This document shows positions 1 to 64,000 of a stretch of 64,000 nucleotides of DNA, piece after piece (within the stretch, counting starts at the first letter, position 1; each line of letters opens with the position of its first letter). The stretch comes from Wickerhamiella versatilis (taxonomy: Eukaryota). Under the pieces are notes generated by a model that saw only the letters and a list, made by a program, of their open reading frames with translations, did not search any database and had not been told where the DNA came from. Location of the stretch: positions 372,001-436,000 of the forward strand of contig JAQOWU010000003.1 in the NCBI GenBank assembly GCA_030867685.1, in the 5' to 3' direction. The position numbers and the translations under genes are program-made.

Positions 1-972
1 AAGCTCATCTACATACTGATAAAGCATAACAGCAACCAGCGCATCTCCTGCAATATTGGGATCTGCCAAATCCATAAATTCATCTAGCACCATATCCATT
101 CGGCTACGGTCTGAATGAGGATCTGGGCCAAACATAGCACTCATAGCACCCCGACTCACAGCAACGCCAGAGCCACCATGAGCAAACTTAATTTCCACTT
201 TCTCGCCTTTCTTGTTACGAGCTCCCTGCACCCAGTCAGCTGCTCGGCCAATGTAGTGAGGCTCGGAAGAGTTGTAGCTCCTTAAATGTTCAAGCAGGCC
301 CATTTGCAACATATAAGTATCCGCATCGATAAATACAAACCATTCCGTATCTGACGGTGCATTAATCCAAGCATGAGCTAGCATAGGTATGTTTTTGTAC
401 TTGTCAAGATGCCAGCCCGGATAGCCATTAAGATCATCCAGCTCCCACATCCAGTGGTTCTCTAATGCTTCTCTGAGGTCAAAATAGTTTCCAAGATTGG
501 AGCGATGTTTTTCCAATAAGGCCTCAGGCAACCACTTTAAAATATCAATAACGGGAACGCCACAAATTTCAGTTTCGACCTCAGCATATACTGCATGATG
601 TGGCCACCTCCGGAGAGTGGTACGTATATGGGGAGGGAGTCTCTCCTGGATCACCGTTGATCCACTTTTCAACATCATAAAAACCTTATCTGCATAAGGG
701 TCAAGTGGCCCATCAGAGACATCTTGATTAGGCACAAGCCCTGCATAATGAAAGAGAGATTTCTGTGGCCCTGATTCCATGGGGCGTACAAGAGAGGACC
801 CATCCCGACCCTCATCCGAAGAACCACCCTCATTTTCTGGATTTGGAGCTTCTGATTTTGGGGTCGTAAGGTGAAATCTCCTACCACTCGGGATCCACAT
901 ACTATTCAGAAGCACAAGGAGAATGCCCACTACAACTATAGTGGTCAGTACCGTGATTCTCCTGCTCAACAT
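1..972 (-). CDS. Fringe-like GT31 glycosyltransferase (type II membrane protein), 5' part; runs off the window edge
   Basis: Not in the ORF track; I translated it by hand from ATG at 972. It reads MLSRRITVLTTIVVVGILLVLL (TM anchor) ... DPYADKVFMMLKSG ... WHLDKYKNIPMLAHAW ... WFVFIDADTY (DxD) ... FAHGGSGVAVSRGA and stays open to position 1. The motifs match those of 32627, 51502 and 53570. Confidence 0.9.
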   Translation of the reverse strand, partial: MLSRRITVLTTIVVVGILLVLLNSMWIPSGRRFHLTTPKSEAPNPENEGGSSDEGRDGSSLVRPMESGPQKSLFHYAGLVPNQDVSDGPLDPYADKVFMMLKSGSTVIQERLPPHIRTTLRRWPHHAVYAEVETEICGVPVIDILKWLPEALLEKHRSNLGNYFDLREALENHWMWELDDLNGYPGWHLDKYKNIPMLAHAWINAPSDTEWFVFIDADTYMLQMGLLEHLRSYNSSEPHYIGRAADWVQGARNKKGEKVEIKFAHGGSGVAVSRGAMSAMFGPDPHSDRSRMDMVLDEFMDLADPNIAGDALVAVMLYQYVDEL

Positions 973-2327
973 CGTAGGACCTCGCGAACGAAACACAGCC
1001 GTCTTACGTCACGTTTAGTAACGCGACATCTACTGTCAAAAAAGACAACTTTAATACCAAATTCGAATACTATGACCTCCAAGTAGTGCCAATCTGTATA
1101 CTTACTGGGTTTCTATACGTATTTCACTATGACTGCTAGTTGCATGGTCATATCAGAGAAATATTATTCTGTCATACCTAACCCTTAATTATTTCCTGCG
1201 CGAAGATGCCAAGAAAAGCGCGTCAAATATTGGTCTTGCAGAAGATAACAGCCTGATTTTAGGAGAACGAAATAATAATTCTAAGAATAAATATATAACA
1301 ATTGTGAAACGCCTCATTCACCTTGAAACGGTCATACTTCCCTACTACCTGACCAACAATGTATGATAGGCCTCAGAATCCAGACTGATTATTTTAATAT
1401 CATGATTATCACCAGAGTTGCTGACGTATTTATTCGGAGTCTAATCGACCATATCATTTCTAATACTCTTTAAACGTTTGTATTGTAAACTCCACCTAAA
1501 AACGACTCTATACTGACTGCCAACTATAGTTTGAAGGGCTCTAGAAGGAAGCTAGTTCTCAATGTACAAGCTAAAGGTGAAAAATAAATCTGAAAAGATC
1601 ATGTCTGATAAGGAGCCTAATTTGCCCCCGCAGCTTTCGTGTATTAAGAACACACAATATTGATCAAGAAAAAAACTTTGATGATCGATTTTAGGGACGC
1701 ATCATAACTATAACAAACCACTGTATTTTTTTTACGTCTCGAAACCTTGAACTGCCTCCCTTTATATATCGAGCCACTACTTTAGCTATCTTCCCCTTAC
1801 CTTACCCATACGGAACGAATCCAGTTGAATTTCGATCTAACAAATAAGCGGCATAAATACCGGAAGAGTGCCTATACAGTGCATATATAAGGATCCACAA
1901 TTCCAATTTCGTTGTAGTACGTAACTATATTGAGTTAATTCGAACACCAGTCTATGTTTAGATGTGATGCAAGATGCTCTCGTAGCAAACAAACCTAATA
2001 ATGGTAATACGAATGAGCTCGTGTATGAATAACTGTAGAGTGAGCGCAATATCGCCAGTCCTTATTTCTATCTCAGGTGCTCACGTGGCCAAGATGCAGT
2101 CACTGATTTGTCCCTAAAGTAACATTGTGACCAGTGTACGCTTTGCATACTATATAATCTACCTTATTTTCGCCCTTGGATAATGGAAAACCCCAATACT
2201 CGGTATCATCAGAGGAAATAGATGAGAGATATCTTCTGAAATTTACAGCGGGCGTTGAATACGATTTCAGGCGTACGGCACAATAGGGATTACGTAAGAT
2301 AGATAACAATTCTGGTTTACGGAAACA

Positions 2328-4652
2328 ATGGAATTGTCAGAGAGTCCTAAAAGGGATGTTGAAAAAGATGCATCACATATATATATTGGCAATTTAGAAA
2401 CTGTGGAGGTTGATCTAGAGCTACCTAGCAGGGGTCAATCTGGATCATCTATTTTTTGGGAGTCGAGCAATACACAGTGGATTGAGAATAATGGTAAAGT
2501 CCATCGTCCAGAATATGGACGTGGTGATCGTGAGGTAATACTCACTGCGAAAGTTGTAAAGGAGGGAGCGATGGCGACTCGACAGTTTGCAGCAAGGGTC
2601 TTGCAGAAAGCTAGTAAAATCGAAATCTCATTGGTATATCCCATTAATATCACCGTCAAACAAGGAAAGAATTTCTACCTTCCGATGTTTGTGTCAGCGA
2701 AGACCTGTGATGGCCGTGTTCTTTCTCTTCGTGTGAATTGGGAAGGCGGTGTTGAGCACGAGGCCAACTTCCGGGGTCAAATGACTTATTATGGATTCAT
2801 GGAAGATGGAAATGTGAATATTCAAGCAAATGTTGCATCAAGTCGGAATGGGCCTTTTCCACCCATAAGTACGAAACCCTCAGTGAAATGTCTTGGACTC
2901 GAGCATGTCCGACTCACGGGACAGGGGTTCTTAGCTTTAAATCAGCGTCGCCGAATAGAATATTTACACAATGTGGATGACGATCAACTCCTCTTTGAGT
3001 TTCGTAAGACTGCGGGGCTTGATACGAGGGGTGCTACTGAAATGCTCGGGTGGGACTCTTCGGAGTCTCAGCTTCGCGGACATACTACAGGTCACAACCT
3101 TTCAGCATATGCCCTGGCGTATGGCGCAACTGGAGATGAAAAAGTCCTAGAGAAGCTCAATTACGTTGTTGGTGGATTGAAGGAGGTTCAAGATGCGCTC
3201 CTGAGCAATGATAAGTGCCATTTTGGATTTCTAAGTGCATACGATGAAACGCAATTCGATGAATTAGAGCGATTTATCCCATATCCTACAATATGGGCTC
3301 CTTATTACACTCTGCATAAGATTATTGCAGGCCTCCTTGATGCACATCGGTACGCATTTTCGAATGTCGCATTGGATGTTGCTGCCAAGGTGGGTGAATG
3401 GGTGTATAATCGACTGTCAAAATTACCCCATGAGCAATTGCAGAACATGTGGAGCATGTATATCGCTGGTGAATTTGGTGGAATGAATGAGGTGCTCGCC
3501 AAGCTCTTTGAGCGAACGCATAATCAAAAACACCTGGAGGCGGCTACCCTCTTTAATAATGATAGATTGATGTACCCTATGCAGCAGCATATAGATGCAC
3601 TGGGTGGGCTGCATGCTAATCAGCATATTCCTCAGGTAGTTGGCTCCGTACAACTATTTAAATCTACTGGCTTGCCGATTTACCTTGAGCAAGCTAAAAT
3701 GTTCTGGGAATCGGTCGTAACACATCATACCTATGCAATGGGTGGTACAGGGAAAGGTGAAATGTTTGAACAGCCTGATATGATTGGTTCGTTACTGGAT
3801 AATAATACTGCCGAATCCTGTGCGACTTACAACATGTTGAAACTTACTGCTTCGTTGAGTGAGTACTACCAAGATGCTAAGCATGGTGAATATTACGAAA
3901 ATGCCACCATAAACCATATAGCATGTACCTCAGATCACCTACCTAATGGTGGTAGCATATACTTTCTACCAACATCGCCCAATGGACGAAAGGAGTTTGA
4001 TACTGAGAACAGCTGTTGCCATGGATCAGGTCTTGAATCACATTTCTACTATGCACTGGGTGCAAACTATGTGGACGAGTATTCACTTTATATAAAGTTG
4101 TATCTCAATTGTAGAATCTACGATCGAGAAGAAGGGATTGATATTGAAGAAGTGGTTGAAGATTCATCACCTGAAAAGGTAACAATTCACATCAAGCGGT
4201 TAAATAGACAGGAGTTACACTTCCGCTGTCCAGGCTGGTCACGCGCTATGGCAGAAATATCCCTTTCAGGAAATGGTATCGCGTCACGTCATATGGTCGC
4301 AGATAAAGACGAAATTGTTCTTTCAAAAAAGCATCTGAAAAATGCCGGCGCGAGTAATTGGGAGGGTATCACAGTTGAATTACGATTTCATCCTCACATA
4401 TATGTTTCACGGACGTTAGATAAACCAGAAATTGCCGCAATATTTTGGGGCCCATACTTGCTGGCTGCCCTCAGTGATGGAAGCCAGCTTTTGGAACTTT
4501 ACATCGATGATAGGGATCCTGACCAAGCATTTGAACGCAAAGTTGCTTCCAATACGTTTACACACAAGAGTAGTGGTGTGAAATTTGTACCATTGTGGCA
4601 GATTAATGAACAACCATACTGCATATATGTCAGGATACTTATAAGTGCGTAA
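2328..4652 (+). CDS. Beta-L-arabinofuranosidase-like glycoside hydrolase (GH127/GH146, DUF1680) with N-terminal bacterial Ig-like domains
   Basis: Motifs LRGHTTGH, WAPYYTLHKI, GEFGGMNE, HANQHIP, ESCATYNMLK and SCCHGSGLE. The N-terminal LELP..G.SGS.I.WESS...G.V.RP is a bacterial Ig-like signature. No signal peptide. Confidence 0.88.
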   Translation: MELSESPKRDVEKDASHIYIGNLETVEVDLELPSRGQSGSSIFWESSNTQWIENNGKVHRPEYGRGDREVILTAKVVKEGAMATRQFAARVLQKASKIEISLVYPINITVKQGKNFYLPMFVSAKTCDGRVLSLRVNWEGGVEHEANFRGQMTYYGFMEDGNVNIQANVASSRNGPFPPISTKPSVKCLGLEHVRLTGQGFLALNQRRRIEYLHNVDDDQLLFEFRKTAGLDTRGATEMLGWDSSESQLRGHTTGHNLSAYALAYGATGDEKVLEKLNYVVGGLKEVQDALLSNDKCHFGFLSAYDETQFDELERFIPYPTIWAPYYTLHKIIAGLLDAHRYAFSNVALDVAAKVGEWVYNRLSKLPHEQLQNMWSMYIAGEFGGMNEVLAKLFERTHNQKHLEAATLFNNDRLMYPMQQHIDALGGLHANQHIPQVVGSVQLFKSTGLPIYLEQAKMFWESVVTHHTYAMGGTGKGEMFEQPDMIGSLLDNNTAESCATYNMLKLTASLSEYYQDAKHGEYYENATINHIACTSDHLPNGGSIYFLPTSPNGRKEFDTENSCCHGSGLESHFYYALGANYVDEYSLYIKLYLNCRIYDREEGIDIEEVVEDSSPEKVTIHIKRLNRQELHFRCPGWSRAMAEISLSGNGIASRHMVADKDEIVLSKKHLKNAGASNWEGITVELRFHPHIYVSRTLDKPEIAAIFWGPYLLAALSDGSQLLELYIDDRDPDQAFERKVASNTFTHKSSGVKFVPLWQINEQPYCIYVRILISA

Positions 4653-5263
4653 TAGCTAGAGTTTTGAAAAATTAGTATGATACTTATAAAAAAGAGGATA
4701 ATACATTCTCTCAGAACTATGCCCAAAAATTAATGGAAGTTGCTTGGCCCTCTCACAAAGTCAACTGGATCAAAGAAACTCTTTTTATTATATTACTACT
4801 GAGTTGTTCTGTTAACAACTTGTATACCAAATTAGGACTCTAGTCTTTGAATTCTCGGTTGTTTCTAAACCTCCATGTATGCGCACCAATAGCCTTGAAA
4901 TAGTCATAATGAATAGCCCCTCGAAAAGCAGCCATGAACGAGCGATAATATTTCTAGTTCGCGCTTTCAAACACCTGATCTCTAAGTTTTTCTCTCCCCG
5001 TTCATTGTTGCCAATAAAAGTTTCCCAGAAAGACTTGAGATAATCTTGATCCAGAAAAATCAGATTTGCTGGAGCTCCCACCTGGAAGTCCTGGCAGATC
5101 AGAATCCAGCAAAATTCTATAATTTTTCTCATCTATATGTAATGTACAAGGCTAAGAACCAAGCATTACAGTGTGAATTGAGTCAAAACAGATCCTACTT
5201 CACCCTAAACTATAGGCTGGTCAAAATCGCGAGTGGCAGTATCAATTCTAGCACTAGCTACTA

Positions 5264-6202
5264 TCAAGACTTCATCGAAAACTCATCAAGGAAAAACTGA
5301 ATCGTTCTGAATGCCGCACTAGTTGCTTCGATGAAGTTCATTTTAATAAATCCATGAATCATTCCAGGGAAATTCCGACGTAATACTGGCACACCATCAG
5401 CTACGAGTTTATTTGCGTATAACTCACCATCATCATAGAGAACATCATTCAGGGCCGTAATAACCAAAGCGGGTGCTACACCCTTCAAAGAAGCCATGAT
5501 AGGCGAAAGTCTCCAGTCATAAGCCTGTTCATCATTCACTAGGTATTGGTCAATCATGTATTGTAGTTCGTCTTTTGTCAGTCCAGGACTTTCACCATTT
5601 CGGGATGAATACTCCATAGATGAGGGACGAACGTCCGTCACAGGGTAGATAAGCACTTGACAACATACTGGTATCGAATTTTGTTTTGCTACTATTGCCA
5701 GAACTGCTGCTAAATTCCCACCAGCACTATCACCACCTACGGCAAGGTGGTCTGGATCTACATTGAGCTCTGAGCTATGGTCTCTTATCCAATTGAGCGA
5801 AGCAACAGCGTCAAGAAGTGCGCTAGGAGCCTTATGTTCAGGCGCCAGGCGATATTCCACTGATATCACAGATATTCCACACTGCTGTGCTATTCTCCGT
5901 GGTACGCTGTCATGTGTTTTGATGCTACCCAAGATAAATCCACCACCGTGGAAAAATATTAGCACGGGGAGTTTCCGAGTGCCAGAAGATAAGGGTCTAT
6001 AGATACGTAGCGGGATTATCGCTTCACCGCTGTTGAAAGTAAGATCCTTTGTGTCCACACCATCAATGGGGTTTCCACTAACTCGCAAGGAACTCTGGAG
6101 ATGCCATTTTCTCAGCTCACTAATAGTTTGTTCCTGGAATGGCTTGTGAACTTCCCCGCTTTGTTTTGCCATAAAATCCCTGAGATCAGAGTCGAGCATC
6201 AT
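5264..6202 (-). CDS. HSL-family (Abhydrolase_3) esterase/lipase
   Basis: HGGGF oxyanion motif, GDSAGG nucleophile motif, DVLYD and HGF catalytic Asp/His region. Confidence 0.92.
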   Translation of the reverse strand: MMLDSDLRDFMAKQSGEVHKPFQEQTISELRKWHLQSSLRVSGNPIDGVDTKDLTFNSGEAIIPLRIYRPLSSGTRKLPVLIFFHGGGFILGSIKTHDSVPRRIAQQCGISVISVEYRLAPEHKAPSALLDAVASLNWIRDHSSELNVDPDHLAVGGDSAGGNLAAVLAIVAKQNSIPVCCQVLIYPVTDVRPSSMEYSSRNGESPGLTKDELQYMIDQYLVNDEQAYDWRLSPIMASLKGVAPALVITALNDVLYDDGELYANKLVADGVPVLRRNFPGMIHGFIKMNFIEATSAAFRTIQFFLDEFSMKS

Positions 6203-6487
6203 TTAGGTGGAACGCGAACTGATTACTAAGTAGATTTCAGGGTCAAAATAAATAGCCGCACATTTATCTCGGCCAACCAGACTATGGGCAAAGTTTTTGT
6301 GAGAATTATGTCTGACAATAGACATTATGGCAAAGGGTATTATGTAGCGTTTGCTCTTTAAAAGTAGTTAATATGATCAGAATGCGTGTGTTCCAGAACT
6401 GAGAAGTGCCTCTGGTTAATAAGTATTAATTTTAATTTATAAGTTAGTGACTATATACGGGCTAACTTCCAATGTGGCATAACCAAG

Positions 6488-8065
6488 TTATTCGATATAC
6501 TCATTATAATTCTGCTCTCTTTCATCACGAGGCTCTTTTATCCACCAAAATATCGGGGTCAGAATCAATAGGCTTGCAGAAATCAGGCCCCAGTTCAGTC
6601 CAAATTCAATATCAGAATTCGAGACTGATAAATTGACCTTCCAAGCCACAGCTGCACCAGCTGCCTGCATCCCTTTGTAGAGACCCACGTAGCAAGCATT
6701 AATCCTATCTTCATCCTCAGTGTCATTAGTCGTTAGAGACCCCATGATCCAGTATGCAAGTGTTTGCCAGAATGAATCGAACATACCATACAAGAAATAT
6801 AGTACAAAAGGTCCCGCGAACTTAGTACCACTGCTACCTTTGAAACCAGCGAAATCCATGAGATAATCTGTCTCGTCATCCGTACATCCCAAGTAATAGC
6901 TCCCTCCACTCGTACATGTGCGTAAGTTAAGCGCAAGACCACCACCCCAAAGCACTAGTGAGTAAACACATAGGAACAAAAATGCAATAAATCCCCTGGT
7001 TCTATGTCGAATCCTCTTGTTGTCCAGAAAGGCACCATAGAGTGGTGCGGCAATCATCTGAGCAAGCCAGTACATCGCACTGTTGAAAGAGCGGGTACGA
7101 ACAGTGAAAAGCGTTCCATTGAACGTATTTTGCTGATAGCTATAAAAGTAGTTTGCCATGAAGAAGAATGGCGTCAGAACTAATGACTCTTTTCTCGTAA
7201 GAATCTTGCAAATACCAATAAAGTCGCGAATTACATTAGGGCGTTTTTGCTTTTCGTGAATTCTCGTCCCATCACTGCGAATGATACGATCTGGTTTCAG
7301 AACGCCAAGTGAGCATAGCCAACCTGCGCCCATGAGCGCAATGAAAATTGCATACAAAGTATCATTAGCAAGTGTCCCATCATTATCCCAATTAATTCCC
7401 ATGGAAATAAATGATCCAATAACACCACCTAGGTTAAAAACAAACCAAAACATACCGAATAATCGACCTTTTTCATTTTCCAGTGGTTCACTTGTAACAA
7501 CTGCACCTTGGCCTGTCCAGAAGAGACTAGCCCCGATACCAAGGATAGCACTAGCAGCAATTACAAAGGCCTCTGCTGATTTATGATATATAGGATTGTC
7601 ATTACTGTCCTTCAACGCCTTGCCATCGTTTCCAATTACAGCCCCATTTTTTTGGAAATTGAGCAGCGAGCCACTATAAATCGGGTAAAACAATCCACCT
7701 GCCAGCATCGTATAGCCTGGCCCAATATAGTAATAGACTAAAGGGGCCAAGAAGAGAGAACCTCCAGCAAAAACAGACTGAAGTGCGATTTGACCTTTAT
7801 CAGAGGTGGACTGGTCTATACCACCAGCGCCAATCCCTGTCAACGCGTTAAACATCCCTGGACAACCAAATGCAGCGAGCGATGAAATGAATACTTGTAC
7901 GAGTGGCGACCTATATCGAAATGGTGACTTATATTTGTTGTTCAATTCCAATACTTCACCTTCAGCAGACTGAGCTTCATTTTCTGAACTCGACAGTGGT
8001 ACATCCTTTTCTGAAGATACATGCACTGTTGTATCTTGCTTGGAACCCCAAAATTTCCCAGCCAT
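6488..8065 (-). CDS. UNC93-like MFS transporter (DUF895 type)
   Basis: SPLVQV...FGCPGMFNALTGIG, LFWTGQGA, FWFVFNLGGVIG and FTVRTRSFNS motifs, with multiple TM segments. First ATG is at 8065; the ORF track starts at an upstream TTG. Confidence 0.88.
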   Translation of the reverse strand: MAGKFWGSKQDTTVHVSSEKDVPLSSSENEAQSAEGEVLELNNKYKSPFRYRSPLVQVFISSLAAFGCPGMFNALTGIGAGGIDQSTSDKGQIALQSVFAGGSLFLAPLVYYYIGPGYTMLAGGLFYPIYSGSLLNFQKNGAVIGNDGKALKDSNDNPIYHKSAEAFVIAASAILGIGASLFWTGQGAVVTSEPLENEKGRLFGMFWFVFNLGGVIGSFISMGINWDNDGTLANDTLYAIFIALMGAGWLCSLGVLKPDRIIRSDGTRIHEKQKRPNVIRDFIGICKILTRKESLVLTPFFFMANYFYSYQQNTFNGTLFTVRTRSFNSAMYWLAQMIAAPLYGAFLDNKRIRHRTRGFIAFLFLCVYSLVLWGGGLALNLRTCTSGGSYYLGCTDDETDYLMDFAGFKGSSGTKFAGPFVLYFLYGMFDSFWQTLAYWIMGSLTTNDTEDEDRINACYVGLYKGMQAAGAAVAWKVNLSVSNSDIEFGLNWGLISASLLILTPIFWWIKEPRDEREQNYNEYIE

Positions 8066-9427
8066 CGTGTACTGTGAACTAAAGTGCACTGGGAAGTAAA
8101 CGACTAATATATTGATGAATAATAGGGCTGGGGCCACAGATAAGAGCCTCCTACACGTGCTAGATATCAAGATTCAAGGGCACCATGTGGCAGATAAACT
8201 GGGTAAAATACCATTATAATAGGGTATGCCGCTACTTTGAGGAACAGATGTGCATGCCAGATTATACCTTAGCTGTTAAACGTATGGCACCCGTTACATA
8301 AGAAGGATATCGATGAACAAGATTACCCCCGGGTAAATGTAGCTTTGTGCTCTATGGACCCATTAACAGGGGTCTGGTAAGTAATAGGTATTGGGTTAAG
8401 ATGGTTTGCTGCAGAAGGAGGTAGGATATAAAGAAAACCGGGATGCTTTCGATAACAGGGCTAGGGCTATAGATTAAGAAACCGCCAGCTGTCTTACTTG
8501 AAGGCGGACCCCTTGTAGATCTTCAATTACATGCTTCTTTATTTTTCTTAATTTTGAACATAGAAAATGAAATCATTAGCATTCGTAACTAGGGTAGTCC
8601 CTGCGTTGTCGGACAATATTGGGCGTATCATCACATGATTTCTCATTACTAGCTGAAGTCCAATTTTAGACCTGTACATAATTTGAATCTCAATCTTGAG
8701 AAGCTTCCTTTAAGTATTTAAAACACCAGAGCTTCTGGTCAAATTTAATTGTGGTATGTATTTAGGATGACCGGATTTGACCTAACATCTTGAATAATAA
8801 GCTGTGATTACGCCGACGACTAAAACGTTCACAAATAAGACTTGGCGAGCTAGTACTCCTCTCAATAACTGTGGATAGGGACTTTTTTGTTTGATGAGCT
8901 TCGTCCAATTTGCTAATGGGAGTCTCGGCTCATTCGAATTAAATACAGTTAAGGCAAAAAACCTACCAGCCGAATTATTGTACTGGTCAATAAAAAATGA
9001 CTGGAAACGTTAATAATATGTAAGACTAACACGTTGCCATTTGGATTACGCAGAGAGGGCAACGGATTAAGACATTGGATTTCAGTATGCATTGACCGTC
9101 TAGCCTGGAGCTCAGTAGAAGCAACAATTCGATTCCGCACAAAGTGTCGGATAGAAATCATGAATATATTTTTGCCCTCTCTTCCATAAGAATCACCATT
9201 AGCAATAAATATTTCCACTGTCGTCTACACAACTATTCTAAGGTAGAGAAGGCTTTCGATGCATAAATTTTCTTGATAATTTCAATGAAAGAGATCTTCT
9301 CAAATGAGCCTCTTCGGAAGCTGTATTGAACAAGATCATGCTTGATCTTACGCATGCCTGCGCTCAGGTGTGAGTACTTCTTCAGTAAGCTTATAGATAA
9401 TTAGTCATGCTATCCGGAGGGCTCTCT

Positions 9428-9451
9428 TAACCCCGAAAACACTTGTCCCCG
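9428..9451 (+). promoter_or_regulatory. Paired CCCCG half-sites 16 bp apart, putative Zn2Cys6 UAS of the UPRT gene
   Basis: CCCCG at 9431 and 9447, followed by GATAA at 9463 and TATAAA near 9486. The same 16-bp spacing occurs in the URC1 and URC4 promoters. Confidence 0.6.
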
Positions 9452-9546
9452 CAACATGCGCTGATAAAGCGATATACATCAACAATATAAATAGGAAACC
9501 CTATAAGCTGCGTAGAGATATCTCAAGCTTTCAATTCTCAATAATC

Positions 9547-10242
9547 ATGATCGTATCCCAGGTTCAAGAAGTAACGCAGTCAACTCGTGGCTGCCATTTG
9601 CTAGGTCCGCCCAAAGCAATTGAGCTCGAGCAAACGAATCAAGTTCGGGGGCTTTTCACGATACTGAGAAACAGCGAATCGCCTCGATCTGAATTTATAT
9701 TCTATGCTAACCGCTTGTTTCGCCGTATTATAGAGAGAGCACTTGATACTTTACCCGTAGAGACTCAATCGGTGAATTTGTCCAATGGAAAACCATATGA
9801 CGGGGTTAAGTTTCGAGGCAAAATATGCGGTGTTAGTATTATGAGAGCGGGTGAAAGCATGGAAGAAAGCCTAAGGAACTGTTGTCCCTCTGCCCGCATC
9901 GGTAAAATCCTCATTCAGCGCGACGAAGATACGGCAAAACCAAGATTATTTTATGACAAGCTACCACAGGATATCTCAACGAGACATGTGTTCCTACTGG
10001 ACCCCATGCTTGCTACGGGCGGCTCAGCATTAATGGCTATAGATAAGCTAGTCAGCAGTGGCGTTCCGCCCGCGCGCATCAGCTTTTTGAATCTTGTCTC
10101 TTCGCCGGAGGGTCTCGAAACTGTGTTTAATCGCTACCCGGAGCTGCAAATCATAACAGGCTGTATTGATTCTGGCCTGGACGAGCGAAAACGAATAACT
10201 CCCGGCTTAGGCGATTTTGGAGATAGGTACTACAGCCATTGA
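9547..10242 (+). CDS. FUR1: Uracil phosphoribosyltransferase (FUR1/URC6/urg2 type)
   Basis: ICGVSIMRAGESME, RIGKILIQRDE, PRPP-binding LLDPMLATGGS and PGLGDFGDRY motifs. Confidence 0.95.
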   Translation: MIVSQVQEVTQSTRGCHLLGPPKAIELEQTNQVRGLFTILRNSESPRSEFIFYANRLFRRIIERALDTLPVETQSVNLSNGKPYDGVKFRGKICGVSIMRAGESMEESLRNCCPSARIGKILIQRDEDTAKPRLFYDKLPQDISTRHVFLLDPMLATGGSALMAIDKLVSSGVPPARISFLNLVSSPEGLETVFNRYPELQIITGCIDSGLDERKRITPGLGDFGDRYYSH

Positions 10243-10264
10243 ACTGTATTTGATGCAAATTTAT

Positions 10265-12766
10265 TTATAAAAGACTAAGAAATCCTAATGTATCTATTTT
10301 CTCGAAGTCCATGTCGTGAGTACTGAAGAAGTTCTCCATGATGGATCCCTCAAGGGCACAACTTGTAAAGTCATCAGTGAGGGCTAAAATTTCAGGCAAT
10401 GATATCACCGGTGCATCGGAGCTGTCACTCCCTCGATGATGCGAGCTAGTCTCCAAGATTGTGTCACTTGTTAGCTGACTAGTTGTATCAATAGCAGACG
10501 AATTGGGCCAAGGCGATCCCGGAATATTGTGATCAATAGACCACTGAGACCCTAGCTTTACCTCTATAGAAGAGATAAAATAATGCAACAATTTTAGGAG
10601 ACTGGCTGATATCGAAGCACGGTCAGACTGAATCCTCCCCTGTAATTCTGATGTGAAAGAAATTTCTCGTTGAAGACTCCGCAAAAGTGCGAGATCACCG
10701 GTAAAGTCCTCATTGCGTAGCACCCCTGCAAGCATGTGCTGGGCGCTCTTGAAATCCTTGTCACTGGTGGGATATCTACCTGGTCCTGATAAGGAGGGAT
10801 TTCGTGTAGGAGGCCGGTAAGGCAAAAACTCTCGGTCACCGTCAGCAGAGTCGTCACTTTCTGACTTCAATAGGAATGCCGTGAATAACATCATAACAGC
10901 ACGCTGTAAACATGAGATATGCGTTCTCATACGAACTGCCGGCGAGCTCTTGAGGACATACTCGAGCCTCAGTATTTGACGAGATGCCTCAATAACGCGG
11001 AACGCACTTAGCGGAAAATTTCCTGTCCGAAGATGAAGAGCGAAAAAACCTTCGTGCATGTTCAAAATAGATTTCGTAACAATAAGAGCTGAAAAACAAT
11101 CAATCGCAAAATTACAAGGCAACTTACGCTGAGAAGGGTCGTAATGCATCAACATGTCGATTGCTCTTTCTGAGGAAAATTGACAGGTAATTGGATTTAA
11201 AACAGATTCATCGACAAGCCCACGTTCGGTGATAAACGACGTAGCAAAGCTCCTTTCTAGCTGCTTGAGAAACTCCATTATACCAAGGTTTTGATTTTTC
11301 TCATAGACAGCCTGGGCTGTGGTAATGAGACTATGATGACCTAGATTGACCCAGCAGGTGTCCGTAACTTCCTGTAAGGTTGACTGAATTCGAGATAAGT
11401 CAAGCTGTTTGACGTCTCTGTCCGTTAAGTTTGCATATTCCGGCTGTAGCAATGTTCTCAATCTGCAATTTACAGGTAGTGGGATTTCAGCAATTTTGGA
11501 ATCTGATCTAAAGCAGCCAGATATACTATCTCTTGCATACCTGATGGTCACCGACAAAAGTATCCGCCTGCGGATCTCTCGGTTTAACAGAATATTGTCG
11601 GGGGGTAAAGAGTGATCATAAGGAACATTTGAACCTAGGTGAAAATCCTCAGCATGGTAATTGAGCTTGAAACAGTCACGATAAGACAGAATAATATATG
11701 ACTCGCCTGCTCCTTTGGCGTGGCCATAATACAGGGAGCAGTAATCCGATAGAAGAATGGCCGCTTGAATAGTTCGCATGGTAGGACGCTCTAGCCATTC
11801 GACAATATCTAGAGACTTTGCACTAGCCAAATGAAGGCTCATCACAAAATCATCTAAGCTCCCAGTTTTTATTGCCTTTGGAAATTCAACCTTGAAACTG
11901 CCCTGAAAGACGCAGAGGACTGTTGCGACTATGACAAGTAAAATAGAGACAAAAGCAGGATCAATATGCGTATAAATTGTCTCATAGCTAGAATGTTCTG
12001 ATATAAGCTGTTTAAAAGCCTGAAAACTGCCATCTAGTATTTCTGGAAAAACGGTCCCCCAACACCAATTCATATGCTCAAAGTAATAATCCAGGCACTT
12101 TTCAATTGTGGATAACGGGGGAAGAACATCATATACAGCTTTAAGCTCGTTAAGTTTTGTGCCATCCCGTATCTCAGGAACCATGAGAGACTTCCTATAC
12201 GACCACGACTCCGACCGAGACATGAGAGAATCAGGCGCAGCAGGGATATTTCGCCCTTTGCTTTCAGAAAATAGCGCCAAAAAGTGACGTGATGCGCGAG
12301 AATGAATCAAGCACTTCCTCGAAGAACTCTCCCGGCTATCTTTACATGAACAGCTTGGACTAGGATTTTCAGGCTCTCTAGATATGATGCGATCAAAAAC
12401 TGTGTCATGCTGCGAGTCTAAATATGAGATGATGCCTATTGCTGTAGGAACAGGTTCACGAAGAGGCTTTCGTGGATTGTCTCTTGAAGCACGCGAGCTT
12501 GTCTCGTTTGAGCTACTCACACCAGACGTGACTCTTTCATTCGAATTTTGGCATACCGATGCAAAGCCAGAAGAACCACTTTTTCTAAAATTTCTTTTTG
12601 GCTCTGGCAAATTCGGAACAATACATAAATGTTCTAATTGCTTTTTTGTACAGAAACCACATGGAAACTTTCGGTCACATTTCACCTTTCGGGCTCTACA
12701 AACAGCACAAGAAACTGCAGGTCGATTCCGGATTCTCGGGCTATTTGGCCCGACATTTTTGGCCAT
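10265..12766 (-). CDS. Zn(II)2Cys6 transcription factor, probable URC-cluster regulator (Urc2-like role)
   Basis: SCAVCRARKVKCDRKFPCGFCTKKQLEHLC binuclear cluster plus a fungal TF middle-homology region. It lies between UPRT and URC1. Confidence 0.9.
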   Translation of the reverse strand: MAKNVGPNSPRIRNRPAVSCAVCRARKVKCDRKFPCGFCTKKQLEHLCIVPNLPEPKRNFRKSGSSGFASVCQNSNERVTSGVSSSNETSSRASRDNPRKPLREPVPTAIGIISYLDSQHDTVFDRIISREPENPSPSCSCKDSRESSSRKCLIHSRASRHFLALFSESKGRNIPAAPDSLMSRSESWSYRKSLMVPEIRDGTKLNELKAVYDVLPPLSTIEKCLDYYFEHMNWCWGTVFPEILDGSFQAFKQLISEHSSYETIYTHIDPAFVSILLVIVATVLCVFQGSFKVEFPKAIKTGSLDDFVMSLHLASAKSLDIVEWLERPTMRTIQAAILLSDYCSLYYGHAKGAGESYIILSYRDCFKLNYHAEDFHLGSNVPYDHSLPPDNILLNREIRRRILLSVTIRYARDSISGCFRSDSKIAEIPLPVNCRLRTLLQPEYANLTDRDVKQLDLSRIQSTLQEVTDTCWVNLGHHSLITTAQAVYEKNQNLGIMEFLKQLERSFATSFITERGLVDESVLNPITCQFSSERAIDMLMHYDPSQRKLPCNFAIDCFSALIVTKSILNMHEGFFALHLRTGNFPLSAFRVIEASRQILRLEYVLKSSPAVRMRTHISCLQRAVMMLFTAFLLKSESDDSADGDREFLPYRPPTRNPSLSGPGRYPTSDKDFKSAQHMLAGVLRNEDFTGDLALLRSLQREISFTSELQGRIQSDRASISASLLKLLHYFISSIEVKLGSQWSIDHNIPGSPWPNSSAIDTTSQLTSDTILETSSHHRGSDSSDAPVISLPEILALTDDFTSCALEGSIMENFFSTHDMDFEKIDTLGFLSLL

Positions 12767-13038
12767 TTACCGACAAGTTTCAGTTGAATAAGGTCCGATT
12801 TGTTTAGTCAGATATACAAGGGACAACGAACTGGCTGAGATAAACTGGCATGATTCTCACCCTGGAGTAAAATTTGAGATTGGCGAGGGAAATAATTTGA
12901 CTTATAAGAGCGTAAATTCTGTACAACGGAAAAGTACGTGAATTTAATTAGACTTTAGTGCCCCAAGCTTCCTAAGGTAGTATCTCCAGTGGGGAGGGGG
13001 AGGGTAAGGGCAGTCATGATAAGACGCCACATACAGCT

Positions 13039-13080
13039 CTTATCCCCGAGGCTGCTTAGCTCCGAGAGGGCGTAACCCCG
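13039..13080 (+). promoter_or_regulatory. Three C(C/T)CCG half-sites at 16-bp period plus GATA sites in the TF/URC1 divergent promoter
   Basis: CCCCG 13044, CTCCG 13060 and CCCCG 13076. GATAAG 13018, CTTATC 13039, GATAA 13083 and 13089. TATAAA near 13108. Confidence 0.62.
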
Positions 13081-13179
13081 TTGATAATGATAACAGGGTT
13101 TGTAACATATAAAGGAGCTAGCCCCACTAGCAATTTCCAATTAGTGGTATTCAGACCCTGACACTAACTACTTTACAGC

Positions 13180-14823
13180 ATGGTTGAGGTCTCCAGTGGA
13201 GTTCTCAATGATATACTGTCTGAACTACGGACTCTGAAGGTTGGGCAGGATTATCTCGATGCCAAGATCACCAATCTTGAGAACGAGGTTTTTCAGACCA
13301 AGTCTATCAAGCCATCGTCAGAAGAGAGCTCGTACGTGATGATATCCCCTGAATTCCGTGGAATTAAGCAGGAACACGCCTTGCCCTCACCACAGGAACT
13401 TCAGCTCCCTGAATCTGGTGTCGAGCTTTCACAAGTGCCGGCGAAGTCCACAGATGCCAACCCTTATATTGGTCGCGCTATTCTGACAACATTTCCAGAC
13501 CAAATAGGTGTGAAGCCTATACCACTTAAGTGGGGGGCGAAGAGCCCTGAAGAGAGAGGACCTATTCTGGCCTCTCGGCAGCAAGCATCGCTTAAGGTTC
13601 GCAATGCCATTGGGGCATATTGTGGGTCTTATTCAATTTACCGCGCTCTAGCGGTAGCTTCAGGTGCCATAAACCCAAACCATCATCCAGACTACAGCAA
13701 TACAGAACCACCATTTGAAATAAAGCACAATCCATCATGGGATGACCCTGAGAAGATTGTGGCTTTGGATCCTTATGGACACCTTGTACCACAAGTTTTT
13801 TCAAAGTATTTGAAGATGGACCTTGATGTACGTCCTACAATTGCAGTTACCAAGGCCCATATCAAGCTTATTGACCTTAACGAAGCTGTTAGACTTGGAA
13901 ACCTTGAGGTTGACAATAAGATTGTCATAAGAACTCCAACTGATTGGGTACACCAAACCCGTCAAACATCTATGGGCGAGACTCGTACGTCCCGTATTGA
14001 TACAGATGAAGCCTTGCTTAAGCACAAGGAGGATCATCAGTTTGACGGCGGTGTAGAACTCAATGTTTCCAAGGCGGCTGTAGAGCCTGTATGGAATCTG
14101 CCGGGTGTTGCTAATCGATTTGGGATAATGGAGGAGAAGCTTCGTCGTGCGCTTTTTGAAGAAACCGGCGGCATGTATCCGGAGCTTATCACCCGACCCG
14201 ATCTTAAAGTCTTTTTGCCTCCAATTGGTGGATTGACTGCATATATATTTGGTCCTCCAGAGTATCTGAGTGATGAGACAAAAGAACTTACCCTTCGTGT
14301 GCATGATGAGTGCAATGGCTCAGATGTGTTCGGCTCAGATATTTGTACGTGCCGGCCGTACCTTATTTATGGTATAGAAGAGGCTGTGAGATGTGCTCAG
14401 CGTGGTGGTGTCGGTGTCGTGGTCTACTTCAGGAAAGAAGGGCGCGCTTTGGGCGAAGTTATCAAATACCTCGTCTACAATGCGCGCAAGCGTGGTGGTG
14501 ATAATGCAACGCAATATTTCCAGCGTACGGAGGATATCGCGGGGGTCAAAGATATGAGATTTCAGGCACTTATGCCTGATGTGCTCCACTGGTTGGGTAT
14601 CAAAAAGATTGACAACATGATTTCAATGTCGGACATGAAGTATGATGCTATTGTTGGTTCCGGGATACCAATTCTCAAAAGATACGAAATTCCCGAGGAG
14701 CTGATTCCTCCGGATTCACGTGTTGAAATTGATGCAAAAATAGCAGCTGGTTATTATTCAACCACGAAAATCAAGGATCTTTCAAAGACGCGCGGTCGTC
14801 TTTGGGAGGATTTGACACATTAG
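13180..14823 (+). CDS. URC1: Uracil catabolism protein Urc1/urg1 (GTP cyclohydrolase II-like)
   Basis: WGA...RGP, RNAIGA..GSYSIYRALA, RVHDECNGSDVFGSDICTCRPYL, YFRKEGRALGEV.KYLVYNARKR, DMRFQALMPD and VEIDAKI.AGY motifs. Confidence 0.95.
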   Translation: MVEVSSGVLNDILSELRTLKVGQDYLDAKITNLENEVFQTKSIKPSSEESSYVMISPEFRGIKQEHALPSPQELQLPESGVELSQVPAKSTDANPYIGRAILTTFPDQIGVKPIPLKWGAKSPEERGPILASRQQASLKVRNAIGAYCGSYSIYRALAVASGAINPNHHPDYSNTEPPFEIKHNPSWDDPEKIVALDPYGHLVPQVFSKYLKMDLDVRPTIAVTKAHIKLIDLNEAVRLGNLEVDNKIVIRTPTDWVHQTRQTSMGETRTSRIDTDEALLKHKEDHQFDGGVELNVSKAAVEPVWNLPGVANRFGIMEEKLRRALFEETGGMYPELITRPDLKVFLPPIGGLTAYIFGPPEYLSDETKELTLRVHDECNGSDVFGSDICTCRPYLIYGIEEAVRCAQRGGVGVVVYFRKEGRALGEVIKYLVYNARKRGGDNATQYFQRTEDIAGVKDMRFQALMPDVLHWLGIKKIDNMISMSDMKYDAIVGSGIPILKRYEIPEELIPPDSRVEIDAKIAAGYYSTTKIKDLSKTRGRLWEDLTH

Positions 14824-15039
14824 AATAGTAATTGTCCGTCCATAATTTTGATGAATTGATGTTAGAAGCAGATAATTATATATATGTATATTATATTCAA
14901 AATATCTTGTAAGCTCGTCAAGCTCGTCTTCCCTTTTTCACAGATATTGTGGAATCGAGTAATCATGAACCATCTGTTTTAAATGCATTAAGATACAATA
15001 TAACCCAATAACCTATCATTTGTTCTACAGATTTTTAAG

Positions 15040-16338
15040 TCAAAATACAGTTCCATCGAGAATAAGCTTCAGAGGAGGACCACGTGACTCCGGACGAAGT
15101 TTTGCAGCAACTTCCCTTCCAAGCTTCCAAGTTCCTGCCTCTAGAATTTGAGGAAGAGTCAAATTGTTTTTCATAGCCTTATGTCGCAGAATTTCAGCTA
15201 CCTTGTCAATGGAAATGACCGTCAAAGCTCTCCATTCAACTATAGCAGGATGAGATGCACCCATGGCAGGTATATCAGAGAGAGAATTCACATTATTAGG
15301 ATCGAGACCGAATGACGCCGCCAGTTGTGACAGCTTTGGAGTAAAAACACCGCGGTCGATGAATAGTCCGCCGTTCCTATATTCTGGAAGACCTGTCATT
15401 GCATCCATATTACTCACGACACAATCGAGAGATTTCTGAAGAACCTCAATTAAGGAATAAGTGAGCCACTGGGACAACTTATGAAATGGAACAAGATTCA
15501 CCGAGTTAGTACTACCCAATGCCGGACATTCCCATACATCCCCGAGAATAGTTTTTCCATATACCACCCTACCCTCCGTAGGCCAAATCTTTTGAAAACC
15601 GTATATAACGGCTCTCCAAAGATCATGCGTATCAATACCAAAGCCTATTGGCTTACTTGTCCCAGAAAGATGCTGTAAATAATCTATCATATATCCAGGT
15701 CTCTGTTTCTCCCTATTTCGCCCGAAATAGTCCTCCTTCTCATATTGAGAAATCACAGTACCCAACTTGGTCAAAAGACTCGCACGTGAATCGGCACCCT
15801 GCAGGGGATTCGAGGTTGAAACTTGAAGTCCTTCTTCCAGTTTAGCCGCGGTCACCTTGACTAAACCACTTGAATCACATTGATATGGATTCTGTGGATC
15901 AGAGCTAAAATCACCGTTCTTAAACATGAAAAAACTGGCAAGTGCCAGTCCTTCACTGCGCGCCACTGCCTCATGGGTGTCTGGTGTGATAAACTTCCAA
16001 CGATCTCCTGCTCCTGCATCTAGAAGTACTGATACAACCATTAAATCAAAGAGCCGTCGAGCAATATCAAGCTTGCTCACATGTGATAACTCCCACTCTT
16101 CAATGAGCTTTTCCAAACGCCCTCCCAAGAAATGTCTCCATCGGCCATGAGGGGGAATCTTCTCAAAGTTACCATAGTCTCTTTGAACTAAAGATATGAC
16201 ATCACTAGCAATACTGTCCAAGTTTTCCGGATGAAGTTTCCAATACTGGAGCTCATCATCAAGGGCAAGAGAATACACTTTACCACATTTTTCCCTGATG
16301 GCAGGTAGGCTCATCAAATAATCCACTTTGTCGCTCAT
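15040..16338 (-). CDS. URC4: Uracil catabolism protein Urc4/urg3 (DUF1688)
   Basis: IPPHGRWRHF, VSVLLDAGAG..W, RSEGLALAS, FHKLSQWLTYSL, TGLPEYRNGGLF, VEWRALTV, LEAGTWK.GR and C-terminal DGTVF. ATG at 16338. Confidence 0.95.
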   Translation of the reverse strand: MSDKVDYLMSLPAIREKCGKVYSLALDDELQYWKLHPENLDSIASDVISLVQRDYGNFEKIPPHGRWRHFLGGRLEKLIEEWELSHVSKLDIARRLFDLMVVSVLLDAGAGDRWKFITPDTHEAVARSEGLALASFFMFKNGDFSSDPQNPYQCDSSGLVKVTAAKLEEGLQVSTSNPLQGADSRASLLTKLGTVISQYEKEDYFGRNREKQRPGYMIDYLQHLSGTSKPIGFGIDTHDLWRAVIYGFQKIWPTEGRVVYGKTILGDVWECPALGSTNSVNLVPFHKLSQWLTYSLIEVLQKSLDCVVSNMDAMTGLPEYRNGGLFIDRGVFTPKLSQLAASFGLDPNNVNSLSDIPAMGASHPAIVEWRALTVISIDKVAEILRHKAMKNNLTLPQILEAGTWKLGREVAAKLRPESRGPPLKLILDGTVF

Positions 16339-16485
16339 CAAGTCTAACTAATTCACTCCGGTCCAAAATTCAGATTCCGTGCGATTTTTGTTTTCTCCTG
16401 AATGAATACCAAGATATCCGTGAGTTAGCGTTGTCCTGCTCCGCTTATCACATTCAAGATAGGATATTTAAGCCGCCATCAATAT

Positions 16486-16521
16486 CCCCGCAAATCCTTA
16501 ACCCCGATATGCTTAGATAAG
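16486..16521. promoter_or_regulatory. Paired CCCCG half-sites 16 bp apart in the URC4 promoter, with GATA sites
   Basis: CCCCG at 16486 and 16502 (TAACCCCG). GATAAG at 16516 and CTTATC at 16444. Confidence 0.6.
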
Positions 16522-16792
16522 AAAACTTTTGTCAGCTGGTCCCCTAGCTTTTTGTAGTTATTATTGCAATTCTTGTGGTTATTGAGTCCTCACTGAAATT
16601 TCTCTAAGTATTTTTTCTTTAACTTAAGCAATGATCTCATGAATAGCTGGTACCCACGTTCCTGGTATATTTTGCGTGCTACTCTGTACGAACACACCTA
16701 ATTTGCTTCTAAACTCATTAAAACAATAAATTAATGAAGAATAATTATTATAAGTAGGCGAACGAGACCAACTCAAATGAATTATTAGGTGT

Positions 16793-18463
16793 TTACGTCT
16801 GCTCTTTCTCGTCAAGGAATTTATAGTAGCGTGAGGCACATTTAATACGCCACCGCTTGCCAAAAATAATTGTTGGAATGCCTAAAATCATACTAATCCA
16901 GACAATTCCACCATAAAATGTAAAAGCAGGACCGTATCCGCTGGTATCAACAAAAGGTTGAATTGAGTATGAAAACGCAAAATTTATGAGCGATGAACAG
17001 ATAGCCAATACAACAGTTATCTCACCGCCGATACCTTGGAAACACTCCATAGCATAAGCGGTCGCTATGCCGGAAATTGAGACCTGGTGTGCAATCAGAA
17101 GTGCGAGACCAACAGCAATGACAGGCCAAGGATCTTCCTTCTGAGAGCCCCAACCATACATCATATAGCCAGAAGCGGCATAAATAAATGGAATGATTAT
17201 GACATATAGTCTGGCCTCTGGCTCTTTGATACCATTGTTGCGCCTGGCAACAAATAAAACAACATGATCAGATAAATAGCTGGTCAAATACCCCACAATA
17301 TTCCCGACAAATGCACCAAAACATATAAGACCAGCCTGGGTAGTTGAAAAGTTATAAGGAGACTCAGTGACAATTTCTGAGATAGTGTTGAATGATAAAA
17401 TACCCGCGCTACAGCCACAGGAAAACATCAAGCCGGAAATAAGAACGTTTGGAAACAAGAAGATAAAGAAAGGTCTGCGAAAATATTCCCAAAATGTTGT
17501 TTTGTCTTCAGGCCATAATGTCCACAATGACAATCTTCTCCAGTAATTTCTCGAGACATATGCATGATCATTATCAACATCATGCTCATTAGCGCCGAGA
17601 TTCGCGGGGATTTCCTGCGCTTTTGCAGTATTGATCGACTTTGAATCGGAATTTTCGAAACCTCTTAAGTCTTTATGATCCCCCTTACTGTTTTCACTCG
17701 GAACTTTCTCCGCGCTGTTCTCTCCTCTAAGAAATTCAATTTTTGAAAAGGCCAACATTGCAAACCGCGGAAAGGATGTTTCATCAAAGGTGAAGAAAAA
17801 GAGAACTAGTACAACTCCATTTGAAATAGCGGAAATATACTGAGACCATCTCCATCCAACAGAATCTGCGATATTACCTCCGGATATCAACCCCACGACT
17901 GAACCAAGCTGTTGGCCGAAAAGATAGACCGAGAGGGCCCGGCCCCTTTCATGAGCGAAAAAAGTGTCGAATATAGAAAGTTGTATCACAGCTTCATAGG
18001 CACTTGTTCCTATGCCACCTAAAATACACGCAAGATACCATTGTGCTGTTCCTGAGAAAGCGCCATTCCATACTGCTCCACCCAAACAAAACGCAGTAGA
18101 GAGACAAAAAACGAATCTCCTACCAATTTTCATCGCTGCCGGAATCCAAAAGATGTTAATAAATCCCAGAAGAAGATAATTCAATGCAGACCCCCCATTC
18201 ATGTTTGCAATGGACACATTTGTATCTTCAGAGACTGTCGTCCATGCTGCACCAAGTGTATTTTCCGCGAAAGAAAAGGAACAGGCGTAAAATGCTAGAA
18301 GAAATAGGTGCCAGTACTTCTTCGGTCTGCTCCATGTTAACGGGTCTCGAGTAGAATTCGTTGGCGGGGGTATAAGAACAACATCACCTGTATGCTCTTG
18401 TGACAGCAAGTTGTTGTTGTCTATTAGTAGCTCGGTTCCAGGAATTTCGCGCTCTTCAAACAT
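16793..18463 (-). CDS. MFS transporter (fungal HOL1-like/DHA1-related)
   Basis: N-terminal IPGT..L...VLIPPP....DPL.WS..KK motif, GRR, FFAHERG, GWRW and EPEARL, with about 12 TM segments. Confidence 0.88.
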   Translation of the reverse strand: MFEEREIPGTELLIDNNNLLSQEHTGDVVLIPPPTNSTRDPLTWSRPKKYWHLFLLAFYACSFSFAENTLGAAWTTVSEDTNVSIANMNGGSALNYLLLGFINIFWIPAAMKIGRRFVFCLSTAFCLGGAVWNGAFSGTAQWYLACILGGIGTSAYEAVIQLSIFDTFFAHERGRALSVYLFGQQLGSVVGLISGGNIADSVGWRWSQYISAISNGVVLVLFFFTFDETSFPRFAMLAFSKIEFLRGENSAEKVPSENSKGDHKDLRGFENSDSKSINTAKAQEIPANLGANEHDVDNDHAYVSRNYWRRLSLWTLWPEDKTTFWEYFRRPFFIFLFPNVLISGLMFSCGCSAGILSFNTISEIVTESPYNFSTTQAGLICFGAFVGNIVGYLTSYLSDHVVLFVARRNNGIKEPEARLYVIIIPFIYAASGYMMYGWGSQKEDPWPVIAVGLALLIAHQVSISGIATAYAMECFQGIGGEITVVLAICSSLINFAFSYSIQPFVDTSGYGPAFTFYGGIVWISMILGIPTIIFGKRWRIKCASRYYKFLDEKEQT

Positions 18464-18828
18464 CGTTTTTCGTGATTATTGTCCCTCAAATTCACCTCAA
18501 ACCCGGCTAAATAATGTAAGATAAGAATGCTGATAAAACCTCGGAATGAGATGCCTGTATTTAGATAGATTACGTACGGAATCCAGGAGACATCCGACGA
18601 CGAAGACGAAGGGGCGCTTACCATGGAGATCTAACCATCGCTTGCTCTGCTGTTATACAATTTACTGGCCTATGTGCCACTAATTGACTGATTCGCTAGC
18701 TCATCATTAGACGTCTCGGAATACTATAGTCTGAGATCATCTGATAAATTACATAAGAATAATCTGCATATATAGCAATTGTGTTGCCATCGAAATAATC
18801 AGGGAAGGACAACTCTTTTGTTCTAGGT

Positions 18829-20169
18829 ATGTCGGAGAAACAATCGGTTCTAATCATTGGCGGTGGGACATGGGGCCTCTCTATCTCCCTCGAGCTATCT
18901 CGAGCTGGCTATGCAGATATCAAAGTATTAGACCCGTTTTCCATTCCTAGTCCATTAGCAGCTGGCAATGATGTCAATAAAATTGTGGAAAAACCTGGCA
19001 TACTGCCATCCGTTGGCGATATATCAGAAGCCTTTGAACGCTCTCTCACTATTGCTATGGACGCATGGACACATGATCCTATCTATATGCCATACTTCCA
19101 TCCCACTGGTCTTATTCTGGCCTCGTCTTCACCAGAAGCGTTAGCCAGATTGGGTCCTCCAGAAGATTATGAAAAAAGTCCTTACTTTCAGAGGCTTGAA
19201 ACAGCTGAAGACTTTCGGAAGACTATGCCTGAGGGCGTACTCACAGGCGACTTTTCTAATTGGGAAGGATGGTACACATCAGAAGGGTCTGGATGGTGTC
19301 ATGCTAGCAAAACATTGACTGCAGTTTACTTAGAGGCTGCCAAGAGGGGTGTGAAATTCATTACAGGTCATAATGGAAATGTAGCTCGTCTTTTATATGA
19401 TGGGGACAGGGTAAAAGGGGCTAAAGCATTTAATGGAGCCGAACATTATGCAGATATTGTGGTACTATGTGCTGGAAGCTACTCGAATGAAATTTTTGAC
19501 TTCAAGGACCAGCTGCGACCAACTGCATGGACATTAGCTCACATTAAAATGACTCCTCAAGAGCAGGAGAAATACAAGAATCTACCTGTTTTGTTTAACA
19601 ATGAGCTTGGATTTTTTATGGAACCAGATGTTGACCGCGGTGAGTTAAAGATTTGCGACGAGCATCCTGGATACTGTAACTGGCTCTGCGATAATGATCT
19701 CCCAAAGCATGTTATCGGTGGTCCTGTCAGAAAAGGAAAGCGATCCATCCCATATGGTCGGCATGGTATTCCCAAATCATCTGAACAGCAGATCCGCAAA
19801 TTTCTTCAGGCCACAATGCCGCACCTAGCCGACAGGCCCTTAAACTTCGGCCGAATTTGCTGGGACGCCGACACTCCTGATAGAGCTTTTCTCATAGACA
19901 GAGTTCCAGAATATGAATCCTCATTAATAGTTGCAGTAGGAGGAAGTGGAAACGGGGTAATGAATATGCCAGCTATAGGGAAAATTGTGCGAAGTATTAT
20001 CGAAAATAACGAACCCGAAATTTTCAAAAAAGTATTTCGCTGGAGGCCAGAAACTGCCATATCCCGCGACTTCAGCGATACACAAGGAAGATTTGGAGCT
20101 CACAACAAGGTCATGGATTTTCAGAAGGTTGAAACGTGGGTTGACCTTCCCTATACAACCCCGTTTTGA
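18829..20169 (+). CDS. Fructosyl-amino acid oxidase (amadoriase), FAD-dependent
   Basis: IIGGGTWG FAD motif, AAGNDVNKI, QLRPTAWTLAHI, LKICDEHPGY, RICWDADT (covalent-FAD Cys region), VGGSGNG and RWRPE...DTQ.RFG...VMDF. These resemble Aspergillus amadoriase I as recalled. Confidence 0.88.
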   Translation: MSEKQSVLIIGGGTWGLSISLELSRAGYADIKVLDPFSIPSPLAAGNDVNKIVEKPGILPSVGDISEAFERSLTIAMDAWTHDPIYMPYFHPTGLILASSSPEALARLGPPEDYEKSPYFQRLETAEDFRKTMPEGVLTGDFSNWEGWYTSEGSGWCHASKTLTAVYLEAAKRGVKFITGHNGNVARLLYDGDRVKGAKAFNGAEHYADIVVLCAGSYSNEIFDFKDQLRPTAWTLAHIKMTPQEQEKYKNLPVLFNNELGFFMEPDVDRGELKICDEHPGYCNWLCDNDLPKHVIGGPVRKGKRSIPYGRHGIPKSSEQQIRKFLQATMPHLADRPLNFGRICWDADTPDRAFLIDRVPEYESSLIVAVGGSGNGVMNMPAIGKIVRSIIENNEPEIFKKVFRWRPETAISRDFSDTQGRFGAHNKVMDFQKVETWVDLPYTTPF

Positions 20170-20504
20170 AGGCTAACACGGTTGGCAATTTTATACTAGA
20201 GGGAAATACTTTTTATTTCAGAGATAAGCCTGTTCTAGTTGGAAATAAGAGCTAAGACCTCTTTGAGAATCTCATTATAAATGAATTACTACATAGAGTC
20301 ATAATCGCATCACATAGCGAAACCATAGCTATTGGTCAAATTTAAAGTAAATATTACAATACTAATTCAGAATATAGGTCGTTTTAAACTAATTGGGCAT
20401 AATTGCGCTATTTCACCAGAAACATATACACATCCCACAGTAATAAAAAGCAGTCACCAATAGATACTTTAACTGATATCATATTACAGTGTATTTTTGA
20501 CAAA

Positions 20505-23500
20505 CTAAATAGGTTCATCACGAGGTTCAACGAGGATTTCATTTACGGAGACATGTTCTGGTTGGCGAAGAGCATAAACAATTGCATCAGCTACATTTTC
20601 TGGGTCTAGTATTTTTGCCCCCGAGCTTCCACCATATTGTTTGATTGCTTCTTCATCTGATGACATATTCAAAAGGTCTGTTGCACAGTTTCCTGGTTGA
20701 ATTGCAGTCACACGAAGTCCTTTGCCTGCAGTCTCAAGACGCAAAGACTGAAGAGTAGCTTCCACAAAAAACTTACTTGCAGAATAAACTCCCAGTCCCG
20801 GAAAAACCTTACGGCCGGCATCTGATGAAATTGCGACAAAATGGCCTTTTCCACGAGAAAGCATATCTGGTACGGACGATGCAATACTATGGAGAAGACC
20901 TTTGCAATTAACATCAACAGTCCGATCCCATTCTTCAGTAACATTGTTTTGCATAAGCGTGAAATACATTACGCCAGCACATGATACCACTATGTCGACA
21001 GGACCCAGCTGAGAAGTAGTGTTCACAAAAAGCCGATGAACTTGTAGAGGATCAGTAACATCAGTCTCTTGGATAAGGATACGGCCATTATGTATAGCAA
21101 TACGTCTCCGGACATCCTGAAGGGCGGAGGAACGTCTAGCTGCGATTGCAACATGGCAACCTTCTCTCGCAAGAGCAACAGCAACGGCTGCTCCAATACC
21201 ACTTGAGGCACCTGTGACAACAGCAACCTTCCCACTGAGAGGACCCTTTGAGTGGGAATACGCTGAGCCACCCAGAGCGGAGCACGCACTGGGGCCATGA
21301 GGAAGCCAGCCTCGGGCATACCAGTGCTTGGTATATGTTTCCAACAATACTTTACCAATTACAGGCCGACTAAGTTGCTGCAGGAAACAACTAGTCTTTG
21401 TATTTTTGAGAACTATCACTCCAGTTAGAAAGTCTACTGACGGCATGCCGGAGCGTAATACATCTAAGGTAAAAGCACCTTCACCTCCCCTTATGCCTGC
21501 ACGCGTTTCATTCCATTGGTGTACCCAAGCATCCCAAGAAAGATGTTCTGTTGGGTAACCCAGAGAAGATAATTCTCTGAAGACCGATCGCATGCTTGGC
21601 GGATCTGAATTGCCTAGATGAAAAACTGGCTGTTGAACAGTTAATGGATCATTTGCAAGATGAACAACGGCACTCGCAACAAAATCGACTGGAGTAATCT
21701 CAGCATACCAACCATCAACATCAGGAGCTTTCCCCATGTGGAGAGATTCAACCACAATTGCATTGAAAAGATCCCATGCATTAGATGCACCGCTTGAGCT
21801 GTGGCCGCAAATTGTACCAAGTCGGAATATGCGAAGTGGAATACCACGTCTGTAAGCTTCAGTGGCTAGCTGTTCAGCAACCCATTTGGTCTGACCATAC
21901 CCATCAGCAAGCTTTTCTGGGACCTCATCTACAGATAGCGAGTAGTCTTCAGGCCAGCCATCTTGAGAAGGGGGAAGAACACCATTCGTTGAGATATGAT
22001 GCACTGTAGACCCAGAAAGAGATGCTAATCGCAAAATTTCAGTTGTCCCACCTACATTAGCATCACGTAGCGCTGCGTAAGGGTACACCAAATTCACTGT
22101 CGCAGCTGCATGCACAATAACCTGGACACGTTCAACAAGCTCCGCGAAATCCTTTACAGATAAGCCAAGGTTTTTTTGAGAGATATTTCCAGGAAGAACC
22201 TCTATCCTATCCATAATAGAATCACGCCACAATCCCAAATCTAAGAGATGACGACGGATTCTAGCTACGCCACTCGGAATATCATTGTGCTCCGGAGTTT
22301 TGAACCTTACAAGACACACAATGTGTGCATTAGTTTTTTCCAGCAGCTCGTTCAGCAGAAATGCACCCAAAAATCCTGTAACTCCGGTTAGCAGGACAGT
22401 ATCTGCCTTATTGATGGGCTTGAAGCTGGTGTCTTCTCTAGGTGATATACTTGGATCCAGAGTACAGTCCTTCTTCAAAACAGAGACAAGGTCAGACTCC
22501 AATAATCCTGCATCACCATCCCTAAGTGCCCTAAGAGTACGCAAATGGCCAGGAATAGTTGCATCGTCTACAAGACGAGCTATCGGAACCTTGAACCCAA
22601 ATTCAGCATTCAACCGTGATGCAAGGTGAGCAAGTAGCAAAGAATGACCTCCAAGATCGAAGAAATTTACTTCTGTTGAGACTACGTGCCGTGGTACTTT
22701 CAGTGTGGACGCCCATATATCAGTGATAGTATCAACATTTATCGGGTCCCTGTCATTCTTCAGTGCCGGCTTTTTGTGGACCTCTGGTTCAACATCATCT
22801 GGCCTCTTGGGAAGTGGAAGACTCTTAAGATCAACTTTTCCAGAGACTGTATTAGTAGGAAGCTCAGGGAGCTCCATCCACAAAGTTGGAATCATGTACA
22901 GCGCAAGGTGAGGTGCAAGTACACGACGAGCCAGAGGACTGTAAGCAGAGTAAGAATCTATTTCAATCTTGGGGCGTTCTGCTGATGGTTTATTCTCATT
23001 GTCTGTCACAATGTAAGCGATAAGTTGCTTGTCTAAGCCGTCACCAACAGATGTCACAGCACAGTGACGTACCGCAAGATGCTCAATTATTGCACTCTCA
23101 ACTTTACCTGGAACAACAGAATATCCTCGAAGCTTTATCATGGCGCCGATACGACCGGTAATCTCTAACAATCCATTCTCAAGAATTCGAGCGACATCGC
23201 CTGTTCGATACATACGCGCACCTGGTGTGGCATCAAACGGATCAGAAACAAATGAAAGCGCTGTCGTTTCTGGTCTATTCAGGTAACCACGAGCGAGCAT
23301 TGGGCCACCAATATATAGTTCGCCAACAGTTCCGATTGGTGCTTTATGTCCTCTATTATCCAAAATGTATGTGTATCTTGGCTGAAGCGGGGGGCCTACG
23401 GGACAGTATTTCTCAGAAGAATCGAGCATTGATACCATTTCCCGAATATCACCACAGGCTATTTCATGAGTTTCACATGCACTGTAACAATTTAGCAAAC

Positions 23501-24383
23501 GTACTTTCGGCAATGCTTGCAATGCACGTCGCGCAAAATCCATAGTCACTACCTCCCCATTTAGCCATACACGCTTGAGATCAGGCAGCTCATTTGCAAG
23601 TCCGGTTGGATTCCGTGCCAGAATGGTGGCAAGTAGAGTAGGTGTGAACAGAGTTTCTGTCACCTTATGCTCACGAAGAAATTCGAGAAGAGCATCAGGG
23701 TCATATGATATCTCGTCAGGTACTGTAATGACAGTACCGCCGCGCAGCAACGGACGGATAATCTCCCAGATGAAAAACACATTGCATGCAACACGATCAC
23801 CAATATCAACATCACTAACAGTAAAGCGTAGATCATATGACAGCACAGGAGCTCTGTGGGGATTCGCAATGCCTTTAGGATGACCTGTTGTCCCTGAGGA
23901 GTAGGATACAAAGGACAGTCTGTCCAAATCGGTCTCAGCAGGAATGGGAGGAAGCTGAGGAACCCCCTGAACAGAAGTAGACCGCGATTCAGGTTCATCT
24001 AGCACCAACACAGGTATATCCTCTCTGATTTTTGAGGAATGCTCCTTAACTGTAACCACAGCCGTAGGGTTACTATCATCCAAAACATCAGAAAGCAATC
24101 GCGGAGGATAAGCAAGTTCAAGCTGCATAAATGCCCCACCAGCGTGTAAAATAGCTAGACATGCAATTACATAGTCTGCGCCCCGTCCAAGGTATACACC
24201 AACCTGACTGTCACGTCCCACACCTAGCCGTCTGAGCCTATGCCCCAACGACATGACTTTCAAATAGAGTTCAAAATACGTGTATCTGGTAGTATCATCC
24301 TCTAAGGCGAGCAAGTCTGGTGTTTCATTTACCTGCTGCACAAATAGTGCATTAAGATCCTTGCTCGTATCTATAATGGCCAT
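20505..24383 (-). CDS. ATRR: NRPS-like A-T-R1-R2 enzyme, glycine betaine reductase type
   Basis: Adenylation domain (YSSGTTGHPKG, YRTGD), carrier domain (FFDLGGHSL), thioester reductase (LLTGVTGFLG, GYGQTKWVAE) and C-terminal SDR (VTGASSGIG, YSASK, ...EPRDEPI). Confidence 0.9.
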   Translation of the reverse strand: MAIIDTSKDLNALFVQQVNETPDLLALEDDTTRYTYFELYLKVMSLGHRLRRLGVGRDSQVGVYLGRGADYVIACLAILHAGGAFMQLELAYPPRLLSDVLDDSNPTAVVTVKEHSSKIREDIPVLVLDEPESRSTSVQGVPQLPPIPAETDLDRLSFVSYSSGTTGHPKGIANPHRAPVLSYDLRFTVSDVDIGDRVACNVFFIWEIIRPLLRGGTVITVPDEISYDPDALLEFLREHKVTETLFTPTLLATILARNPTGLANELPDLKRVWLNGEVVTMDFARRALQALPKVRLLNCYSACETHEIACGDIREMVSMLDSSEKYCPVGPPLQPRYTYILDNRGHKAPIGTVGELYIGGPMLARGYLNRPETTALSFVSDPFDATPGARMYRTGDVARILENGLLEITGRIGAMIKLRGYSVVPGKVESAIIEHLAVRHCAVTSVGDGLDKQLIAYIVTDNENKPSAERPKIEIDSYSAYSPLARRVLAPHLALYMIPTLWMELPELPTNTVSGKVDLKSLPLPKRPDDVEPEVHKKPALKNDRDPINVDTITDIWASTLKVPRHVVSTEVNFFDLGGHSLLLAHLASRLNAEFGFKVPIARLVDDATIPGHLRTLRALRDGDAGLLESDLVSVLKKDCTLDPSISPREDTSFKPINKADTVLLTGVTGFLGAFLLNELLEKTNAHIVCLVRFKTPEHNDIPSGVARIRRHLLDLGLWRDSIMDRIEVLPGNISQKNLGLSVKDFAELVERVQVIVHAAATVNLVYPYAALRDANVGGTTEILRLASLSGSTVHHISTNGVLPPSQDGWPEDYSLSVDEVPEKLADGYGQTKWVAEQLATEAYRRGIPLRIFRLGTICGHSSSGASNAWDLFNAIVVESLHMGKAPDVDGWYAEITPVDFVASAVVHLANDPLTVQQPVFHLGNSDPPSMRSVFRELSSLGYPTEHLSWDAWVHQWNETRAGIRGGEGAFTLDVLRSGMPSVDFLTGVIVLKNTKTSCFLQQLSRPVIGKVLLETYTKHWYARGWLPHGPSACSALGGSAYSHSKGPLSGKVAVVTGASSGIGAAVAVALAREGCHVAIAARRSSALQDVRRRIAIHNGRILIQETDVTDPLQVHRLFVNTTSQLGPVDIVVSCAGVMYFTLMQNNVTEEWDRTVDVNCKGLLHSIASSVPDMLSRGKGHFVAISSDAGRKVFPGLGVYSASKFFVEATLQSLRLETAGKGLRVTAIQPGNCATDLLNMSSDEEAIKQYGGSSGAKILDPENVADAIVYALRQPEHVSVNEILVEPRDEPI

Positions 24384-25017
24384 TATGTAGCTTAATAAGA
24401 ACAGGAGGGGCGGTGGGCAATGTCCGGCATGAAGTATAACTATTGTGGCTTTAGCTACTCGAAAGCATTCTTTACAGATATACTTTCATCGATTTCTTGG
24501 TGATAGTAATTCATATGCCAGTACCATTGATATAGTATCACCATTGATATAACATAATCCGCCTCAATGGAGAGCTATTGTTGAACAATAAGGTAGCATG
24601 CGCTTCATTCGAATGGCGTTAAGTTAGTTGTTTGCACTTTTTCATGTATAAATTATTCACAACGTGTCTCGATACATACCATGGAATATAATCTTTTGGG
24701 GGTTTACAAGTCACATGCTGGATACTCGGCCTGGAAGGGAGTTCCTAAAACTTTGTTGCGAATTTATTCATTTCATAAACCAGTAATCAACCGTAAGTGC
24801 CATATTTGACAGAGGCAGAACTTGGATGTATCACTACTCCTTAACAGCCTATTCACATATTTCAGCCATATAGAGGTCACTAGAAAACTATTACGCACCA
24901 AGTGGCCCAATAATTCATCTTTTTTATCTCTTGCGAATTAATAAATAACATATTGACACTGCCAGGTCTGCCAGGTCTGCCAGATCTATCTGTTAGTAAG
25001 ACCGGTTTACTCAAATC

Positions 25018-25806
25018 ATGCCTGAAAAGTGGCAGAATGTGCCACCAACACCGCAGCCTATTATCAAACCAGGTGCAGTAGCTCAGATCCGAGGAATAAA
25101 CCTGTGGTATGCTGATAGCAAAGGAGATGGGGAGCCCATCGTTCTTCTTCACGGAGGTCTTGCTAATTCAGACTGTTGGGGACATCAAGTATCAGCTCTC
25201 CTCGACCATGGATTCCGAGTTATTCTAGTTGATAGCCGAGGACATGGTCGTAGCACCTTTGACCCCAGCGTGCCATTTGGCTATGAAGTCATGGCAGATG
25301 ATGTTATTGCATTGCTGGATTATTTAGCCTTACCTCGAGTGAACTTGCTTGGGTGGAGCGATGGCGGGATAATTGGCATAAACCTTGCCATGCGTCATCC
25401 AGAACGTCTGCGCCGCGTCGTGGCGTTCGGTGCTAATACTAATACTACAGGTCTCAAGTCAGATTTCACTTCAAACCCAACATGTGTAGAATATGCTGAC
25501 CGTTCCAAACGTGAATATGAACTGATCTCTCCTACACCTGATGGATTTGATAAGCTAGAAAGAGCGATTGAGTATATGTGGTCTAGTGAGCCTAACTATT
25601 CAGATACTGACTTGGCGCGGATCACAGAAACTCCGGTTTTGATATTTGACGGTGAGCATGACGAAGGAATCACCCTCGAGCATAACAAGTACATGGCTCA
25701 TGCTATTCCGACGGCCACAGAAGTAATTCTTCCAGAAACGTCACACTTTGCATTCCTTCAAGATCCTGTTGCTTTCAATAAAATAACGCTTGACTACTTG
25801 AAATAG
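25018..25806 (+). CDS. Alpha/beta hydrolase (Abhydrolase_1), bacterial-like
   Basis: LLHGGL, DSRGHGRS, GWSDGG nucleophile motif, DGEHDE and SHFA. Confidence 0.9.
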   Translation: MPEKWQNVPPTPQPIIKPGAVAQIRGINLWYADSKGDGEPIVLLHGGLANSDCWGHQVSALLDHGFRVILVDSRGHGRSTFDPSVPFGYEVMADDVIALLDYLALPRVNLLGWSDGGIIGINLAMRHPERLRRVVAFGANTNTTGLKSDFTSNPTCVEYADRSKREYELISPTPDGFDKLERAIEYMWSSEPNYSDTDLARITETPVLIFDGEHDEGITLEHNKYMAHAIPTATEVILPETSHFAFLQDPVAFNKITLDYLK

Positions 25807-26100
25807 AGCTGTACACACACTTCTCGAATTTTCTCGTTAACATTAGGAAATTATATACATGTCATGATTCACGTATCGTCAGCTGGCGTCAACAATGGTC
25901 AGTGTAAGGAATATTTCCCTTGGTGTCTATGAGTACATCCCCATACTCAATGGAAGAGGTTGGGCTTGCCAGATCTAACTGTGCCTAGAACAATAGATAT
26001 TGTATTTGACCTAAAGGTTATAAGGCTAAATTACCTAACATAAATTGGTAACATACTTAATTGAAGAAGATGATAGAGACAGAATATTATTCGAAAACCT

Positions 26101-27390
26101 TTATAGCGAACCATTAGCAATTTCACGGATAGTATTCTCAATTATATCCATTGCCTTATACTGCTCCATCTCCCTCTGGATCTCCTGGCTTCGCTTGCGA
26201 TATTTATCGTTTTCTAATATCTCTGCAACTCCCTTTCTTACCTGCTCAGCTGTAGGCTGGCCTGTTCCCAGATTAATACCGACACCCGCAATCGCAGAGC
26301 GTTCGGCGACTTCAGGCTTGTCCTCTGTGTCACCAGCCATTACCAGTGGTACGCCGTGGCTGATGCTCTGCTGGACACCACCATAACCCGCGTTGGTAAC
26401 AAATACCTTTGCTTGGGCAAGAATTGCGTCATATGGGAAATAGTCAACAATGCGAGCATTAGCCGGTACCTCATATGATTCAGGGAGCTTAGCACCGCGA
26501 CGACCGAGAATCACAAATACAAGAGTATCAGGAGAGTCCTTTAGCCCTTCTAAGGTGGGAATAATGAGGTGGTTATACTCAATGGCAAACGTTCCCTGGG
26601 TCACTGCTATGACATTTTTCGCTGAGAGCACATCGGACCACCATGAAGGAGGGACAAATTCAGAAATAGAAGAACGAGGAACACTGCCTGCAAAACGAAG
26701 CGTCGGCAAGGATTTGCTTCGGGGATACTCTAGAGAGGGCGGACATAACTGGAGGAATCTGTCGCATCCATGATATCCCTGCTCCCAGAGAAGCCTGGGT
26801 TCCTTCACCGCACCCAGCTCCTTACAGAGCTTCTTCTGACGGTCACCGGCCTTAGAGAATAACTCCTCAAGTGCTAAACTCACAATTTTTTCACGTTCAC
26901 GAATAACAGGGTCGGTGCTGTCGCTCGGTAAGGTTATCGGACCAATTCCGAGATTTATTAGACCAGCAGGCTTGAGTCCAGGTGCGCCTAGCGTCATTGG
27001 GTGAGTACCCATGAATAATGCCTCTGATAAAACAACGATCGGTTTTTTGTTCACTTCCAGCTCTTTCAGAGCATTTTGTAATGCTTTATATTGCTCAGGC
27101 ATAGGGGCTACGAGCAGCTCTTCCACATCGTACGCAGTACGCTCAAGACTCGGGGGGAGTTGTTCTCTGAGTGGGGCAACTTCCCCAAATGTTTCATCTC
27201 TATAGTTCGCCCGTCCCTCGAGTGGTATAAAAGAAGCACCAGTTGCATCTATCTTGTCCTGAAATCCCGTGCCGGTAATGACAGAAACTTCATATCCACG
27301 TGCTACCAAGCTCTTTATCACAGGAATTATGGGCATTAAATGCCCAGACATGGGCGCAACAGCCACAAGAACAATAGGCTTCTCGCTCAT
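26101..27390 (-). CDS. GT1 UDP-glucosyltransferase resembling sophorolipid glucosyltransferase II (UGTB1-like)
   Basis: EKP.......P..GH..P, PEQY.ALQ.ALK, HP.TLGAPGLKP, DRFLQLCPPSLE, PSWW.DVLSAK, VPANARIVDYFPYD and GYGG.Q.S.SHGVP. The blocks are collinear with Starmerella bombicola UGTB1 as recalled. Confidence 0.85.
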   Translation of the reverse strand: MSEKPIVLVAVAPMSGHLMPIIPVIKSLVARGYEVSVITGTGFQDKIDATGASFIPLEGRANYRDETFGEVAPLREQLPPSLERTAYDVEELLVAPMPEQYKALQNALKELEVNKKPIVVLSEALFMGTHPMTLGAPGLKPAGLINLGIGPITLPSDSTDPVIREREKIVSLALEELFSKAGDRQKKLCKELGAVKEPRLLWEQGYHGCDRFLQLCPPSLEYPRSKSLPTLRFAGSVPRSSISEFVPPSWWSDVLSAKNVIAVTQGTFAIEYNHLIIPTLEGLKDSPDTLVFVILGRRGAKLPESYEVPANARIVDYFPYDAILAQAKVFVTNAGYGGVQQSISHGVPLVMAGDTEDKPEVAERSAIAGVGINLGTGQPTAEQVRKGVAEILENDKYRKRSQEIQREMEQYKAMDIIENTIREIANGSL

Positions 27391-28570
27391 GGGGGTGCTA
27401 TACTATGTTACCTTACCACTATGATCTACATTCAACACAGTATTACCCACTATTACTAATACGATTTGCTGTATTGGATAATTCATTGAGCAACGGCACT
27501 CGTTGAGTCCCGACATGATCTGCACACGTTTCAGAGGCTGACTTATAAATATTACTGCAAGTGTCTAACGATTAGACTGGACCTTACTTTTTCTGTAACT
27601 GGTTCTGCGATACTTATATATTGGGTTTCTTCCCCTATCTTGATAGAATAATTGCAAGCTTAGGCACGCATTCTAGGATCTGCGCATTTTAGGTGCAGTC
27701 GATCCACTTTTGAGCCAAATCCAATAATATGATGACATTAGGCTGTCAAATCTTACGTTTTTGGCTGGAACACTGACATGGAAATGGTTAATATGATACT
27801 TATTAACGAATAGTGCATAAGGAAAAACATATCTGCCCTCTCAGCATACAGTCAGCAGCAGATTGAGCTCAACAGCTTATATCCATATAATATTTTTCAG
27901 GAGCAATACATTGAAGAATAGTATTTACAAATGTTGTGAAAGCTATATTTGTTTATCTATTGGGTTAAAGGGCTAAAGGCCTACGAACAGCATTACAACA
28001 TCTTCTTATACCAAAAGATACGTGAGGCAAATATCTGAACCGGTGGTTCTATTCATGCAGCTATATAGTGGAGCAGCCTATTTTCAAATCCCAAAACAAA
28101 AGCCAAGAAGCGCATCTCGATCCTCACCGTACAGTATGTGCGGATGTACCAAATGTTGTCCTATAGGCTCGTCATCAAGTAATGCATGTCTTATGCTGTA
28201 GTATCCATCATCCTTGGTTCCTTCAACAAAGGCGGTTCAGCCACAACGGCTGCCTAAGTTCATAACTATCGGATTGCCACTGCTCGTATTTTTTGACAAC
28301 GAATTCTTTTCACTGCTTTTCTAACTCTAGTACCTCACTACTCTCCTTTTGGAAGCACGTCAATTACCCTTTCCGTTGTCCGAACATTCAAGAATACACA
28401 TACGTGGTTTCAACGTCTTATTCAGATCGGATGGTCTATGCATGTCAGCAGCAACGGCCTCTGAATTTCCGAATCGATTGCCGTCGGAGATTGTAGTGTG
28501 GATCTGGGGAATTTAGATTATTTATAAAGCACTCTTCTGGCCGTGGTCCTATCTTATTAACAACAGAAAT

Positions 28571-29149
28571 ATGGCTGTTTCACTTCATCCATCAATTGAC
28601 AATGGCGTGGCTAAGGGTGCAAGCGACTTTGAGAAGGGCACTCTAAGCTGCTTGTGTTCTTCGGAGCCAGTTGAAGTTTCGGTTGGATCCCAAGTTGCTT
28701 TCAATCATGCCTGTGGCTGCACCAAGTGCTGGAAGCCTGAGGGAGCTGTTTTCTCCGTTGTTGGTGTAGTCCCTCGTGATAAGGTATCAGTAACTGCTAA
28801 CGGGGACAAGCTGAAGATCGTGGATGAATCGGCACCTATCCAGCGTCACGCTTGCAAGTCTTGCCATGCCCACTTATTTGGTCGTATTGAGAACAAGTCA
28901 CATGCCTTCTATGGCCTTGATTTCATTCACACCGAACTGTCTAAGGATAAGGGATGGGATGGCCCCGGTTTCGCAGCTTTTGTGTCGTCTATCATCGAAG
29001 GAGGCTTTCCTCCAGGAAAAATGGATGATGTCAGATCAACCTTGAAATCTAAGGGTCTCGAGCCATACGACTGCCTGAGCCCTCCGCTTATGGACATGTT
29101 GGCCACTCAAGCGGCAAAGTTGAAAGGGACTCTTAAGGAGAATCTGTAG
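28571..29149 (+). CDS. gfa: Glutathione-dependent formaldehyde-activating enzyme (S-(hydroxymethyl)glutathione synthase)
   Basis: [51 protein letters not shown] and [10 protein letters not shown]. Confidence 0.95.
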
Positions 29150-29390
29150 CTGAAAAACTAGTACACGTAGTTTGTAGCTCACAATATGAAATATAGGGAA
29201 TTTTGTTTTGCCTGAAAAGCCTAGCACCTCATGGCTTTACTTTACATCCTCATCCACATTGTATGTTGGAAAACAATTCATCCAGGTAGAAGCAAATTGA
29301 GTGCGATCGGAAAATGAATCCAATCTTTTAAACCATGCATGTACCTTAAAAACGTAAATTTAGGATAACAATACTCTTAAACTCGTTAAT

Positions 29391-30368
29391 TCATGAATTA
29401 GGGTATTTCATTCTTAAGACAACTGTTTCCCTATGGTCAGGATTATGTCTTGATGCAAATGCTCCCTCTACTTCCACCTCGTGTCTGACGGAAAAACACC
29501 TTGATCTGAAGTTAGGTGTCAATTCGTCGCCGAAAAAAATCATTCTATTGATTGCATTCGTTAAGTTAGAGTTATCAACTTTCCCCGTGGAATTATAAGT
29601 CAGAAAATAGTCAAGCCTTTCCGTAGTCATTCCTCGATGTTTATTTGCCGTCGCCTCAACTATTTCTTCAACAGAGATTCTTAGCCGATCAGACCCTTCT
29701 GATTCAGACAGGGTTTTTGAAGGGAATTTCTTCCAGACAGAGAATTTACATGCTTGCTGTTTCAAAGGTAACTCCTGAAATTCAATATCCACTTTATTGG
29801 CATAGCGTCCTTGAGGAACAGTGAGATTGGAGACAAGAGGATAGCCTTCACTGATCAATGATGAGATGCTTTCTCTAACTGCTTCACCAAGAGCAGCGAG
29901 GCTATCATGAGGATGGATTAGAGTGAATTGTTTTTCTCCACGAATGTCAGACTGAAATCTCCCTTCACGACGAACCACTACCTTGACATACCATTTTATA
30001 CCCCCTGCGTCTGTCTTGAAAGTTGGACAGTAAATATTATTAGACGTCGGGATCTTAAATTCAAATGGATAGAGATACCTACCAGGGGTAAGAACACTCG
30101 CACCCTGAGATCCGGTATCATCGAGGAGTGCAGGATGGCTTAAAGTTATGGTTTTTTCTCGCCTGACATCTTTACCACGATAACTGTAACCATCTCCGCT
30201 GGTTCCATCATATGATACTGTGACATATTCACGACAGCAAAGTTTTATCTCTATTAAACTTACCCTGGTACTGCTTGAGAGATTCAGCTGTGCCTTGCCG
30301 CATATTATATCACCATACTTATAGTGGCGATCAGGATCAATAATATTGACGGATGCCTTGCCCGACAT
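29391..30368 (-). CDS. Arrestin-fold protein (divergent alpha-arrestin-like)
   Basis: Y..GDII.G, L.PGRY.YPFEF.IP, PTF....GGIKWYVKVVV.R and P.F.S..FSV.H.VEV. Confidence 0.7.
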   Translation of the reverse strand: MSGKASVNIIDPDRHYKYGDIICGKAQLNLSSSTRVSLIEIKLCCREYVTVSYDGTSGDGYSYRGKDVRREKTITLSHPALLDDTGSQGASVLTPGRYLYPFEFKIPTSNNIYCPTFKTDAGGIKWYVKVVVRREGRFQSDIRGEKQFTLIHPHDSLAALGEAVRESISSLISEGYPLVSNLTVPQGRYANKVDIEFQELPLKQQACKFSVWKKFPSKTLSESEGSDRLRISVEEIVEATANKHRGMTTERLDYFLTYNSTGKVDNSNLTNAINRMIFFGDELTPNFRSRCFSVRHEVEVEGAFASRHNPDHRETVVLRMKYPNS

Positions 30369-30848
30369 AGAGCTTCAATTCGTGTTTTCTGACAAGAAAA
30401 AAACACTATTCACTTGAAGACACACCAAAGGGATAACAGTGACAAACACTGGGTCTATCGAGAATGATTACGAAGCTGCACGTGAACTTAGCTGATTATC
30501 GGCGCCAATTTTTCTTGTTTTTAGAACAGGAACTAGGATTCGATAGAGGCAGCTTGGTTACCAATTGAGGATTAATAGCTCATTCTTAGACTTCACTTCA
30601 GCTGCTCTAGGTCATGCCTTTAGAACCTTTTTCCACTATCAGTGTTTTGGCCATTTAATATGCCCTCATCCACTTACTTTCATTTTGATCTATCATCTTC
30701 GTCCGCTACATAGCTCTCCAGATACAGTTTGTACGTATGGCCTTATCTGGTGATCTCGGAAACAATTTCTCTGGGAGGAGATCATGGGTTAGGTTGACCA
30801 CCATTGATTAAAAAGAGCGGCCATTGCTAAATAAATTGGAGATCTGAT

Positions 30849-32003
30849 ATGGACATATTAAATATTCGTCACCTCTTATGCTACCTAGCACTAGTTCGTG
30901 CCGCGGTAGATCCTGTGTTGGACGCTAAGTGGGGAACCGATTGGCCTTTTAGCGGATTGACGACTTTTGCACATCTTCCCACAGTAAAATGTCTCGTGGA
31001 TCCAGAACAAGCATTTGATGCGGCCATCATTGGCGTTCCATTTGATACTGCTGTTTCATATCGTACTGGTGCTCGCTTTGGGCCAAGGGCCATAAGAGCA
31101 GCCAGCTCACGACAGACGAAACTTAGCGGCTTCAATATCAGGGCAGGTATAAATCCATACCAAAGCTGGGCAACAATTACAGACTGTATGGACATTCCAG
31201 TCACGCCAATGAACAATGAACTCGCCCTTGAGCAAATGACAGCTGGGTTTTCTGAGTTACTGGAGCATCCCACGGCGCATCCAAAACTAGGTGGATCTAC
31301 TCCAAAACTGGTGGCATTAGGGGGAGACCATTCCATAGTTCTTCCTCACTTACGTGCATTGAGAAAAAAATACGGACAGCCGATAAGTGTCATTCACTTT
31401 GACGCACATCTCGATACATATAACCCCACCAAGTACGCCAGTGGTCCCCAAGACTCAGTCGGGAGCGGCGTCGCCGAATTCACACATGGAACTATGTTTT
31501 GGATGGCAGCCCAGGAGGGCCTTCTGAGCGATACATGTATTCATGCTGGCCTTCGATCCCGGATTGGTGGAATCGATTATAGTGACTACCTTGACGATTC
31601 AAAGCAGGGGTTCGCTCGAATAAGTTGCGATGATATAGATGAAATTGGTGTCAAGGGAATAGTCCAGGTGATCAAGAACCGAATCCCCAAAGGGGCTCCC
31701 GTCTATATTAGTGTCGATATTGATGTTATTGACCCGAGTGCTGCTCCAGGAACCGGGACTCCGGAAGTTGGAGGATGGAGCACCAGGGAGCTGATTGGTA
31801 TGCTCAGGAGGCTTACTGGCTTGAATATAGTGGGGGCAGATGTTGTCGAAGTTGCACCATCATATGACCAGGCTGAAATAACAGCTTGGGCGGGAGCACA
31901 GGTGGCCTATGAGCTTCTCACCTCTATTGTGATGGAGAAGAGTCCCGGTGGAGTGAAATCAGATCCGTCGAAAAATATACATGTAAATCATAATGAGCTC
32001 TAG
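30849..32003 (+). CDS. Ureohydrolase (agmatinase/guanidinobutyrase-like), signal peptide and C-terminal HNEL
   Basis: [48 protein letters not shown] and DVVEV.P Mn-binding motifs. Confidence 0.93.
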
Positions 32004-32626
32004 TTGACAGGTCTGAGGCAGGCAGGCAGGCAGGTAAAAACTCACATAGTCACTCAAGGTTATAAGCCTTTTCTGATATTGTGGCGTACCCCTATCTGCA
32101 CTAAGAGAGCCAGCCCGATCAATCAAGTTACTTAGACGCGTGGTTCATGTATGTGCATTACTATTTTAAGCCAGATTAGATGCTACTCTTGCCTGTTGCC
32201 TCGTGATAACTTCGATAATTGCTGCCATTGCAAGGACTATAATTATTACCGGGACGCATTGAACAGAATACTGAAGAGTTGTCTTACCTACAGCAGAAAA
32301 CGGCTAGACCAATCCAGGCCGGGTCGGACCGGACCGAATAAGGTTTATTCTCATGTATTACGTCAATCACTTCGACGCGTCGTGGTTATGCGATGACTAA
32401 GTGCAGACAGCTTAACGCGCTACGCTAAAAATGTGTAACAACACCGAGAGGTGGCGGTTTACTATTTTTGTTCTTTAAGCATGGGCATGTAATGGAACGA
32501 ACATATTTATGATGTAATAGAGACGTGCTATTTTTTTAAACTGAGGTCCCAAGTATAGAAGGATCTACGATCCACCTGTTTTAAAATAGTGTATTACAAA
32601 TTTGTTCTCCGTCTCGCATCTTTTGA

Positions 32627-34147
32627 ATGCGGCACACCTTTGCTCGAGCAAGGCTGGCTTCAGTCCTCGCGCTCTGTCTCGTCATTTTCTTGAGTTCTAG
32701 ACTCCTCAAGTCTGATGGAATCGATAGTTCGCAGCTCAAGCCTGCCCTGAGTCGCGTTCTGACTACATCGTCTCAGGAGACCGCGAACGACCCATTCCGG
32801 TATGAAATCTCAGCGACAGGGCCTCGTGATCCCTATGCGTACAAGGTTATGTACGGTATCAAAACAGGAGCAAATTACCTGTGGGAGCAATTGCCAGTGC
32901 ACATGTCGACCACATATCTACGATGGCCCCACCACATGGCATACGCCGAAGTTTCTACAAGTGTAGGCACTGAACCAGTGGTTAATGTATTTGAAAGGGT
33001 CCCAGAACATGTTTTAAATGACTCAAGCCTAGCAGGCTATCTCGCATTGCAAACCAGCATTGAGGAATATTATAATTGGAATTACGATGATGTCGCGGAC
33101 TACGATGGCTGGGAAATTGCAAGATTGAAAGAGTTGCCAATGTTAGCCCACATGTGGGAAACGGCGCCAAAGGATATCGAGTGGTTTGTATTTGCCGATG
33201 GCGATACCTATTTCATGCAGGAGGGGCTGATTGACCACTTAAAGCAGTACGACCCCAATGAGCCGCGTATTCTTGGTAGCCCAGCATTCCTTCCCATAAA
33301 ATCAGGGACTAACCAATACAACATAGTGTTCCCTCATGGCGGGAGTGGTACCGCCGTCAGTCGCGGTGCAGTCGCAAAGCTTTTTGCTGAGGGCACACAA
33401 CCCGTGATTGATAAATATACCGAACTGGCGCTAAGCCACTGTTGTGGGGACGCAATATTTGCAGCAGCAATGTATGAAGTGACTAACACGACATTAACGG
33501 TTCCTTGGGGCCTGCGCCCCCATTTTCGCGATCCTTACCAAGGTGCCAATTTCGTTGATCTTGGTATAGTGGATGACGGGTGGTGCCAGCCGGTGTATTC
33601 CTGGCACCACCTGAAACCCAAGGACATACAGACGCTATGGGAGTTTGAAGGCGAATTGAACGGTCCCATCACCTACAGCCAGGTTTATCGCCACTTTTGG
33701 CTCCCCTACATGGTACCAGAGCGGAAAGGGTGGGATGCGTTCTATTCGATAACAGGTACCCCTACAGAGCGGGTGGCTAATAACAGGTGGCTATTTGATT
33801 TCTCTAAGGAATCTATTAAAAACTACAGCCATCTTAACAGCACGATTTTCAAGGAAACTCTTGTTCCTTATAGAACGAAAGAGGAATGTGCAAATACGTG
33901 CATGAATATGAGGGATTGTCTCGTCTGGCGCTGGATGCCGGGACATTGCACCACAACCAACAAGTTACTGGTGCGAGGACAAGCCATCACACCGGAGCAT
34001 TGGGACTGGAAGCAGGACATGTGGTCGGGCTGGATTGTGGACCGTATTCAGGACCGACGTAAAGGTGCGGAATGTGACCCCCTTGGTCCGAATGACCTGG
34101 GCGATGAGGGCTGGGCTTGGCGACACGATACCCACTCTATCAAGTGA
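32627..34147 (+). CDS. Fringe-like GT31 glycosyltransferase
   Basis: N-terminal TM, KTGA, WFVFADGDTY, PHGGSG, CCGD, W..PV.SWHH and a C-terminal Cys-rich PAN/apple-like segment. Confidence 0.88.
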   Translation: MRHTFARARLASVLALCLVIFLSSRLLKSDGIDSSQLKPALSRVLTTSSQETANDPFRYEISATGPRDPYAYKVMYGIKTGANYLWEQLPVHMSTTYLRWPHHMAYAEVSTSVGTEPVVNVFERVPEHVLNDSSLAGYLALQTSIEEYYNWNYDDVADYDGWEIARLKELPMLAHMWETAPKDIEWFVFADGDTYFMQEGLIDHLKQYDPNEPRILGSPAFLPIKSGTNQYNIVFPHGGSGTAVSRGAVAKLFAEGTQPVIDKYTELALSHCCGDAIFAAAMYEVTNTTLTVPWGLRPHFRDPYQGANFVDLGIVDDGWCQPVYSWHHLKPKDIQTLWEFEGELNGPITYSQVYRHFWLPYMVPERKGWDAFYSITGTPTERVANNRWLFDFSKESIKNYSHLNSTIFKETLVPYRTKEECANTCMNMRDCLVWRWMPGHCTTTNKLLVRGQAITPEHWDWKQDMWSGWIVDRIQDRRKGAECDPLGPNDLGDEGWAWRHDTHSIK

Positions 34148-34597
34148 GAACTTTTGTAACCTTGCACGAAATATTATATATAGAATTTATTTGCATCTGT
34201 CTTATAATCCTCTAAATTTGACTTATAAGCTCCTTAATCATTAAATATCATGACCAGTTTAGATCTCATGTTACCAAAAACTCTATTTTTGCTTTGCTGC
34301 TCGGAAGCCCATTCATGAACAAACTTCAAGCTAAAAAGTAAGGAATGATCAACTAGACTTTTACCTCTACATAAAACTTGAGATGGTGATGCCCCTACCC
34401 TAGTTGAAGCCACATTTCTAAATATACACCCAGTTACGGAGAAGCATTATAGACGTCAATCGACGCGTAGGAAGTGTAAGAAAGACTAAACAAAGGTTGG
34501 ATGATAGCCTGAATGATAAATATTACCTCTTTTCCCCTTTGAAGGAGAAAATTATGGGGTGCCACGACTCCAAAAAAAATATCAGGGTTGAGCCTGG

Positions 34598-35011
34598 TTA
34601 GGCCGCTGTAGTCGAGGAGACAGCTCCTATCCAATTCTCAGTATGGGCTAGAACGCCTGTTGGTGCACCACTGGGCGCCTGGGTAATCAAGGACGACGGA
34701 GGCTGGGTCGGGTTCGCGATGGGATAGCTCTTGGTATAACCAACGGAGCCGGAGATCCAGCCCAGACCTATTTTCCCCGACGCAGGAGTAGCCGTCTGCG
34801 TCCAAAAGGTTGAAAATGGTTGATAAAATGGACTTTGGAAATGTGTTTCCTTTCCCTCGATAGTCTTCGTGACCCAGACCATAGGGGCTTGGTTGACAGT
34901 TAAGCTGCTAGTGGCGCCACTGCCAGATGCATCAGTGCTCGTGCCAGATCCAGTGGTGGATTTAGCAGCCCCCACTGCGGCAATCACGGTCAATAAAGTG
35001 TGGCCGAGCAT
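34598..35011 (-). CDS. KRE1: Small secreted Kre1-domain cell-wall protein
   Basis: Signal peptide, S/T-rich linker and VWVT.TI.G.....Q..FYQ.FS.......P.SG.IGLG.I.G.VG Kre1 signature. Confidence 0.72.
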   Translation of the reverse strand: MLGHTLLTVIAAVGAAKSTTGSGTSTDASGSGATSSLTVNQAPMVWVTKTIEGKETHFQSPFYQPFSTFWTQTATPASGKIGLGWISGSVGYTKSYPIANPTQPPSSLITQAPSGAPTGVLAHTENWIGAVSSTTAA

Positions 35012-35321
35012 GAGAAAAAAGAGGAACGAGTGGGTAATTGGGAATATTTATTACTAAGGAATCGTGACACATTCACATACCACCTGCTAATGCTACCGCC
35101 ACGCTAAGGCTTGGATTTGTAAGGGATGCGTCATGGATTTAGGATGGAGTCAACTAGGATGTGGTGGTACAATTGTGTCTATTCATTATGGGTTCTTTTC
35201 CTGCCTTTAAGCGCCTCATATGAGCTATCTTGCATTGTGCCGTAAACGTTCAGGGTACTTCACCCTTATAGAAAGAAAAAGATAGTTAAGTAAGTTAGCT
35301 TTAGATTGCCGTAAATACCAT

Positions 35322-35966
35322 CTAGGACAGATTAGGCTTCATGTCGGGATCACCCTTCTTCATTGCTCTTTGATAGGCTGGACGCGCACCTACTCGTTGC
35401 AGGTATGCTGCAATATTGGGAAACGCCTTCAAGTCCTTAGGAACGAAAGCCCGCATAGTGGTCAGTATGAAGAAGATCATAATGTCGGCCGCAGTCAATT
35501 CTGGGCCACCGAGATATGGCGAGACACCAAGTCGCTCTTCCAAGAGCTTATATCCCAGTTCCTGGCGCGTGCTAACTACATTACCCGCAAAGCCCTGGCT
35601 AGCGCCCTCGACTCTTGACAGGAACATCTCGACCATCTCCATAGCCATTATCGAAGAATTCGAATAATGGAACCAGAACAAATAATTCGGGTATTCTGGA
35701 GAATCAGGCTTTACTGCCAGACGGCCATTACCATGCCGGTGAATGATGTATTCAATACACGCACCTGATTCTGCCAACACCACATCGCCATCCTTGATGA
35801 CTGGCGCTGTTCCCGTTGGCGAGATTTCCTTATATGCCGGTGGGGCCATTTTGTTGTCCGCCCTTCGATCGAACCTTACAAGCTCATAAGGGATTTCCAG
35901 CTCTTCACAGAGCCAGACAATACGTTCGGACTGAGAAACGCCCAAGTGGTAAACCGTGAGAGTCAT
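35322..35966 (-). CDS. Glutathione S-transferase (GTT1-like/proteobacterial type)
   Basis: LTVYHL..SQSERIVWLCEEL, APV..DG...LAESGA, YL.G.ELTAADIM and AYLQRVGARPAYQRAM.KGDP. ATG at 35966. Confidence 0.92.
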   Translation of the reverse strand: MTLTVYHLGVSQSERIVWLCEELEIPYELVRFDRRADNKMAPPAYKEISPTGTAPVIKDGDVVLAESGACIEYIIHRHGNGRLAVKPDSPEYPNYLFWFHYSNSSIMAMEMVEMFLSRVEGASQGFAGNVVSTRQELGYKLLEERLGVSPYLGGPELTAADIMIFFILTTMRAFVPKDLKAFPNIAAYLQRVGARPAYQRAMKKGDPDMKPNLS

Positions 35967-36356
35967 ACTATGTAGAGGAGTTCCTAATGTCAATTTATGT
36001 TATTCATGGAGCAATCAATTACACATCTCTTAGTCATAGAGCGGGGTCTAGACTCTAGACTCCTCTTATCATAATATACGAGAGCTACGAAAGTCAATCT
36101 ATGAAGTCCACACTCTGAAATTCTTTGGTAATTTGGGCAGTCTTAGTCGAGGTGATTGAAGTACGTTCAGATGCTCAATTGATATCGCTTTATGCCAATC
36201 TAAGAGGACAGGGAGCCCGCCTGCACTGGTTGGGACCAAAATAAAAACGAAAGTAGAGCTTCTCCCGGAAAAGTAGTATCCGTCACCCGCTCATGGTTGC
36301 TTATACAGGTTCTCGTTTCCGGTGAATAATCCTTGTTCGCTCAACCATACTACACG

Positions 36357-36818
36357 ATGACTACTCGGCGGGGCGACGACGTTCGACTGCGCGAATCGCG
36401 GCCAGATGACTATGATAAAATTATGGATGTATGGAGGAGCTCTGTGGATGCAACCCATAGTTTTCTGAAGCCGGAGGACCGGCAATCGATCGAGAGAGAG
36501 GTCTCACAGTTTTTGTCAACGTCCAAAATGACCTTGGCAACCGACCGTGAGACAGACATTCCCCTAGCTTTAATGCTAATCCAAGACGGTCATTTAGAAG
36601 CCCTTTTTGTTGCTGCTGGCCAAAGGGGTCGCGGCATAGGTAAGATGTTGATCGAACATGCGTTAATGAGGGGCACTGCACATACCACCGACGTCAACGA
36701 GCAAAACACGGATGCTACGGGATTCTATAAGAATCTTGGCTATTCGGTTATTGGACGATCGGCTGTAGACTCAAGTGGAAGGCCATATCCTCTTTTACAT
36801 CTTCGGATAAATCCGTGA
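36357..36818 (+). CDS. GNAT acetyltransferase (YjaB-like), bacterial type
   Basis: W..SVDATH.FL, LEALFV....RGRGIG (acetyl-CoA motif A), DVNEQN..A.GFY and GRS..D..GRPYPLLHL. ATG at 36357. Confidence 0.9.
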   Translation: MTTRRGDDVRLRESRPDDYDKIMDVWRSSVDATHSFLKPEDRQSIEREVSQFLSTSKMTLATDRETDIPLALMLIQDGHLEALFVAAGQRGRGIGKMLIEHALMRGTAHTTDVNEQNTDATGFYKNLGYSVIGRSAVDSSGRPYPLLHLRINP

Positions 36819-37062
36819 TGCTGTACTATTTATTAAATTTTGATTGATTTATTGATGCTTTTTTCTAATCTCACAAACATCTCTTGCAGCCCATATGCAT
36901 ATGACGATCTAATCGTGCTTACTAGAAACCCGGTATCTATCTGAAATAAGTCGGACACAGCCGAAGGAATATGACAAATCCATAGATGGACCTTTTCTCC
37001 ACCTAAATTTGACCCGGCCAGTTGTGATATTTTGTAGGTCTGAGCAAAAAGATTCGCCTCAA

Positions 37063-38688
37063 ATGTCTAGTGCTATAGAGCCTATGCTTAACGAACGCTC
37101 TGTTGTCCAGCAGATGTCGGATCAAGAACTACTGGCGAACATGGGTTACAAGCAAGAATTAAAGCGAAGTTTTAGCTTCATTTCAATGCTGGGATTCGCC
37201 TTCTCTATGCTAACCTGTTGGACATCGGTAACGGGCCCTTTAGCTCAGATACTAATCGACGGTGGGCCTGTTACCATGGTGTTTGGCTTTATTGGCGTTT
37301 CGGTGTTCACCCTCTTCGTCGTGATATCGATGGGAGAATTGGCATCGGCTTTTCCTGTCTCAGGCGGTCAGTACTCGTGGGTTCTCATGCTGTCACCTGC
37401 CAATGAGCGACACACTGGTAACAAAACCCCCCTACTTCGCGGTGTCTCGTTTATATGTGGGTGGGTCCAACTGGCTGGTATAGTCTGCATGGGGTCATGT
37501 GGGCTCTACCAAACTGGTTTGACCATAGCTGCCATGATCCAAGTGGGTGATTCATCCTTTGAGCCGCAGAACTGGCAGGTGGCCTTGTTGTGTTACGCAC
37601 CAGCCGTGCTTGTGCTATTGATAAATGTTTTCCTCGGTGATTATTTGCACTACATTGGCTACTTTGCACTTTTTTGGAACATTGCGTCGTTCATAATTTG
37701 CCTTGTCTCAATGGTTGCCTGTGCCAAAACCTACCAACCTGCTGAGTTTACATTTACGCACAGTCTCAATGAAGGGGGCTGGAATAACATGGGGATGGCC
37801 GTTATTATTGGATTGATGCAGTGCGCATATGGTATGATAACGTATGATTCTCCCTCCCACATTTCGGAAGAGATGATGCACGCATCGCGCGACGTTCCCA
37901 GAGTAATGGTCGCAGCGGTTATCATTGGAGCATTCACCGGCACAGCTTTTATTATTGCGCTGTTTTTTGTCGTCCAAGATGTCGATCGACTCAGCCAATC
38001 AGTTTACCCGCTTGTGGAAGTTCTTTATCAAGCTACTAACCGGTCGGGAGGACTAGGACTGGGATTTCTTACGCTAATATGCCAGTTCAACGCGGCTAAC
38101 TCGCTTCTCACCGAAGGTTCAAGAAGTATATATGCCTTTGCCCGCGATGGAGCTCTTCCATGGAAACTTAATGGTATTTTCATGTCGGTAACCCCCAAAC
38201 TTGGTGTTCCAGTTCCTGCCCTTCTACTCTGTATGTTCTTTGAATGTGCATTCATTGCAATCCTTTTTGGATCATCTGTGGCTTTCAACACTGTGGTCTC
38301 GACAACATCTCTTGGACTATATTGCTCCTATTTGATTCCGATAGCTGCGTATTTTTTGTGCGGGCCTGAAAGCAAGCCCGCTGGCTTCTATAACCTTGGA
38401 AGGGCCACCAGACTAGTATCCCATGTGCTCTCCATTTTATTTTTGACTTTTTGCGTTATTTTCTTCTACTTCCCGTCGACTTTACCTGTGTCAGGCTCTA
38501 ACATGAATTATACCATCGTGGCTACCGGTATTGTTGCATTTTTTGGGATTATTTCTTGGCTAGGTGGTGCACGACACACTTATGTCCGTAGCATCAAATT
38601 GCCTTCGTTGGAAGGCACCGAAGCATTTGTCAATGAGACAGATGCTGGGGACAAAGTTAAGAATCAAAATCAAAATCAAAATCCGTAA
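37063..38688 (+). CDS. APC-superfamily amine/amino-acid permease (GABA/choline/polyamine ACT family)
   Basis: L..MGYKQELKRSFS, GGP, ELASAFP.SGGQY.W, YD...HISEE, SR..YAFARDG.LP and P.TLPV...NMNY. ATG at 37063. Confidence 0.92.
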   Translation: MSSAIEPMLNERSVVQQMSDQELLANMGYKQELKRSFSFISMLGFAFSMLTCWTSVTGPLAQILIDGGPVTMVFGFIGVSVFTLFVVISMGELASAFPVSGGQYSWVLMLSPANERHTGNKTPLLRGVSFICGWVQLAGIVCMGSCGLYQTGLTIAAMIQVGDSSFEPQNWQVALLCYAPAVLVLLINVFLGDYLHYIGYFALFWNIASFIICLVSMVACAKTYQPAEFTFTHSLNEGGWNNMGMAVIIGLMQCAYGMITYDSPSHISEEMMHASRDVPRVMVAAVIIGAFTGTAFIIALFFVVQDVDRLSQSVYPLVEVLYQATNRSGGLGLGFLTLICQFNAANSLLTEGSRSIYAFARDGALPWKLNGIFMSVTPKLGVPVPALLLCMFFECAFIAILFGSSVAFNTVVSTTSLGLYCSYLIPIAAYFLCGPESKPAGFYNLGRATRLVSHVLSILFLTFCVIFFYFPSTLPVSGSNMNYTIVATGIVAFFGIISWLGGARHTYVRSIKLPSLEGTEAFVNETDAGDKVKNQNQNQNP

Positions 38689-38967
38689 GTTACGGTCAGC
38701 TAATTATTTATTACTGTTCAAATTTCTAAGTACATAATTCTTCCTATAGCTATTTACTTCATGGTATTCCAACTAGTGAAAAGTTAGTAAGTCAAACAAC
38801 GGCTCCTTGTAGAGAACCCTAGCCACGTAACGTAATCAATGTAGCTGATAACAAACTAGAAAGGGAAACCGTCTCCGCTATAAATTTAAGTCACTCCGAG
38901 CCACCTAACCACCTACCCCCCGGAGCTCTCAGTCCTCGCTTAGTCGTCGTGTTACTGTTTCCTTTGC

Positions 38968-40089
38968 ATGTTTCTTTTCAAGACTTTGTTGGTGCTTGGT
39001 ATATCGCTTGCCACGGCAGCTAGAGCAAGCGATGAAGAACTTCAAAAGCGATGGGGACAAGACTGGCCTTTTAGCGGGATCAGTACATTTGCACATCTTC
39101 CAAGCCAGAAGTGTCTTACCAACAGCAGTGCCACTTTTGATGTGGGAATTATCGGCGTGCCGTTCGATACAGCGGTCTCTTATCGTCCGGGCGCACGGTT
39201 TGGTCCTCGTGCTATACGGGCTGCCTCGATGAGACAAAGCGACTTACGAGGATTCAATGCTAGGGCTGGATTTAATCCTTACCAAAATTGGGCAACGCTA
39301 TTAGACTGTGCCGATATACCTGTCACGCCTGTAGATAACAAACTAGCACTCATTCAAATGACGGAAGGGTTTAAGGAGTTGCTGAGCCGGCCAGTGGCAG
39401 CTCCAGAAAAAGGGAGCACACCAAGACTTGTTTCTCTTGGTGGTGACCATTCTGTCGTGCTTCCACATTTGCGTGCTTTATATGAGATTTACGGACCTAT
39501 TTCTGTTATTCACTTTGATGCTCACCTGGACACCTGGGTTCCTACATCTTATCCTAGTAGCTGGTCCGACGTAGCAGATCCGGGTTCTGGGGAGTTCACT
39601 CATGGCTCCATGTTTTGGATGGCACACACTGAGGGGCTTCTTAGTGATACTTGCATTCACGCCGGGCTTCGCACCCGCCTGTCTGGAACGGATTTCAGAG
39701 ACTACGAGGATGATAGCAAGCAGGGATTTGCTCGCATATCGTGTGATGATATTGATACAATGGGTGTAGATGGGATCGCTTCTAAAGTTTTAGATCGTAT
39801 TCCAGAAGGTGCTCCAGTATATATAAGTGTGGATATTGATGTCATCGATCCATCTGCGGCGCCCGGAACGGGCACGCCAGAAGCTGGTGGGTGGACTTCC
39901 CGAGAACTTATAGGACTACTTCGCCGTGTGGAGTCCTTGAATGTTGTCGGTGCTGATGTAGTAGAGGTGAGCCCTGGTTACGACCACGCAGAAATAACGG
40001 CTCTCGCTGGTGCTCAAGTAGCATACGAACTGGTCACCAATATGGTACTGCAACGCACACAAAAGCCACTGGCGCATGATGAACTATAA
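38968..40089 (+). CDS. Ureohydrolase (agmatinase/guanidinobutyrase-like), signal peptide and C-terminal HDEL
   Basis: Same Mn-binding motifs as 30849. Hydrophobic N-terminus; ends in AHDEL. Confidence 0.94.
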   Translation: MFLFKTLLVLGISLATAARASDEELQKRWGQDWPFSGISTFAHLPSQKCLTNSSATFDVGIIGVPFDTAVSYRPGARFGPRAIRAASMRQSDLRGFNARAGFNPYQNWATLLDCADIPVTPVDNKLALIQMTEGFKELLSRPVAAPEKGSTPRLVSLGGDHSVVLPHLRALYEIYGPISVIHFDAHLDTWVPTSYPSSWSDVADPGSGEFTHGSMFWMAHTEGLLSDTCIHAGLRTRLSGTDFRDYEDDSKQGFARISCDDIDTMGVDGIASKVLDRIPEGAPVYISVDIDVIDPSAAPGTGTPEAGGWTSRELIGLLRRVESLNVVGADVVEVSPGYDHAEITALAGAQVAYELVTNMVLQRTQKPLAHDEL

Positions 40090-40161
40090 TATGTAAGGTG
40101 AAATTTAAAAACCAAAAGAAATAAACACCCATAATTAGCCTATTCAAGTTACATTTTACGC

Positions 40162-42201
40162 TCAGTACATATCAATTATCAGTCCGCGTTCACCTGCCAC
40201 TGTCCACCACCCACAGTTTTCCCCTAAATTCCTTCTTTCGTGAACCTCCCTGATTATTTCTATTTTGTCCGCATAATCGAAAGGGCTCGAGACACTCAAG
40301 TTCTGGAACCAGGAAATGTAACGTTCTAACAGTTTTGCATCGGTTTCTAACACTTCACACGCTCCTATGAAACCTGAAAAGCATGGAGGACATATCAATG
40401 GGGCATTGTGGGTCTTAACAAGTTCGCTTATAGTTTCCAAGTGTTCAATTATCTGTTGAATCCTGGGCTGGAGAACTTTTGGATGGACATCTTTCATAAC
40501 TCTGTAATGATAAACTACGAGGGCCTCAAAAAAGGCCAGGGTATGATGATTGACTAAAGCCAAACAGATACCTTGTCTTCCTGCAACGGACTCTTCTTCT
40601 ACAGGCGCCAGAATCATAGGGGGACTATATTGCCGGTGCCAGTTTTCTAGCGCGGCCTCGAATATTGCGCATCTCTTGAAAAGTGACATTTTATATTCGT
40701 AACTTTCATTTTTCAATACATTGGCTGGGGGGCGAGAGCCACGAGATATCATAACGGCTTCTTTAAATAAGAAGGCGAGTGAGCGAGGTATTCCATAAGT
40801 AAGGTCCCATGAATCACCTCTGAGGATTTCATCATATGTACTTTTCTCCGCCTCATAATATGGCTCTTCCACTGCATACTGAAGTAGGTAGTTCTCAAAG
40901 TCATTTGGACCGCTCAACGTCTCGAGAGTTGTCTGTCGAGACACCATTCGCTGATAAATTACATCTCTGCTTGCAGCGGCAGCACTTTTTGGTGGAATCA
41001 TGTCCACAAATATAGCATCAATCCAATCATTTTTGGGTTCATTGACACCACAATTAGTCGAAGTTTTGGAAATGTTTCCGTCCGCACAAAGCGGTAGGTA
41101 TCCAGCTAGTTTATATAGTAGGATAGACATGGCAGATATTCTGTGCAGCAGCATGGCTTTATTGCTCACATTAGGCCTGAGACTAAGACGAGTCTCAATT
41201 AATTGTCTCATAGCATCGAGAACATTGTTTAACATAAATCTTCCTTGGACCTTAAAGTGTTCTGTACGCTGCAAGCTTTGAAGAGCAACCAATAGATCTT
41301 TGTACTTGCCAACATTAGAACCCTGAAGGCATTGCTTGATACTAAACTTTGCCGCATTATGGAGCTTTTGACCTAAATTGTCATAATAGCAGAATCCAGA
41401 ACTCATTGTGGCGTATCTATCACGAATGAAATAAGCCGTACTGGCAGTCACACTATATAGAACGCATGCACGGGTACAAGACGTTCTACCGACAGACAAA
41501 ACATCACCAATCGCACTGAGAGCTCGAGGCGTTTGGGATAATCGCCAGATATTTTTTGGATGAACTATAAATGACATATAGGGCATTAAGTATTCATGAT
41601 ACGCTGATAGCAAGTACTGTGTAAACAGGGCAAGATGCGGCAACGCTGGAGGCCGCTGAATAGGGTTGAAAGGCAAAGGGTTTGCCACAGCACGCTGTTC
41701 AAACAGGGAATTTTCCAGGTCCTCACCAGCCTCTTCCAGGTACTGTTGCGTCAAGGCAGATGTTGTAGCACGCACAAATTCTAACATGTGTGGTTCCTCA
41801 GTATCATTAGCTAGCCAGTAGGGGTAGCTAGGCTGCATAAAATCATCCGGCATGGCAACTTTTGTTGAACTAACTTGGTTCGGATATATTCCATCAGCAC
41901 GAAACACGCCAAAAGGTCCCTCAATTAATGTATCGCTACTGGGAGCACCATGATTTATCCTACCTAATGCATCATCGAGCTCATCATAGGTATCATAACT
42001 CATTGAGTTTGGAAACGCCATGAAACCCATATTCCGTCTAGTCTCGGTAGCACCTGCACCTTCCCACGTTAGACGAATTCCATATCCCTCACACTCAATC
42101 CCACTACGCAAGCACTGGAGACAGGATGGCCTTGCTAGATCACATTTAAGTTTACGTCTGCGACATGTCCAGCATCCCGCAAAAGTTTTGGTTCTCGCCA
42201 T
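40162..42201 (-). CDS. Zn(II)2Cys6 transcription factor, ARG81/ArgRII-like
   Basis: KTFAGCWTCRRRKLKCDL.RP.C..C......C.GY.I.L.W followed by RRN...Y.TY.E.D..L...GPFGVF, the Arg81-type N-terminus. Confidence 0.88.
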   Translation of the reverse strand: MARTKTFAGCWTCRRRKLKCDLARPSCLQCLRSGIECEGYGIRLTWEGAGATETRRNMGFMAFPNSMSYDTYDELDDALGRINHGAPSSDTLIEGPFGVFRADGIYPNQVSSTKVAMPDDFMQPSYPYWLANDTEEPHMLEFVRATTSALTQQYLEEAGEDLENSLFEQRAVANPLPFNPIQRPPALPHLALFTQYLLSAYHEYLMPYMSFIVHPKNIWRLSQTPRALSAIGDVLSVGRTSCTRACVLYSVTASTAYFIRDRYATMSSGFCYYDNLGQKLHNAAKFSIKQCLQGSNVGKYKDLLVALQSLQRTEHFKVQGRFMLNNVLDAMRQLIETRLSLRPNVSNKAMLLHRISAMSILLYKLAGYLPLCADGNISKTSTNCGVNEPKNDWIDAIFVDMIPPKSAAAASRDVIYQRMVSRQTTLETLSGPNDFENYLLQYAVEEPYYEAEKSTYDEILRGDSWDLTYGIPRSLAFLFKEAVMISRGSRPPANVLKNESYEYKMSLFKRCAIFEAALENWHRQYSPPMILAPVEEESVAGRQGICLALVNHHTLAFFEALVVYHYRVMKDVHPKVLQPRIQQIIEHLETISELVKTHNAPLICPPCFSGFIGACEVLETDAKLLERYISWFQNLSVSSPFDYADKIEIIREVHERRNLGENCGWWTVAGERGLIIDMY

Positions 42202-42632
42202 TCTAAGGTCATGTAAAAAGCATGGCCAGTATTAGTAACCTCATAACTTCATATAGGAGGAAGCTGAACGCTTCTTTATCTACTTTTAAAGTAAAATTAT
42301 GTTACTTAAGGATACATATTATCCTTTTATTTTATTTATTGTGTTCAGAGTAGCCTGACATATGCATTCTGTCTAAGCAGCTTGACATATGAGCTGTAAT
42401 CGACAACCCGGGACGATTTTTAAACAATATATAGGTAGCTTCTTTAATAACTGTCAATTTCTTACCACCAGCTAGAGACATTCTAGCCCCAGGAGTCTCT
42501 TAAACCATAAGACAATGTAAACTATTGACGAAAAAGAAAAAAACATTGATTTTCGGTCGCCTAAGACGAATAATAGCAGATAAATTCCTGGTTAAACCAG
42601 ATAGTAGTGATGTATTGGAAACCATTTAGGTG

Positions 42633-43664
42633 TTAACTCAAGTATGCCTTCAATTTCTCATCGCATATTTCCAAATAACGGCGTGAAAGATCCATCTCTC
42701 TGCGGTGATGCTCGAATCTATCCTGAAAATGTTTGCAACTAGCTTGCAGATAGTCTCTTATGGACTCACTAGATGCACTTGCCAAATAACTCAAAATCTT
42801 AAGCGAATAGTCTTTCTTCAATGAGCTATCAAGGGTCGAGTCATTATTTCCAACTCTCTCAGATAAAAATTTTTCAGATAAGTTTTGAATATTATTCTCG
42901 ACCACCGAGACAGATTCGGGCAATTGTTTGCAGGGAATGCTAGACTGTGGTGAATTAGCAGAGATATCTGGCTGTGGGTCGAATTTTTCCATTGATGCTC
43001 GCAATTCTGGACCGCCAGGGCCGTAAGAGGGGACCACTGAAGAATTAGAGGACTGCTGATTCAAGATATATCCATGAGAACTAGGCATCTCTTGAGGTTT
43101 GGGCTGGAAAGAAGTGGTTCTACGTGTAGCAGATTGTGATTGAAGGGACTCCAACGAAGGACAGTCAGTATCTTGGCCTCCGCCTGGACCATAGGTTCCA
43201 GGTTTGGATAGGTGTATATCATTGCCATGATAGCATATCACGTGTCTCGAGTCCTGAAGTCGACGAGACATAGATAGCTTTTGACCTCGGCGTCCACTAC
43301 CGTAGGCACGTATACGACGATCCAACCGTATATTCTTACGGTGGAATATCTTTGCCTCACGGTTTTTACCCTTAAATAGACTGAAAATGTTTGGTGATAC
43401 GTTGCAATTCATTTTACAGTCGCATCCGACAAACGGCTTTACTTTGTTAGTTCGAAAATAGACATCTTTAAATGGTGAAGAGGAATCCAACATATGATGC
43501 TGCTTGAGGTGCATGGCCTCCCTGGCCTCTATATTTAGGGGTGAAGAGGCTGCTGGGTTAGACTGCTCCTCATGATTAGACTTCAAAGCTGCTGTTGATT
43601 CATTAGCAGATTGAGTAGCTAAAGGCGCTGCATTACGTCGATAGCCTCTGGTAAACCCAGGCAT
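42633..43664 (-). CDS. Hypothetical protein (low complexity, S/Q/P-rich, C-terminal helical segment)
   Basis: 343-codon ATG-initiated ORF with no family that I recognise. Confidence 0.55.
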   Translation of the reverse strand: MPGFTRGYRRNAAPLATQSANESTAALKSNHEEQSNPAASSPLNIEAREAMHLKQHHMLDSSSPFKDVYFRTNKVKPFVGCDCKMNCNVSPNIFSLFKGKNREAKIFHRKNIRLDRRIRAYGSGRRGQKLSMSRRLQDSRHVICYHGNDIHLSKPGTYGPGGGQDTDCPSLESLQSQSATRRTTSFQPKPQEMPSSHGYILNQQSSNSSVVPSYGPGGPELRASMEKFDPQPDISANSPQSSIPCKQLPESVSVVENNIQNLSEKFLSERVGNNDSTLDSSLKKDYSLKILSYLASASSESIRDYLQASCKHFQDRFEHHRREMDLSRRYLEICDEKLKAYLS

Positions 43665-45440
43665 TTGTAACCAGATGTATAGATTGGCTAGTTGGAAACG
43701 TGGAGTGCAGCGGCGATTTTTTTGAGCTGCTGGTGGGTTTCACGCCAGGGTTACTAAGCAGATGCTTCCAGATATTACTATCTGCAATGGTAATCTGCCG
43801 GTAAGCGACTGGCATAATCTGAATTTATTTTCACTTCTCATATCGAAGATATATACTGATTTACTCAACAGGGCCCTGGTGAGATCTTTGGGGGAAACGA
43901 TTACCAAACTACTTGTGAAATAAGTTACTAGAATGGTGAGTTCTCTACGAGTAATCCACATATGGCACACTTTTTCTCTCTTTTTCTATCTATAATTGCT
44001 CATATCAGTTAAAATCTTCTCAATTTATGTAAATTTCTCCTTTATATGTGTTGGAAAAATAATGATAGCTCTTATAAAAATCCTAGGTTCAAGTCTTGTA
44101 GCATCGCTGACTTGACCGATCTCTTTTAGTAAAAATGGTTATTATTATGACCTGAAAATAGGCATAATTATTATAATCTGCCTTGATTTGGTCCATCACT
44201 CATAGATAAATGTTAGAATACGGAGCTTGACAAAAACCTTGTCATTGCAGCGGCCTTTCCAACTATTTTTTTTGCATTGTATACCATAAGACTTGGGAAA
44301 AGTATAGATAGGGTCGCTGTCTCATGTGTGGATTATATGTGGTGATGTATACAACTTACATTGCCACCCACCACTCTACGAGAATTGACAATATACAGTG
44401 GACTGCTTGTTTTCCAACGTTTCAGTCAACACACAGCCTTGAAGTTTTATAGCAGTGGGCAAGATATTCCTACAATTCACTGCGGCAATTTATTGGAAAA
44501 ATATCAGGAGGCAACGGATGCTTCTTCTGCTTTACTAGAAAATTCTTCCCTTCTTTCATCTAGTCATATCAAAATGTAATATTTTTGGTTGCAAACAACT
44601 TTTTTCAGATAGTCAGACGCAGTTCAGACGAGAACTTCTTTGGTGCCACCAAAAAAATACACTCAATGCAGTTCCACAAAGAAGGAAATAAATCTATTCT
44701 TCAGCCATGCCCCATCATCAGCTTGTCAGAAAAATATTGAGAAATAATGAAGTCACTTTGAAAGACACTGGTATAGGGATAGAGGTGAGATACTGATTTT
44801 AATGGCAGTTGACTGAAGAGCGATTGGGTATACATATCAGTTAGAATGAATAAAAAAACTTAATCAAAGTAAATTACATTTAGAAACTCTTTACAGGATC
44901 AACCAAGCAAAGTTGGTCTATTTTTACATCTACGTTGAAGAAAGATCGGCATATGCAGCCGACGACACCGATCGGCGTCTTATGTAATGACATCCGCTGC
45001 ATGAAATGCCGAAAGAGTAGATGATATGTACTAGGTTCCCAAAATAAGGATTGGCTCATATTTGCAAATTAGGATGTCTCTAATATTTTAGATAAACTTC
45101 TTTTCATGAAGAATCACTAGCATTGTTGACAAAGTATGGTAGCCCCTGAGACGTTACATCAAATTCTCTTCGTGCCTGTCTGAAGGTACATATATTACCT
45201 CTAACTTCACATATGCAAAAATATGGAGAGACATGATTCTAAGGGCTGCTCTTGTATTCCAGACTGCCTTGGCCAACTGCTGGTGGTATTTTGTTTGGTG
45301 TGCCAATTTTCATGCTGAGCCTGAAATCGAAACAAAATTTATCTTTAGTTTCCCAGGAACTTTCCTCCGTCTAATATCATATTACCTATTTTCAGCAGCA
45401 TTATATCGGTAACGGAAGAATACTGACACTCTATATTATA

Positions 45441-46943
45441 TCAAGCTTCAAATTCCTTTTCAGAATCCTTGTCATCTAAACAGTGAGTCCTGCCTCGCTT
45501 GAATCGCTTTATATAAGGCATAAGAAGAAGTATAGTTGCAGTTGCCACAGCAAGGGAGGATGATCCAATAGAAAAATACATTTGCCCACGCCATGCTTCG
45601 AGATCCGATTTTCCACGAAGACTCAGCTGCTTTTCCACATTTCCACCAATACCTAACCACAATGATATACCATAGTTGATAGCGGTATTCACGAGGGAGC
45701 CTGCTAGTCCCTGAAGGTTAGGGGGTAGAGTATCGCTCATTAAAATGCTTGCTGCAGGAAAACTCCAATCCATGCCAAACGGTGCTAGAATAAAGACACC
45801 GAAACTAGACCGCCAGAACATTTCATCTACTTTGAGTGTTGCAATTATGATATCACTTCCGAGAAACGCCAGTGTTGCAAATAATAATATTAAGCGGATC
45901 GGGAACCCATGTGAAATGAGAAGCCCACAAATTAATGCAGCACAAGCACCCGCCGGGATCGCAGGAGTAACCGCAGCACCTTGTGCTACCGGGATATATC
46001 CACGAAACCTACCTAAAAATGTTACGAAAGAATATATTTTGATCCCAAATGATCCCCATGCGGCAAACATACACAGTAGAGCCAATAGAAGTTGGCTGCT
46101 ATGAAGTACTTCCGGTGGCAACAGTGGCTGCTGGGCATAGGTCAATTCCCAATATATGAATACGGGAAATAAAAGAAAGCCGACTATTAGGAGAACAATA
46201 ATATAAGGAGAGTCCCATCCGGCAACTGGAGCTTGATTCCAGGCGAAATTGAATAATGTTAATGCAGTGACTCCTAAAATGCTTCCAATCCAGTCAACTT
46301 TATTTGTACTATGCGGGGGCACATGAGGAACTGCCACGATAGCGAGGATGAGAATTGCAGCGATAAATATAGTCAAAGCATAATATGCCCAATCCCACCT
46401 ATCGGTTTTTGTCCCAACTATACCACTGAATAACGTTCCCATGGCACCTCCAAACGGTGCACATAGGCCAACAAATGAAAATATCATATTCTTCCTGGGT
46501 GTGCGTGGCGTATATACTCTTCCAAGAGCACCCATCATATTAGGTACCACAAATGCTAGTCCGCAGCCTTGAAATGTGCGGCATACGATGAAAAAGTCCG
46601 AATTGACGTAGTAGCTTATCCCAGAAAGAAGTGTCCAAATTAAAGACCATGCGTAACCCCCTACAATGCTTTCCTTGAGACCATATTTATCGCCAATAGA
46701 CCCGCTAGGGAGAATCAATGTTCCAATGCCTAACCCCACACTGGCCATAAACCAAGGAGATGCATCCTGAGAAGTATCAAAACTGTTTTGAAGAATAGAA
46801 AGAAGAGGAAGGGCATTGGTACTTGCGGACTGAACAACTAATTGGCTCATCATTGCGCTGGCAATAAATCCATACTCCAGCCAAGGATGCGAAGCAAAAT
46901 AGCTCGGATCTGTGAAGCGAGGTAGCCTTTCGACGTCCGTCAT
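45441..46943 (-). CDS. MFS drug:H+ antiporter, DHA2 family (ATR1-like)
   Basis: GT.IL.SG.IGD.YG.K, RKNM.FS..G..AP.G, W.WAYY, LFNFAWNQAP..GW..PY and QG.AGSLVNT..NY, with about 14 TM segments. Confidence 0.9.
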   Translation of the reverse strand: MTDVERLPRFTDPSYFASHPWLEYGFIASAMMSQLVVQSASTNALPLLSILQNSFDTSQDASPWFMASVGLGIGTLILPSGSIGDKYGLKESIVGGYAWSLIWTLLSGISYYVNSDFFIVCRTFQGCGLAFVVPNMMGALGRVYTPRTPRKNMIFSFVGLCAPFGGAMGTLFSGIVGTKTDRWDWAYYALTIFIAAILILAIVAVPHVPPHSTNKVDWIGSILGVTALTLFNFAWNQAPVAGWDSPYIIVLLIVGFLLFPVFIYWELTYAQQPLLPPEVLHSSQLLLALLCMFAAWGSFGIKIYSFVTFLGRFRGYIPVAQGAAVTPAIPAGACAALICGLLISHGFPIRLILLFATLAFLGSDIIIATLKVDEMFWRSSFGVFILAPFGMDWSFPAASILMSDTLPPNLQGLAGSLVNTAINYGISLWLGIGGNVEKQLSLRGKSDLEAWRGQMYFSIGSSSLAVATATILLLMPYIKRFKRGRTHCLDDKDSEKEFEA

Positions 46944-47234
46944 CGTACTTCAAGCACCACCGTCCTTTGCAGGAAAATCAAGAACCGGTTTGTTTGTAAG
47001 CACCACCGGCCGCTGGATATGTAAGTAGTCAGTTTAACCTATGTATCTGCTGATATATATATTCATAATCATTTACTTGAACACTTCCTGGGCTTAGGGT
47101 TTTGACAGCGAAACAACCATTTAAAACTCCAATTAGTTATTCTGCTCTACATTCACGAATTCAATCAAGCATATAGTGCTTCAAGTGTCGCATAATTGTT
47201 TCTGAGAGGAATTCTTATCTCGGCCCTTGTCCAG

Positions 47235-49283
47235 ATGTGTCATCAAGAGGAATCCTGGCAGATGGGCGATCTTCTAGACGCTCCGATAGCGAAAGTTCAG
47301 ACTGCATTAAGTCGCGGTGACCTTACTAGTGTAGATTTGGTAGAATCATATCTCAGAAGAATTGCGTTTTATGATACAGATGGCCCGAAGTTAAGTGCCG
47401 TGCCAATTCTGAACGAGCATGTTTTCGAGGAAGCACTGGAGTCTGACAAAAGGCGACACTCAAATGGACCCCTCTCTTCCCTGGAAGGAATTCCGTTCCT
47501 AGTAAAGGATAATATTAAGGTGAAAGGGATGAAGCAGTCAAGTGGATCGCCCGCATTTGAGCACCTAGTTGCTAGTAGTGATGCAGCTTGCGTCAGTTCT
47601 TTGCGTAAAGCAGGGGCCATTGTCCTTGGCCGTACAAACATGCCACCTGTAGCTTATGGTGGTATGCAGCGTGGTATATGGGGTAGGGCGGAAAGCCCCT
47701 ACAATAAGGATTTTTTGGCGGCTGCCTATGTCTCCGGCTCCAGCAATGGATCCGCAGTGGCGACAGCCGCCAATATGTGTTCGTTTTCTCTTGGATCTGA
47801 GACAGTGTCATCGGGACGTTCACCAGCTTCTAATAACTCTATCGTCGCATACACGCCATCACGAGGATGGCTTCCTGTTCAGGGAGTATTCCCTCTATAT
47901 CCAACTTGCGATGTATTGACTCCACACACACGATATGTCCAAGATATGTACGAGGTACTTAATGTACTTAGTAGCTGTACAACCCAATCTGGAGACTTCT
48001 GGCGTGCTCAGCCGTTCATACAATTGCCTCCTACACCACATTTTAATCAAGCACCAAATCGCAATTCTCTGAAAGGGAAGCGTATTGGAGTTCCAGGCAT
48101 GTATGTCGGCTCCAATATAGCAAGCCTCAGCCCTTTTAGTAGGGTAACTACACGTCAATCTATTATAGCTCTCTGGCACGAGGCAAAACTTTCATTGGAA
48201 CGGTGTGGAGCTACTGTTGTCGAAACGGATGATTTCCCACTTGTGACAGTATATGAATCCCAAACTGCCCAGGGTAGGCTCGTTACAGTCGATGATCTCC
48301 CAGATGGTTGGGCGGCAGTCGAACGTTGTGAACTGGTAGCACATGCTTGGGATGACTTTCTAAAGGAGAATGACCAGCAAGGATTGAGCTCAATATCTGA
48401 TGTTGATCCAAAAAGCATTTTCCCTCTCGCACCTGGATCGCTTCCGGGGCCTATGGAGAATGCTAATCAGCTAAAGTGGGATGAAATAGTCGATTATCCA
48501 ACCTCTGGAAATATGCCTCCGTCAATATACCATATTAACGGTATTGATGAAGCCTTACCTGCATTGGAAAAGGCCAGAAAGAAGACCTTCGAGGATTGGA
48601 TGGATCAGCATAACTTTGATATAGTTGTGTTTCCGGCAAACGCTGATATCGGCGCAGCAGATGCAGATACCGACATTGAGTCTTCTAGATTCGCCTGGAA
48701 AAATGGTGTTAAGTACAGCAATGGAAATAGGCCAGTTCGTCATTTAGGAGTGCCCACAGTCTCTGTTCCAATGGGATTGACGGCTGACGTTGGCATGCCG
48801 ACCAACTTAACTTTTCTAGGCAAAGCCTATTCTGATGAGAATCTTCTAAACTATGCTTATGCTTTCGAATCTGAGAGATCGGGTAGAAAGCTTCCTGTAC
48901 TCACGCCTCCTTTAGCGTCAGATACACTTGTTCGTGACGCGCCCAGTTCTAGTAAAGTGATGACCTCAAGCTGGGACTCAACTGAAATTGTTGTTGAAAA
49001 AAGTGAAAAATTTGTTGATGGGGACACTGTCAAAATTAATGTTGAGGGCTACCTCGTCGGCGGTGGTGGCACTGGCATGAGAGCATATGTCAATGGATGT
49101 CGAGTTGAGGTGGATACCGAGGGTGGGACTAAACCGAGTTGGAAATTTTCTTTGACTTATCCCAGATCATTCCGCGAGAGTCCTTGGAAGCATTGGGAGA
49201 CCCCCACCTTAAGGCAGGTTATTATAACGGTTACAGCAGGCCAAGCTAATGGCTTACGGGTTGGCAAATTTTTGATACTTTAG
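47235..49283 (+). CDS. Amidase signature family enzyme with C-terminal extension
   Basis: GIPF.VKD (catalytic Lys), GRTNMPP, SGSSNGS and GSETVSSGRSPAS Ser-cisSer-Lys triad region. First ATG 47235; alternative 47262. Confidence 0.9.
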   Translation: MCHQEESWQMGDLLDAPIAKVQTALSRGDLTSVDLVESYLRRIAFYDTDGPKLSAVPILNEHVFEEALESDKRRHSNGPLSSLEGIPFLVKDNIKVKGMKQSSGSPAFEHLVASSDAACVSSLRKAGAIVLGRTNMPPVAYGGMQRGIWGRAESPYNKDFLAAAYVSGSSNGSAVATAANMCSFSLGSETVSSGRSPASNNSIVAYTPSRGWLPVQGVFPLYPTCDVLTPHTRYVQDMYEVLNVLSSCTTQSGDFWRAQPFIQLPPTPHFNQAPNRNSLKGKRIGVPGMYVGSNIASLSPFSRVTTRQSIIALWHEAKLSLERCGATVVETDDFPLVTVYESQTAQGRLVTVDDLPDGWAAVERCELVAHAWDDFLKENDQQGLSSISDVDPKSIFPLAPGSLPGPMENANQLKWDEIVDYPTSGNMPPSIYHINGIDEALPALEKARKKTFEDWMDQHNFDIVVFPANADIGAADADTDIESSRFAWKNGVKYSNGNRPVRHLGVPTVSVPMGLTADVGMPTNLTFLGKAYSDENLLNYAYAFESERSGRKLPVLTPPLASDTLVRDAPSSSKVMTSSWDSTEIVVEKSEKFVDGDTVKINVEGYLVGGGGTGMRAYVNGCRVEVDTEGGTKPSWKFSLTYPRSFRESPWKHWETPTLRQVIITVTAGQANGLRVGKFLIL

Positions 49284-50265
49284 TTGTCATCCTATGCATG
49301 AGCCAGTATAGCTAATAGTAATTCAAGCGTGGCTATACTCACATCTCTTGGTCATGTCATGAAAAGAACCAGGTCCCTGCATCGCTCTAATACAATTTCT
49401 AGGTATACGTATCATATGTTAATTTCGAAAGGTTGCGATATCTGAAGCACGTCAACACTAGAGACCCAGTTGCAAACGAGGTCGCGTCACTTGCACTTCC
49501 ATGTTGCACAAGTGCCTTTTCACCGCGAGCACTAGATTATCGTGCCCTTCTTGACCGAACAGTATTTTTGGCTGGAATTTTTATGACATATATAGAATTA
49601 GAGAATAATAACACCTGCTACTGGCTCTTGTCAGACAGTCACGATCATAAGTTGTCTTATCGGCCTTGGCCTATTCACAGAATTCTATTATTCATCTATT
49701 TTTAGCTAATTTATAATCTCTTGTGCTTCTCGACCTCGAAATTAGCAATTTTTTTCTGTCTCCATTACTAACATAGTAGATTTTTGTACATAATTAATTA
49801 CTTTCGTATATGATGTTTCATGTGACAACGGCATATGTTCATCTAAAGTTGTTTAACTTGTTCTTATGGGCTCAGATATTTGAGTAAATATGTATATATA
49901 TGACTATTTGAGTTCACTAGTTCATAAAGTGTTGAAGAGATCTGCCCCTTCTATTATATATGACGTCATGCATGTAACTTCCCGGAAGGCCGACTCATAA
50001 AATTGAAAAAGCTTAACGCGACATCAATCGTCAAGAGAATACAACTAAAAAAATAAAAAAATAGCTTTGAACCATAAATATTCTGCAATCGAGAATTCAT
50101 TTCAGTTAAGGAGTGATGCACGGCTAAAGGTTCACATCTAATTACTAACCAACTCACCCCTTTGTTCCTACCAGCCGTCATTGGCCGTATCAGGGAAGCG
50201 GAATCGCCAAGTAAAGAGGATTCACAGGTTGTATACAGCATATACAGTATACAGTGAGGCTATAA

Positions 50266-51129
50266 ATGCATCTACTCTTTTTCTTGTTGCAAACCGCAAC
50301 ATTTTTTTTCGTGCAGCCCGTGTTTGGCAGTAAGTATGTTGCTCTCGGTGATTCTTACGGTGCAGACCCAGGCATTGGAAAGATCCGCAAGGATTGGCCC
50401 GGTGGATGCATGCAGTCCAGCAAGAGTTTCCCTCGGCGTTTGCAGAAAAAGCTGAAGTTCGATAATTTCACTGATATGACTTGCTCCGGGGCTACCCTTC
50501 AAAATGTACTCCAAGGGGGTCAGCTTGGCTTGGGTCCACAGATAGATGCTCTTACCGAGGACACAAACCTAGTGACGGTCATTGCTGGTGTCAATGATGT
50601 ATATTTTAATTTGGACTTGCAGCATATCAATACCCAGAAACCTCATTCGCCGCGGCCATGGGACACTCTGGAGTCACGGCTTGAAAAGCTACTTAATATA
50701 ATTGATGAAAAATCCCCAAAGGCGCATGTTTTTGTGCTTAATTATTTGACGTTGCTTCCATCTAATGATTCAACGTGCAGTGAGTTGGGACTCAACGAGA
50801 CGACGCTTCGTGATATGTTTCCCTCACAGGAAAACGTGAGTACAGTCATAAAGCATGTCGTTAGCAATAGTAATGCTACGTATGTCGACGTCGCTGATAA
50901 ATCTCGCGATCATACATCTTGTAGTAAAAATCCGTACACTTCAGGAATGAATGGTCATCCGACACCTTGGCATCCAACTGACAAGGGAGTTCAATTCATG
51001 GCTGATCAGCTAGAAACTCTCTGGAAGAATGTGAGTGACCATGATTCCTCAAATGGCGGTGCATTATTGCAACCATCCATTGTTGCATATATTCTGGCTT
51101 TTACTTTCCTTTTCCTTCAAGTTAATTAA
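50266..51129 (+). CDS. Secreted, probably GPI-anchored SGNH/GDSL lipase-esterase
   Basis: Signal peptide, YVALGDSY (block I), TCSGAT, AGVND (block III) and WHP (block V). C-terminal SSNGG plus a hydrophobic tail. Confidence 0.85.
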   Translation: MHLLFFLLQTATFFFVQPVFGSKYVALGDSYGADPGIGKIRKDWPGGCMQSSKSFPRRLQKKLKFDNFTDMTCSGATLQNVLQGGQLGLGPQIDALTEDTNLVTVIAGVNDVYFNLDLQHINTQKPHSPRPWDTLESRLEKLLNIIDEKSPKAHVFVLNYLTLLPSNDSTCSELGLNETTLRDMFPSQENVSTVIKHVVSNSNATYVDVADKSRDHTSCSKNPYTSGMNGHPTPWHPTDKGVQFMADQLETLWKNVSDHDSSNGGALLQPSIVAYILAFTFLFLQVN

Positions 51130-51501
51130 TACCTGTACACGACCCACCGCCCACGAGAAAATCCTTCTATGTAGCTATATAATTCCTTGTATATTACGGA
51201 TATATCTTCTAATTTGGAGTCTAAGCCAATGTACCCGAACCCACCCACGCGCGACCCCCTTCGCTAGGAAAGTCATAAGAGGCGCAGGTGCTGGTGAATC
51301 GGACCCCTTTTACGAGCCATAAATTGCACCTCCCTAGCTCTGGTTATTTATATTTTGCTGTACTTTTAAAAATTCATGCATGTCTGTCGGATCACGAAAC
51401 CAAAACACGACCTATTAAATATACTGACTAATCATTTGGGGGGGGGGCACAGTTCCAAGGGCGCAATTTTTTGTCAACGCAGAATTTAATGAAACCGTAA
51501 G

Positions 51502-53226
51502 ATGGTATTGGGGCTCTATAAACAAAGACCTTTCGTCTCGGTAGTTCTTGTATTGCTCATATCTATATGGGGAGTAATATACCTGCAAGATCTACGATTT
51601 TACAGATCTCACGAGCCTAGCATTAAAGCACCCTCTCCTCCAATCCACTTAGAGCAATACGCATGGCAGGATGAATTTAAAGATGATATTCCGCCCAAAC
51701 CTGACCATAGCATGTACCCTGGGTTCGATAATGAGGCCACCGAGGTATCATTTCCAACTGGAGAACTTCGATATAAATTTGGCACATCTGAAGTATGGAG
51801 GAGTCCTTCGCGTTATCCTTTTAGGGATAATCGTGTAGTAGAGCCAGTGGTAGGCAGCCTAGTACGTCCACTTTCGAATGATATTCTCCATCCTCTATGT
51901 AATGACATGTTTCTCATGTTCAAGACCGGTGCAGACATAATGTGGCGTAGAACCCCAGTTCACCTACACACCACACTCACAAGATTTCCTCATTTCGCAT
52001 TGTATAGCGATCGTCCCGGAATGATAGCGGGTTATGAGGTTATTGATATTTTGGCCGGTATGCCTCGAGACGTATTGAACAGCCATGAGCTAATTAAATA
52101 CCGAATTATGCACCAAATGCAAGATGAAGCGTGGATGTGGAGTGCTGAAGATATCTCAATGGCAGAGGGATGGAATATGGACCGATTCAAAAATGTTCCC
52201 ATGATGCTGCATGCCTATAAAAACGCTCCACCGAACACCAAGTGGTTCATAATGATCGATGATGACACTTACATATTATCATCTAATATCGCTAAGTATT
52301 TGAGCACTTTGGATAGCTCGCACCCTTATTACATTGGCAGTGCCGCCCAGGCGGGGTCGTACACTTTCGCCCATGGTGGATCCGGGGTGATCTTTTCGCG
52401 AGGTGCGCTTGACAAGCTTTTTGGACCTGACGCTGCGAAGCCACAGGACGAACTAATGGATGAATATGCTAGAAAGGCGCTCTATGTGAGCCCCTTTGGA
52501 GATCTTATGGCTAGCCTCATTCTTTCCGAGAAAGCAAATGTCTTCGTTAACACTAAGGACAAGAATGCAGACAAGGCCAAGCTCGATATGTTCAAACATG
52601 GTCGCGATATGTTCCAGGGTGAAACCGTATCTAGCACTTGGCTGAATGTGTATAACTGGTGCTACCCGTTGGGAACCTTCCACCACGAACGACCACAGGA
52701 GTTGGAACTGTTATGGGAATGGGAACAGACGCGAGCAAGAAATTCCGACTATCTTACATACTATGATCTGTATCGGGATTTTATTTTGCCGTATATTGCA
52801 GAAGAAGTTCCTGATTGGTTGATCCCGGGTGGAATCGTTTTGAACGCTGAAAAAACGGCGGAGACGCCTGAAATGTATAAAGGGAAACAGATTTGGCCTA
52901 ATGCAACTCAAGAACACTGTAGGCTTGCTTGTATGAGTCGTGAGGACTGCCTATCGTGGTCATTCAAATATAGCGAATGCCATGTTCACGAGAAGGGACT
53001 AATTAAAGGCGCAGCAGCTCCTATTCATGATGCTTCTGCAGATAAAGATACGTGGATCTCCGGTTTTCTTATAGATCGCATCAGAAAAATTCGCTCGAAA
53101 CAAAGGTGCGATCCTTTGAAAGAGCTGCCTCTAGGCTCATACAACGACTCGCCCGATACATCCGAGGGTTGGTATTACCGAAAACTAGAGGAGGAGGAAG
53201 ATAGGCCTCAAAGGACTCCCTACTAA
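51502..53226 (+). CDS. Fringe-like GT31 glycosyltransferase (tandem copy 1)
   Basis: TM anchor, FKTGA, MDRFKN.PM, WFIMIDDDTY, FAHGGSG and Cys-rich C-terminus. Confidence 0.9.
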   Translation: MVLGLYKQRPFVSVVLVLLISIWGVIYLQDLRFYRSHEPSIKAPSPPIHLEQYAWQDEFKDDIPPKPDHSMYPGFDNEATEVSFPTGELRYKFGTSEVWRSPSRYPFRDNRVVEPVVGSLVRPLSNDILHPLCNDMFLMFKTGADIMWRRTPVHLHTTLTRFPHFALYSDRPGMIAGYEVIDILAGMPRDVLNSHELIKYRIMHQMQDEAWMWSAEDISMAEGWNMDRFKNVPMMLHAYKNAPPNTKWFIMIDDDTYILSSNIAKYLSTLDSSHPYYIGSAAQAGSYTFAHGGSGVIFSRGALDKLFGPDAAKPQDELMDEYARKALYVSPFGDLMASLILSEKANVFVNTKDKNADKAKLDMFKHGRDMFQGETVSSTWLNVYNWCYPLGTFHHERPQELELLWEWEQTRARNSDYLTYYDLYRDFILPYIAEEVPDWLIPGGIVLNAEKTAETPEMYKGKQIWPNATQEHCRLACMSREDCLSWSFKYSECHVHEKGLIKGAAAPIHDASADKDTWISGFLIDRIRKIRSKQRCDPLKELPLGSYNDSPDTSEGWYYRKLEEEEDRPQRTPY

Positions 53227-53569
53227 GTTATTCCTTGCATTGTCTAAATGCCTAGTATCTGGGTATAAAAAATCAATCATTATTTTACTACAAGGAAATA
53301 AGATAGCATAATATTAAATTTATACATCTCGACATTATTTTTACTGTTGTGATCGTAAGTAGATAATATGAACTTAAAGCCGACGTAGCATGGCAGATAA
53401 ATAAGATCAAACGGTCCCCACTTTTCTTATTAAAAGTGAAACATAGCGTTGTCAGACCGGGTATCAGACCGTTTGCGAAAAACGCGGCCGCAGTTCCTGG
53501 TTTAGGGTTCTCACATTGATACTACACACGAAATTCGCTTGGTGCGGGTGGCTTCATGAGACCTCGGCC

Positions 53570-55156
53570 ATGATTCTACGACTTCACAATCGCCGAATAC
53601 TCCTCTTTCTTTTCACAGCATGTATAATCGTATTGTATACTGTATTCGTTCGTGGCGATTTTTCCCGCAAAATACAGATGTCGGGACTTCTCTCTAGTTT
53701 AGGTGGCCAAAAGATACTAGCATTACCACCACACTCTTACCTCACAACAAAACTGAATTCAGGTGAGGTTTGGCGGGACCCTTTTCGGTATCGCCAAGAT
53801 ACCATCCGTGCTCCACAGCCGATCCCCGGATCGGTTATTCGCCCCCTTTCTGACGATCCACTAGATCCACGAGCTGATGATATATTTCTCATGGCGAAAA
53901 CTGGTTCTGATGTCATGTGGAGTAGGATGCCGGTACATCTGCACACCACGTTCTCGAGGTTCCCTAATTTTGCGATATACAGCGACCGCCCAGGGACTAT
54001 AGCAGGATATGAGGTTATTGACATTCTCGCGGACATGCCAGAAGATGTATTGAATAGTCAAGATTTATTCAAGTACAGAATTATGCGCGAAATGCAGGAT
54101 GACGCGTGGACGTGGAGCGCCGAGGATATCACGCTAGAAGAGGGGTGGAATATGGACCGGTTTAAAAATATTCCCATGATGTTGCATGCATACAAAAACG
54201 CTCCGGCGAAGACTCAATGGTTTATAATGATCGATGATGATACCTACATGTTCTCCGGTAACATTGCCAAGTTTTTGAGGACGTTAGACAGTAGTCGCCC
54301 TTACTATATTGGAAGCATCGCTATGGTTCGTGATGTTTTTTTTGCACATGGTGGATCTGGTGTAATTTTTTCTAGAGCAGCACTGGATAAAGTTTTTGGG
54401 CCTGAAGCGAGGATGTCACATGAAGAACTTTTGAATAAGTACGCCAATAAAGCGCTTGATCTTAATCCTCCATTTGGGGATCTAATGGCTGCACATTTAT
54501 TGGAGTTTGATGGTGGTGTATATTTAAACACAAAAGACCCAGACTCTGTAATTGCTAAGTTGGACTTATTTGATCGCAGTCAGGATATGTTTCAGGGGGA
54601 AAGAATAGCTAGCACTTGGGTGAATGAAGACCTCTGGTGTTGCCCATTGGGGACATTCCACAAATTACGACCGAACGAAATAGAGACCTTATGGGAGTGG
54701 GAGCAATCAAGAGCCTCTCCCGGTTACCGACTACTTTATTATGACTTTTATCACGATTTCATATTGCCTTACATTTCCGAGGAGGTTGAAAACTGGGTTA
54801 TTCCTGGAGGCAAGATTCTTGATGACGCGTATATTAAAGAATCCCAAGGCGCTTATGATGATTGGGACAGTATGCCCAGCGAAGATAAAGAGAGCTGCAA
54901 AAAAGCCTGCATTAATATGGATAAGTGCCTATCCTGGTCCTTTAAACCTGGCGAGTGTCGTGTACAAGAAAATGGGGTATCCAGAGGGATTCACGCGAGT
55001 CTCGACGATCCGACATGGGTGTCTGGTTTCCTCATTAACAAGATCCGCAAAATTAGAATCGCTCAGACCTGTGATCCACTGACAGTGAGTGAACTGGGTA
55101 TTGTAAATGATTCTCCGAAAACGTCAGAAGGATGGTACCACCGTAAGCGTGCTTGA
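53570..55156 (+). CDS. Fringe-like GT31 glycosyltransferase (tandem copy 2)
   Basis: Close paralogue of 51502, sharing PVHLHTT..RFP.FA.YSDRPG.IAGYEVIDILA, WFIMIDDDTY and TSEGWY. ATG at 53570; the track starts at TTG 53516. Confidence 0.9.
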   Translation: MILRLHNRRILLFLFTACIIVLYTVFVRGDFSRKIQMSGLLSSLGGQKILALPPHSYLTTKLNSGEVWRDPFRYRQDTIRAPQPIPGSVIRPLSDDPLDPRADDIFLMAKTGSDVMWSRMPVHLHTTFSRFPNFAIYSDRPGTIAGYEVIDILADMPEDVLNSQDLFKYRIMREMQDDAWTWSAEDITLEEGWNMDRFKNIPMMLHAYKNAPAKTQWFIMIDDDTYMFSGNIAKFLRTLDSSRPYYIGSIAMVRDVFFAHGGSGVIFSRAALDKVFGPEARMSHEELLNKYANKALDLNPPFGDLMAAHLLEFDGGVYLNTKDPDSVIAKLDLFDRSQDMFQGERIASTWVNEDLWCCPLGTFHKLRPNEIETLWEWEQSRASPGYRLLYYDFYHDFILPYISEEVENWVIPGGKILDDAYIKESQGAYDDWDSMPSEDKESCKKACINMDKCLSWSFKPGECRVQENGVSRGIHASLDDPTWVSGFLINKIRKIRIAQTCDPLTVSELGIVNDSPKTSEGWYHRKRA

Positions 55157-55337
55157 TACTAAATAAGGCCGGGCGCTTTCTTTCATATCTTACCGTGCTC
55201 TGTTTATAATATGCATTTGTAACTCTAGTGATATTTCTCCTGACTTAGAACGAATTAAAATAAATCAAAAAAGCATTAGGCAGATTACAGACCCTAGACT
55301 TGCCCTGGTCGGTTATTACTAGAAAATTCTGAAAACG

Positions 55338-56411
55338 TTACAGTTGGTTCATTAAAAATCCACTATTAATGAAGTCCTCAGGTTCAGCAACGAAACTAGT
55401 TATGCTTGTATAGTATGCATATCCATCGACGCGGACAATCACCGCATTTTTGCCCCGAAAATCTACTTCTTCCACTAATTCGGCACTGAAAGCACCTTTC
55501 CTATAGTGATTGGAAACCAATGAGTTGTAATTCCAGCGCATTCCAAGAGGACGACACCCTTTAGCGTGCGAGACGGCCATACGGGCGCATACGCATGAGC
55601 CTGTGGGTGATCTATCAATTTCATTATCGGCGAAAAAGCATAACCCCGTTTCGGAGTCATTCTCTTTGTCAGGGCTCGTAATCATGATACCATATAAAAA
55701 AGATAGTCTATCATCTTCAGGATGTTTCACTGCTTTCACAATTTCCGGTTGATTTTCGAGTTTCTTTTTAAGCTCTTTTGCCTTCTGGCCTACCTTATCG
55801 ATGTCAAAATCATCAGATAGGCTAGAAAGTCCAAAGTATTCACAGCTGATCAGCGCATAAAAGGCTCCACCATAGCCAACATCAACCGTCATTCCATCAA
55901 TGTTAATATTTAACGCAGAAGCAATGCAAGGAACGGAAAGAAATGATACCGGTCGCGAGGGATCTGATTTTCCCTGATGATTTACAGGTGCGCTGACTCT
56001 AACGATGCCACAAGGTGCATGAAGGTTTATATTCACGCTTGAAGCTCCAATTTGTTGTTTTGCAATACCAGCATCGACTAGATATCTGCCGAGAGCAATA
56101 GTGGCATGGCCACACATGGTAGAAAAGCCATCATTGTGTATAAATAGCACACCTATGTCAGCTTTTCCGGCCTCGGTATACTCAGTCTTAGGACACAATA
56201 TCGCACCATACATATCGAAATGGCCCCGAGGCTCAAATATTATTCGCTTCCGCAAGTAGTCATATTGTGTCGAAGCCTGTTCGCGCTGTTCTAGCAAGGT
56301 TCCAGACAGCTGGGGAAACCCCCCATATATGATTCTCGTTGGTTCCCCTGTTGTGTGCATTTCGACACAACGAATCGCATCTCGCTCCAAAATACTGAGT
56401 GACTCTATCAT
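55338..56411 (-). CDS. Proline racemase-family enzyme, trans-3-hydroxy-L-proline dehydratase type
   Basis: MHTTGEPTRI, EPRGH.DMYG, MCGHA (Cys) and DRSPTGS (Thr). The Cys/Thr pair marks dehydratases. ATG at 56411. Confidence 0.88.
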   Translation of the reverse strand: MIESLSILERDAIRCVEMHTTGEPTRIIYGGFPQLSGTLLEQREQASTQYDYLRKRIIFEPRGHFDMYGAILCPKTEYTEAGKADIGVLFIHNDGFSTMCGHATIALGRYLVDAGIAKQQIGASSVNINLHAPCGIVRVSAPVNHQGKSDPSRPVSFLSVPCIASALNINIDGMTVDVGYGGAFYALISCEYFGLSSLSDDFDIDKVGQKAKELKKKLENQPEIVKAVKHPEDDRLSFLYGIMITSPDKENDSETGLCFFADNEIDRSPTGSCVCARMAVSHAKGCRPLGMRWNYNSLVSNHYRKGAFSAELVEEVDFRGKNAVIVRVDGYAYYTSITSFVAEPEDFINSGFLMNQL

Positions 56412-56863
56412 AGTCCTGAGATTAATAATTTCGAGAGGAGCAGTTGACAGCAGGATCTTTCTCAACCAATAATTGGTTTCCAATAGGATATTTCGATACT
56501 TTATCTCAATAGTTGTGAATTAAAGCACAATTTGCTTACTCTTATAATAAAATTCCTATCGTCTTATGGTTCAGTTTGTTTTGCATTGCTTTTGATGTAA
56601 CAACCTTATCTAATGCGACCGATTCTTCCACCATATTGAGCTAAGACCTAATTAGACTTTTTTTTATTTTGTCACACTTTACCCGTTATCGCTAGATCAT
56701 TTGATTATGCTAGTGGAAGCTCTATATTATCTGATCCTCTCAAATCTTCTCACAGAGATTTGGACGAGCAGAGATAGCAGAATCAACTAAGTGATAACAC
56801 AGTTAGTTTTCGCAAATAGATGCCAAAAATAGTTACTCTGATTGAGTTAACATGCCTAGAAAC

Positions 56864-58288
56864 TCAATGTATAGGGAAAGCTTCAGATAGCCTGGTCATT
56901 CTGGCGGGATCTGTCACACTCCAAAATTTATGCGCTGCCTCCCCAACAAGATTAGAAGATTCCTCTAAGTCTTGCTTGTCGGATGGGGCAAAGGATATGC
57001 GGAAGTAGCGGGCCATATGATCTGCGTCATCAGGTACAGGGGCAAACATGTACCCAGGGCTCACTAAGGTTGGACGCGACTGCTCGGTTTGGAACATCCA
57101 AAATGCTCTTGATAGGTTAAGGGACCCGATTCTTTCATACAGAGGATGACGCTCAAAGTGTACAAGTACCCATACGAACATACCTGCCTGGGGCGGTGAA
57201 TAGTCCAGGATACGCTCTGCGCCCATATACATCCACTTCTCAAGCCCACGACATAATAAGTCCCTCCGTTCGTGATATTCTCTCTCTAGGCTTTCCAGCC
57301 AGTTCATCCACCCTGCATGACCCCAGTTTTTAAGCGTTTTAAGCACTATCAGTTGGGAAAATCCGGAGGGATGCGCATTAACTTCTTCGGTCTGATAGTA
57401 CAGTCTCCTTATAAGGGATGGCTGAGCAGTCACCCAGCCGAGTCGTGAGCCTGGAGCAAAGTTCTTGGAAAAACTATCAAGACGAATAACCCGTCCATCA
57501 ATATCTATCTGTAAATAACATTTCTCTTTTTCGGGGCTGTACTGTAGAAACCAATACGGTTCGTCTTCAGCAATGATAACATCGAAATCACTGAGTATTT
57601 TATAAAGTTCCTTTCGACGACTCAGAGGTGTGGTTGCACCAGTCGGGTTCTGGCCAATACTTACTGTATAGAGGAGATGGGGTCTTTTACCTTTCGTGGA
57701 GTCCCAATTCGCCAGGGTCTCGTACAGGGCATCGGGTAGCATACCATACTGGTCCATTGCAACCGAGACCACGTTGAGGCCACGAACACGAGCAGCCTCC
57801 GCTGCGCATGAATATGTGAACTCTTCAACAAGAATTCCCTGGCGGTTATTTACATCACCCTCATCATCCCACTCATTACTCAGGACTTGGAGGACCTTGG
57901 ACCATCCGTCAGTAGTACCGGAGGTAATGAGAGTCTCAAATCCTGGTTCATATAGGGGTGTAGCAATGTAGTCATAGGTAAATTTGCGAATCCACTCCGC
58001 CAGTTCCTTCAATCCCGATGCTTTGCCGTATTGAAGTCCGTTCTCCAAATCACGATGTGATGCTGAGACAATATGCTCTGGAGCCGATGGGTTTTCAAGG
58101 CGTTCCGGGTCGGCAGTCTCCGCCTGCACCCAGTCAATAGGGAAAAGTGATGGGTGAGGAAGCCCACCACTGAGGTCACTTATACCAGGAAGTTCTTGAT
58201 ATTTATAGAATAGCTTGTACACGTTGGCTTTCCGACGACGTGCTGGACCACTCAGGTAATGCTCTAATGATACTGGTTGAGGACCCAT
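56864..58288 (-). CDS. PLP-dependent class I aminotransferase (Aro8/2-aminoadipate transaminase-like)
   Basis: LSGGLP, LQYG...G, LYTV..GQNPTG, EDEPY, DSFSK..APG.RLGW (PLP Lys) and AGMF.W. ATG at 58288. Confidence 0.9.
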   Translation of the reverse strand: MGPQPVSLEHYLSGPARRRKANVYKLFYKYQELPGISDLSGGLPHPSLFPIDWVQAETADPERLENPSAPEHIVSASHRDLENGLQYGKASGLKELAEWIRKFTYDYIATPLYEPGFETLITSGTTDGWSKVLQVLSNEWDDEGDVNNRQGILVEEFTYSCAAEAARVRGLNVVSVAMDQYGMLPDALYETLANWDSTKGKRPHLLYTVSIGQNPTGATTPLSRRKELYKILSDFDVIIAEDEPYWFLQYSPEKEKCYLQIDIDGRVIRLDSFSKNFAPGSRLGWVTAQPSLIRRLYYQTEEVNAHPSGFSQLIVLKTLKNWGHAGWMNWLESLEREYHERRDLLCRGLEKWMYMGAERILDYSPPQAGMFVWVLVHFERHPLYERIGSLNLSRAFWMFQTEQSRPTLVSPGYMFAPVPDDADHMARYFRISFAPSDKQDLEESSNLVGEAAHKFWSVTDPARMTRLSEAFPIH

Positions 58289-58706
58289 TCTGTCAATTGC
58301 TAGTGGGGGGACTTTCACAAGACAGGGTAGGTTACTCCGCAGGTGATGACTGTACTCTTATCATGCTGGGGTTTCATCATTTAGCCGCCTGGCGGCTGTT
58401 GAACGCGTCCTCCGGAGCCATTAGGTTAGAAAGGGACATTATAGGATTGATAATGCTGCTTCAGATTTCTTTTGTTTGATTATGGCGCCTTTCTGCGATT
58501 ATTTATGTCCACCGATTACGACTTACCTTTAGAAGAAACTGGGACACAGTCTGTCTACCAACCAGTTCACTGTTATAGTATAAAATTTTTGGTAAATCAC
58601 TAGTACTACACGTAACGAATGGTAGGCGTCTTGCTTTAAGAGTAATATGTACCAACACCATCTAGCTAGAATATTAGCTCCATTTACCATAAAAGAGTAA
58701 GCACAA

Positions 58707-58786
58707 TTTGCATTTCTCACGCAAGTACAAGCTTGATCGAGTTCAAACGGTATCTTCTCAGCTCACATAGGAGCGCCCGCAGCAAA
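58707..58786 (-). ncRNA. TPP riboswitch aptamer, copy B (3'-most)
   Basis: Minus strand reads UUUGC-U-GCGGGC-GCUC-CUAUGU-GAGC-UGAGA-AGAUACCGU-UUGAA-CUC-GAU-CAAG-CUUGUA-CUUG-CGU-GAG-AAAU-GCAAA. Stems: P1 UUUGC/GCAAA, P2 GCGG/CCGU, P3 GCUC/GAGC, P4 CUC/GAG, P5 CAAG/CUUG. The UGAGA J3/2 and GCG motifs are present. Confidence 0.88.
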
Positions 58787-58882
58787 ATCATGCTTAGAAA
58801 ATGGCACACTGGACTCCTCTTCACACATGCTTAGAGATCAGAGGCAAAAGTCCAAGGAAAAATGAAGGAAATAAATAACCTA

Positions 58883-58968
58883 TAGCGTCGATCCTCACGC
58901 AAGTACAAGCTTGATCGAGTTCAAACGGTATATTCTCAGCCCAGCCAAGGGGCACCCGCACAACGCCA
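58883..58968 (-). ncRNA. TPP riboswitch aptamer, copy A
   Basis: Minus strand reads UGGCGUUG-U-GCGGGU-GCCC-CUUGGCU-GGGC-UGAGA-AUAUACCGU-UUGAA-CUC-GAU-CAAG-CUUGUA-CUUG-CGU-GAG-GAU-CGACGCUA. It has an 8-bp P1, P3 GCCC/GGGC and the TPP core motifs; only the L5 loop is atypical. Confidence 0.9.
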
Positions 58969-58977
58969 AAAAAAGAA

Positions 58978-59025
58978 CTGTATATGTTAGTCGTAACCGA
59001 TTCGTAATTTCATTTTGATACTTAC
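58978..59025 (-). other. 48-nt spliceosomal intron in the 3' UTR of the NCS1 permease
   Basis: CAG|GTAAGTAT donor at 59025, GACTAAC branch point at 58992-58986 and TACAG acceptor ending at 58978. It starts 46 nt after the TGA stop. Confidence 0.75.
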
Positions 59026-59071
59026 CTGGTCAGAAGGATAGGCCGTAATTGCATTCTGATGAATTAGGGTG

Positions 59072-60580
59072 TCATGTTACCACACCCCTAAAGTAAATCT
59101 CGATTGGACGCGTAACTAAATATGCAAACGCGGTAAACCCGAAAGAGAGGAAAGTGCCAAGTTCGCCACCCTCAACTCCAATTGTCTGGGCTAGTCGTCC
59201 AACATAGTAAGTCTGGTCCATTCCGATAACCGCCCCAGCTATTCCGCAGCAAAACGAAAACGTGGCGGCCCACATGATTGGAAAATGTCGAGGGTTGTCC
59301 CATTGGACCCACTGATAGTCTGGCTTCCCAATACGCATTACCAGTGTCTCCAGTATAAGAATAGTACCATACATCACACTCCAATAGCCAATCATGGGAA
59401 TAAAGTTATTCACAGTATCTGCCCACTTGCTACGGCCCACAGATGAGAGCACGAAAAATATGATACAGCCAAGAAATGTGTAAATAAAGCGCGGAAGCTT
59501 TTTCAGAGGTCTTCCTAATGTCTGACAACCAAGACCGAACGAGTACATCGTGAAAGTTAAATTGAAGATGATGGAAATGAAAACTAGGACAAGTAAAAAC
59601 TTACCACCACCTTTCCATCGCTTCATACTTTCTGCCAATAAGCCGGCGGCATTACCACCATCGTTATAAAATGCGTCATAGAGATTCTGGGATCCAAAGG
59701 TCGCACCCGCACTGAGTCCTACCCCAATTGCACCTACAAAAACGGTAGGAACCCACATTGCAAATAAGGTGGAGAAATAAACCTTCCATGGTTTACAATC
59801 TTCGGGGAAATAGATGTAGTAGTCCCCGCAGCCAATCCACGTGGAAGTGATTCCTACGCTGGACTGGAACATCCCTATCCAAGAAACAACTCCACCAGAT
59901 CCAGAACTTTTATTCGGAGCTATGGTGTCCCAGTCTCTTGCTGTGCAAATATACACCAACAGGAATGCAATCAGTACTGGCCCTACAAATATATTGTCGA
60001 ATAGAGATACAGTGGGAATTCCAAAAAGCGTAACAAGGGCAGTAGCTAGGAAAATGATTAGAATGCCATAGAAAGTGTCCATTGATTTGTCTGAAACTGC
60101 AGAAAGCAACTGGCCTCCAAATACTGCAGATACGATTGCAAATCCCACACCAGTGAGAAGATTCAGCAATGCAATAAATTTAGCAGGCCACCATCCAAAC
60201 TGGTATCGAACTCCAACCATCGATCTAAGCCCACTTCTTACACCCATTACTGCTCCAAAAGCACCAAAAAGGGATCCAACAAAGGTTCCGAAAAAAGACG
60301 CGCTTAACGAGCCCTTAAATCCAAGACCAAAAAGTTGGCTGCCGGTAAAGAAGCCCGTCATGGACGTAACACTTCCACAGGCAGCCAGCCATATAGCTAG
60401 AAGCCTCGAACAATGGCGCCAGTCAGCTTGAAGTCGTTCCTCAGGTATTCGCCTTTCAATGCCCCAGCCTTCGCCTTGCCTATATATCCAATCGACAACA
60501 AGCCAAAGATAGCGAAAAGGGGCATAAGGCCGGATCTCGGTATAGACACTCCCATACTTCTTTGATGCTTCTTGTGTCAT
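59072..60580 (-). CDS. NCS1 purine-cytosine permease family transporter (TPN1/FCY2-like)
   Basis: GIER, F.G..LFGL, G..SGLR.MV..RYQFGWW, V.GGQLL.AVS, DYY, YS.GL..Q, PR, NF..MIGYW and IGMDQTYYVG, with about 12 TM segments. Confidence 0.92.
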   Translation of the reverse strand: MTQEASKKYGSVYTEIRPYAPFRYLWLVVDWIYRQGEGWGIERRIPEERLQADWRHCSRLLAIWLAACGSVTSMTGFFTGSQLFGLGFKGSLSASFFGTFVGSLFGAFGAVMGVRSGLRSMVGVRYQFGWWPAKFIALLNLLTGVGFAIVSAVFGGQLLSAVSDKSMDTFYGILIIFLATALVTLFGIPTVSLFDNIFVGPVLIAFLLVYICTARDWDTIAPNKSSGSGGVVSWIGMFQSSVGITSTWIGCGDYYIYFPEDCKPWKVYFSTLFAMWVPTVFVGAIGVGLSAGATFGSQNLYDAFYNDGGNAAGLLAESMKRWKGGGKFLLVLVFISIIFNLTFTMYSFGLGCQTLGRPLKKLPRFIYTFLGCIIFFVLSSVGRSKWADTVNNFIPMIGYWSVMYGTILILETLVMRIGKPDYQWVQWDNPRHFPIMWAATFSFCCGIAGAVIGMDQTYYVGRLAQTIGVEGGELGTFLSFGFTAFAYLVTRPIEIYFRGVVT

Positions 60581-61072
60581 GATGCTTACAAGATTTCACG
60601 ACGAAGACACAGAACCCTCTTTCGTAGTCAGAGCGATGTAGTCATCGTTGCGGAACGGTAAGCATGAAACACTGAGTCATTCATAAGATTAGATTTCATG
60701 GGCAGTGTATTATTCGGGTTCTGGACATCTTCCGGATTGCTTGAAATGGCCTCTCTTTCGCTAGGAGCATCCCTCGGTAGCATAATTAAATTTGTTACTT
60801 GGTGTGCATTATTTACGCCCGAGTGAACTTATGAATTATGCAACTTATTTAGTTATCCCATTTTAATCAGCGCATATGAGTACTGCTAAGGTACTCTGAT
60901 CAGATGAGCACCTGTATAACTCACTGAGAGTCGCAGTTAGCAATCTTTTCACTACCAATTATATGGAGATAAATTTCATAAACAAATACGTTCTATTTAC
61001 TTTCTATAGACCACCTAAAAAATGCCTCTTGATTTCAACCTGTTAACTGCATGACGGAATATTGTTGGGCAT

Positions 61073-61825
61073 TCACGCGCAGAATCCACCGTCAACGTTG
61101 ATGGTAGTACCAGTAATGTGACCTGCCTCGGGGCTTGCCAGGAAGGCCACCGTAGCGGCAATATCTTCGGCTTTTCCATATTTACCATTGGCTGCAAATG
61201 ATTTGAGAGTCTCAGCAAATGGAACAGAGTCTGGATTCATGTCTGTATCGATGGGGCCAGGCTGAACCAGGTTGACTGTTATGTCCTTCTTTCCCAAGTC
61301 ACGAGCCCAGCCTCGAGTATATCCAGCAACGGCCGCCTTTGAGGCTGCGTAGTCGGCTAAGCCGGGAAGTGGGGCACGGTCCGCGAAGATGGAACCAATA
61401 TTAATGATTCGGCCACCAGGCTTTAACAGGGGGACTGCTGCACGCACTGCGATGGCAACACCTTTCACGTTGACTTCCAGCTGACGATCCAAAGCTTCAA
61501 TATCAGCATTAGGATCATCAACAGGAGCGCCTGCCAGTACCCCAGCATTGTTCACCAATATGTCAATACTACCAAAAGTCTCGTACGCCTTAGCTATAAG
61601 CGAGCGGATCTCTGAAGGAACGGCCTGATCAGCCTTAACCGGAAAGATCTCGGACCCACTTTTGAGCTGAACCTGTGTTGCCAAATTCTCAGCGTCCTGC
61701 GTTGACCTGCCATAGCTGAAGACAACGTTGGCCCCTGCATCAGCCAAGCTTCTAACAATTGCTGCACCTATACCACGAGAGCCACCAGTTACGACTGCTA
61801 CCTTTCCTTTAAGCGTTCCTGCCAT
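61073..61825 (-). CDS. Short-chain dehydrogenase/reductase, bacterial-like (BdcA/YjgI-type)
   Basis: VTGGSRGIGAAI, LVNNAG, GGRIINIGS, YAASK, ARDLG...ITVN.VQPGPIDTDMNP and DGGF. Confidence 0.92.
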   Translation of the reverse strand: MAGTLKGKVAVVTGGSRGIGAAIVRSLADAGANVVFSYGRSTQDAENLATQVQLKSGSEIFPVKADQAVPSEIRSLIAKAYETFGSIDILVNNAGVLAGAPVDDPNADIEALDRQLEVNVKGVAIAVRAAVPLLKPGGRIINIGSIFADRAPLPGLADYAASKAAVAGYTRGWARDLGKKDITVNLVQPGPIDTDMNPDSVPFAETLKSFAANGKYGKAEDIAATVAFLASPEAGHITGTTINVDGGFCA

Positions 61826-62155
61826 TATAATCTGTTCTCTTTGTTGATCGGAAGTTGTTACACTTGCTGTCTCAACTTGTTGTAATAATACGGAGTTTTT
61901 GGCTAGACCACAACCCTAACCCCACCCTCATCGGTAATTTGGTTTTCGAGAGGAGTCCCAGTTGGAAGCTTTCGAAAGATATGCGAAATCGTGAAATAAA
62001 TGAACTTGAGATGCCAGTGGTGTCTGTGTAAGCAATGATAGGATTTATAGGCTGTAATAAAATTGTATTTAATGCGAGTGCGCGGGTGCTACAGAAGAAA
62101 TTGAAAATCAGGATGATGCTTCAAATTATAAATACATAGCTCGAAGCCCTTGATC

Positions 62156-62764
62156 CTAAGCTTGTATCTTATGGTGATTGGCCTCTTGGACAAATGGTAA
62201 AGAGTGTTCCCAGCTGTGTGATGCCTGTTCCCTCGCCTCCTGGATCTCTTGAGACTTAGTTTCGGAGGGTTTGATAGATAGCAGAACGCTCATAAGCAGC
62301 AAAGCTACTGTAATTCCTTGAGCATAAACTCGGGCTTGTACTATCTTTTGGGCTTTACTCATGTACTTATCTCGATTTACCAATGCAAAAGAACCAGCCA
62401 TAGCTGCAGCCCAACCGCTGACAATCAGGCGATACTTGTGACTGACGAGAAAGTTTTTGAGTTTTGTAAAACTATCAGGTGCATCCTCTACTCTTTGTAT
62501 ATTCGACACTTCAATGCCTTTTTGTTCCCTCTCAATTTTGTTTGCCCTAAGCTCAGCTAATGTTATAGCTCCAATAACAAGTGGCGATCCAAACATGATG
62601 TTCTGTACCACTCCGCTCTTAAGATGCGGCAAGTAGCCACGCCTTCTCATGAAAGCGTAAACTCCGAGTGATACTAACCCACCATAAGCCGCTCCCTGTA
62701 GAGCACCATGGCCCAATGTTCGGGTGTAATCTTCAAGTCCAGTGTGATTTAAATTAGCCTTCAT
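62156..62764 (-). CDS. RCF2: Respiratory supercomplex factor 2 (HIG1 domain)
   Basis: HKY.LI...WA..M.GS..LV.RD.YM.KAQKIVQARVYAQ.ITV.LL motif and N-terminal GAL.G...G TM segment. Confidence 0.9.
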   Translation of the reverse strand: MKANLNHTGLEDYTRTLGHGALQGAAYGGLVSLGVYAFMRRRGYLPHLKSGVVQNIMFGSPLVIGAITLAELRANKIEREQKGIEVSNIQRVEDAPDSFTKLKNFLVSHKYRLIVSGWAAAMAGSFALVNRDKYMSKAQKIVQARVYAQGITVALLLMSVLLSIKPSETKSQEIQEAREQASHSWEHSLPFVQEANHHKIQA

Positions 62765-63328
62765 ATTGTCTAGATTGTAATTTTTTTCGAGTTATAAGTT
62801 TTAGCCATATACGTTACATAAATAATTCTCCGAGTCTCAACTCCGAACTCCGAAATAGACCGTATTAGGATTTGGTGGCAATTTTCTGACCAAAACAACT
62901 CAAGTTCATCATTTACAATATATTTCATCATTATAACTATATTTTACCGAATATATAAGTTCTAGAATGCTGTCGGTTATTTGTTGTTCAATACAGACAA
63001 AGAGATCTGCTGGTTCGGCTTTCGGAGTAATGACATAGTCCACCCGGCTTTACCAGAACCGACAATCCTATTTGGAAAGTCAGTCAAATTGATAAAACGA
63101 TACGCCGGAAATAAAAAACATGAAAAAAAAGGCCCCGTACATTTCTTTTAGCTGCAATTTTCTTACCATGGTCGTGTTCATTTTGACTTATGCACTGCAG
63201 CGCGTGCACTTCTTACGGATAGAGAAGATCCTTTGAGAGATAATGTACGGGTAAGGGGGGACACAGCAGTCTTTCCACTTTAAAGTTCATGTCTCATAAT
63301 AGCCTACCAAAAAATAACTTACTTCTAG

Positions 63329-64000
63329 CTATCTAGGAGATATACCGTCAGCATCTTCAACATGTTCAACATAGTTTTTCTCATTAAATTTCTCCTCGTC
63401 TGTAACCGTAACGCTATCGCCAGTGTTGTTGGCAATCCTCTTAATATCGGGTACAACTGGTTTCCATTTGCTGCTGCGCCATGCAGGAACGCCTTCGTCC
63501 CACATTTGTCCGATTTCTTCGAGGGTGAAGCCTTTGGTTTCAGGGAACATAAAAAAAATCTGGATTGCCATCACGACACAAAATGTACCAAAGATGAAGT
63601 ATGTCTTGTAAGTAATGTGTTCAAAAGCACTAGGAGTAAACATCCCAATGGCAAAATTGAAGATCCAGTTAGTAGCGGTCGATAGTCCGACTGCAGTCGC
63701 ACGCTGCTCCAACGGGAAGATTTCTGAGGTGTAGATCCAAGCTGCTGGTGCCCATGTTGGTGCATATGCACAAACACAAAGATATGACATTGCGATCGCA
63801 GCTTTAGAGGCAGCCTTTTGATCTTTGGGAATTTTAATCTTTACGGTAGATCCAAATTCATTAGGGTCTGCTGGAACAGAGACAGCAGCGAGGATAGCAC
63901 CCTCACACCACATAAAAACGCCAATGAGGATCGATCCCCAGAACATCAATCTTCTTCTACCCCATCGATCGACAAAAAATAGTGTTGGAAGCGTCATCAC
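63329..64000 (-). CDS. HGT1: Sugar porter, high-affinity glucose transporter HGT1-like (3' part; 5' end outside the window)
   Basis: DRWGRR, W....WIY.SEIFP...RA, NWIFNFAI.MF.P.AF..I.YKTY.IFG, FPETKG.TLEEI and GVPAWRS..W.P. Confidence 0.85.
   Translation of the reverse strand: MMTLPTLFFVDRWGRRRLMFWGSILIGVFMWCEGAILAAVSVPADPNEFGSTVKIKIPKDQKAASKAAIAMSYLCVCAYAPTWAPAAWIYTSEIFPLEQRATAVGLSTATNWIFNFAIGMFTPSAFEHITYKTYFIFGTFCVVMAIQIFFMFPETKGFTLEEIGQMWDEGVPAWRSSKWKPVVPDIKRIANNTGDSVTVTDEEKFNEKNYVEHVEDADGISPR

Follow-up and report, generated by a model that had tools for sequence, protein, structure and literature searches.

Two TPP-aptamer folds that lie in series behind a permease gene of a fungus that is likely to be a yeast raise the question of which transcript carries them and whether they could act on it as a riboswitch. 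The window, i.e., the whole 64-kb stretch of DNA under analysis, was scanned with cmscan against 4227 Rfam families. Exactly two matches reached the gathering score, both of them to RF00059 (TPP) and both extending over model positions 1-105 of 105. The aptamers and the spacer between them are located as follows:

58875..58969, minus strand: TPP aptamer A (RF00059, 61.0 bits, E 1.7e-09)
58696..58790, minus strand: TPP aptamer B (RF00059, 56.6 bits, E 1.9e-08)
58791..58874, minus strand: inter-aptamer spacer of 84 nt, containing a 10-nt exact direct repeat

Aptamer B scored only 2.3 bits above the curated gathering cut-off of RF00059 (54.3 bits). A looser scan of 58200-60800 returned the same two RF00059 matches and no others. 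The initial annotation had placed two complete minus-strand TPP aptamers at 58707-58968, which falls inside the span of the two matches, and had expected that a covariance-model check with RF00059 would give two matches; two were obtained, each over the full model. By the covariance model both copies are genuine TPP aptamers, and both are predicted to bind TPP.

The aptamers recur with a period of 178 nt, and the longest identical run between them is a core of 38 nt (58931-58894 = 58753-58716); in the alignment, core and spacing were as first annotated. Outside the core, the copies agree in only 35 of 59 aligned aptamer columns. The 60-nt flanks of A and B, which match in 29 of 67 and 23 of 61 columns, were regarded as unalignable. 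According to the cmscan alignment, the stems P1-P5 of the three-way junction are paired in A as well as in B, and neither copy has the optional P3a. P2, P4, P5 and the CUGAGA junction are identical in A and B. Both copies contain the CUGAGA junction and the ACC..UUGAAC..GAUC..GCG..GGA core, which we take to be the ligand-contacting motifs of the TPP aptamer. A total of four pairs in P1 and P3 are altered on both sides and still paired in the same alignment, as the initial annotation had claimed when it described compensatory changes in these stems: in P3 a C-G pair of A is replaced by U-A in B (GCCC/GGGC versus GCUC/GAGC), and in P1 three of the four formed model pairs change from A to B (G-C to U-A, U.G to G-C, and G-C to C-G). 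The copies further differ in the length of P1 (7 bp in A, 5 bp in B), in the two-base junction after P4, where aptamer B has an A and aptamer A the conserved G, and in a C/A mismatch at the P2-P3 junction pair of aptamer B. In A as well as in B the alignment marks the pairs that close P1 and P3 as non-standard; the P2-P3 junction pair is so marked in B alone. Given the unchanged 38-nt core, the diverged remainder and the two-sided pair changes, the pattern of differences between A and B points to selection on both folds. The direct repeat of the spacer (UCUAAGCAUG on the RNA) occupies 58835-58826 and 58798-58789. When folded by free energy alone, neither aptamer took the TPP shape (z -0.45 and +0.30); such failure is common for ligand-dependent folds.

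Reads of four public RNA runs carrying the same species label (X6, X9, X10 and X11) were used to assign the aptamers to a transcript. Runs X9, X10 and X11 are poly(A)-selected, and joints were listed from at least three reads upwards. The following features are relevant for this assignment:

59072..60580, minus strand: CDS of an NCS1 permease of the Fcy/Tpn1 type (502 aa, single exon; open reading frame and Pfam)
58640..59071, minus strand: long 3' UTR of the permease transcript with an intron and both aptamers (about 432 nt before splicing; RNA depth)
58640..58649, minus strand: candidate distal 3' ends of the permease mRNA (read starts and strand bias)
56864..58328, minus strand: mRNA of a class I/II aminotransferase, the next gene downstream (CDS 58288-56864; Pfam PF00155)

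The permease CDS terminates with TGA at 59074-59072. This is a natural stop since the C-terminus of the protein aligns to the last residues with 11 homologs. No splice joints were listed within the CDS in the four RNA runs. In all four runs read depth was unbroken from the permease CDS through aptamer A, the spacer and aptamer B to about 58640, where it dropped; A and B were both covered in each run, with no single read spanning the pair. Depth in X10 was 23.1 at 58668-58763, 10.9 at 58572-58667 and 2.3 at 58476-58571. By the last of these bins it was down about tenfold, and in the trough at 58380-58571 it amounted to 0.3-6 per strand as compared with 45-120 in the first bins of the aminotransferase. 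The 5' end of the aminotransferase mRNA was located at about 58328 by loose ends in X9 (7), X10 (16) and X11 (11), whose sequence behind 58328 is presumably that of the template-switch adaptor of the library. The aminotransferase is outside the riboswitch unit. Because coverage is continuous, reads are spliced from the UTR to aptamer A (see below), the next gene has its 5' end at about 58328 and the stop codon is natural, both aptamers are part of the permease 3' UTR. The location downstream of the NCS1 permease stop, initially read from the sequence, thus agrees with the RNA reads of all four runs.

Candidate distal 3' ends of this mRNA were found in X9, where plus reads start at 58640 (6 reads) and 58649 (5 reads). 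In the bin 58668-58763, plus reads outnumbered minus reads in X9 (25.1 versus 3.3), X10 (20.7 versus 2.4) and X11 (13.1 versus 2.4), as expected just inside the 3' end of a minus-strand RNA.

Two features that had escaped the initial annotation are present between the stop codon and aptamer A:

58978..59025, minus strand: 3'-UTR spliceosomal intron of 48 nt, GT..AG (spliced reads)
58979..58980, minus strand: candidate proximal cleavage/poly(A) site in the 3' end of the intron (read starts)

The intron starts 46 nt past the stop codon and ends 8 nt before aptamer A. Its signals are GUAAGU at 59025-59020, a branch-point-like GACUAAC at 58992-58986 and the 3' splice site CAG at 58980-58978. The splice joint, recorded as 58974/59026, was present in eight X6 reads (eight starts) and one X9 read but in none of X10 or X11. 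Seven of the X6 spliced reads hold five letters between the two sides; as these letters equal two extra A that are specific to the strain plus 58975-58977, the exact junction is 58977|59026. The spliced reads, whose shorter side measures up to 40-47 letters, join 59026 to 58977 and hence derive from a minus-strand RNA that runs from the permease UTR into aptamer A. The GT..AG at the intron ends reads only on this strand. The initial annotation had presupposed minus-strand transcription of the region, and it is these spliced reads that document it. About eight X6 reads were spliced at a depth of about 68, i.e., about a tenth, and most aptamer-bearing reads retain the intron. A consensus intron that is rarely spliced fits regulated, not constitutive, splicing.

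Plus reads were found to begin at 58980 in X9 (5 reads, neighbouring depth 15), X10 (6 reads, depth 19) and X11 (9 reads, depth 19), and the candidate proximal site is followed by a U-rich tract (58977-58968). This pile-up suggests a proximal 3' end inside the intron. Neither 58980 nor 58640/58649 had listed loose ends of poly(A) or poly(T) in the four runs, so the proximal and distal 3' ends rest on read-start pile-ups (5-9 molecules) and strand bias. The 48-nt intron together with the candidate 3' end within it is likely to be the expression platform. By eye, an 8-bp pairing can be drawn between GUACUUGC of the aptamer core and GGUAAGUAU of the splice site; its duplex energies were no better than those of controls. 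The best duplexes of the 5' splice site with the P4/P5 strand (-14.6 and -14.4 kcal/mol) were not above chance, equal energies being reached by 25% of shuffled aptamers and by 50% of random 25-mers from the window. Ensemble folding predicted that the 5' splice site pairs locally, within the intron, and no informative alternative structure emerged when either the entire UTR or the segment between stop codon and aptamer A was folded. A bacterial promoter and terminator scan, which is irrelevant to a eukaryote, yielded nothing above shuffles.

From the stop codon onwards, the locus presents a 5' splice site, a candidate processing site, a 3' splice site and then the aptamer, an order that follows the same logic as the 3'-UTR TPP riboswitch of plant THIC that was reportedly described by Wachter et al. 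in 2007. The THIC riboswitch acts on a single 5' splice site, and once the intron is removed a 3'-UTR processing signal is lost with it (PMC3597705). As in that system, an aptamer is found in the 3' UTR past the stop codon with a 3'-UTR intron directly upstream, a candidate processing site is apparent in the intron, and short and long 3'-UTR forms appear to coexist. Unlike THIC, which has one aptamer and encodes a biosynthetic enzyme, the fungal locus combines two aptamers and a 48-nt intron with a transporter gene, and the predicted pairing of its 5' splice site with P4/P5 does not exceed chance.

We consider the chances to be even that the two aptamers in series in the permease 3' UTR function in the manner of THIC in plants. 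Under this proposal, the 3' end of the 48-nt intron, directly upstream of aptamer A, would harbour a proximal cleavage/poly(A) site. Retention of the intron and use of this site would produce a short 3' UTR of about 92 nt devoid of aptamers, and bypassing the site or splicing it out would produce an mRNA that continues through both aptamers to about 58640. The long, structured 3' UTR would lower expression. Binding of TPP to the aptamers would tilt the balance between the short and the long outcome such that the permease is repressed at high TPP, and the second aptamer might provide a sharper or backed-up response. As the intron is retained in most aptamer-bearing reads, the proximal site would often be bypassed without splicing, unlike in a strict THIC model.

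It is unlikely that the locus instead works with a long intron of the fungal type, i.e., that A and B reside inside an alternative 3'-UTR intron of about 360 nt extending from 59025 to about 58666. At low TPP this intron would be removed to leave a compact UTR ending at 58649/58640, and at high TPP the folded aptamers would block the splice, so that the long UTR lowers expression. Repression by thiamine via splicing is the expected logic of fungal intronic TPP riboswitches (PMC3597705, PMC5997356). In yeasts, the spliced product of DUR31 was reported only without thiamin (PMC5997356), a pattern that the mostly unspliced RNA seen here would fit if the cultures were thiamine-replete, as they may have been. 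A candidate for the required splice signal is present downstream of aptamer B:

58666..58678, minus strand: possible distal 3' splice site, branch-point-like GCUAAU followed by UAG (sequence)

The GCUAAU/UAG motif lies 18-30 nt after aptamer B, and the distal 3' ends follow about 50 nt after B. Loose ends at 58891, which carry one and the same foreign sequence in all four runs, are most plausibly explained by transcripts of a third aptamer encoded elsewhere in the genome. In these reads GACUAAC occurs at the position that matches GCUAAU after aptamer B, and in this respect aptamer B resembles an intron-borne aptamer. Splicing at 58891 itself was rejected because the skipped side lacks a GT start, the match does not extend beyond the shared core (about 45 nt), and the foreign sequence is the same in four of four runs. 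Against the long intron stand the GCUAAU, a poorer motif than the GACUAAC found in the proven intron, and the position of the proven 3' splice site (58978) upstream of both aptamers. Moreover, no joint from 59025 to about 58666, nor any other joint to a distal 3' splice site near 58666, was listed in the four runs at the threshold of at least three reads. With NMT1/NCU01977 of N. crassa and DUR31 of Candida and Ogataea the locus shares the aptamer family and splice signals beside the aptamer; in contrast to those intronic switches, the CDS is never altered and the proven intron is situated upstream of, not around, the aptamers.

We likewise judge it improbable that the aptamers are conserved or recently converted copies which may bind TPP and do not control the permease. 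Such a situation has been described in diatoms, where well-conserved TPP aptamers in 3' UTRs did not regulate transcript level, splicing or polyadenylation (PMC9544697). Conservation and location in 3' UTRs are common to both cases, and the diatom genes are thiamine-related, with P1 near a predicted poly(A) signal; however, the diatom aptamers are single, have no adjacent intron and were shown not to regulate. Copies of this kind would also be compatible with the expression-platform pairing at chance level, with the score of aptamer B near the RF00059 cut-off and with the lack of comparative support from relatives: RF00059 was detected in none of 13 metagenome loci encoding permeases with 31-41% identity, one of which (L001) has only 270 nt of 3' flank. 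These loci probably represent paralogous families too distant to bear on orthologs. Control of the permease is favoured, on the other hand, by the unchanged 38-nt core beside stems that have diverged yet remain paired, and by the poorly spliced consensus intron and candidate 3' end that adjoin aptamer A. It is also favoured by the strain comparison, in which a further 21 variants fell outside the list and none of the 40 listed variants lies in 58466-58992, including the aptamers and the spacer, whereas at least 26 X6-specific variants among those listed are found in the 1509-nt CDS (about 1.7%). A fixed X6 difference in the aptamers should have been listed, given that a variant at 58465 was listed with only 10 reads and that X6 depth was 25-68 over 58668-58992.

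That the aptamers are owned by the 5' leader of the aminotransferase, or by a separate non-coding transcript as predicted in Brettanomyces, where riboswitches occur in small transcripts without clear coding potential (PMC5997356), is very improbable: although the aminotransferase start codon follows them on the same strand at a distance of 408-681 nt, and short reads cannot prove that CDS and aptamers are on one molecule, the aminotransferase mRNA starts at 58328 beyond a trough in depth, no 5'-end-type loose ends were listed in 59071-58696, and spliced reads tie the UTR right after the permease stop to aptamer A.

In possessing two complete aptamers of the same class in series, the permease 3' UTR resembles tenA of Bacillus anthracis. 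Tandem TPP riboswitches were reportedly described in tenA by Welz and Breaker in 2007; this tandem is part of a 5' leader, and each aptamer has its own terminator platform. Here, by contrast, the pair is in a eukaryotic 3' UTR and the candidate platforms are splice and poly(A) signals. TPP riboswitches have also been assigned to Tpn1/Fcy21-like transporters of Pezizomycotina (A. nidulans AN4526.2 class; Donovan 2018, PMC5997356), and the permease studied here belongs to the same broad transporter family (PF02133, Fcy/Tpn1 type) and is likewise linked to TPP aptamers. In the accessible text of that paper, a survey of 86 Saccharomycotina genomes places no budding yeast in the Tpn1/Fcy21-like class, the word 'tandem' is absent, and neither tandem copies nor 3' placement are mentioned for this class. 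Computational work by Mukherjee 2018 (PMC5882874) predicted 3'-UTR TPP aptamers in eIF5B genes of Postia placenta, which the authors' structure-based check did not validate, as well as two aptamers in a 5'-UTR intron of Saprolegnia NMT1. The latter organism is an oomycete and its aptamers are at the 5' end, and the Postia aptamers are single and associated with a gene unrelated to thiamine; as far as the consulted sections of that paper go, neither case joins tandem copies to 3' placement or comes with transcript evidence (PMC5882874). The initial annotation had considered a tandem 3'-UTR TPP switch in a yeast to be undescribed. This stands for the combined layout, which was not found in the literature searched on fungi and yeasts (the Donovan S1 Data Set and Mukherjee Supplementary Data S1 might include the locus), but not for its components, since 3'-UTR aptamers (Postia) and doubled aptamers (Saprolegnia) had already been reported (PMC5882874), as had TPP riboswitches in Tpn1/Fcy21-like transporters (PMC5997356).

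Tentatively, and with more doubt than confidence, we propose that a budding-yeast-like fungus possesses a plant-style 3'-UTR splicing/polyadenylation riboswitch with two TPP aptamers in series. This would make the fungus the first eukaryote with a tandem riboswitch backed by transcripts. Either the THIC mechanism would have been re-invented independently, or a mode of 3'-end control previously assumed to be missing from fungi would have survived as a relic. With the two aptamers, the importer, of a vitamin or precursor, would be shut off more steeply or at two thresholds. In the available text of the literature surveyed, the eukaryotic riboswitch mechanisms demonstrated involve a single TPP aptamer each, and the validated fungal cases are all located within introns at the 5' end. 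Two aptamers in tandem in the 3' UTR of a fungal gene, beside a poorly spliced intron that appears to contain a cleavage site, would broaden the known eukaryotic platforms, and it would let cooperative sensing be tested in a eukaryote. As a compact, portable and thiamine-responsive 3'-UTR cassette it would serve yeast engineering.

With such a riboswitch, the Fcy/Tpn1-like permease, as yet uncharacterised, would also become a candidate for the import of thiamine or a precursor. The protein matches Pfam PF02133 with an E-value of 2.8e-11. Against TIGR00800 (ncs1) it scored 118 bits, which is under the cut-off of that model, and its match to the CytX model was weak (31.5 bits, far under the cut-off). 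Among named proteins, it is closest to Tpn1p of Sugiyamaella (41%) and to a purine-cytosine permease of Magnusiomyces (37%). The substrate of the permease is probably thiamine or a thiamine precursor. Closer relatives of the permease are P0002 and P0017 at 79% and 80%, which are probably encoded on one contig of 76,194 bases, and P0003 at 61%.

The full 64-kb window was scanned with cmscan against 4227 Rfam families. Exactly two matches reached the gathering score (cut-off 54.3 for RF00059); both were to RF00059, on the minus strand, and spanned the whole 105-position model. A more permissive Rfam scan of 58200-60800 gave no further match. By sequence and model criteria both copies are members of the TPP aptamer family. 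They are located between two genes as follows.

60580-59072, minus strand: NCS1 permease ORF, 502 aa (PF02133), upstream of the aptamers
59025-58978, minus strand: 48-nt intron with GUAAGU start, GACUAAC (58992-58986) and CAG end, seen in spliced reads
58969-58875, minus strand: aptamer A (RF00059, 61.0 bits, E 1.7e-09)
58790-58696, minus strand: aptamer B (RF00059, 56.6 bits, E 1.9e-08)
58288-56864, minus strand: class I/II aminotransferase, 474 aa, downstream of the aptamers

The copies recur at a period of 178 nt with an 84-nt spacer between them, and an uninterrupted stretch of 38 nt is identical in both. Outside this stretch 35 of 59 aligned aptamer columns are identical; the 60-nt flanks match in 29 of 67 and 23 of 61 columns, the level of unrelated sequence. 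In the cmscan alignment, differences between A and B are located in stems with pairing preserved: one P3 pair is altered on both sides (C-G to U-A), as are three of the four P1 model pairs, while P2, P4, P5 and the CUGAGA junction are the same. Aptamer B is the weaker copy: its P1 is shorter, the P2-P3 junction pair is mismatched, and A replaces G in the junction after P4. The initial annotation, which had described two complete minus-strand TPP aptamers with an identical 38-nt core and compensatory changes in P1 and P3, was thus confirmed in every particular by scan and alignment. Within the spacer, a direct repeat of 10 nt (UCUAAGCAUG as RNA) is present in two exact copies, at 58826-58835 and 58789-58798, the second of which abuts aptamer B.

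Reads of four public RNA runs that carry the same species label and come from two studies (X6, X9, X10 and X11) were aligned to 57900-60750. In each of the four, coverage extended over the permease coding sequence, the spacer and both aptamers. The only joint listed, 58974/59026, occurred in eight X6 reads with eight different starts and in one X9 read. Seven of the X6 reads hold five letters between the two sides; as these correspond to two extra A in the A-run 58968-58974 of the X6 strain plus 58975-58977, the junction is exactly 58977/59026. The skipped 48 nt are a canonical intron, beginning 46 nt after the stop codon and ending 8 nt before aptamer A; it opens with a GUAAGU 5' splice site, and its branch point lies close to the 3' splice site. 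Since the intron signals lie on the minus strand, the transcript is minus-strand RNA. On the shorter side of the joint, spliced reads extend for up to 40-47 letters, which places the permease UTR and aptamer A on a single molecule. Although its signals match the consensus, most reads retain the intron: about eight are spliced at a depth near 68 in X6, and 1, 0 and 0 in X9, X10 and X11. The tandem aptamer feature is real and transcribed.

All four runs contain loose ends (unmatched read parts) at 58891 (23, 13, 20 and 7 reads). These reads match the shared aptamer core only (about 45 nt, 58891-58935) and then run into foreign sequence with GACUAAC, which indicates that at least one further TPP aptamer, probably intronic, is expressed elsewhere in the genome. 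Continuation of these reads into GACUAAC at the corresponding place lends some weight to the idea that aptamers A and B are themselves inside a longer alternative intron, ending at GCUAAU..UAG 18-30 nt after aptamer B. A junction removing both aptamers was absent among the joints listed for the four runs, however, and we regard such an intron as unlikely.

Candidate 3' ends of the permease mRNA were deduced from read starts. In the three poly(A)-selected runs, plus-strand reads start in a pile-up at 58980 (5, 6 and 9 molecules in X9, X10 and X11, at adjacent depths of 15-19), which is 1-2 nt before the AG of the intron and is followed by a U-rich tract. In X9, comparable pile-ups were found at 58649 and 58640; just inside these, plus reads exceed minus reads 5-8 to 1 in X9-X11. 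As no tails were found among the listed loose ends of the four runs at 58980, 58649 or 58640, we infer rather than demonstrate that 58980 is a proximal end and 58649/58640 are distal ends. The resulting 3' UTRs would be about 92 nt without aptamers and about 432 nt with both.

After the stop codon, a 5' splice site, a candidate processing site, the 3' splice site and the aptamer follow in the order described for the plant thiamine gene THIC. In THIC a single 5' splice site is under TPP control; when the intron is removed, a processing signal of the 3' UTR is lost with it and mRNA stability changes (PMC3597705). By analogy, we consider with moderate confidence that TPP binding may shift the balance among proximal-site use, splicing and reading on to the distal end. 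In that case the long form with the aptamers would be favoured at high TPP and permease output would drop, and the second aptamer might sharpen or back up the response. Several results count against a THIC-like reading. Long-form reads mostly retain the intron. In the plant and Neurospora models the 5' splice site pairs with the P4/P5 strand; here such pairing was not above chance, the best duplexes (-14.6 and -14.4 kcal/mol) being equalled in 25% of cases by shuffled aptamers and in 50% by random 25-mers. Free-energy folding gave no informative structure. That the aptamers are non-regulatory appears improbable to us, although conserved diatom 3'-UTR aptamers were shown not to regulate (PMC9544697).

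The aminotransferase transcript begins beyond the aptamers. Depth in X10 fell from 23.1 (58668-58763) to 10.9 (58572-58667) and 2.3 (58476-58571), and recovered only within the aminotransferase. Directly beyond 58328 a foreign tag, which we take to resemble a template-switch adaptor, was found in 7, 16 and 11 reads of X9, X10 and X11. This adaptor-like tag marks the 5' end of the aminotransferase mRNA, 40 nt before the ATG; the aptamers are therefore outside the leader of that gene. No such signature was found between the permease stop and aptamer B among the listed loose ends of the four runs. Three findings make it highly improbable that the aptamers are part of the downstream gene or of a separate transcript: the adaptor-like tag beyond 58328, the trough in coverage, and spliced reads that join the permease UTR to aptamer A. 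The proposed position 3' of the permease, with minus-strand transcription, was hence borne out by coverage, spliced reads and the 5' end of the next gene. The aminotransferase 5' end differs by study: the adaptor-like loose ends at 58328 are those of X9-X11, and X6 has a different 13-letter loose end at 58308 plus a 2-nt deletion at 58305.

Many positions distinguish the RNA strains from the window. Among the best 40 of 61 variants, 26 were X6-specific changes in the 1509-nt permease coding sequence and none was in 58466-58992, which includes both aptamers and the spacer. A fixed X6 difference in 58668-58992 should have shown, because the listed variants include one with support from 10 reads, and X6 depth there was 25-68. 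At least three genotypes therefore share the tandem arrangement without change. Variants at 58993/58994, just 5' of the branch point, and at 59018, intron position 8, leave the splice signals intact, and that at 58967 only lengthens or shortens the U-run ahead of P1. Both aptamer copies look constrained. In the permease coding sequence, an in-frame 3-nt insertion at 59686 was carried by 12 of 17, 16 of 20 and 19 of 23 reads in X9-X11 and was not found in the X6 strain.

In Bacillus anthracis, TPP riboswitches are known to occur in tandem. A tandem arrangement in a fungal 3' UTR is unusual. Fungal TPP riboswitches are placed in 5'-UTR or early coding-sequence introns in three reports (PMC5882874, PMC5997356, PMC11683625), and each of the three Blastobotrys adeninivorans candidates is in a 5' region (PMC4022394). 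According to PMC5997356, Tpn1/Fcy21-like transporters with TPP riboswitches occur in four filamentous fungi and in none of 86 surveyed budding-yeast genomes. Computational predictions in PMC5882874 include doubled aptamers in a 5' intron of Saprolegnia NMT1 and 3'-UTR aptamers beside Postia eIF5B genes. No account of a tandem pair of TPP aptamers from the 3' UTR of a fungal gene was found in the literature searched; supplementary hit lists of the two 2018 surveys may include this locus.

Among named proteins, those nearest to the permease come from budding yeasts (32-41%), the best being Sugiyamaella Tpn1p (41%) and a Magnusiomyces purine-cytosine permease (37%). Its stop codon (59074-59072) is the natural end, as alignment with 11 homologs extends to the last residues. 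The aminotransferase is closest to named proteins of Penicillium (39%), Trichomonascus (38%) and Sugiyamaella (37%). Close relatives (56-100% identical) are all from unannotated assemblies. Linkage of the two genes may be conserved in relatives with 80% (aminotransferase) and 79% (permease) identity, for which the longest contig has an identical length of 76,194. Four same-strand genes in a row at 55338-61825, encoding a proline-racemase-like protein (PF05544), the aminotransferase, the permease with the aptamers in its transcript and a short-chain dehydrogenase, may form a catabolic or salvage cluster.

The window is gene-dense (28 ORFs of at least 250 aa in 64 kb) and encodes fungal Zn2Cys6 regulators. 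Its source is probably a budding-yeast lineage whose close relatives lack annotation. A 1292-aa protein at 20505-24383 combines AMP-binding, PP-binding, NAD_binding_4 (reductase) and C-terminal short-chain dehydrogenase domains, a carboxylic-acid-reductase-like layout with an extra SDR domain. Two adjoining Fringe-like (PF02434) proteins of 574 and 528 aa, encoded at 51502-55156 on the plus strand, look like a tandem duplication.

Follow-up and report, generated by a model that had tools for sequence, protein, structure and literature searches.

The 3′ UTR of a permease gene of Wickerhamiella versatilis holds two TPP aptamers downstream of one 5′ splice site, at position 59025. We tentatively propose, as a reading that we favour without calling it probable, that the two aptamers control splicing from this single donor through canonical P4/P5 masking and so lower permease expression. 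The same reserve applies, jointly, to the aptamers themselves, which from their sequence would be functional TPP riboswitch aptamers. In this explanation we infer that TPP is bound, that the donor is masked, in which direction regulation works and that the output runs through NMD or the 3′ end.

The permease gene is read from the minus strand of the window, the 64,000-nt stretch of DNA analysed here and the frame for all coordinates.

59072..60580, minus strand: permease ORF, 502 aa, single exon, encoding an NCS1/purine-cytosine (Tpn1/Fcy2-like) permease according to the ORF list and the sequence.

The stop codon, TGA, occupies 59074-59072 of the minus strand. The predicted protein matched Pfam PF02133 with an E of 2.8e-11. 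It also matched NCBIfam ncs1 with 118 bits, which is under the cut-off of that model, and CytX weakly, with 31.5 bits. Among 15 homologues, the closest named one was Tpn1p of Sugiyamaella (41%), consistent with a purine-cytosine/NCS1 permease fold with similarity to Tpn1; Aspergillus proteins were absent from these 15 matches. The protein homology search also returned two orthologues, P0002 at 79% and P0003 at 61%. Homologues were 502-548 aa long and their invariant residues reached E494 of the alignment. The permease ORF is therefore complete upstream of the donor, which lies in the 3′ UTR as the initial annotation had proposed. The permease is probably a transporter of thiamine or of a thiamine precursor. 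Judged from its sequence, its family would fit a known group of riboswitch-bearing fungal genes: the AN4526.2 group of filamentous fungi comprises Tpn1/Fcy21-like putative transporters of the same broad family, PF02133, and carries TPP riboswitches (Donovan 2018). The two are likened by family and not by orthology, and the available text of that source gives neither the position of the riboswitch nor tandem copies.

Downstream of the stop codon, two segments matched the TPP riboswitch model over its full length (1-105), each above its gathering score of 54.3.

58875..58969, minus strand: TPP aptamer 1 (P1-P5, no P3a), Rfam RF00059, 61.0 bits, E 1.7e-09.
58696..58790, minus strand: TPP aptamer 2, Rfam RF00059, 56.6 bits, E 1.9e-08.

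P1 to P5 can form, and the conserved TPP junction letters CUGAGA, ACC..UUGAAC, GAUC and GCG are present. All 21 modelled pairs are canonical in aptamer 1, as are 20 of the 21 in aptamer 2, the remaining one being a C-A pair in P2. Between the copies, both letters differ in three of the four P1 pairs and in one of the four P3 pairs, yet all of these pairs are still canonical. These compensatory changes between diverged copies argue that both were retained as aptamers. According to the Rfam alignment, both copies have CUCG/UGAG as P4 and CAAG/CUUG as P5. P5 is thus A/U-rich relative to the consensus ccGG/CCgg, and L5 reads CUUGUA in place of uUAAUa, differing at two of the four upper-case loop positions (AA to UG). 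P5 and L5 are accordingly atypical, as had been noted beforehand. A metagenome scan with the permease alignment reduced 246 pattern matches to 14 loci at 29-34% identity. No TPP aptamer was found at any of these 14 loci, which hold distant homologues and not orthologues of the permease, and the sole Rfam matches were two tRNAs.

We also identified a short intron between the stop codon and aptamer 1.

59015..59028, minus strand: 5′ splice site region, CAG followed by GUAAGUAUCAA, with GU at 59025-59024, from the sequence and from the joint in contigs X1 and X2, which starts exactly there.
58978..59025, minus strand: 3′-UTR intron of 48 nt, GT..AG, with GUAAGU, CUAAC at 58990-58986 and CAG at 58980-58978, ending 9 nt before aptamer 1.

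The GU of the donor is 46 nt downstream of the permease stop codon. In two contigs from two studies and relatives, X1 (3973 nt) and X2 (224 nt), the 48-nt intron is precisely gone and 59026 is joined to 58977. Their alignments skip 58975-59025 with five letters between, which equals removal of the 48 nt plus two extra U in a U-run. X1 spans ~60700 to 56675, with ends at gene-pair boundaries and not at arbitrary positions; it lacks the proximal intron, retains both aptamers and runs continuously over the permease gene and the aminotransferase gene that follows. Two complete aptamers for the same ligand thus lie in one transcript. X2 leads from the last part of the permease coding sequence over the spliced junction into aptamer 1, and the contigs together place the aptamers in the 3′ UTR of the permease gene. 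The relatives behind the contigs are ~97-99% identical to the locus. Two further long contigs, X3 and X6 of organism C, retain the 48-nt intron. The labelling of X1 and X2 as RNA is a guess; were they DNA, these relatives would merely be without the intron. With the contigs presumed to be RNA, the 59025 donor is used as a 5′ splice site, as the initial annotation had it. In the sole junction observed, the acceptor is the one at 58978, and neither aptamer is between the two splice sites. With its end 9 nt upstream of aptamer 1, the intron would already be complete when the mask is transcribed. To our knowledge, no characterised TPP splicing switch has a regulated intron that ends upstream of its aptamer. 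Eukaryotic riboswitches are few, and all characterised ones known to us are single TPP aptamers inside regulated introns.

Each aptamer includes a stretch complementary to the donor.

58896..58908, minus strand: anti-donor segment of aptamer 1 (UUGUACUUGCGUG), reaching from L5 positions 2-6 through the P5 3′ strand and J5-4 into the P4 3′ strand, of which it takes in the first two nt.
58718..58730, minus strand: anti-donor segment of aptamer 2 (UUGUACUUGCGUG), identical to that of aptamer 1.

Pairing UUGUACUUGCGUG with the donor by hand reproduced the duplex drawn in the initial annotation, with 7 bp over GUAAGUA (one of them G-U), 3 bp on the far side of a bulged U and, past a G-G mismatch, another 2 bp. 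RNAduplex, the program suggested there, confirmed the interaction, favouring a U-G pair over the U bulge, at -10.8 kcal/mol for the 13-mer, -11.9 for 20-nt windows and -12.8 with wider flanks. A P4/P5 strand is thus complementary to the 5′ splice site over 7-8 contiguous pairs plus flanks, and the duplex, at -10.8 to -11.9 kcal/mol, compares with -4.3 for the P4/P5 hairpin. The two segments are equal in energy (-11.9 each in 20-nt windows) and are the top two partners of the donor among all such windows over the 610 nt that follow it downstream. Across both strands of the whole window (128,000 nt), 38 sites reached -11.9 kcal/mol or lower, the two aptamer sites included, corresponding to ~0.027 expected per 95-nt aptamer. 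The second anti-donor copy is a duplicate and was not counted as an independent event. A third donor-complementary stretch, UUGUGCUUACU at 58696..58706 of the minus strand, 3′ of P1 of aptamer 2, was rejected: at -9.6 kcal/mol it is at chance level, with 232 sites as good in the 128,000 nt.

The complementarity is not specific to this donor. Against the same arm, the real donor ranked sixth of the 28 GUAAGU sites in the window (-12.8 kcal/mol; mean -10.2, SD 2.6). The pairs outside GUAAGUA, which had been put forward for mutation, add nothing above chance, and the arm is a generic anti-5′-splice-site sequence. A rigid pattern of the arm, which misses aptamers with other P5/L5 lengths and gives a rough sign only, matched once in a collection of 185,579 prokaryote species, in Rhodococcoides fascians and outside any TPP aptamer. 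By this sign, such an arm is uncommon in TPP aptamers of the same geometry.

These results bear on whether the complementarity is a by-product, the aptamers acting otherwise (in 3′-end formation or mRNA stability) or being decaying duplicates. The conserved flanks, ..UA of L5 and CG.. of J5-4, leave just four P5 letters to be supplied, and by our own count a random 4-nt P5 would fit about 1/64 of the time. The chance-level flank pairs, and a local hairpin in which the donor is predicted to lie regardless, point the same way, and 3′-UTR TPP aptamers of diatoms are reported to be non-regulating (PMC9544697). However, the aptamers score above the gathering threshold, their pairing was kept through compensatory change, and their unusual arm coincides with the established masking strand. 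Moreover, none of the differences listed for organism C (X3, X6) within 58724-58923 falls in an aptamer. We consider a by-product improbable.

According to the masking model, when TPP is scarce the 3′ strand of P4/P5 (L5-P5-J5/4) would leave its weak hairpin, pair with GUAAGUA and hide the donor from U1. With TPP bound, the arm would be locked in the aptamer and the donor would be free. Splicing in the 3′ UTR would then lower expression, either by NMD, prompted by an exon junction beyond the stop codon, or by an altered 3′ end. The intron spliced could be the 48-nt one or a longer one reaching a candidate acceptor after either aptamer. Aptamer 1 would be the likelier mask of the donor, and aptamer 2 would most likely be an independent second sensor by which the response is sharpened (pseudo-cooperative), rather than as an equal second lock. 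As a separate observation, the exon junction 46 nt past the stop codon is borderline for EJC-type NMD, to which a 50-55 nt rule applies. As reviewed in accounts of NMD, 3′-UTR exon junctions trigger it in Neurospora, and the EJC has been lost in baker's yeast.

That P4/P5 can mask a 5′ splice site is known; a tandem, 3′-UTR, fungal version of this mechanism would be new. As described in Li & Breaker 2013, P4-P5 nucleotides of NMT1, THI4 and plant THIC block a 5′ splice site without TPP, and the precedent that the initial annotation drew from NMT1 and THIC agrees with that account. NMT1 (THI5) and THI4 of Neurospora crassa resemble the present locus in being fungal and in having a TPP aptamer whose P4/P5 is complementary to a nearby 5′ splice site (Li & Breaker 2013; Donovan 2018). 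They have 5′-UTR introns with two alternative donors, uORFs and a single aptamer inside the intron, whereas the locus described here has one donor in a 3′ UTR, two aptamers and, as its only observed intron, one that ends upstream of them. Plant THIC shares the 3′-UTR position and a single 5′ splice site under P4/P5 pairing; its splicing alters the 3′ UTR and, when TPP is high, reduces expression (Li & Breaker 2013; Donovan 2018). It differs in being a thiamine-synthesis gene with one aptamer and an intron that carries a 3′-processing signal.

We then considered whether both aptamers act as locks. The initial annotation had proposed that either ligand-free aptamer sequesters the donor, such that splicing needs TPP on both, an AND gate that would steepen the response and keep the core of the aptamers identical. 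That core is indeed the same in both copies.

58894..58931 (identical to 58716-58753), minus strand: 38-nt identical block covering the P2 3′ strand, J2-4, P4, P5, L5 and the P4 3′ strand.

The match is 38 of 38 nt, filling columns 55-92 of the alignment, within a wider repeat of 48/50 nt whose flanks and P1 are unlike. Together with the equal energies of the two anti-donor segments, this identity within otherwise diverged copies favours a double lock, as do bacterial tandem riboswitches that share one ligand, which give more 'digital' responses and include 213 tandem TPP arrangements in the account of Sherlock et al. 2022.

Folding did not bear out an equal role for the two aptamers. The minimum-free-energy folds of 181, 356 and 406 nt gave three different partners for the donor; since the partner varied with the length folded, we used ensemble shares, as weak evidence. 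The donor was mainly in a local hairpin with 59012-58998 (share 0.35-0.61). Its share paired with aptamer 1 was 0.13-0.31, against 0.01-0.02 for aptamer 2 even with aptamer 1 forced shut, and the UUGUGCUUACU stretch at 58706-58696 captured 0.23 in the unconstrained ensemble. With both aptamers forced into the bound fold, the unpaired fraction predicted for the donor rose from 0.24 to 0.39, a small change in accessibility. A further inverted repeat, between the branch region at 58999-58981 and the second GUAAGU region at 58531-58513 (79% over 19 nt, 11 contiguous pairs by hand), was set aside: by our own estimate ~0.5 such pairs are expected per 800 nt, making it unremarkable.

Besides its negligible share of the donor, aptamer 2 has its anti-donor segment ~300 nt away, and that segment is transcribed ~250 nt after the observed intron, which ends upstream of both aptamers, is complete. 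The local hairpin and the third site compete for the donor as well. Moreover, gene conversion between tandem repeats explains the identical core equally well; on sequence grounds, a 38/38 core in diverged copies would call either for selection on the exact sequence or for gene conversion. The core is shared at roughly 84-89% by paralogous aptamers in relatives, and the donor-complementary arm may thus be a lineage trait. The claim that either unliganded aptamer blocks the donor was not supported by these analyses, and we regard the double lock as an unlikely arrangement. In its full form, it would comprise an AND gate on one shared 3′-UTR donor with an alternative 3′ splice site of its own after each aptamer, a digital shut-off of the transporter and selection for arm identity; this too is improbable. 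That AND logic would account for the identical core is no more probable.

A different role for the aptamers is suggested by motifs downstream of each.

58830..58841, minus strand: candidate branch site and 3′ splice site after aptamer 1, CUGAU with AG 8 nt on, giving a putative 196-nt intron from 59025, from the motif scan.
58666..58677, minus strand: candidate branch site and 3′ splice site after aptamer 2, CUAAU with AG 8 nt on, giving a putative 360-nt intron that contains both aptamers, from the motif scan.

At low TPP, the donor would be joined to 58830 or 58666, which would remove the aptamers and give a shorter 3′ UTR; when TPP is high, the folded aptamers would allow only the 48-nt removal, leaving a long, unstable 3′ UTR. 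Regulation would then lie in 3′ splice-site choice or retention of the long intron, and the match between arm and donor would be fortuitous or would assist in looping the RNA. Three CURAY-N8/9-AG modules of similar geometry occur, one before aptamer 1 (verified), one after it and one after aptamer 2, and the geometry of the 58830 module matches that of the acceptor of the 48-nt intron. In X1, X3 and X6 the U at 58837 is a C, which turns CUGAU into CUGAC and preserves the CURAY consensus. In relatives, a GACUAAC..UAG module follows a paralogous aptamer, at loose contig ends. The X1 contig, with the proximal intron removed and both aptamers kept, fits this reading. Published systems offer parallels: the aptamer is inside the regulated intron in all characterised cases as described in Li & Breaker 2013 and Donovan 2018, and long-range pairing brings splice sites together in NCU01977 (Li & Breaker 2013). 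In budding-yeast DUR31, thiamin increases unspliced RNA, keeping the riboswitch intron from being removed, and splicing requires the riboswitch (Donovan 2018); this direction is opposite to the donor release that we propose.

However, no junction to 58830 or 58666 was seen in the contigs, although contigs drop rare forms, and neither their uncovered parts nor missing distal junctions carry weight. CURAY is also common, with five motifs found in 640 nt against ~2.5 expected by our own estimate. The proximal acceptor, transcribed first, should usually win, and the unusual anti-donor arm would be left unexplained. Acceptor choice is therefore possible but rather unlikely.

The aptamers could also belong to the gene that comes next downstream on the minus strand, which encodes a class I/II aminotransferase and has its ATG at 58288, as part of its 5′ leader. 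The end of aptamer 2 is 408 nt upstream of this ATG, the 5′ UTR is the site of most fungal TPP riboswitches as reported in Mukherjee 2018, and X1 is unbroken over both genes. A GUAAGU at 58526, with CUAAC..AG at 58429-58410, would form a possible leader intron. Yet the aptamers are upstream of this putative intron and not in it, and splicing at 58526 was not seen in the X1 contig, from which the intron was not removed. In X2, furthermore, aptamer 1 follows the permease coding end over the spliced junction. Finally, such aminotransferases are not among the known fungal TPP riboswitch gene groups, but Tpn1/Fcy21-like permeases are, according to the account in Donovan 2018. It is thus very unlikely that the aptamers serve the aminotransferase and not the permease.

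Returning to masking of a donor shared by two aptamers, the nearest precedents for the tandem arrangement are from outside the fungi. Bacterial tandem TPP riboswitches also have two complete aptamers for the same ligand per transcript, and a steeper response is expected of them (Sherlock et al. 2022). Each bacterial aptamer has its own terminator or RBS platform, whereas a single splice donor would be shared here. The string 'eukaryot' has no occurrence in the available text of that review of tandem riboswitches. An oomycete precedent is NMT1 of Saprolegnia, with two TPP aptamers in a 5′-UTR intron, and the eIF5B genes of Postia placenta provide a single 3′-UTR TPP aptamer beside an unrelated gene; the available text of Mukherjee 2018 does not say how either works. 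In the literature searched, we came across no fungal 3′ UTR described as carrying TPP aptamers in tandem, although cases could be listed in the tables that supplement Mukherjee 2018 and Donovan 2018.

With two aptamers in its 3′ UTR and, beside them, a verified intron whose donor either arm can pair with, the gene would give the plant THIC arrangement its first counterpart in a fungus. 'Digital' logic by tandem riboswitches would likewise have its first candidate that works on the spliceosome and not on bacterial terminators. Its ~400 nt offer a test bed for how downstream RNA structure affects splice-site use and for mRNA decay that depends on the 3′ UTR. For the protein family, the aptamer pair adds support to the view that Tpn1/Fcy2-like permeases transport thiamine or thiamine precursors.

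The two TPP aptamers lie downstream of a single-exon gene for an NCS1/purine-cytosine-type permease. The 502-aa product matches Pfam PF02133 (E 2.8e-11) and reaches 118 bits against NCBIfam ncs1, under the family cut-off; its match to CytX, a putative HMP transporter, is weak (31.5 bits). Among 15 homologues, the top two match at 79% and 61%, and the highest-ranking named protein is Tpn1p from the yeast Sugiyamaella (41%). Homologue lengths of 502-548 aa and invariant residues as far as E494 show that the TGA (59074-59072) closes a complete ORF. Elsewhere, the window encodes Zn2Cys6 regulators, which mark it as fungal, and two further noted ORFs. The first (2328-4652, plus strand, 774 aa) carries a GH127 beta-L-arabinofuranosidase domain after bacterial Ig-like aBig_2 and Big_4 domains, an architecture unusual for a fungus that suggests a gene of bacterial origin. 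The second (20505-24383, minus strand, 1292 aa), with AMP-binding, PP-binding, NAD_binding_4 (reductase) and C-terminal short-chain dehydrogenase domains, has the look of a fusion between a carboxylic-acid-reductase-like enzyme and an SDR.

Features of the permease 3' region (all minus strand)
60580-59072, permease ORF, 502 aa, single exon (ORF and Pfam PF02133)
59028-59015, donor CAG/GUAAGUAUCAA (sequence)
59025-58978, 48-nt 3'-UTR intron, absent from X1 and X2 contigs
58969-58875, TPP aptamer 1 (Rfam, 61.0 bits; gathering score 54.3)
58931-58894 and 58753-58716, 38 consecutive identical positions (comparison of both copies)
58908-58896 and 58730-58718, anti-donor segments UUGUACUUGCGUG of aptamers 1 and 2 (pairing with donor)
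58841-58830, candidate CURAY-N8-AG after aptamer 1 (motif scan; predicted 196-nt intron)
58790-58696, TPP aptamer 2 (Rfam, 56.6 bits; gathering score 54.3)
58706-58696, third donor-complementary stretch UUGUGCUUACU, 3 nt after P1 of aptamer 2
58677-58666, candidate CURAY-N8-AG after aptamer 2 (motif scan; predicted 360-nt intron)
58288, ATG of the aminotransferase gene, next on the same strand (ORF and domain match)

An Rfam scan of the 64 kb returned only these two aptamers, 103 and 282 nt from the permease stop codon. The aminotransferase ATG is at least 408 nt downstream of both, and it is highly improbable that they form the leader of that gene. In the Rfam model alignment, both have P4 CUCG/UGAG and P5 CAAG/CUUG (consensus P5, ccGG/CCgg), and the initial annotation was right that L5 is CUUGUA in both, off the consensus uUAAUa. 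The identical core that it described was also recovered: the repeat spans 50 nt at 96% identity, and 38 consecutive nucleotides match exactly. Outside this block the copies are unlike, and they have had time to diverge. Three of four P1 pairs and one of four P3 pairs are altered on both sides with pairing kept, so both copies seem to have been maintained as aptamers; one pair of P2 is disrupted in aptamer 2. Across the family the helices of the P4/P5/L5 block may vary freely; its identity here requires either exact-sequence selection or gene conversion.

We compared the window with four contig sets from close relatives (X1, X2, X3 and X6), ~97-99% identical to it. X3 and X6 represent one organism; their contigs reach 460 kb, and the locus in them is collinear with the window. 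X1 and X2 are two further organisms from two studies, bear an 'RNA?' label assigned as a guess, and have longest contigs of ~12 kb. One contig each in X1 and X2 omits 58975-59025, with five letters in between, a gap that corresponds to exact loss of the 48-nt GUAAGU...CUAAC...CAG, together with a gain of two U in the U-run just after it. This run (58968-58974), which separates the verified 3' splice site from aptamer 1 P1, is one nucleotide longer in X3 and X6 and two longer in X1 and X2. The X1 contig (3973 nt) extends from ~120 nt upstream of the permease ATG to ~190 nt beyond the aminotransferase stop, and its ends look like transcript ends rather than arbitrary ones; in the X2 contig, the coding-sequence end continues across the junction into aptamer 1, which is present in full. 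We accept both the donor and the 3'-UTR intron as genuine, bearing in mind that the 'RNA?' label of X1 and X2 is a guess. The intron's branch-site region (58981-58999) is complementary to 58513-58531 (79% over 19 nt, with an unbroken run of 11 pairs when matched by hand), which by estimate is near chance; the latter stretch includes a second GUAAGU (58526), where X1 is unspliced.

All differences of X3 and X6 in 58724-58923 were listed, and none lies within an aptamer; the statement on conservation covers this organism over that stretch. An exact 10-nt direct repeat, UCUAAGCAUG (minus strand), occurs in the inter-aptamer linker (58826-58835) and just before aptamer 2 (58789-58798), and X3 and X6 depart from the window at position 58792 inside the latter copy. 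Other contigs of X1, X3 and X6 hold at least three further loci that match the aptamer core only (12 differences in 77 nt over 58708-58784, 8 in 49 over 58714-58762, 4 in 38 over 58892-58929) and are then unlike, presumably paralogous TPP riboswitches whose P4/P5 arm is similar. One of these loci is followed by what reads as a branch/acceptor module, GACUAAC..UAG; those of X1 lie mid-contig in contigs of 1.6 and 3.4 kb. At 14 metagenome permease homologue loci (29-34% identical, not orthologues), no TPP aptamer was found.

The observed intron stops 9 nt short of aptamer 1, and the X1 contig retains both aptamers. This differs from every characterised TPP splicing switch covered in the relevant parts of Li & Breaker (2013) and Donovan (2018), in which the aptamer lies within the regulated intron. 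The two further CURAY-N8-AG modules share the geometry of the verified one, and one difference in X3 and X6 changes a candidate branch site from CUGAU to CUGAC. Use of the 196-nt or 360-nt intron was seen in no contig of the four sets, contigs being prone to drop rare forms. An alternative, realistic if unlikely, is that the switch acts on which 3' splice site is chosen or on whether a long intron is retained.

The donor pairs with UUGUACUUGCGUG exactly as the initial annotation had drawn it. According to RNAduplex, the 13-mers pair at -10.8 kcal/mol and 20-nt windows at -11.9 kcal/mol, the two aptamer sites being the best across 610 nt downstream. Sites this good number 38 in 128,000 nt (the window, both strands; aptamer pair included), with ~0.027 expected per aptamer. 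By our own count, three of the seven core pairs come from the conserved L5 ..UA and J5-4 C, which leaves ~1/64 as the share of random P5 strands that would make up all seven. We consider it quite improbable that the complementarity is incidental. The flanking pairs outside GUAAGUA exist but add no signal: when all 28 GUAAGU sites of the window are matched to this aptamer strand, the donor comes only 6th (-12.8; mean -10.2, SD 2.6). This makes the arm a generic anti-5'-splice-site sequence rather than one tailored to the 59025 donor. A rigid pattern of the arm had one match in a 185,579-species prokaryote collection, not a TPP aptamer. UUGUGCUUACU resembles the L5/P5 anti-donor at 8 of 10 letters and is at chance level (232 equally good sites in 128,000 nt).

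The P4/P5 hairpin alone is weak (-4.3 kcal/mol), and a swap of the arm to the donor is thus energetically possible. In minimum-free-energy folds, the donor's partner changes with each sequence context. In some of the folds overall, UUGUGCUUACU holds 0.23-0.87 of the donor. In the ensemble for 59045-58640, a local mini-intron hairpin takes 0.35 of the donor, UUGUGCUUACU 0.23, the aptamer 1 arm 0.13 and the aptamer 2 arm 0.02, with -2 to +7 unpaired at 0.24; forcing both aptamers to the Rfam fold raises this to only 0.39, in models that are weak for long-range and for co-transcriptional events. Shutting aptamer 2 gives aptamer 1 a share of 0.31 of the donor, and shutting aptamer 1 leaves aptamer 2 with 0.01. 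These models lend modest support to aptamer 1 as a donor mask. They do not support the symmetrical lock initially proposed, in which either ligand-free aptamer blocks the donor, as the aptamer 2 arm holds 0.01-0.02 of it; such AND-type control is improbable.

The precedent invoked for masking holds in the parts of Li & Breaker (2013) that describe it: in NMT1, THI4 and plant THIC, P4-P5 nucleotides block a 5' splice site without TPP, and NCU01977 uses long-range pairing via the P1 3' shoulder. Parts of Donovan (2018) place Tpn1/Fcy21-like putative transporters (AN4526.2 group) among riboswitch-carrying fungal gene groups and report that unspliced budding-yeast DUR31 RNA rises with thiamin. Two aptamers occur in Saprolegnia NMT1 5' UTRs, and 3'-UTR aptamers lie beside Postia eIF5B, no mechanism being given in the relevant part of Mukherjee (2018). 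The tandem arrangements described in part of Sherlock et al. (2022), on bacteria only, include 213 TPP cases; 'digital', pseudo-cooperative responses are also reported there. A literature search exclusive of Moldovan 2018 and supplements turned up no fungal 3' UTR described as carrying TPP aptamers in tandem. According to part of an NMD review, Neurospora has EJC-dependent NMD via 3'-UTR introns; baker's yeast has lost the EJC.

We tentatively favour a vitamin-type permease gene whose 3' UTR carries a functional tandem TPP riboswitch. Canonical P4/P5 masking would govern splicing from the 59025 donor, aptamer 1 would be the main mask, and high TPP would turn output OFF through the fate of the 3' UTR. 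Because the entire device fits within ~400 nt, it merits an experiment.

Follow-up and report, generated by a model that had tools for sequence, protein, structure and literature searches.

Within the 64-kb window, i.e. the whole stretch of DNA that was analysed, the mRNA of a transporter gene of the NCS1/purine-cytosine-permease family contains a spliced intron and two TPP aptamers, and it occurs in long unspliced as well as long spliced forms. By analogy with the plant THIC riboswitch, the locus may be a TPP-sensing OFF switch in which recognition of the splice signals competes with cleavage at a proximal 3' end. We give this reading an even chance. All features of the locus described below are located on the minus strand.

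The permease gene and its surroundings

The window consists of compact yeast DNA with long unbroken ORFs and a GC content of about 0.39-0.47. The permease CDS (59072-60580, 502 aa) was identified by its ORF, by a match to PF02133 (E 2.8e-11) and by a tree; its TGA stop codon is at 59074-59072. Among named proteins, the permease is closest to Tpn1 of Wickerhamiella sorbophila and of Starmerella bacillaris. In the tree, which comprised 31 rows, it falls within the clade that holds these two (W. sorbophila TPN1, S. bacillaris Tpn1) with 100/100 support, as sister to the group with S. bacillaris Tpn1. By sequence, the permease groups with named yeast Tpn1 proteins, to which it may be paralogous, and due to its placement in the tree the host yeast is assigned to the W/S clade. 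Since this clade has lost de novo thiamine synthesis, as stated in excerpts of PMC12461148, the permease is probably an importer of thiamine or a precursor. Its substrate may be one of these instead of vitamin B6.

A metagenome scan of the DNA around each of 14 distant Tpn1 loci (29-34% identity) revealed a TPP match near none of them. Thirteen of these loci entered the tree and none belonged to the W/S clade, so that they are silent on conservation. A profile search for permease homologues, in which 7999 candidates were scored, returned the same 15 proteins again. TGACTCA (60673-60679, minus strand), which we take to be a Gcn4-type site, precedes the permease ATG by about 95 nt, and there is a short upstream ORF near 60645.

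Elsewhere in the window, genes for a UPRTase, a Zn-cluster regulator, a GTP-cyclohydrolase-like protein and a DUF1688 protein adjoin each other at 9547-16338, an arrangement similar to the URC cluster for uracil catabolism in Lachancea kluyveri. An adenylation-thiolation-reductase protein of 1292 aa, with an additional SDR domain at its C-terminus, is encoded at 20505-24383 (minus strand); we assume that its layout is that of the fungal glycine-betaine reductase ATRR. A GH127 gene with bacterial Ig domains (2328-4652), a gene of the proline-racemase family (55338-56411) and an SDR gene with PRK12742 as its best NCBIfam model (61073-61825) are candidates for genes of bacterial origin, which are common in the W/S clade. 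Three Fringe-like glycosyltransferase genes (32627-34147, 51502-53226 and 53570-55156) and two arginase-family genes (30849-32003 and 38968-40089) lie together within 25 kb.

Splice signals and splicing of the 3' UTR intron

The permease stop codon is followed by a first 3' UTR part of 46 nt (59026-59071) and a GT-AG intron of 48 nt (58978-59025), which is removed from a minority of the transcripts. The 5' splice site (59018-59028) reads CAG followed by GTAAGTAT, with the first G of the intron at 59025, and is presumably complementary to the U1 5' end over all 11 nt. A GACTAAC branch point is present at 58986-58992, its branch A probably being 58987. The 3' splice site CAG (58978-58980) is also the candidate proximal cleavage/poly(A) site, as judged from read starts and a step in read depth. 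It is followed by a U-rich tract (58968-58977; TTC, then T7 at 58974-58968), a possible downstream 3'-end element, and lies 9 nt before P1 of the first aptamer. The original prediction, which had described this intron, its distance from the stop codon, its three signals, the gap to P1 and the U7 tract, held in every coordinate. Reading the intron as part of the CDS was rejected since two homologues, P0002 and P0003, terminate where the permease does.

A strict short-intron pattern occurred once in the window versus a mean of 1.1 in 200 shuffles; the pattern alone is within chance expectation. For such a pattern with its donor in a given 100-nt stretch of a given strand, the expected count is about 0.0009. 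The donor 11-mer was the sole match at up to one mismatch, a tolerance at which the chance mean is 1.02.

Reads over 57900-59700 were taken from four of six raw-read RNA runs (X7, X9, X10 and X12; 24-48% of each). The RNA runs derive from two studies, at most three samples and two strain genotypes, neither of which is that of the window; X7 and X9 represent one strain, X10 and X12 a second one. Joints were listed from three reads with two starts upwards. The sole joint listed was 58974>59026, with five letters in between. These letters are the two extra T-tract bases of the X7/X9 strain plus window positions 58975-58977, and therefore the exact cut is 59026>58977, the very junction that had been predicted. 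Eight junction reads with eight starts were found in X7 (five letters visible in seven) and two in X9 (letters visible in both), giving eight and two exact reads, respectively, while X10 contributed one read whose intervening letters were not listed and X12 none. Unspliced depth at 58993 was 56 (X7), 25 (X9), 22 (X10) and 28 (X12), summing up to 131. The resulting junction shares of 12.5%, 7%, 4% and 0% (pooled 11/142) are slightly too low because junction reads need anchors. At 58967, junction reads versus depth amounted to 8/56, 2/23, 1/24 and 0/17 in the same order of runs.

The RNA reads confirm that the 48-nt 3' UTR intron is real and spliced exactly, and that its splicing is a minor event. 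It has the GT donor, branch point, YAG acceptor and exact removal of a U2-type intron. A genomic deletion behind the joint was rejected because spliced and unspliced reads occur within the same RNA runs and the cut fits GT-AG. Spliced reads were present and a poly(A) site upstream of 59025 did not emerge; these were the two points on which the original prediction had staked the intron.

The splice signals are kept in three genotypes, while neighbouring bases vary. The X10/X12 strain has a C at donor position +8 (59018), and the X7/X9 strain differs at two bases directly upstream of GACTAAC; among the variants listed from the reads of the two strains, none falls within this motif. The U-rich tract is one or two bases longer in the RNA strains than the U7 of the window.

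Transcript limits and candidate 3' ends

Downstream of the permease lies an aminotransferase gene (56864-58328, minus strand; CDS 58288-56864; PF00155) with its own transcript start near 58328, 40 nt ahead of its ATG. At 58328, adapter-like loose ends were seen in X10 (7 reads) and X12 (11 reads), which presumably stem from a template-switching adapter, and depth climbs below 58326. Read depth was about 3-11 across 58630-58330 and 40-70 below 58265. In the low-depth stretch 58330-58630 there is a donor-like GTAAGT near 58526, from which no joint was listed. Because the aminotransferase starts separately, both aptamers belong to the 3' UTR of the permease. Read coverage runs through both of them unbroken and is continuous with the permease.

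Plus-strand read starts accumulate at 58980, with five in X10 (depth beside 15) and nine in X12 (depth beside 19), and this is the only read-start pile present in two runs. The pile falls on the C of the CAG acceptor. Further X10 starts are at 58640 (6) and 58649 (5), and in X7 and X10 depth drops below 58632, which makes 58640-58649 (minus strand) a candidate for the distal 3' end at which the long isoform stops. At both 58980 and 58649 the RNA reads UAC and then A; yeast cleavage sites typically have a pyrimidine followed by A. Seven read-start piles were recorded, and since two of them fall within coding regions (57950 and 59367) such piles may be library artefacts; a third one is inside aptamer B. 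Poly(A)-tailed loose ends were not listed in any of the four runs.

In X7 and X9, which come from the other study, depth fell across the intron and then levelled off. From 59075 to 58845 it ran through 70, 62, 49, 36, 25, 23 and 30 in X9 (25 at 58993; 29-30 at 58845-58837) and through 100, 107, 90, 61, 56, 56 and 43 in X7. The peak at 58876-58936, which consists of reads from another aptamer locus, was left out of the fit. A model with two ends outfitted a model with one end at all seven fragment sizes in both X7 and X9, with short-form shares of 0.2-0.6 (X7) and 0.4-0.75 (X9), although the depth points are autocorrelated and the step could come from poorly recovered structured RNA. Read starts and depth together point indirectly to two 3' ends, at 58980 and at 58640-58649, and a proximal end at 58980 is rather likely. 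The corresponding 3' UTRs would measure about 427 nt (long unspliced), 379 nt (long spliced) and 92 nt (short form).

It had been proposed that splicing drops the proximal poly(A) signal and so creates the long UTR. The signs of ends at 58980 and 58640-58649 agree with the first part of this proposal, since 58980 is inside the intron and splicing would remove it. The second part did not stand in its original form: most long transcripts retain the intron, so the long 3' UTR can arise without splicing.

The aptamers and their possible pairing with the donor

Aptamer A (58875-58969) and aptamer B (58696-58790) scored 61.0 and 56.6 bits, respectively, against Rfam RF00059 (gathering score 54.3). 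Both cover model positions 1-105, and they are the only two Rfam matches in the 64-kb window. By the covariance model, A and B are members of RF00059. Both have P1-P5 and the motifs for binding of thiamine and pyrophosphate (UGAGA / GCG), and an identical 38-nt stretch, which includes the donor-complementary segment, is common to them. Apart from paralogue-derived letters, no strain variant in the aptamers was among those listed, while the spacer and the CDS vary. The exact aptamer pattern had no match in scans of prokaryote genomes and viral contigs. In all four runs, reads of another, more abundant TPP-aptamer transcript of this yeast cross-map to 58891-58942 (52-219 loose ends each); their flank contains a branch-point-like GACTAAC shortly after P1 and is unspliced there.

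Donor positions +1 to +8 could form eight consecutive pairs, six Watson-Crick and two G-U, with 58906-58899 of aptamer A (P5 loop and 3' strand). The corresponding segment of aptamer B is 58728-58721, within the shared stretch. Outside the aptamers, none of 1000 sliding 16-mers was predicted to form a stronger duplex with the P4-P5 segment than the donor (-12.8 kcal/mol), which was almost equalled by a 16-mer at 58614 (-12.5). Depending on the window folded, the predicted pairing of the donor with P5 of A was 0.10, 0.05, 0.48 or 0.0. A hairpin internal to the intron dominated most folding windows (about 0.6), and closing aptamer A raised donor accessibility in one of four (from 0.16 to 0.32). 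As these results shift with the window limits, folding serves as a plausibility check only. The donor-complementary UACUU occurs in about 22 of 47 yeast DUR31 aptamer rows, counted by eye in supplement 2 of PMC5997356; because it is so common there, it is regarded as inherited and not as locus-specific evidence. With the +8 change of the X10/X12 strain, G-C would take the place of G-U in the pairing with the aptamer; this is a single observation. A U-rich stretch after aptamer B (58694-58706, minus strand) could form about 10 pairs with the donor, predicted at 0.8 in one folding window and below 0.1 in the others, and a U-rich stretch after aptamer A (58873-58879, minus strand) may, by eye, also pair with it. 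Both stretches resemble the pairing of the P1 3' side in NCU01977. Masking of the 5' splice site by P4-P5 is the mechanism of plant THIC and Neurospora NMT1, according to passages in PMC3597705 and PMC10226581.

A possible mechanism and its alternatives

At low TPP, the P5/P4 strand of the unliganded aptamer would pair with the donor, the intron would go unrecognized and the RNA would be cut at 58980, so that a short and productive mRNA would result. When TPP is high, the aptamers would close and free the strong donor. Splicing factors would then assemble on donor, branch point and acceptor, proximal cleavage would be skipped because the occupied acceptor overlaps the cleavage site, and the transcript, whether spliced or unspliced, would extend to about 58645. 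Since either free aptamer could mask the donor, the second aptamer would make the response sharper. As most long RNAs keep the intron, we adopt the version in which occupancy by splicing factors alone would suffice to suppress the proximal site, and completed splicing would remove it permanently. Alternatively, the spliced long form might be the one degraded fastest, which would explain its scarcity. The long form is presumably less stable or less translated. Junction-triggered decay follows a 50-55-nt rule. With the junction only 46 nt past the stop codon, a junction-based decay route is less likely, and a route based on the long UTR appears the likelier one. That this yeast built the logic of THIC independently from a DUR31-type aptamer, with the acceptor CAG doubling as poly(A) cleavage site and the ligand switching the choice of 3' end, is a tentative proposal, to which we give somewhat less than an even chance.

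It is possible, but rather unlikely, that the aptamers act directly on 3'-end choice, stability or translation, and that the intron is a bystander spliced at a low level upon read-through. Such a role would fit the predominance of unspliced long RNAs and the folding results, in which no robust link between closure of the aptamer and access to the donor appeared. Against it, the donor with its presumed full complementarity to U1, the consensus branch point and the acceptor lie within 60 nt of P1, for which the positional chance is about 0.001. Moreover, the splice signals are kept in three genotypes while their neighbours vary, and acceptor and candidate cleavage site are one and the same.

We consider it improbable that the aptamers are intact but non-regulatory here, as a relic or a ligand sink, and that intron and alternative ends are constitutive. 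Precedent exists in the 3' UTR aptamers of diatoms, and the 0/14 TPP matches at distant Tpn1 loci would agree with it. However, both aptamers score above the Rfam gathering threshold with their ligand motifs kept, they show no listed strain variant besides paralogue-derived letters while spacer and CDS vary, and the transporter class of the gene is tied to TPP switches in other fungi.

A distal acceptor at 58666, which would give a longer intron with an unchanged donor and excise both aptamers, had also been suggested; that such splicing yields the regulated product is very improbable. The proposed branch point and acceptor GCTAAT...TAG (58666-58678, minus strand) do exist in the sequence after aptamer B, and the order donor, aptamer, branch point, acceptor is the usual fungal layout, but this joint was listed in none of the four runs and coverage of the aptamers is continuous. 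In these runs, no joint from the donor or the aptamers to any other place, the downstream gene included, was listed. A product of such splicing could be unstable or condition-specific.

Least probable is that the aptamers form a long 5' leader of the aminotransferase gene like ordinary fungal 5' UTR switches, since the shared strand and the low, continuous read-through (depth about 3-11 from 58630 to 58330) are outweighed by the gene's own start at 58328 with several-fold deeper coverage behind it, by aptamer coverage continuous with the permease and by the lack of a joint to the downstream gene.

Significance

If the proposed THIC-like switch is true, a plant mechanism has evolved convergently, in compact form (about 430 nt), in a culturable yeast lineage of the food type. 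The locus would then represent a fungal riboswitch that controls polyadenylation from within the 3' UTR, and a eukaryotic tandem switch whose platform is defined. An importer role in the thiamine pathway would also be indicated for a Tpn1-type permease in a clade without thiamine synthesis. It would become directly testable how splice-site recognition and polyadenylation are coupled, what the additional aptamer contributes and by which route the long form decays, and a portable 3' UTR switch would be at hand for yeast engineering.

Comparison with known TPP systems

The fungal TPP riboswitches surveyed act from 5' UTRs or introns, and splicing or 3'-end control in the 3' UTR is described only for plants. 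This also applies to a spliced 3' UTR intron before TPP aptamers, for which we found no description in fungi. A fungal 3' UTR switch of splicing or polyadenylation did not emerge from our literature search, which was weak for '3 prime UTR' spellings. In the fungal types I-IV of PMC5882874 the aptamer resides in the 5' UTR or an intron, and passages of PMC11683625 likewise describe 5' UTR and intronic types. By contrast, the aptamers described here are exonic and located 3' of both stop codon and intron.

In aptamer sequence, the locus resembles yeast DUR31 and Neurospora NCU01977 (excerpts of PMC5997356 and PMC3597705), and its P4-P5 fits the DUR31 alignment, which includes S. bombicola and C. 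apicola. However, the DUR31 and NCU01977 aptamers described in these excerpts lie within an intron (5' or coding) and precede its branch point, whereas those of the permease are downstream of a complete intron and after the stop codon. According to the portion of PMC5997356 that was examined, S. bombicola and C. apicola have DUR31- and MCH4-linked aptamers and Tpn1-like hosts occur only in filamentous fungi. The fungal 'nucleoside transporter' switches (Tpn1/Fcy21-like, AN4526; PMC5882874 and, in part, PMC5997356) share with our locus the permease superfamily and the TPP aptamer, but the nucleoside-transporter rows in Data S1 of PMC5882874 are all 5' UTR or intronic and from filamentous ascomycetes. 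Unlike these filamentous hosts, the window permease nests with yeast Tpn1, in a tree without AN4526. In the same Data S1, two of 291 rows are labelled 3' UTR, both of them unvalidated and from Postia placenta eIF5B, and W/S species account for none of the 291. The eIF5B aptamers share the 3' UTR location, but they are single, and no mechanism with a 3' UTR intron is described for them (PMC5882874).

Tandem TPP aptamers in a eukaryote are also found in Saprolegnia NMT1, but within a 5' UTR intron of an oomycete, and no mechanism is given for them (PMC5882874). Diatom 3' UTR TPP aptamers are likewise near predicted poly(A) sites. They exhibited neither splicing nor a thiamine response in the account given in part of PMC9544697, whereas splicing of the yeast intron was observed. 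By analogy, the missing response in diatoms is the main caution for a regulatory reading of our locus.

The closest parallel is the 3' UTR TPP riboswitch of plant THIC (Wachter 2007, Bocobza 2007), as described in passages of PMC10226581 and PMC3597705. As in THIC, a 3' UTR aptamer is situated downstream of a used 5' splice site with whose donor P4-P5 could pair, a candidate processing site is inside the intron, and a short isoform probably occurs beside the long one. On the other hand, the host is a fungus, the gene encodes a transporter (NCS1 permease) and there are two aptamers. In plants and algae the acceptor is located in P2 of the aptamer, according to excerpts of PMC9544697, whereas in the yeast the 48-nt intron stops 9 nt short of P1 and both aptamers stay whole. 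Furthermore, unlike in THIC, the candidate cleavage site is the acceptor itself and the long RNAs are mostly unspliced. The long UTR measures about 0.43 kb, compared to up to 1 kb in plant THIC. In its layout, the yeast locus works like THIC, while its host gene, its kingdom and an acceptor outside the aptamer set it apart as a system that is not a member of the THIC type.
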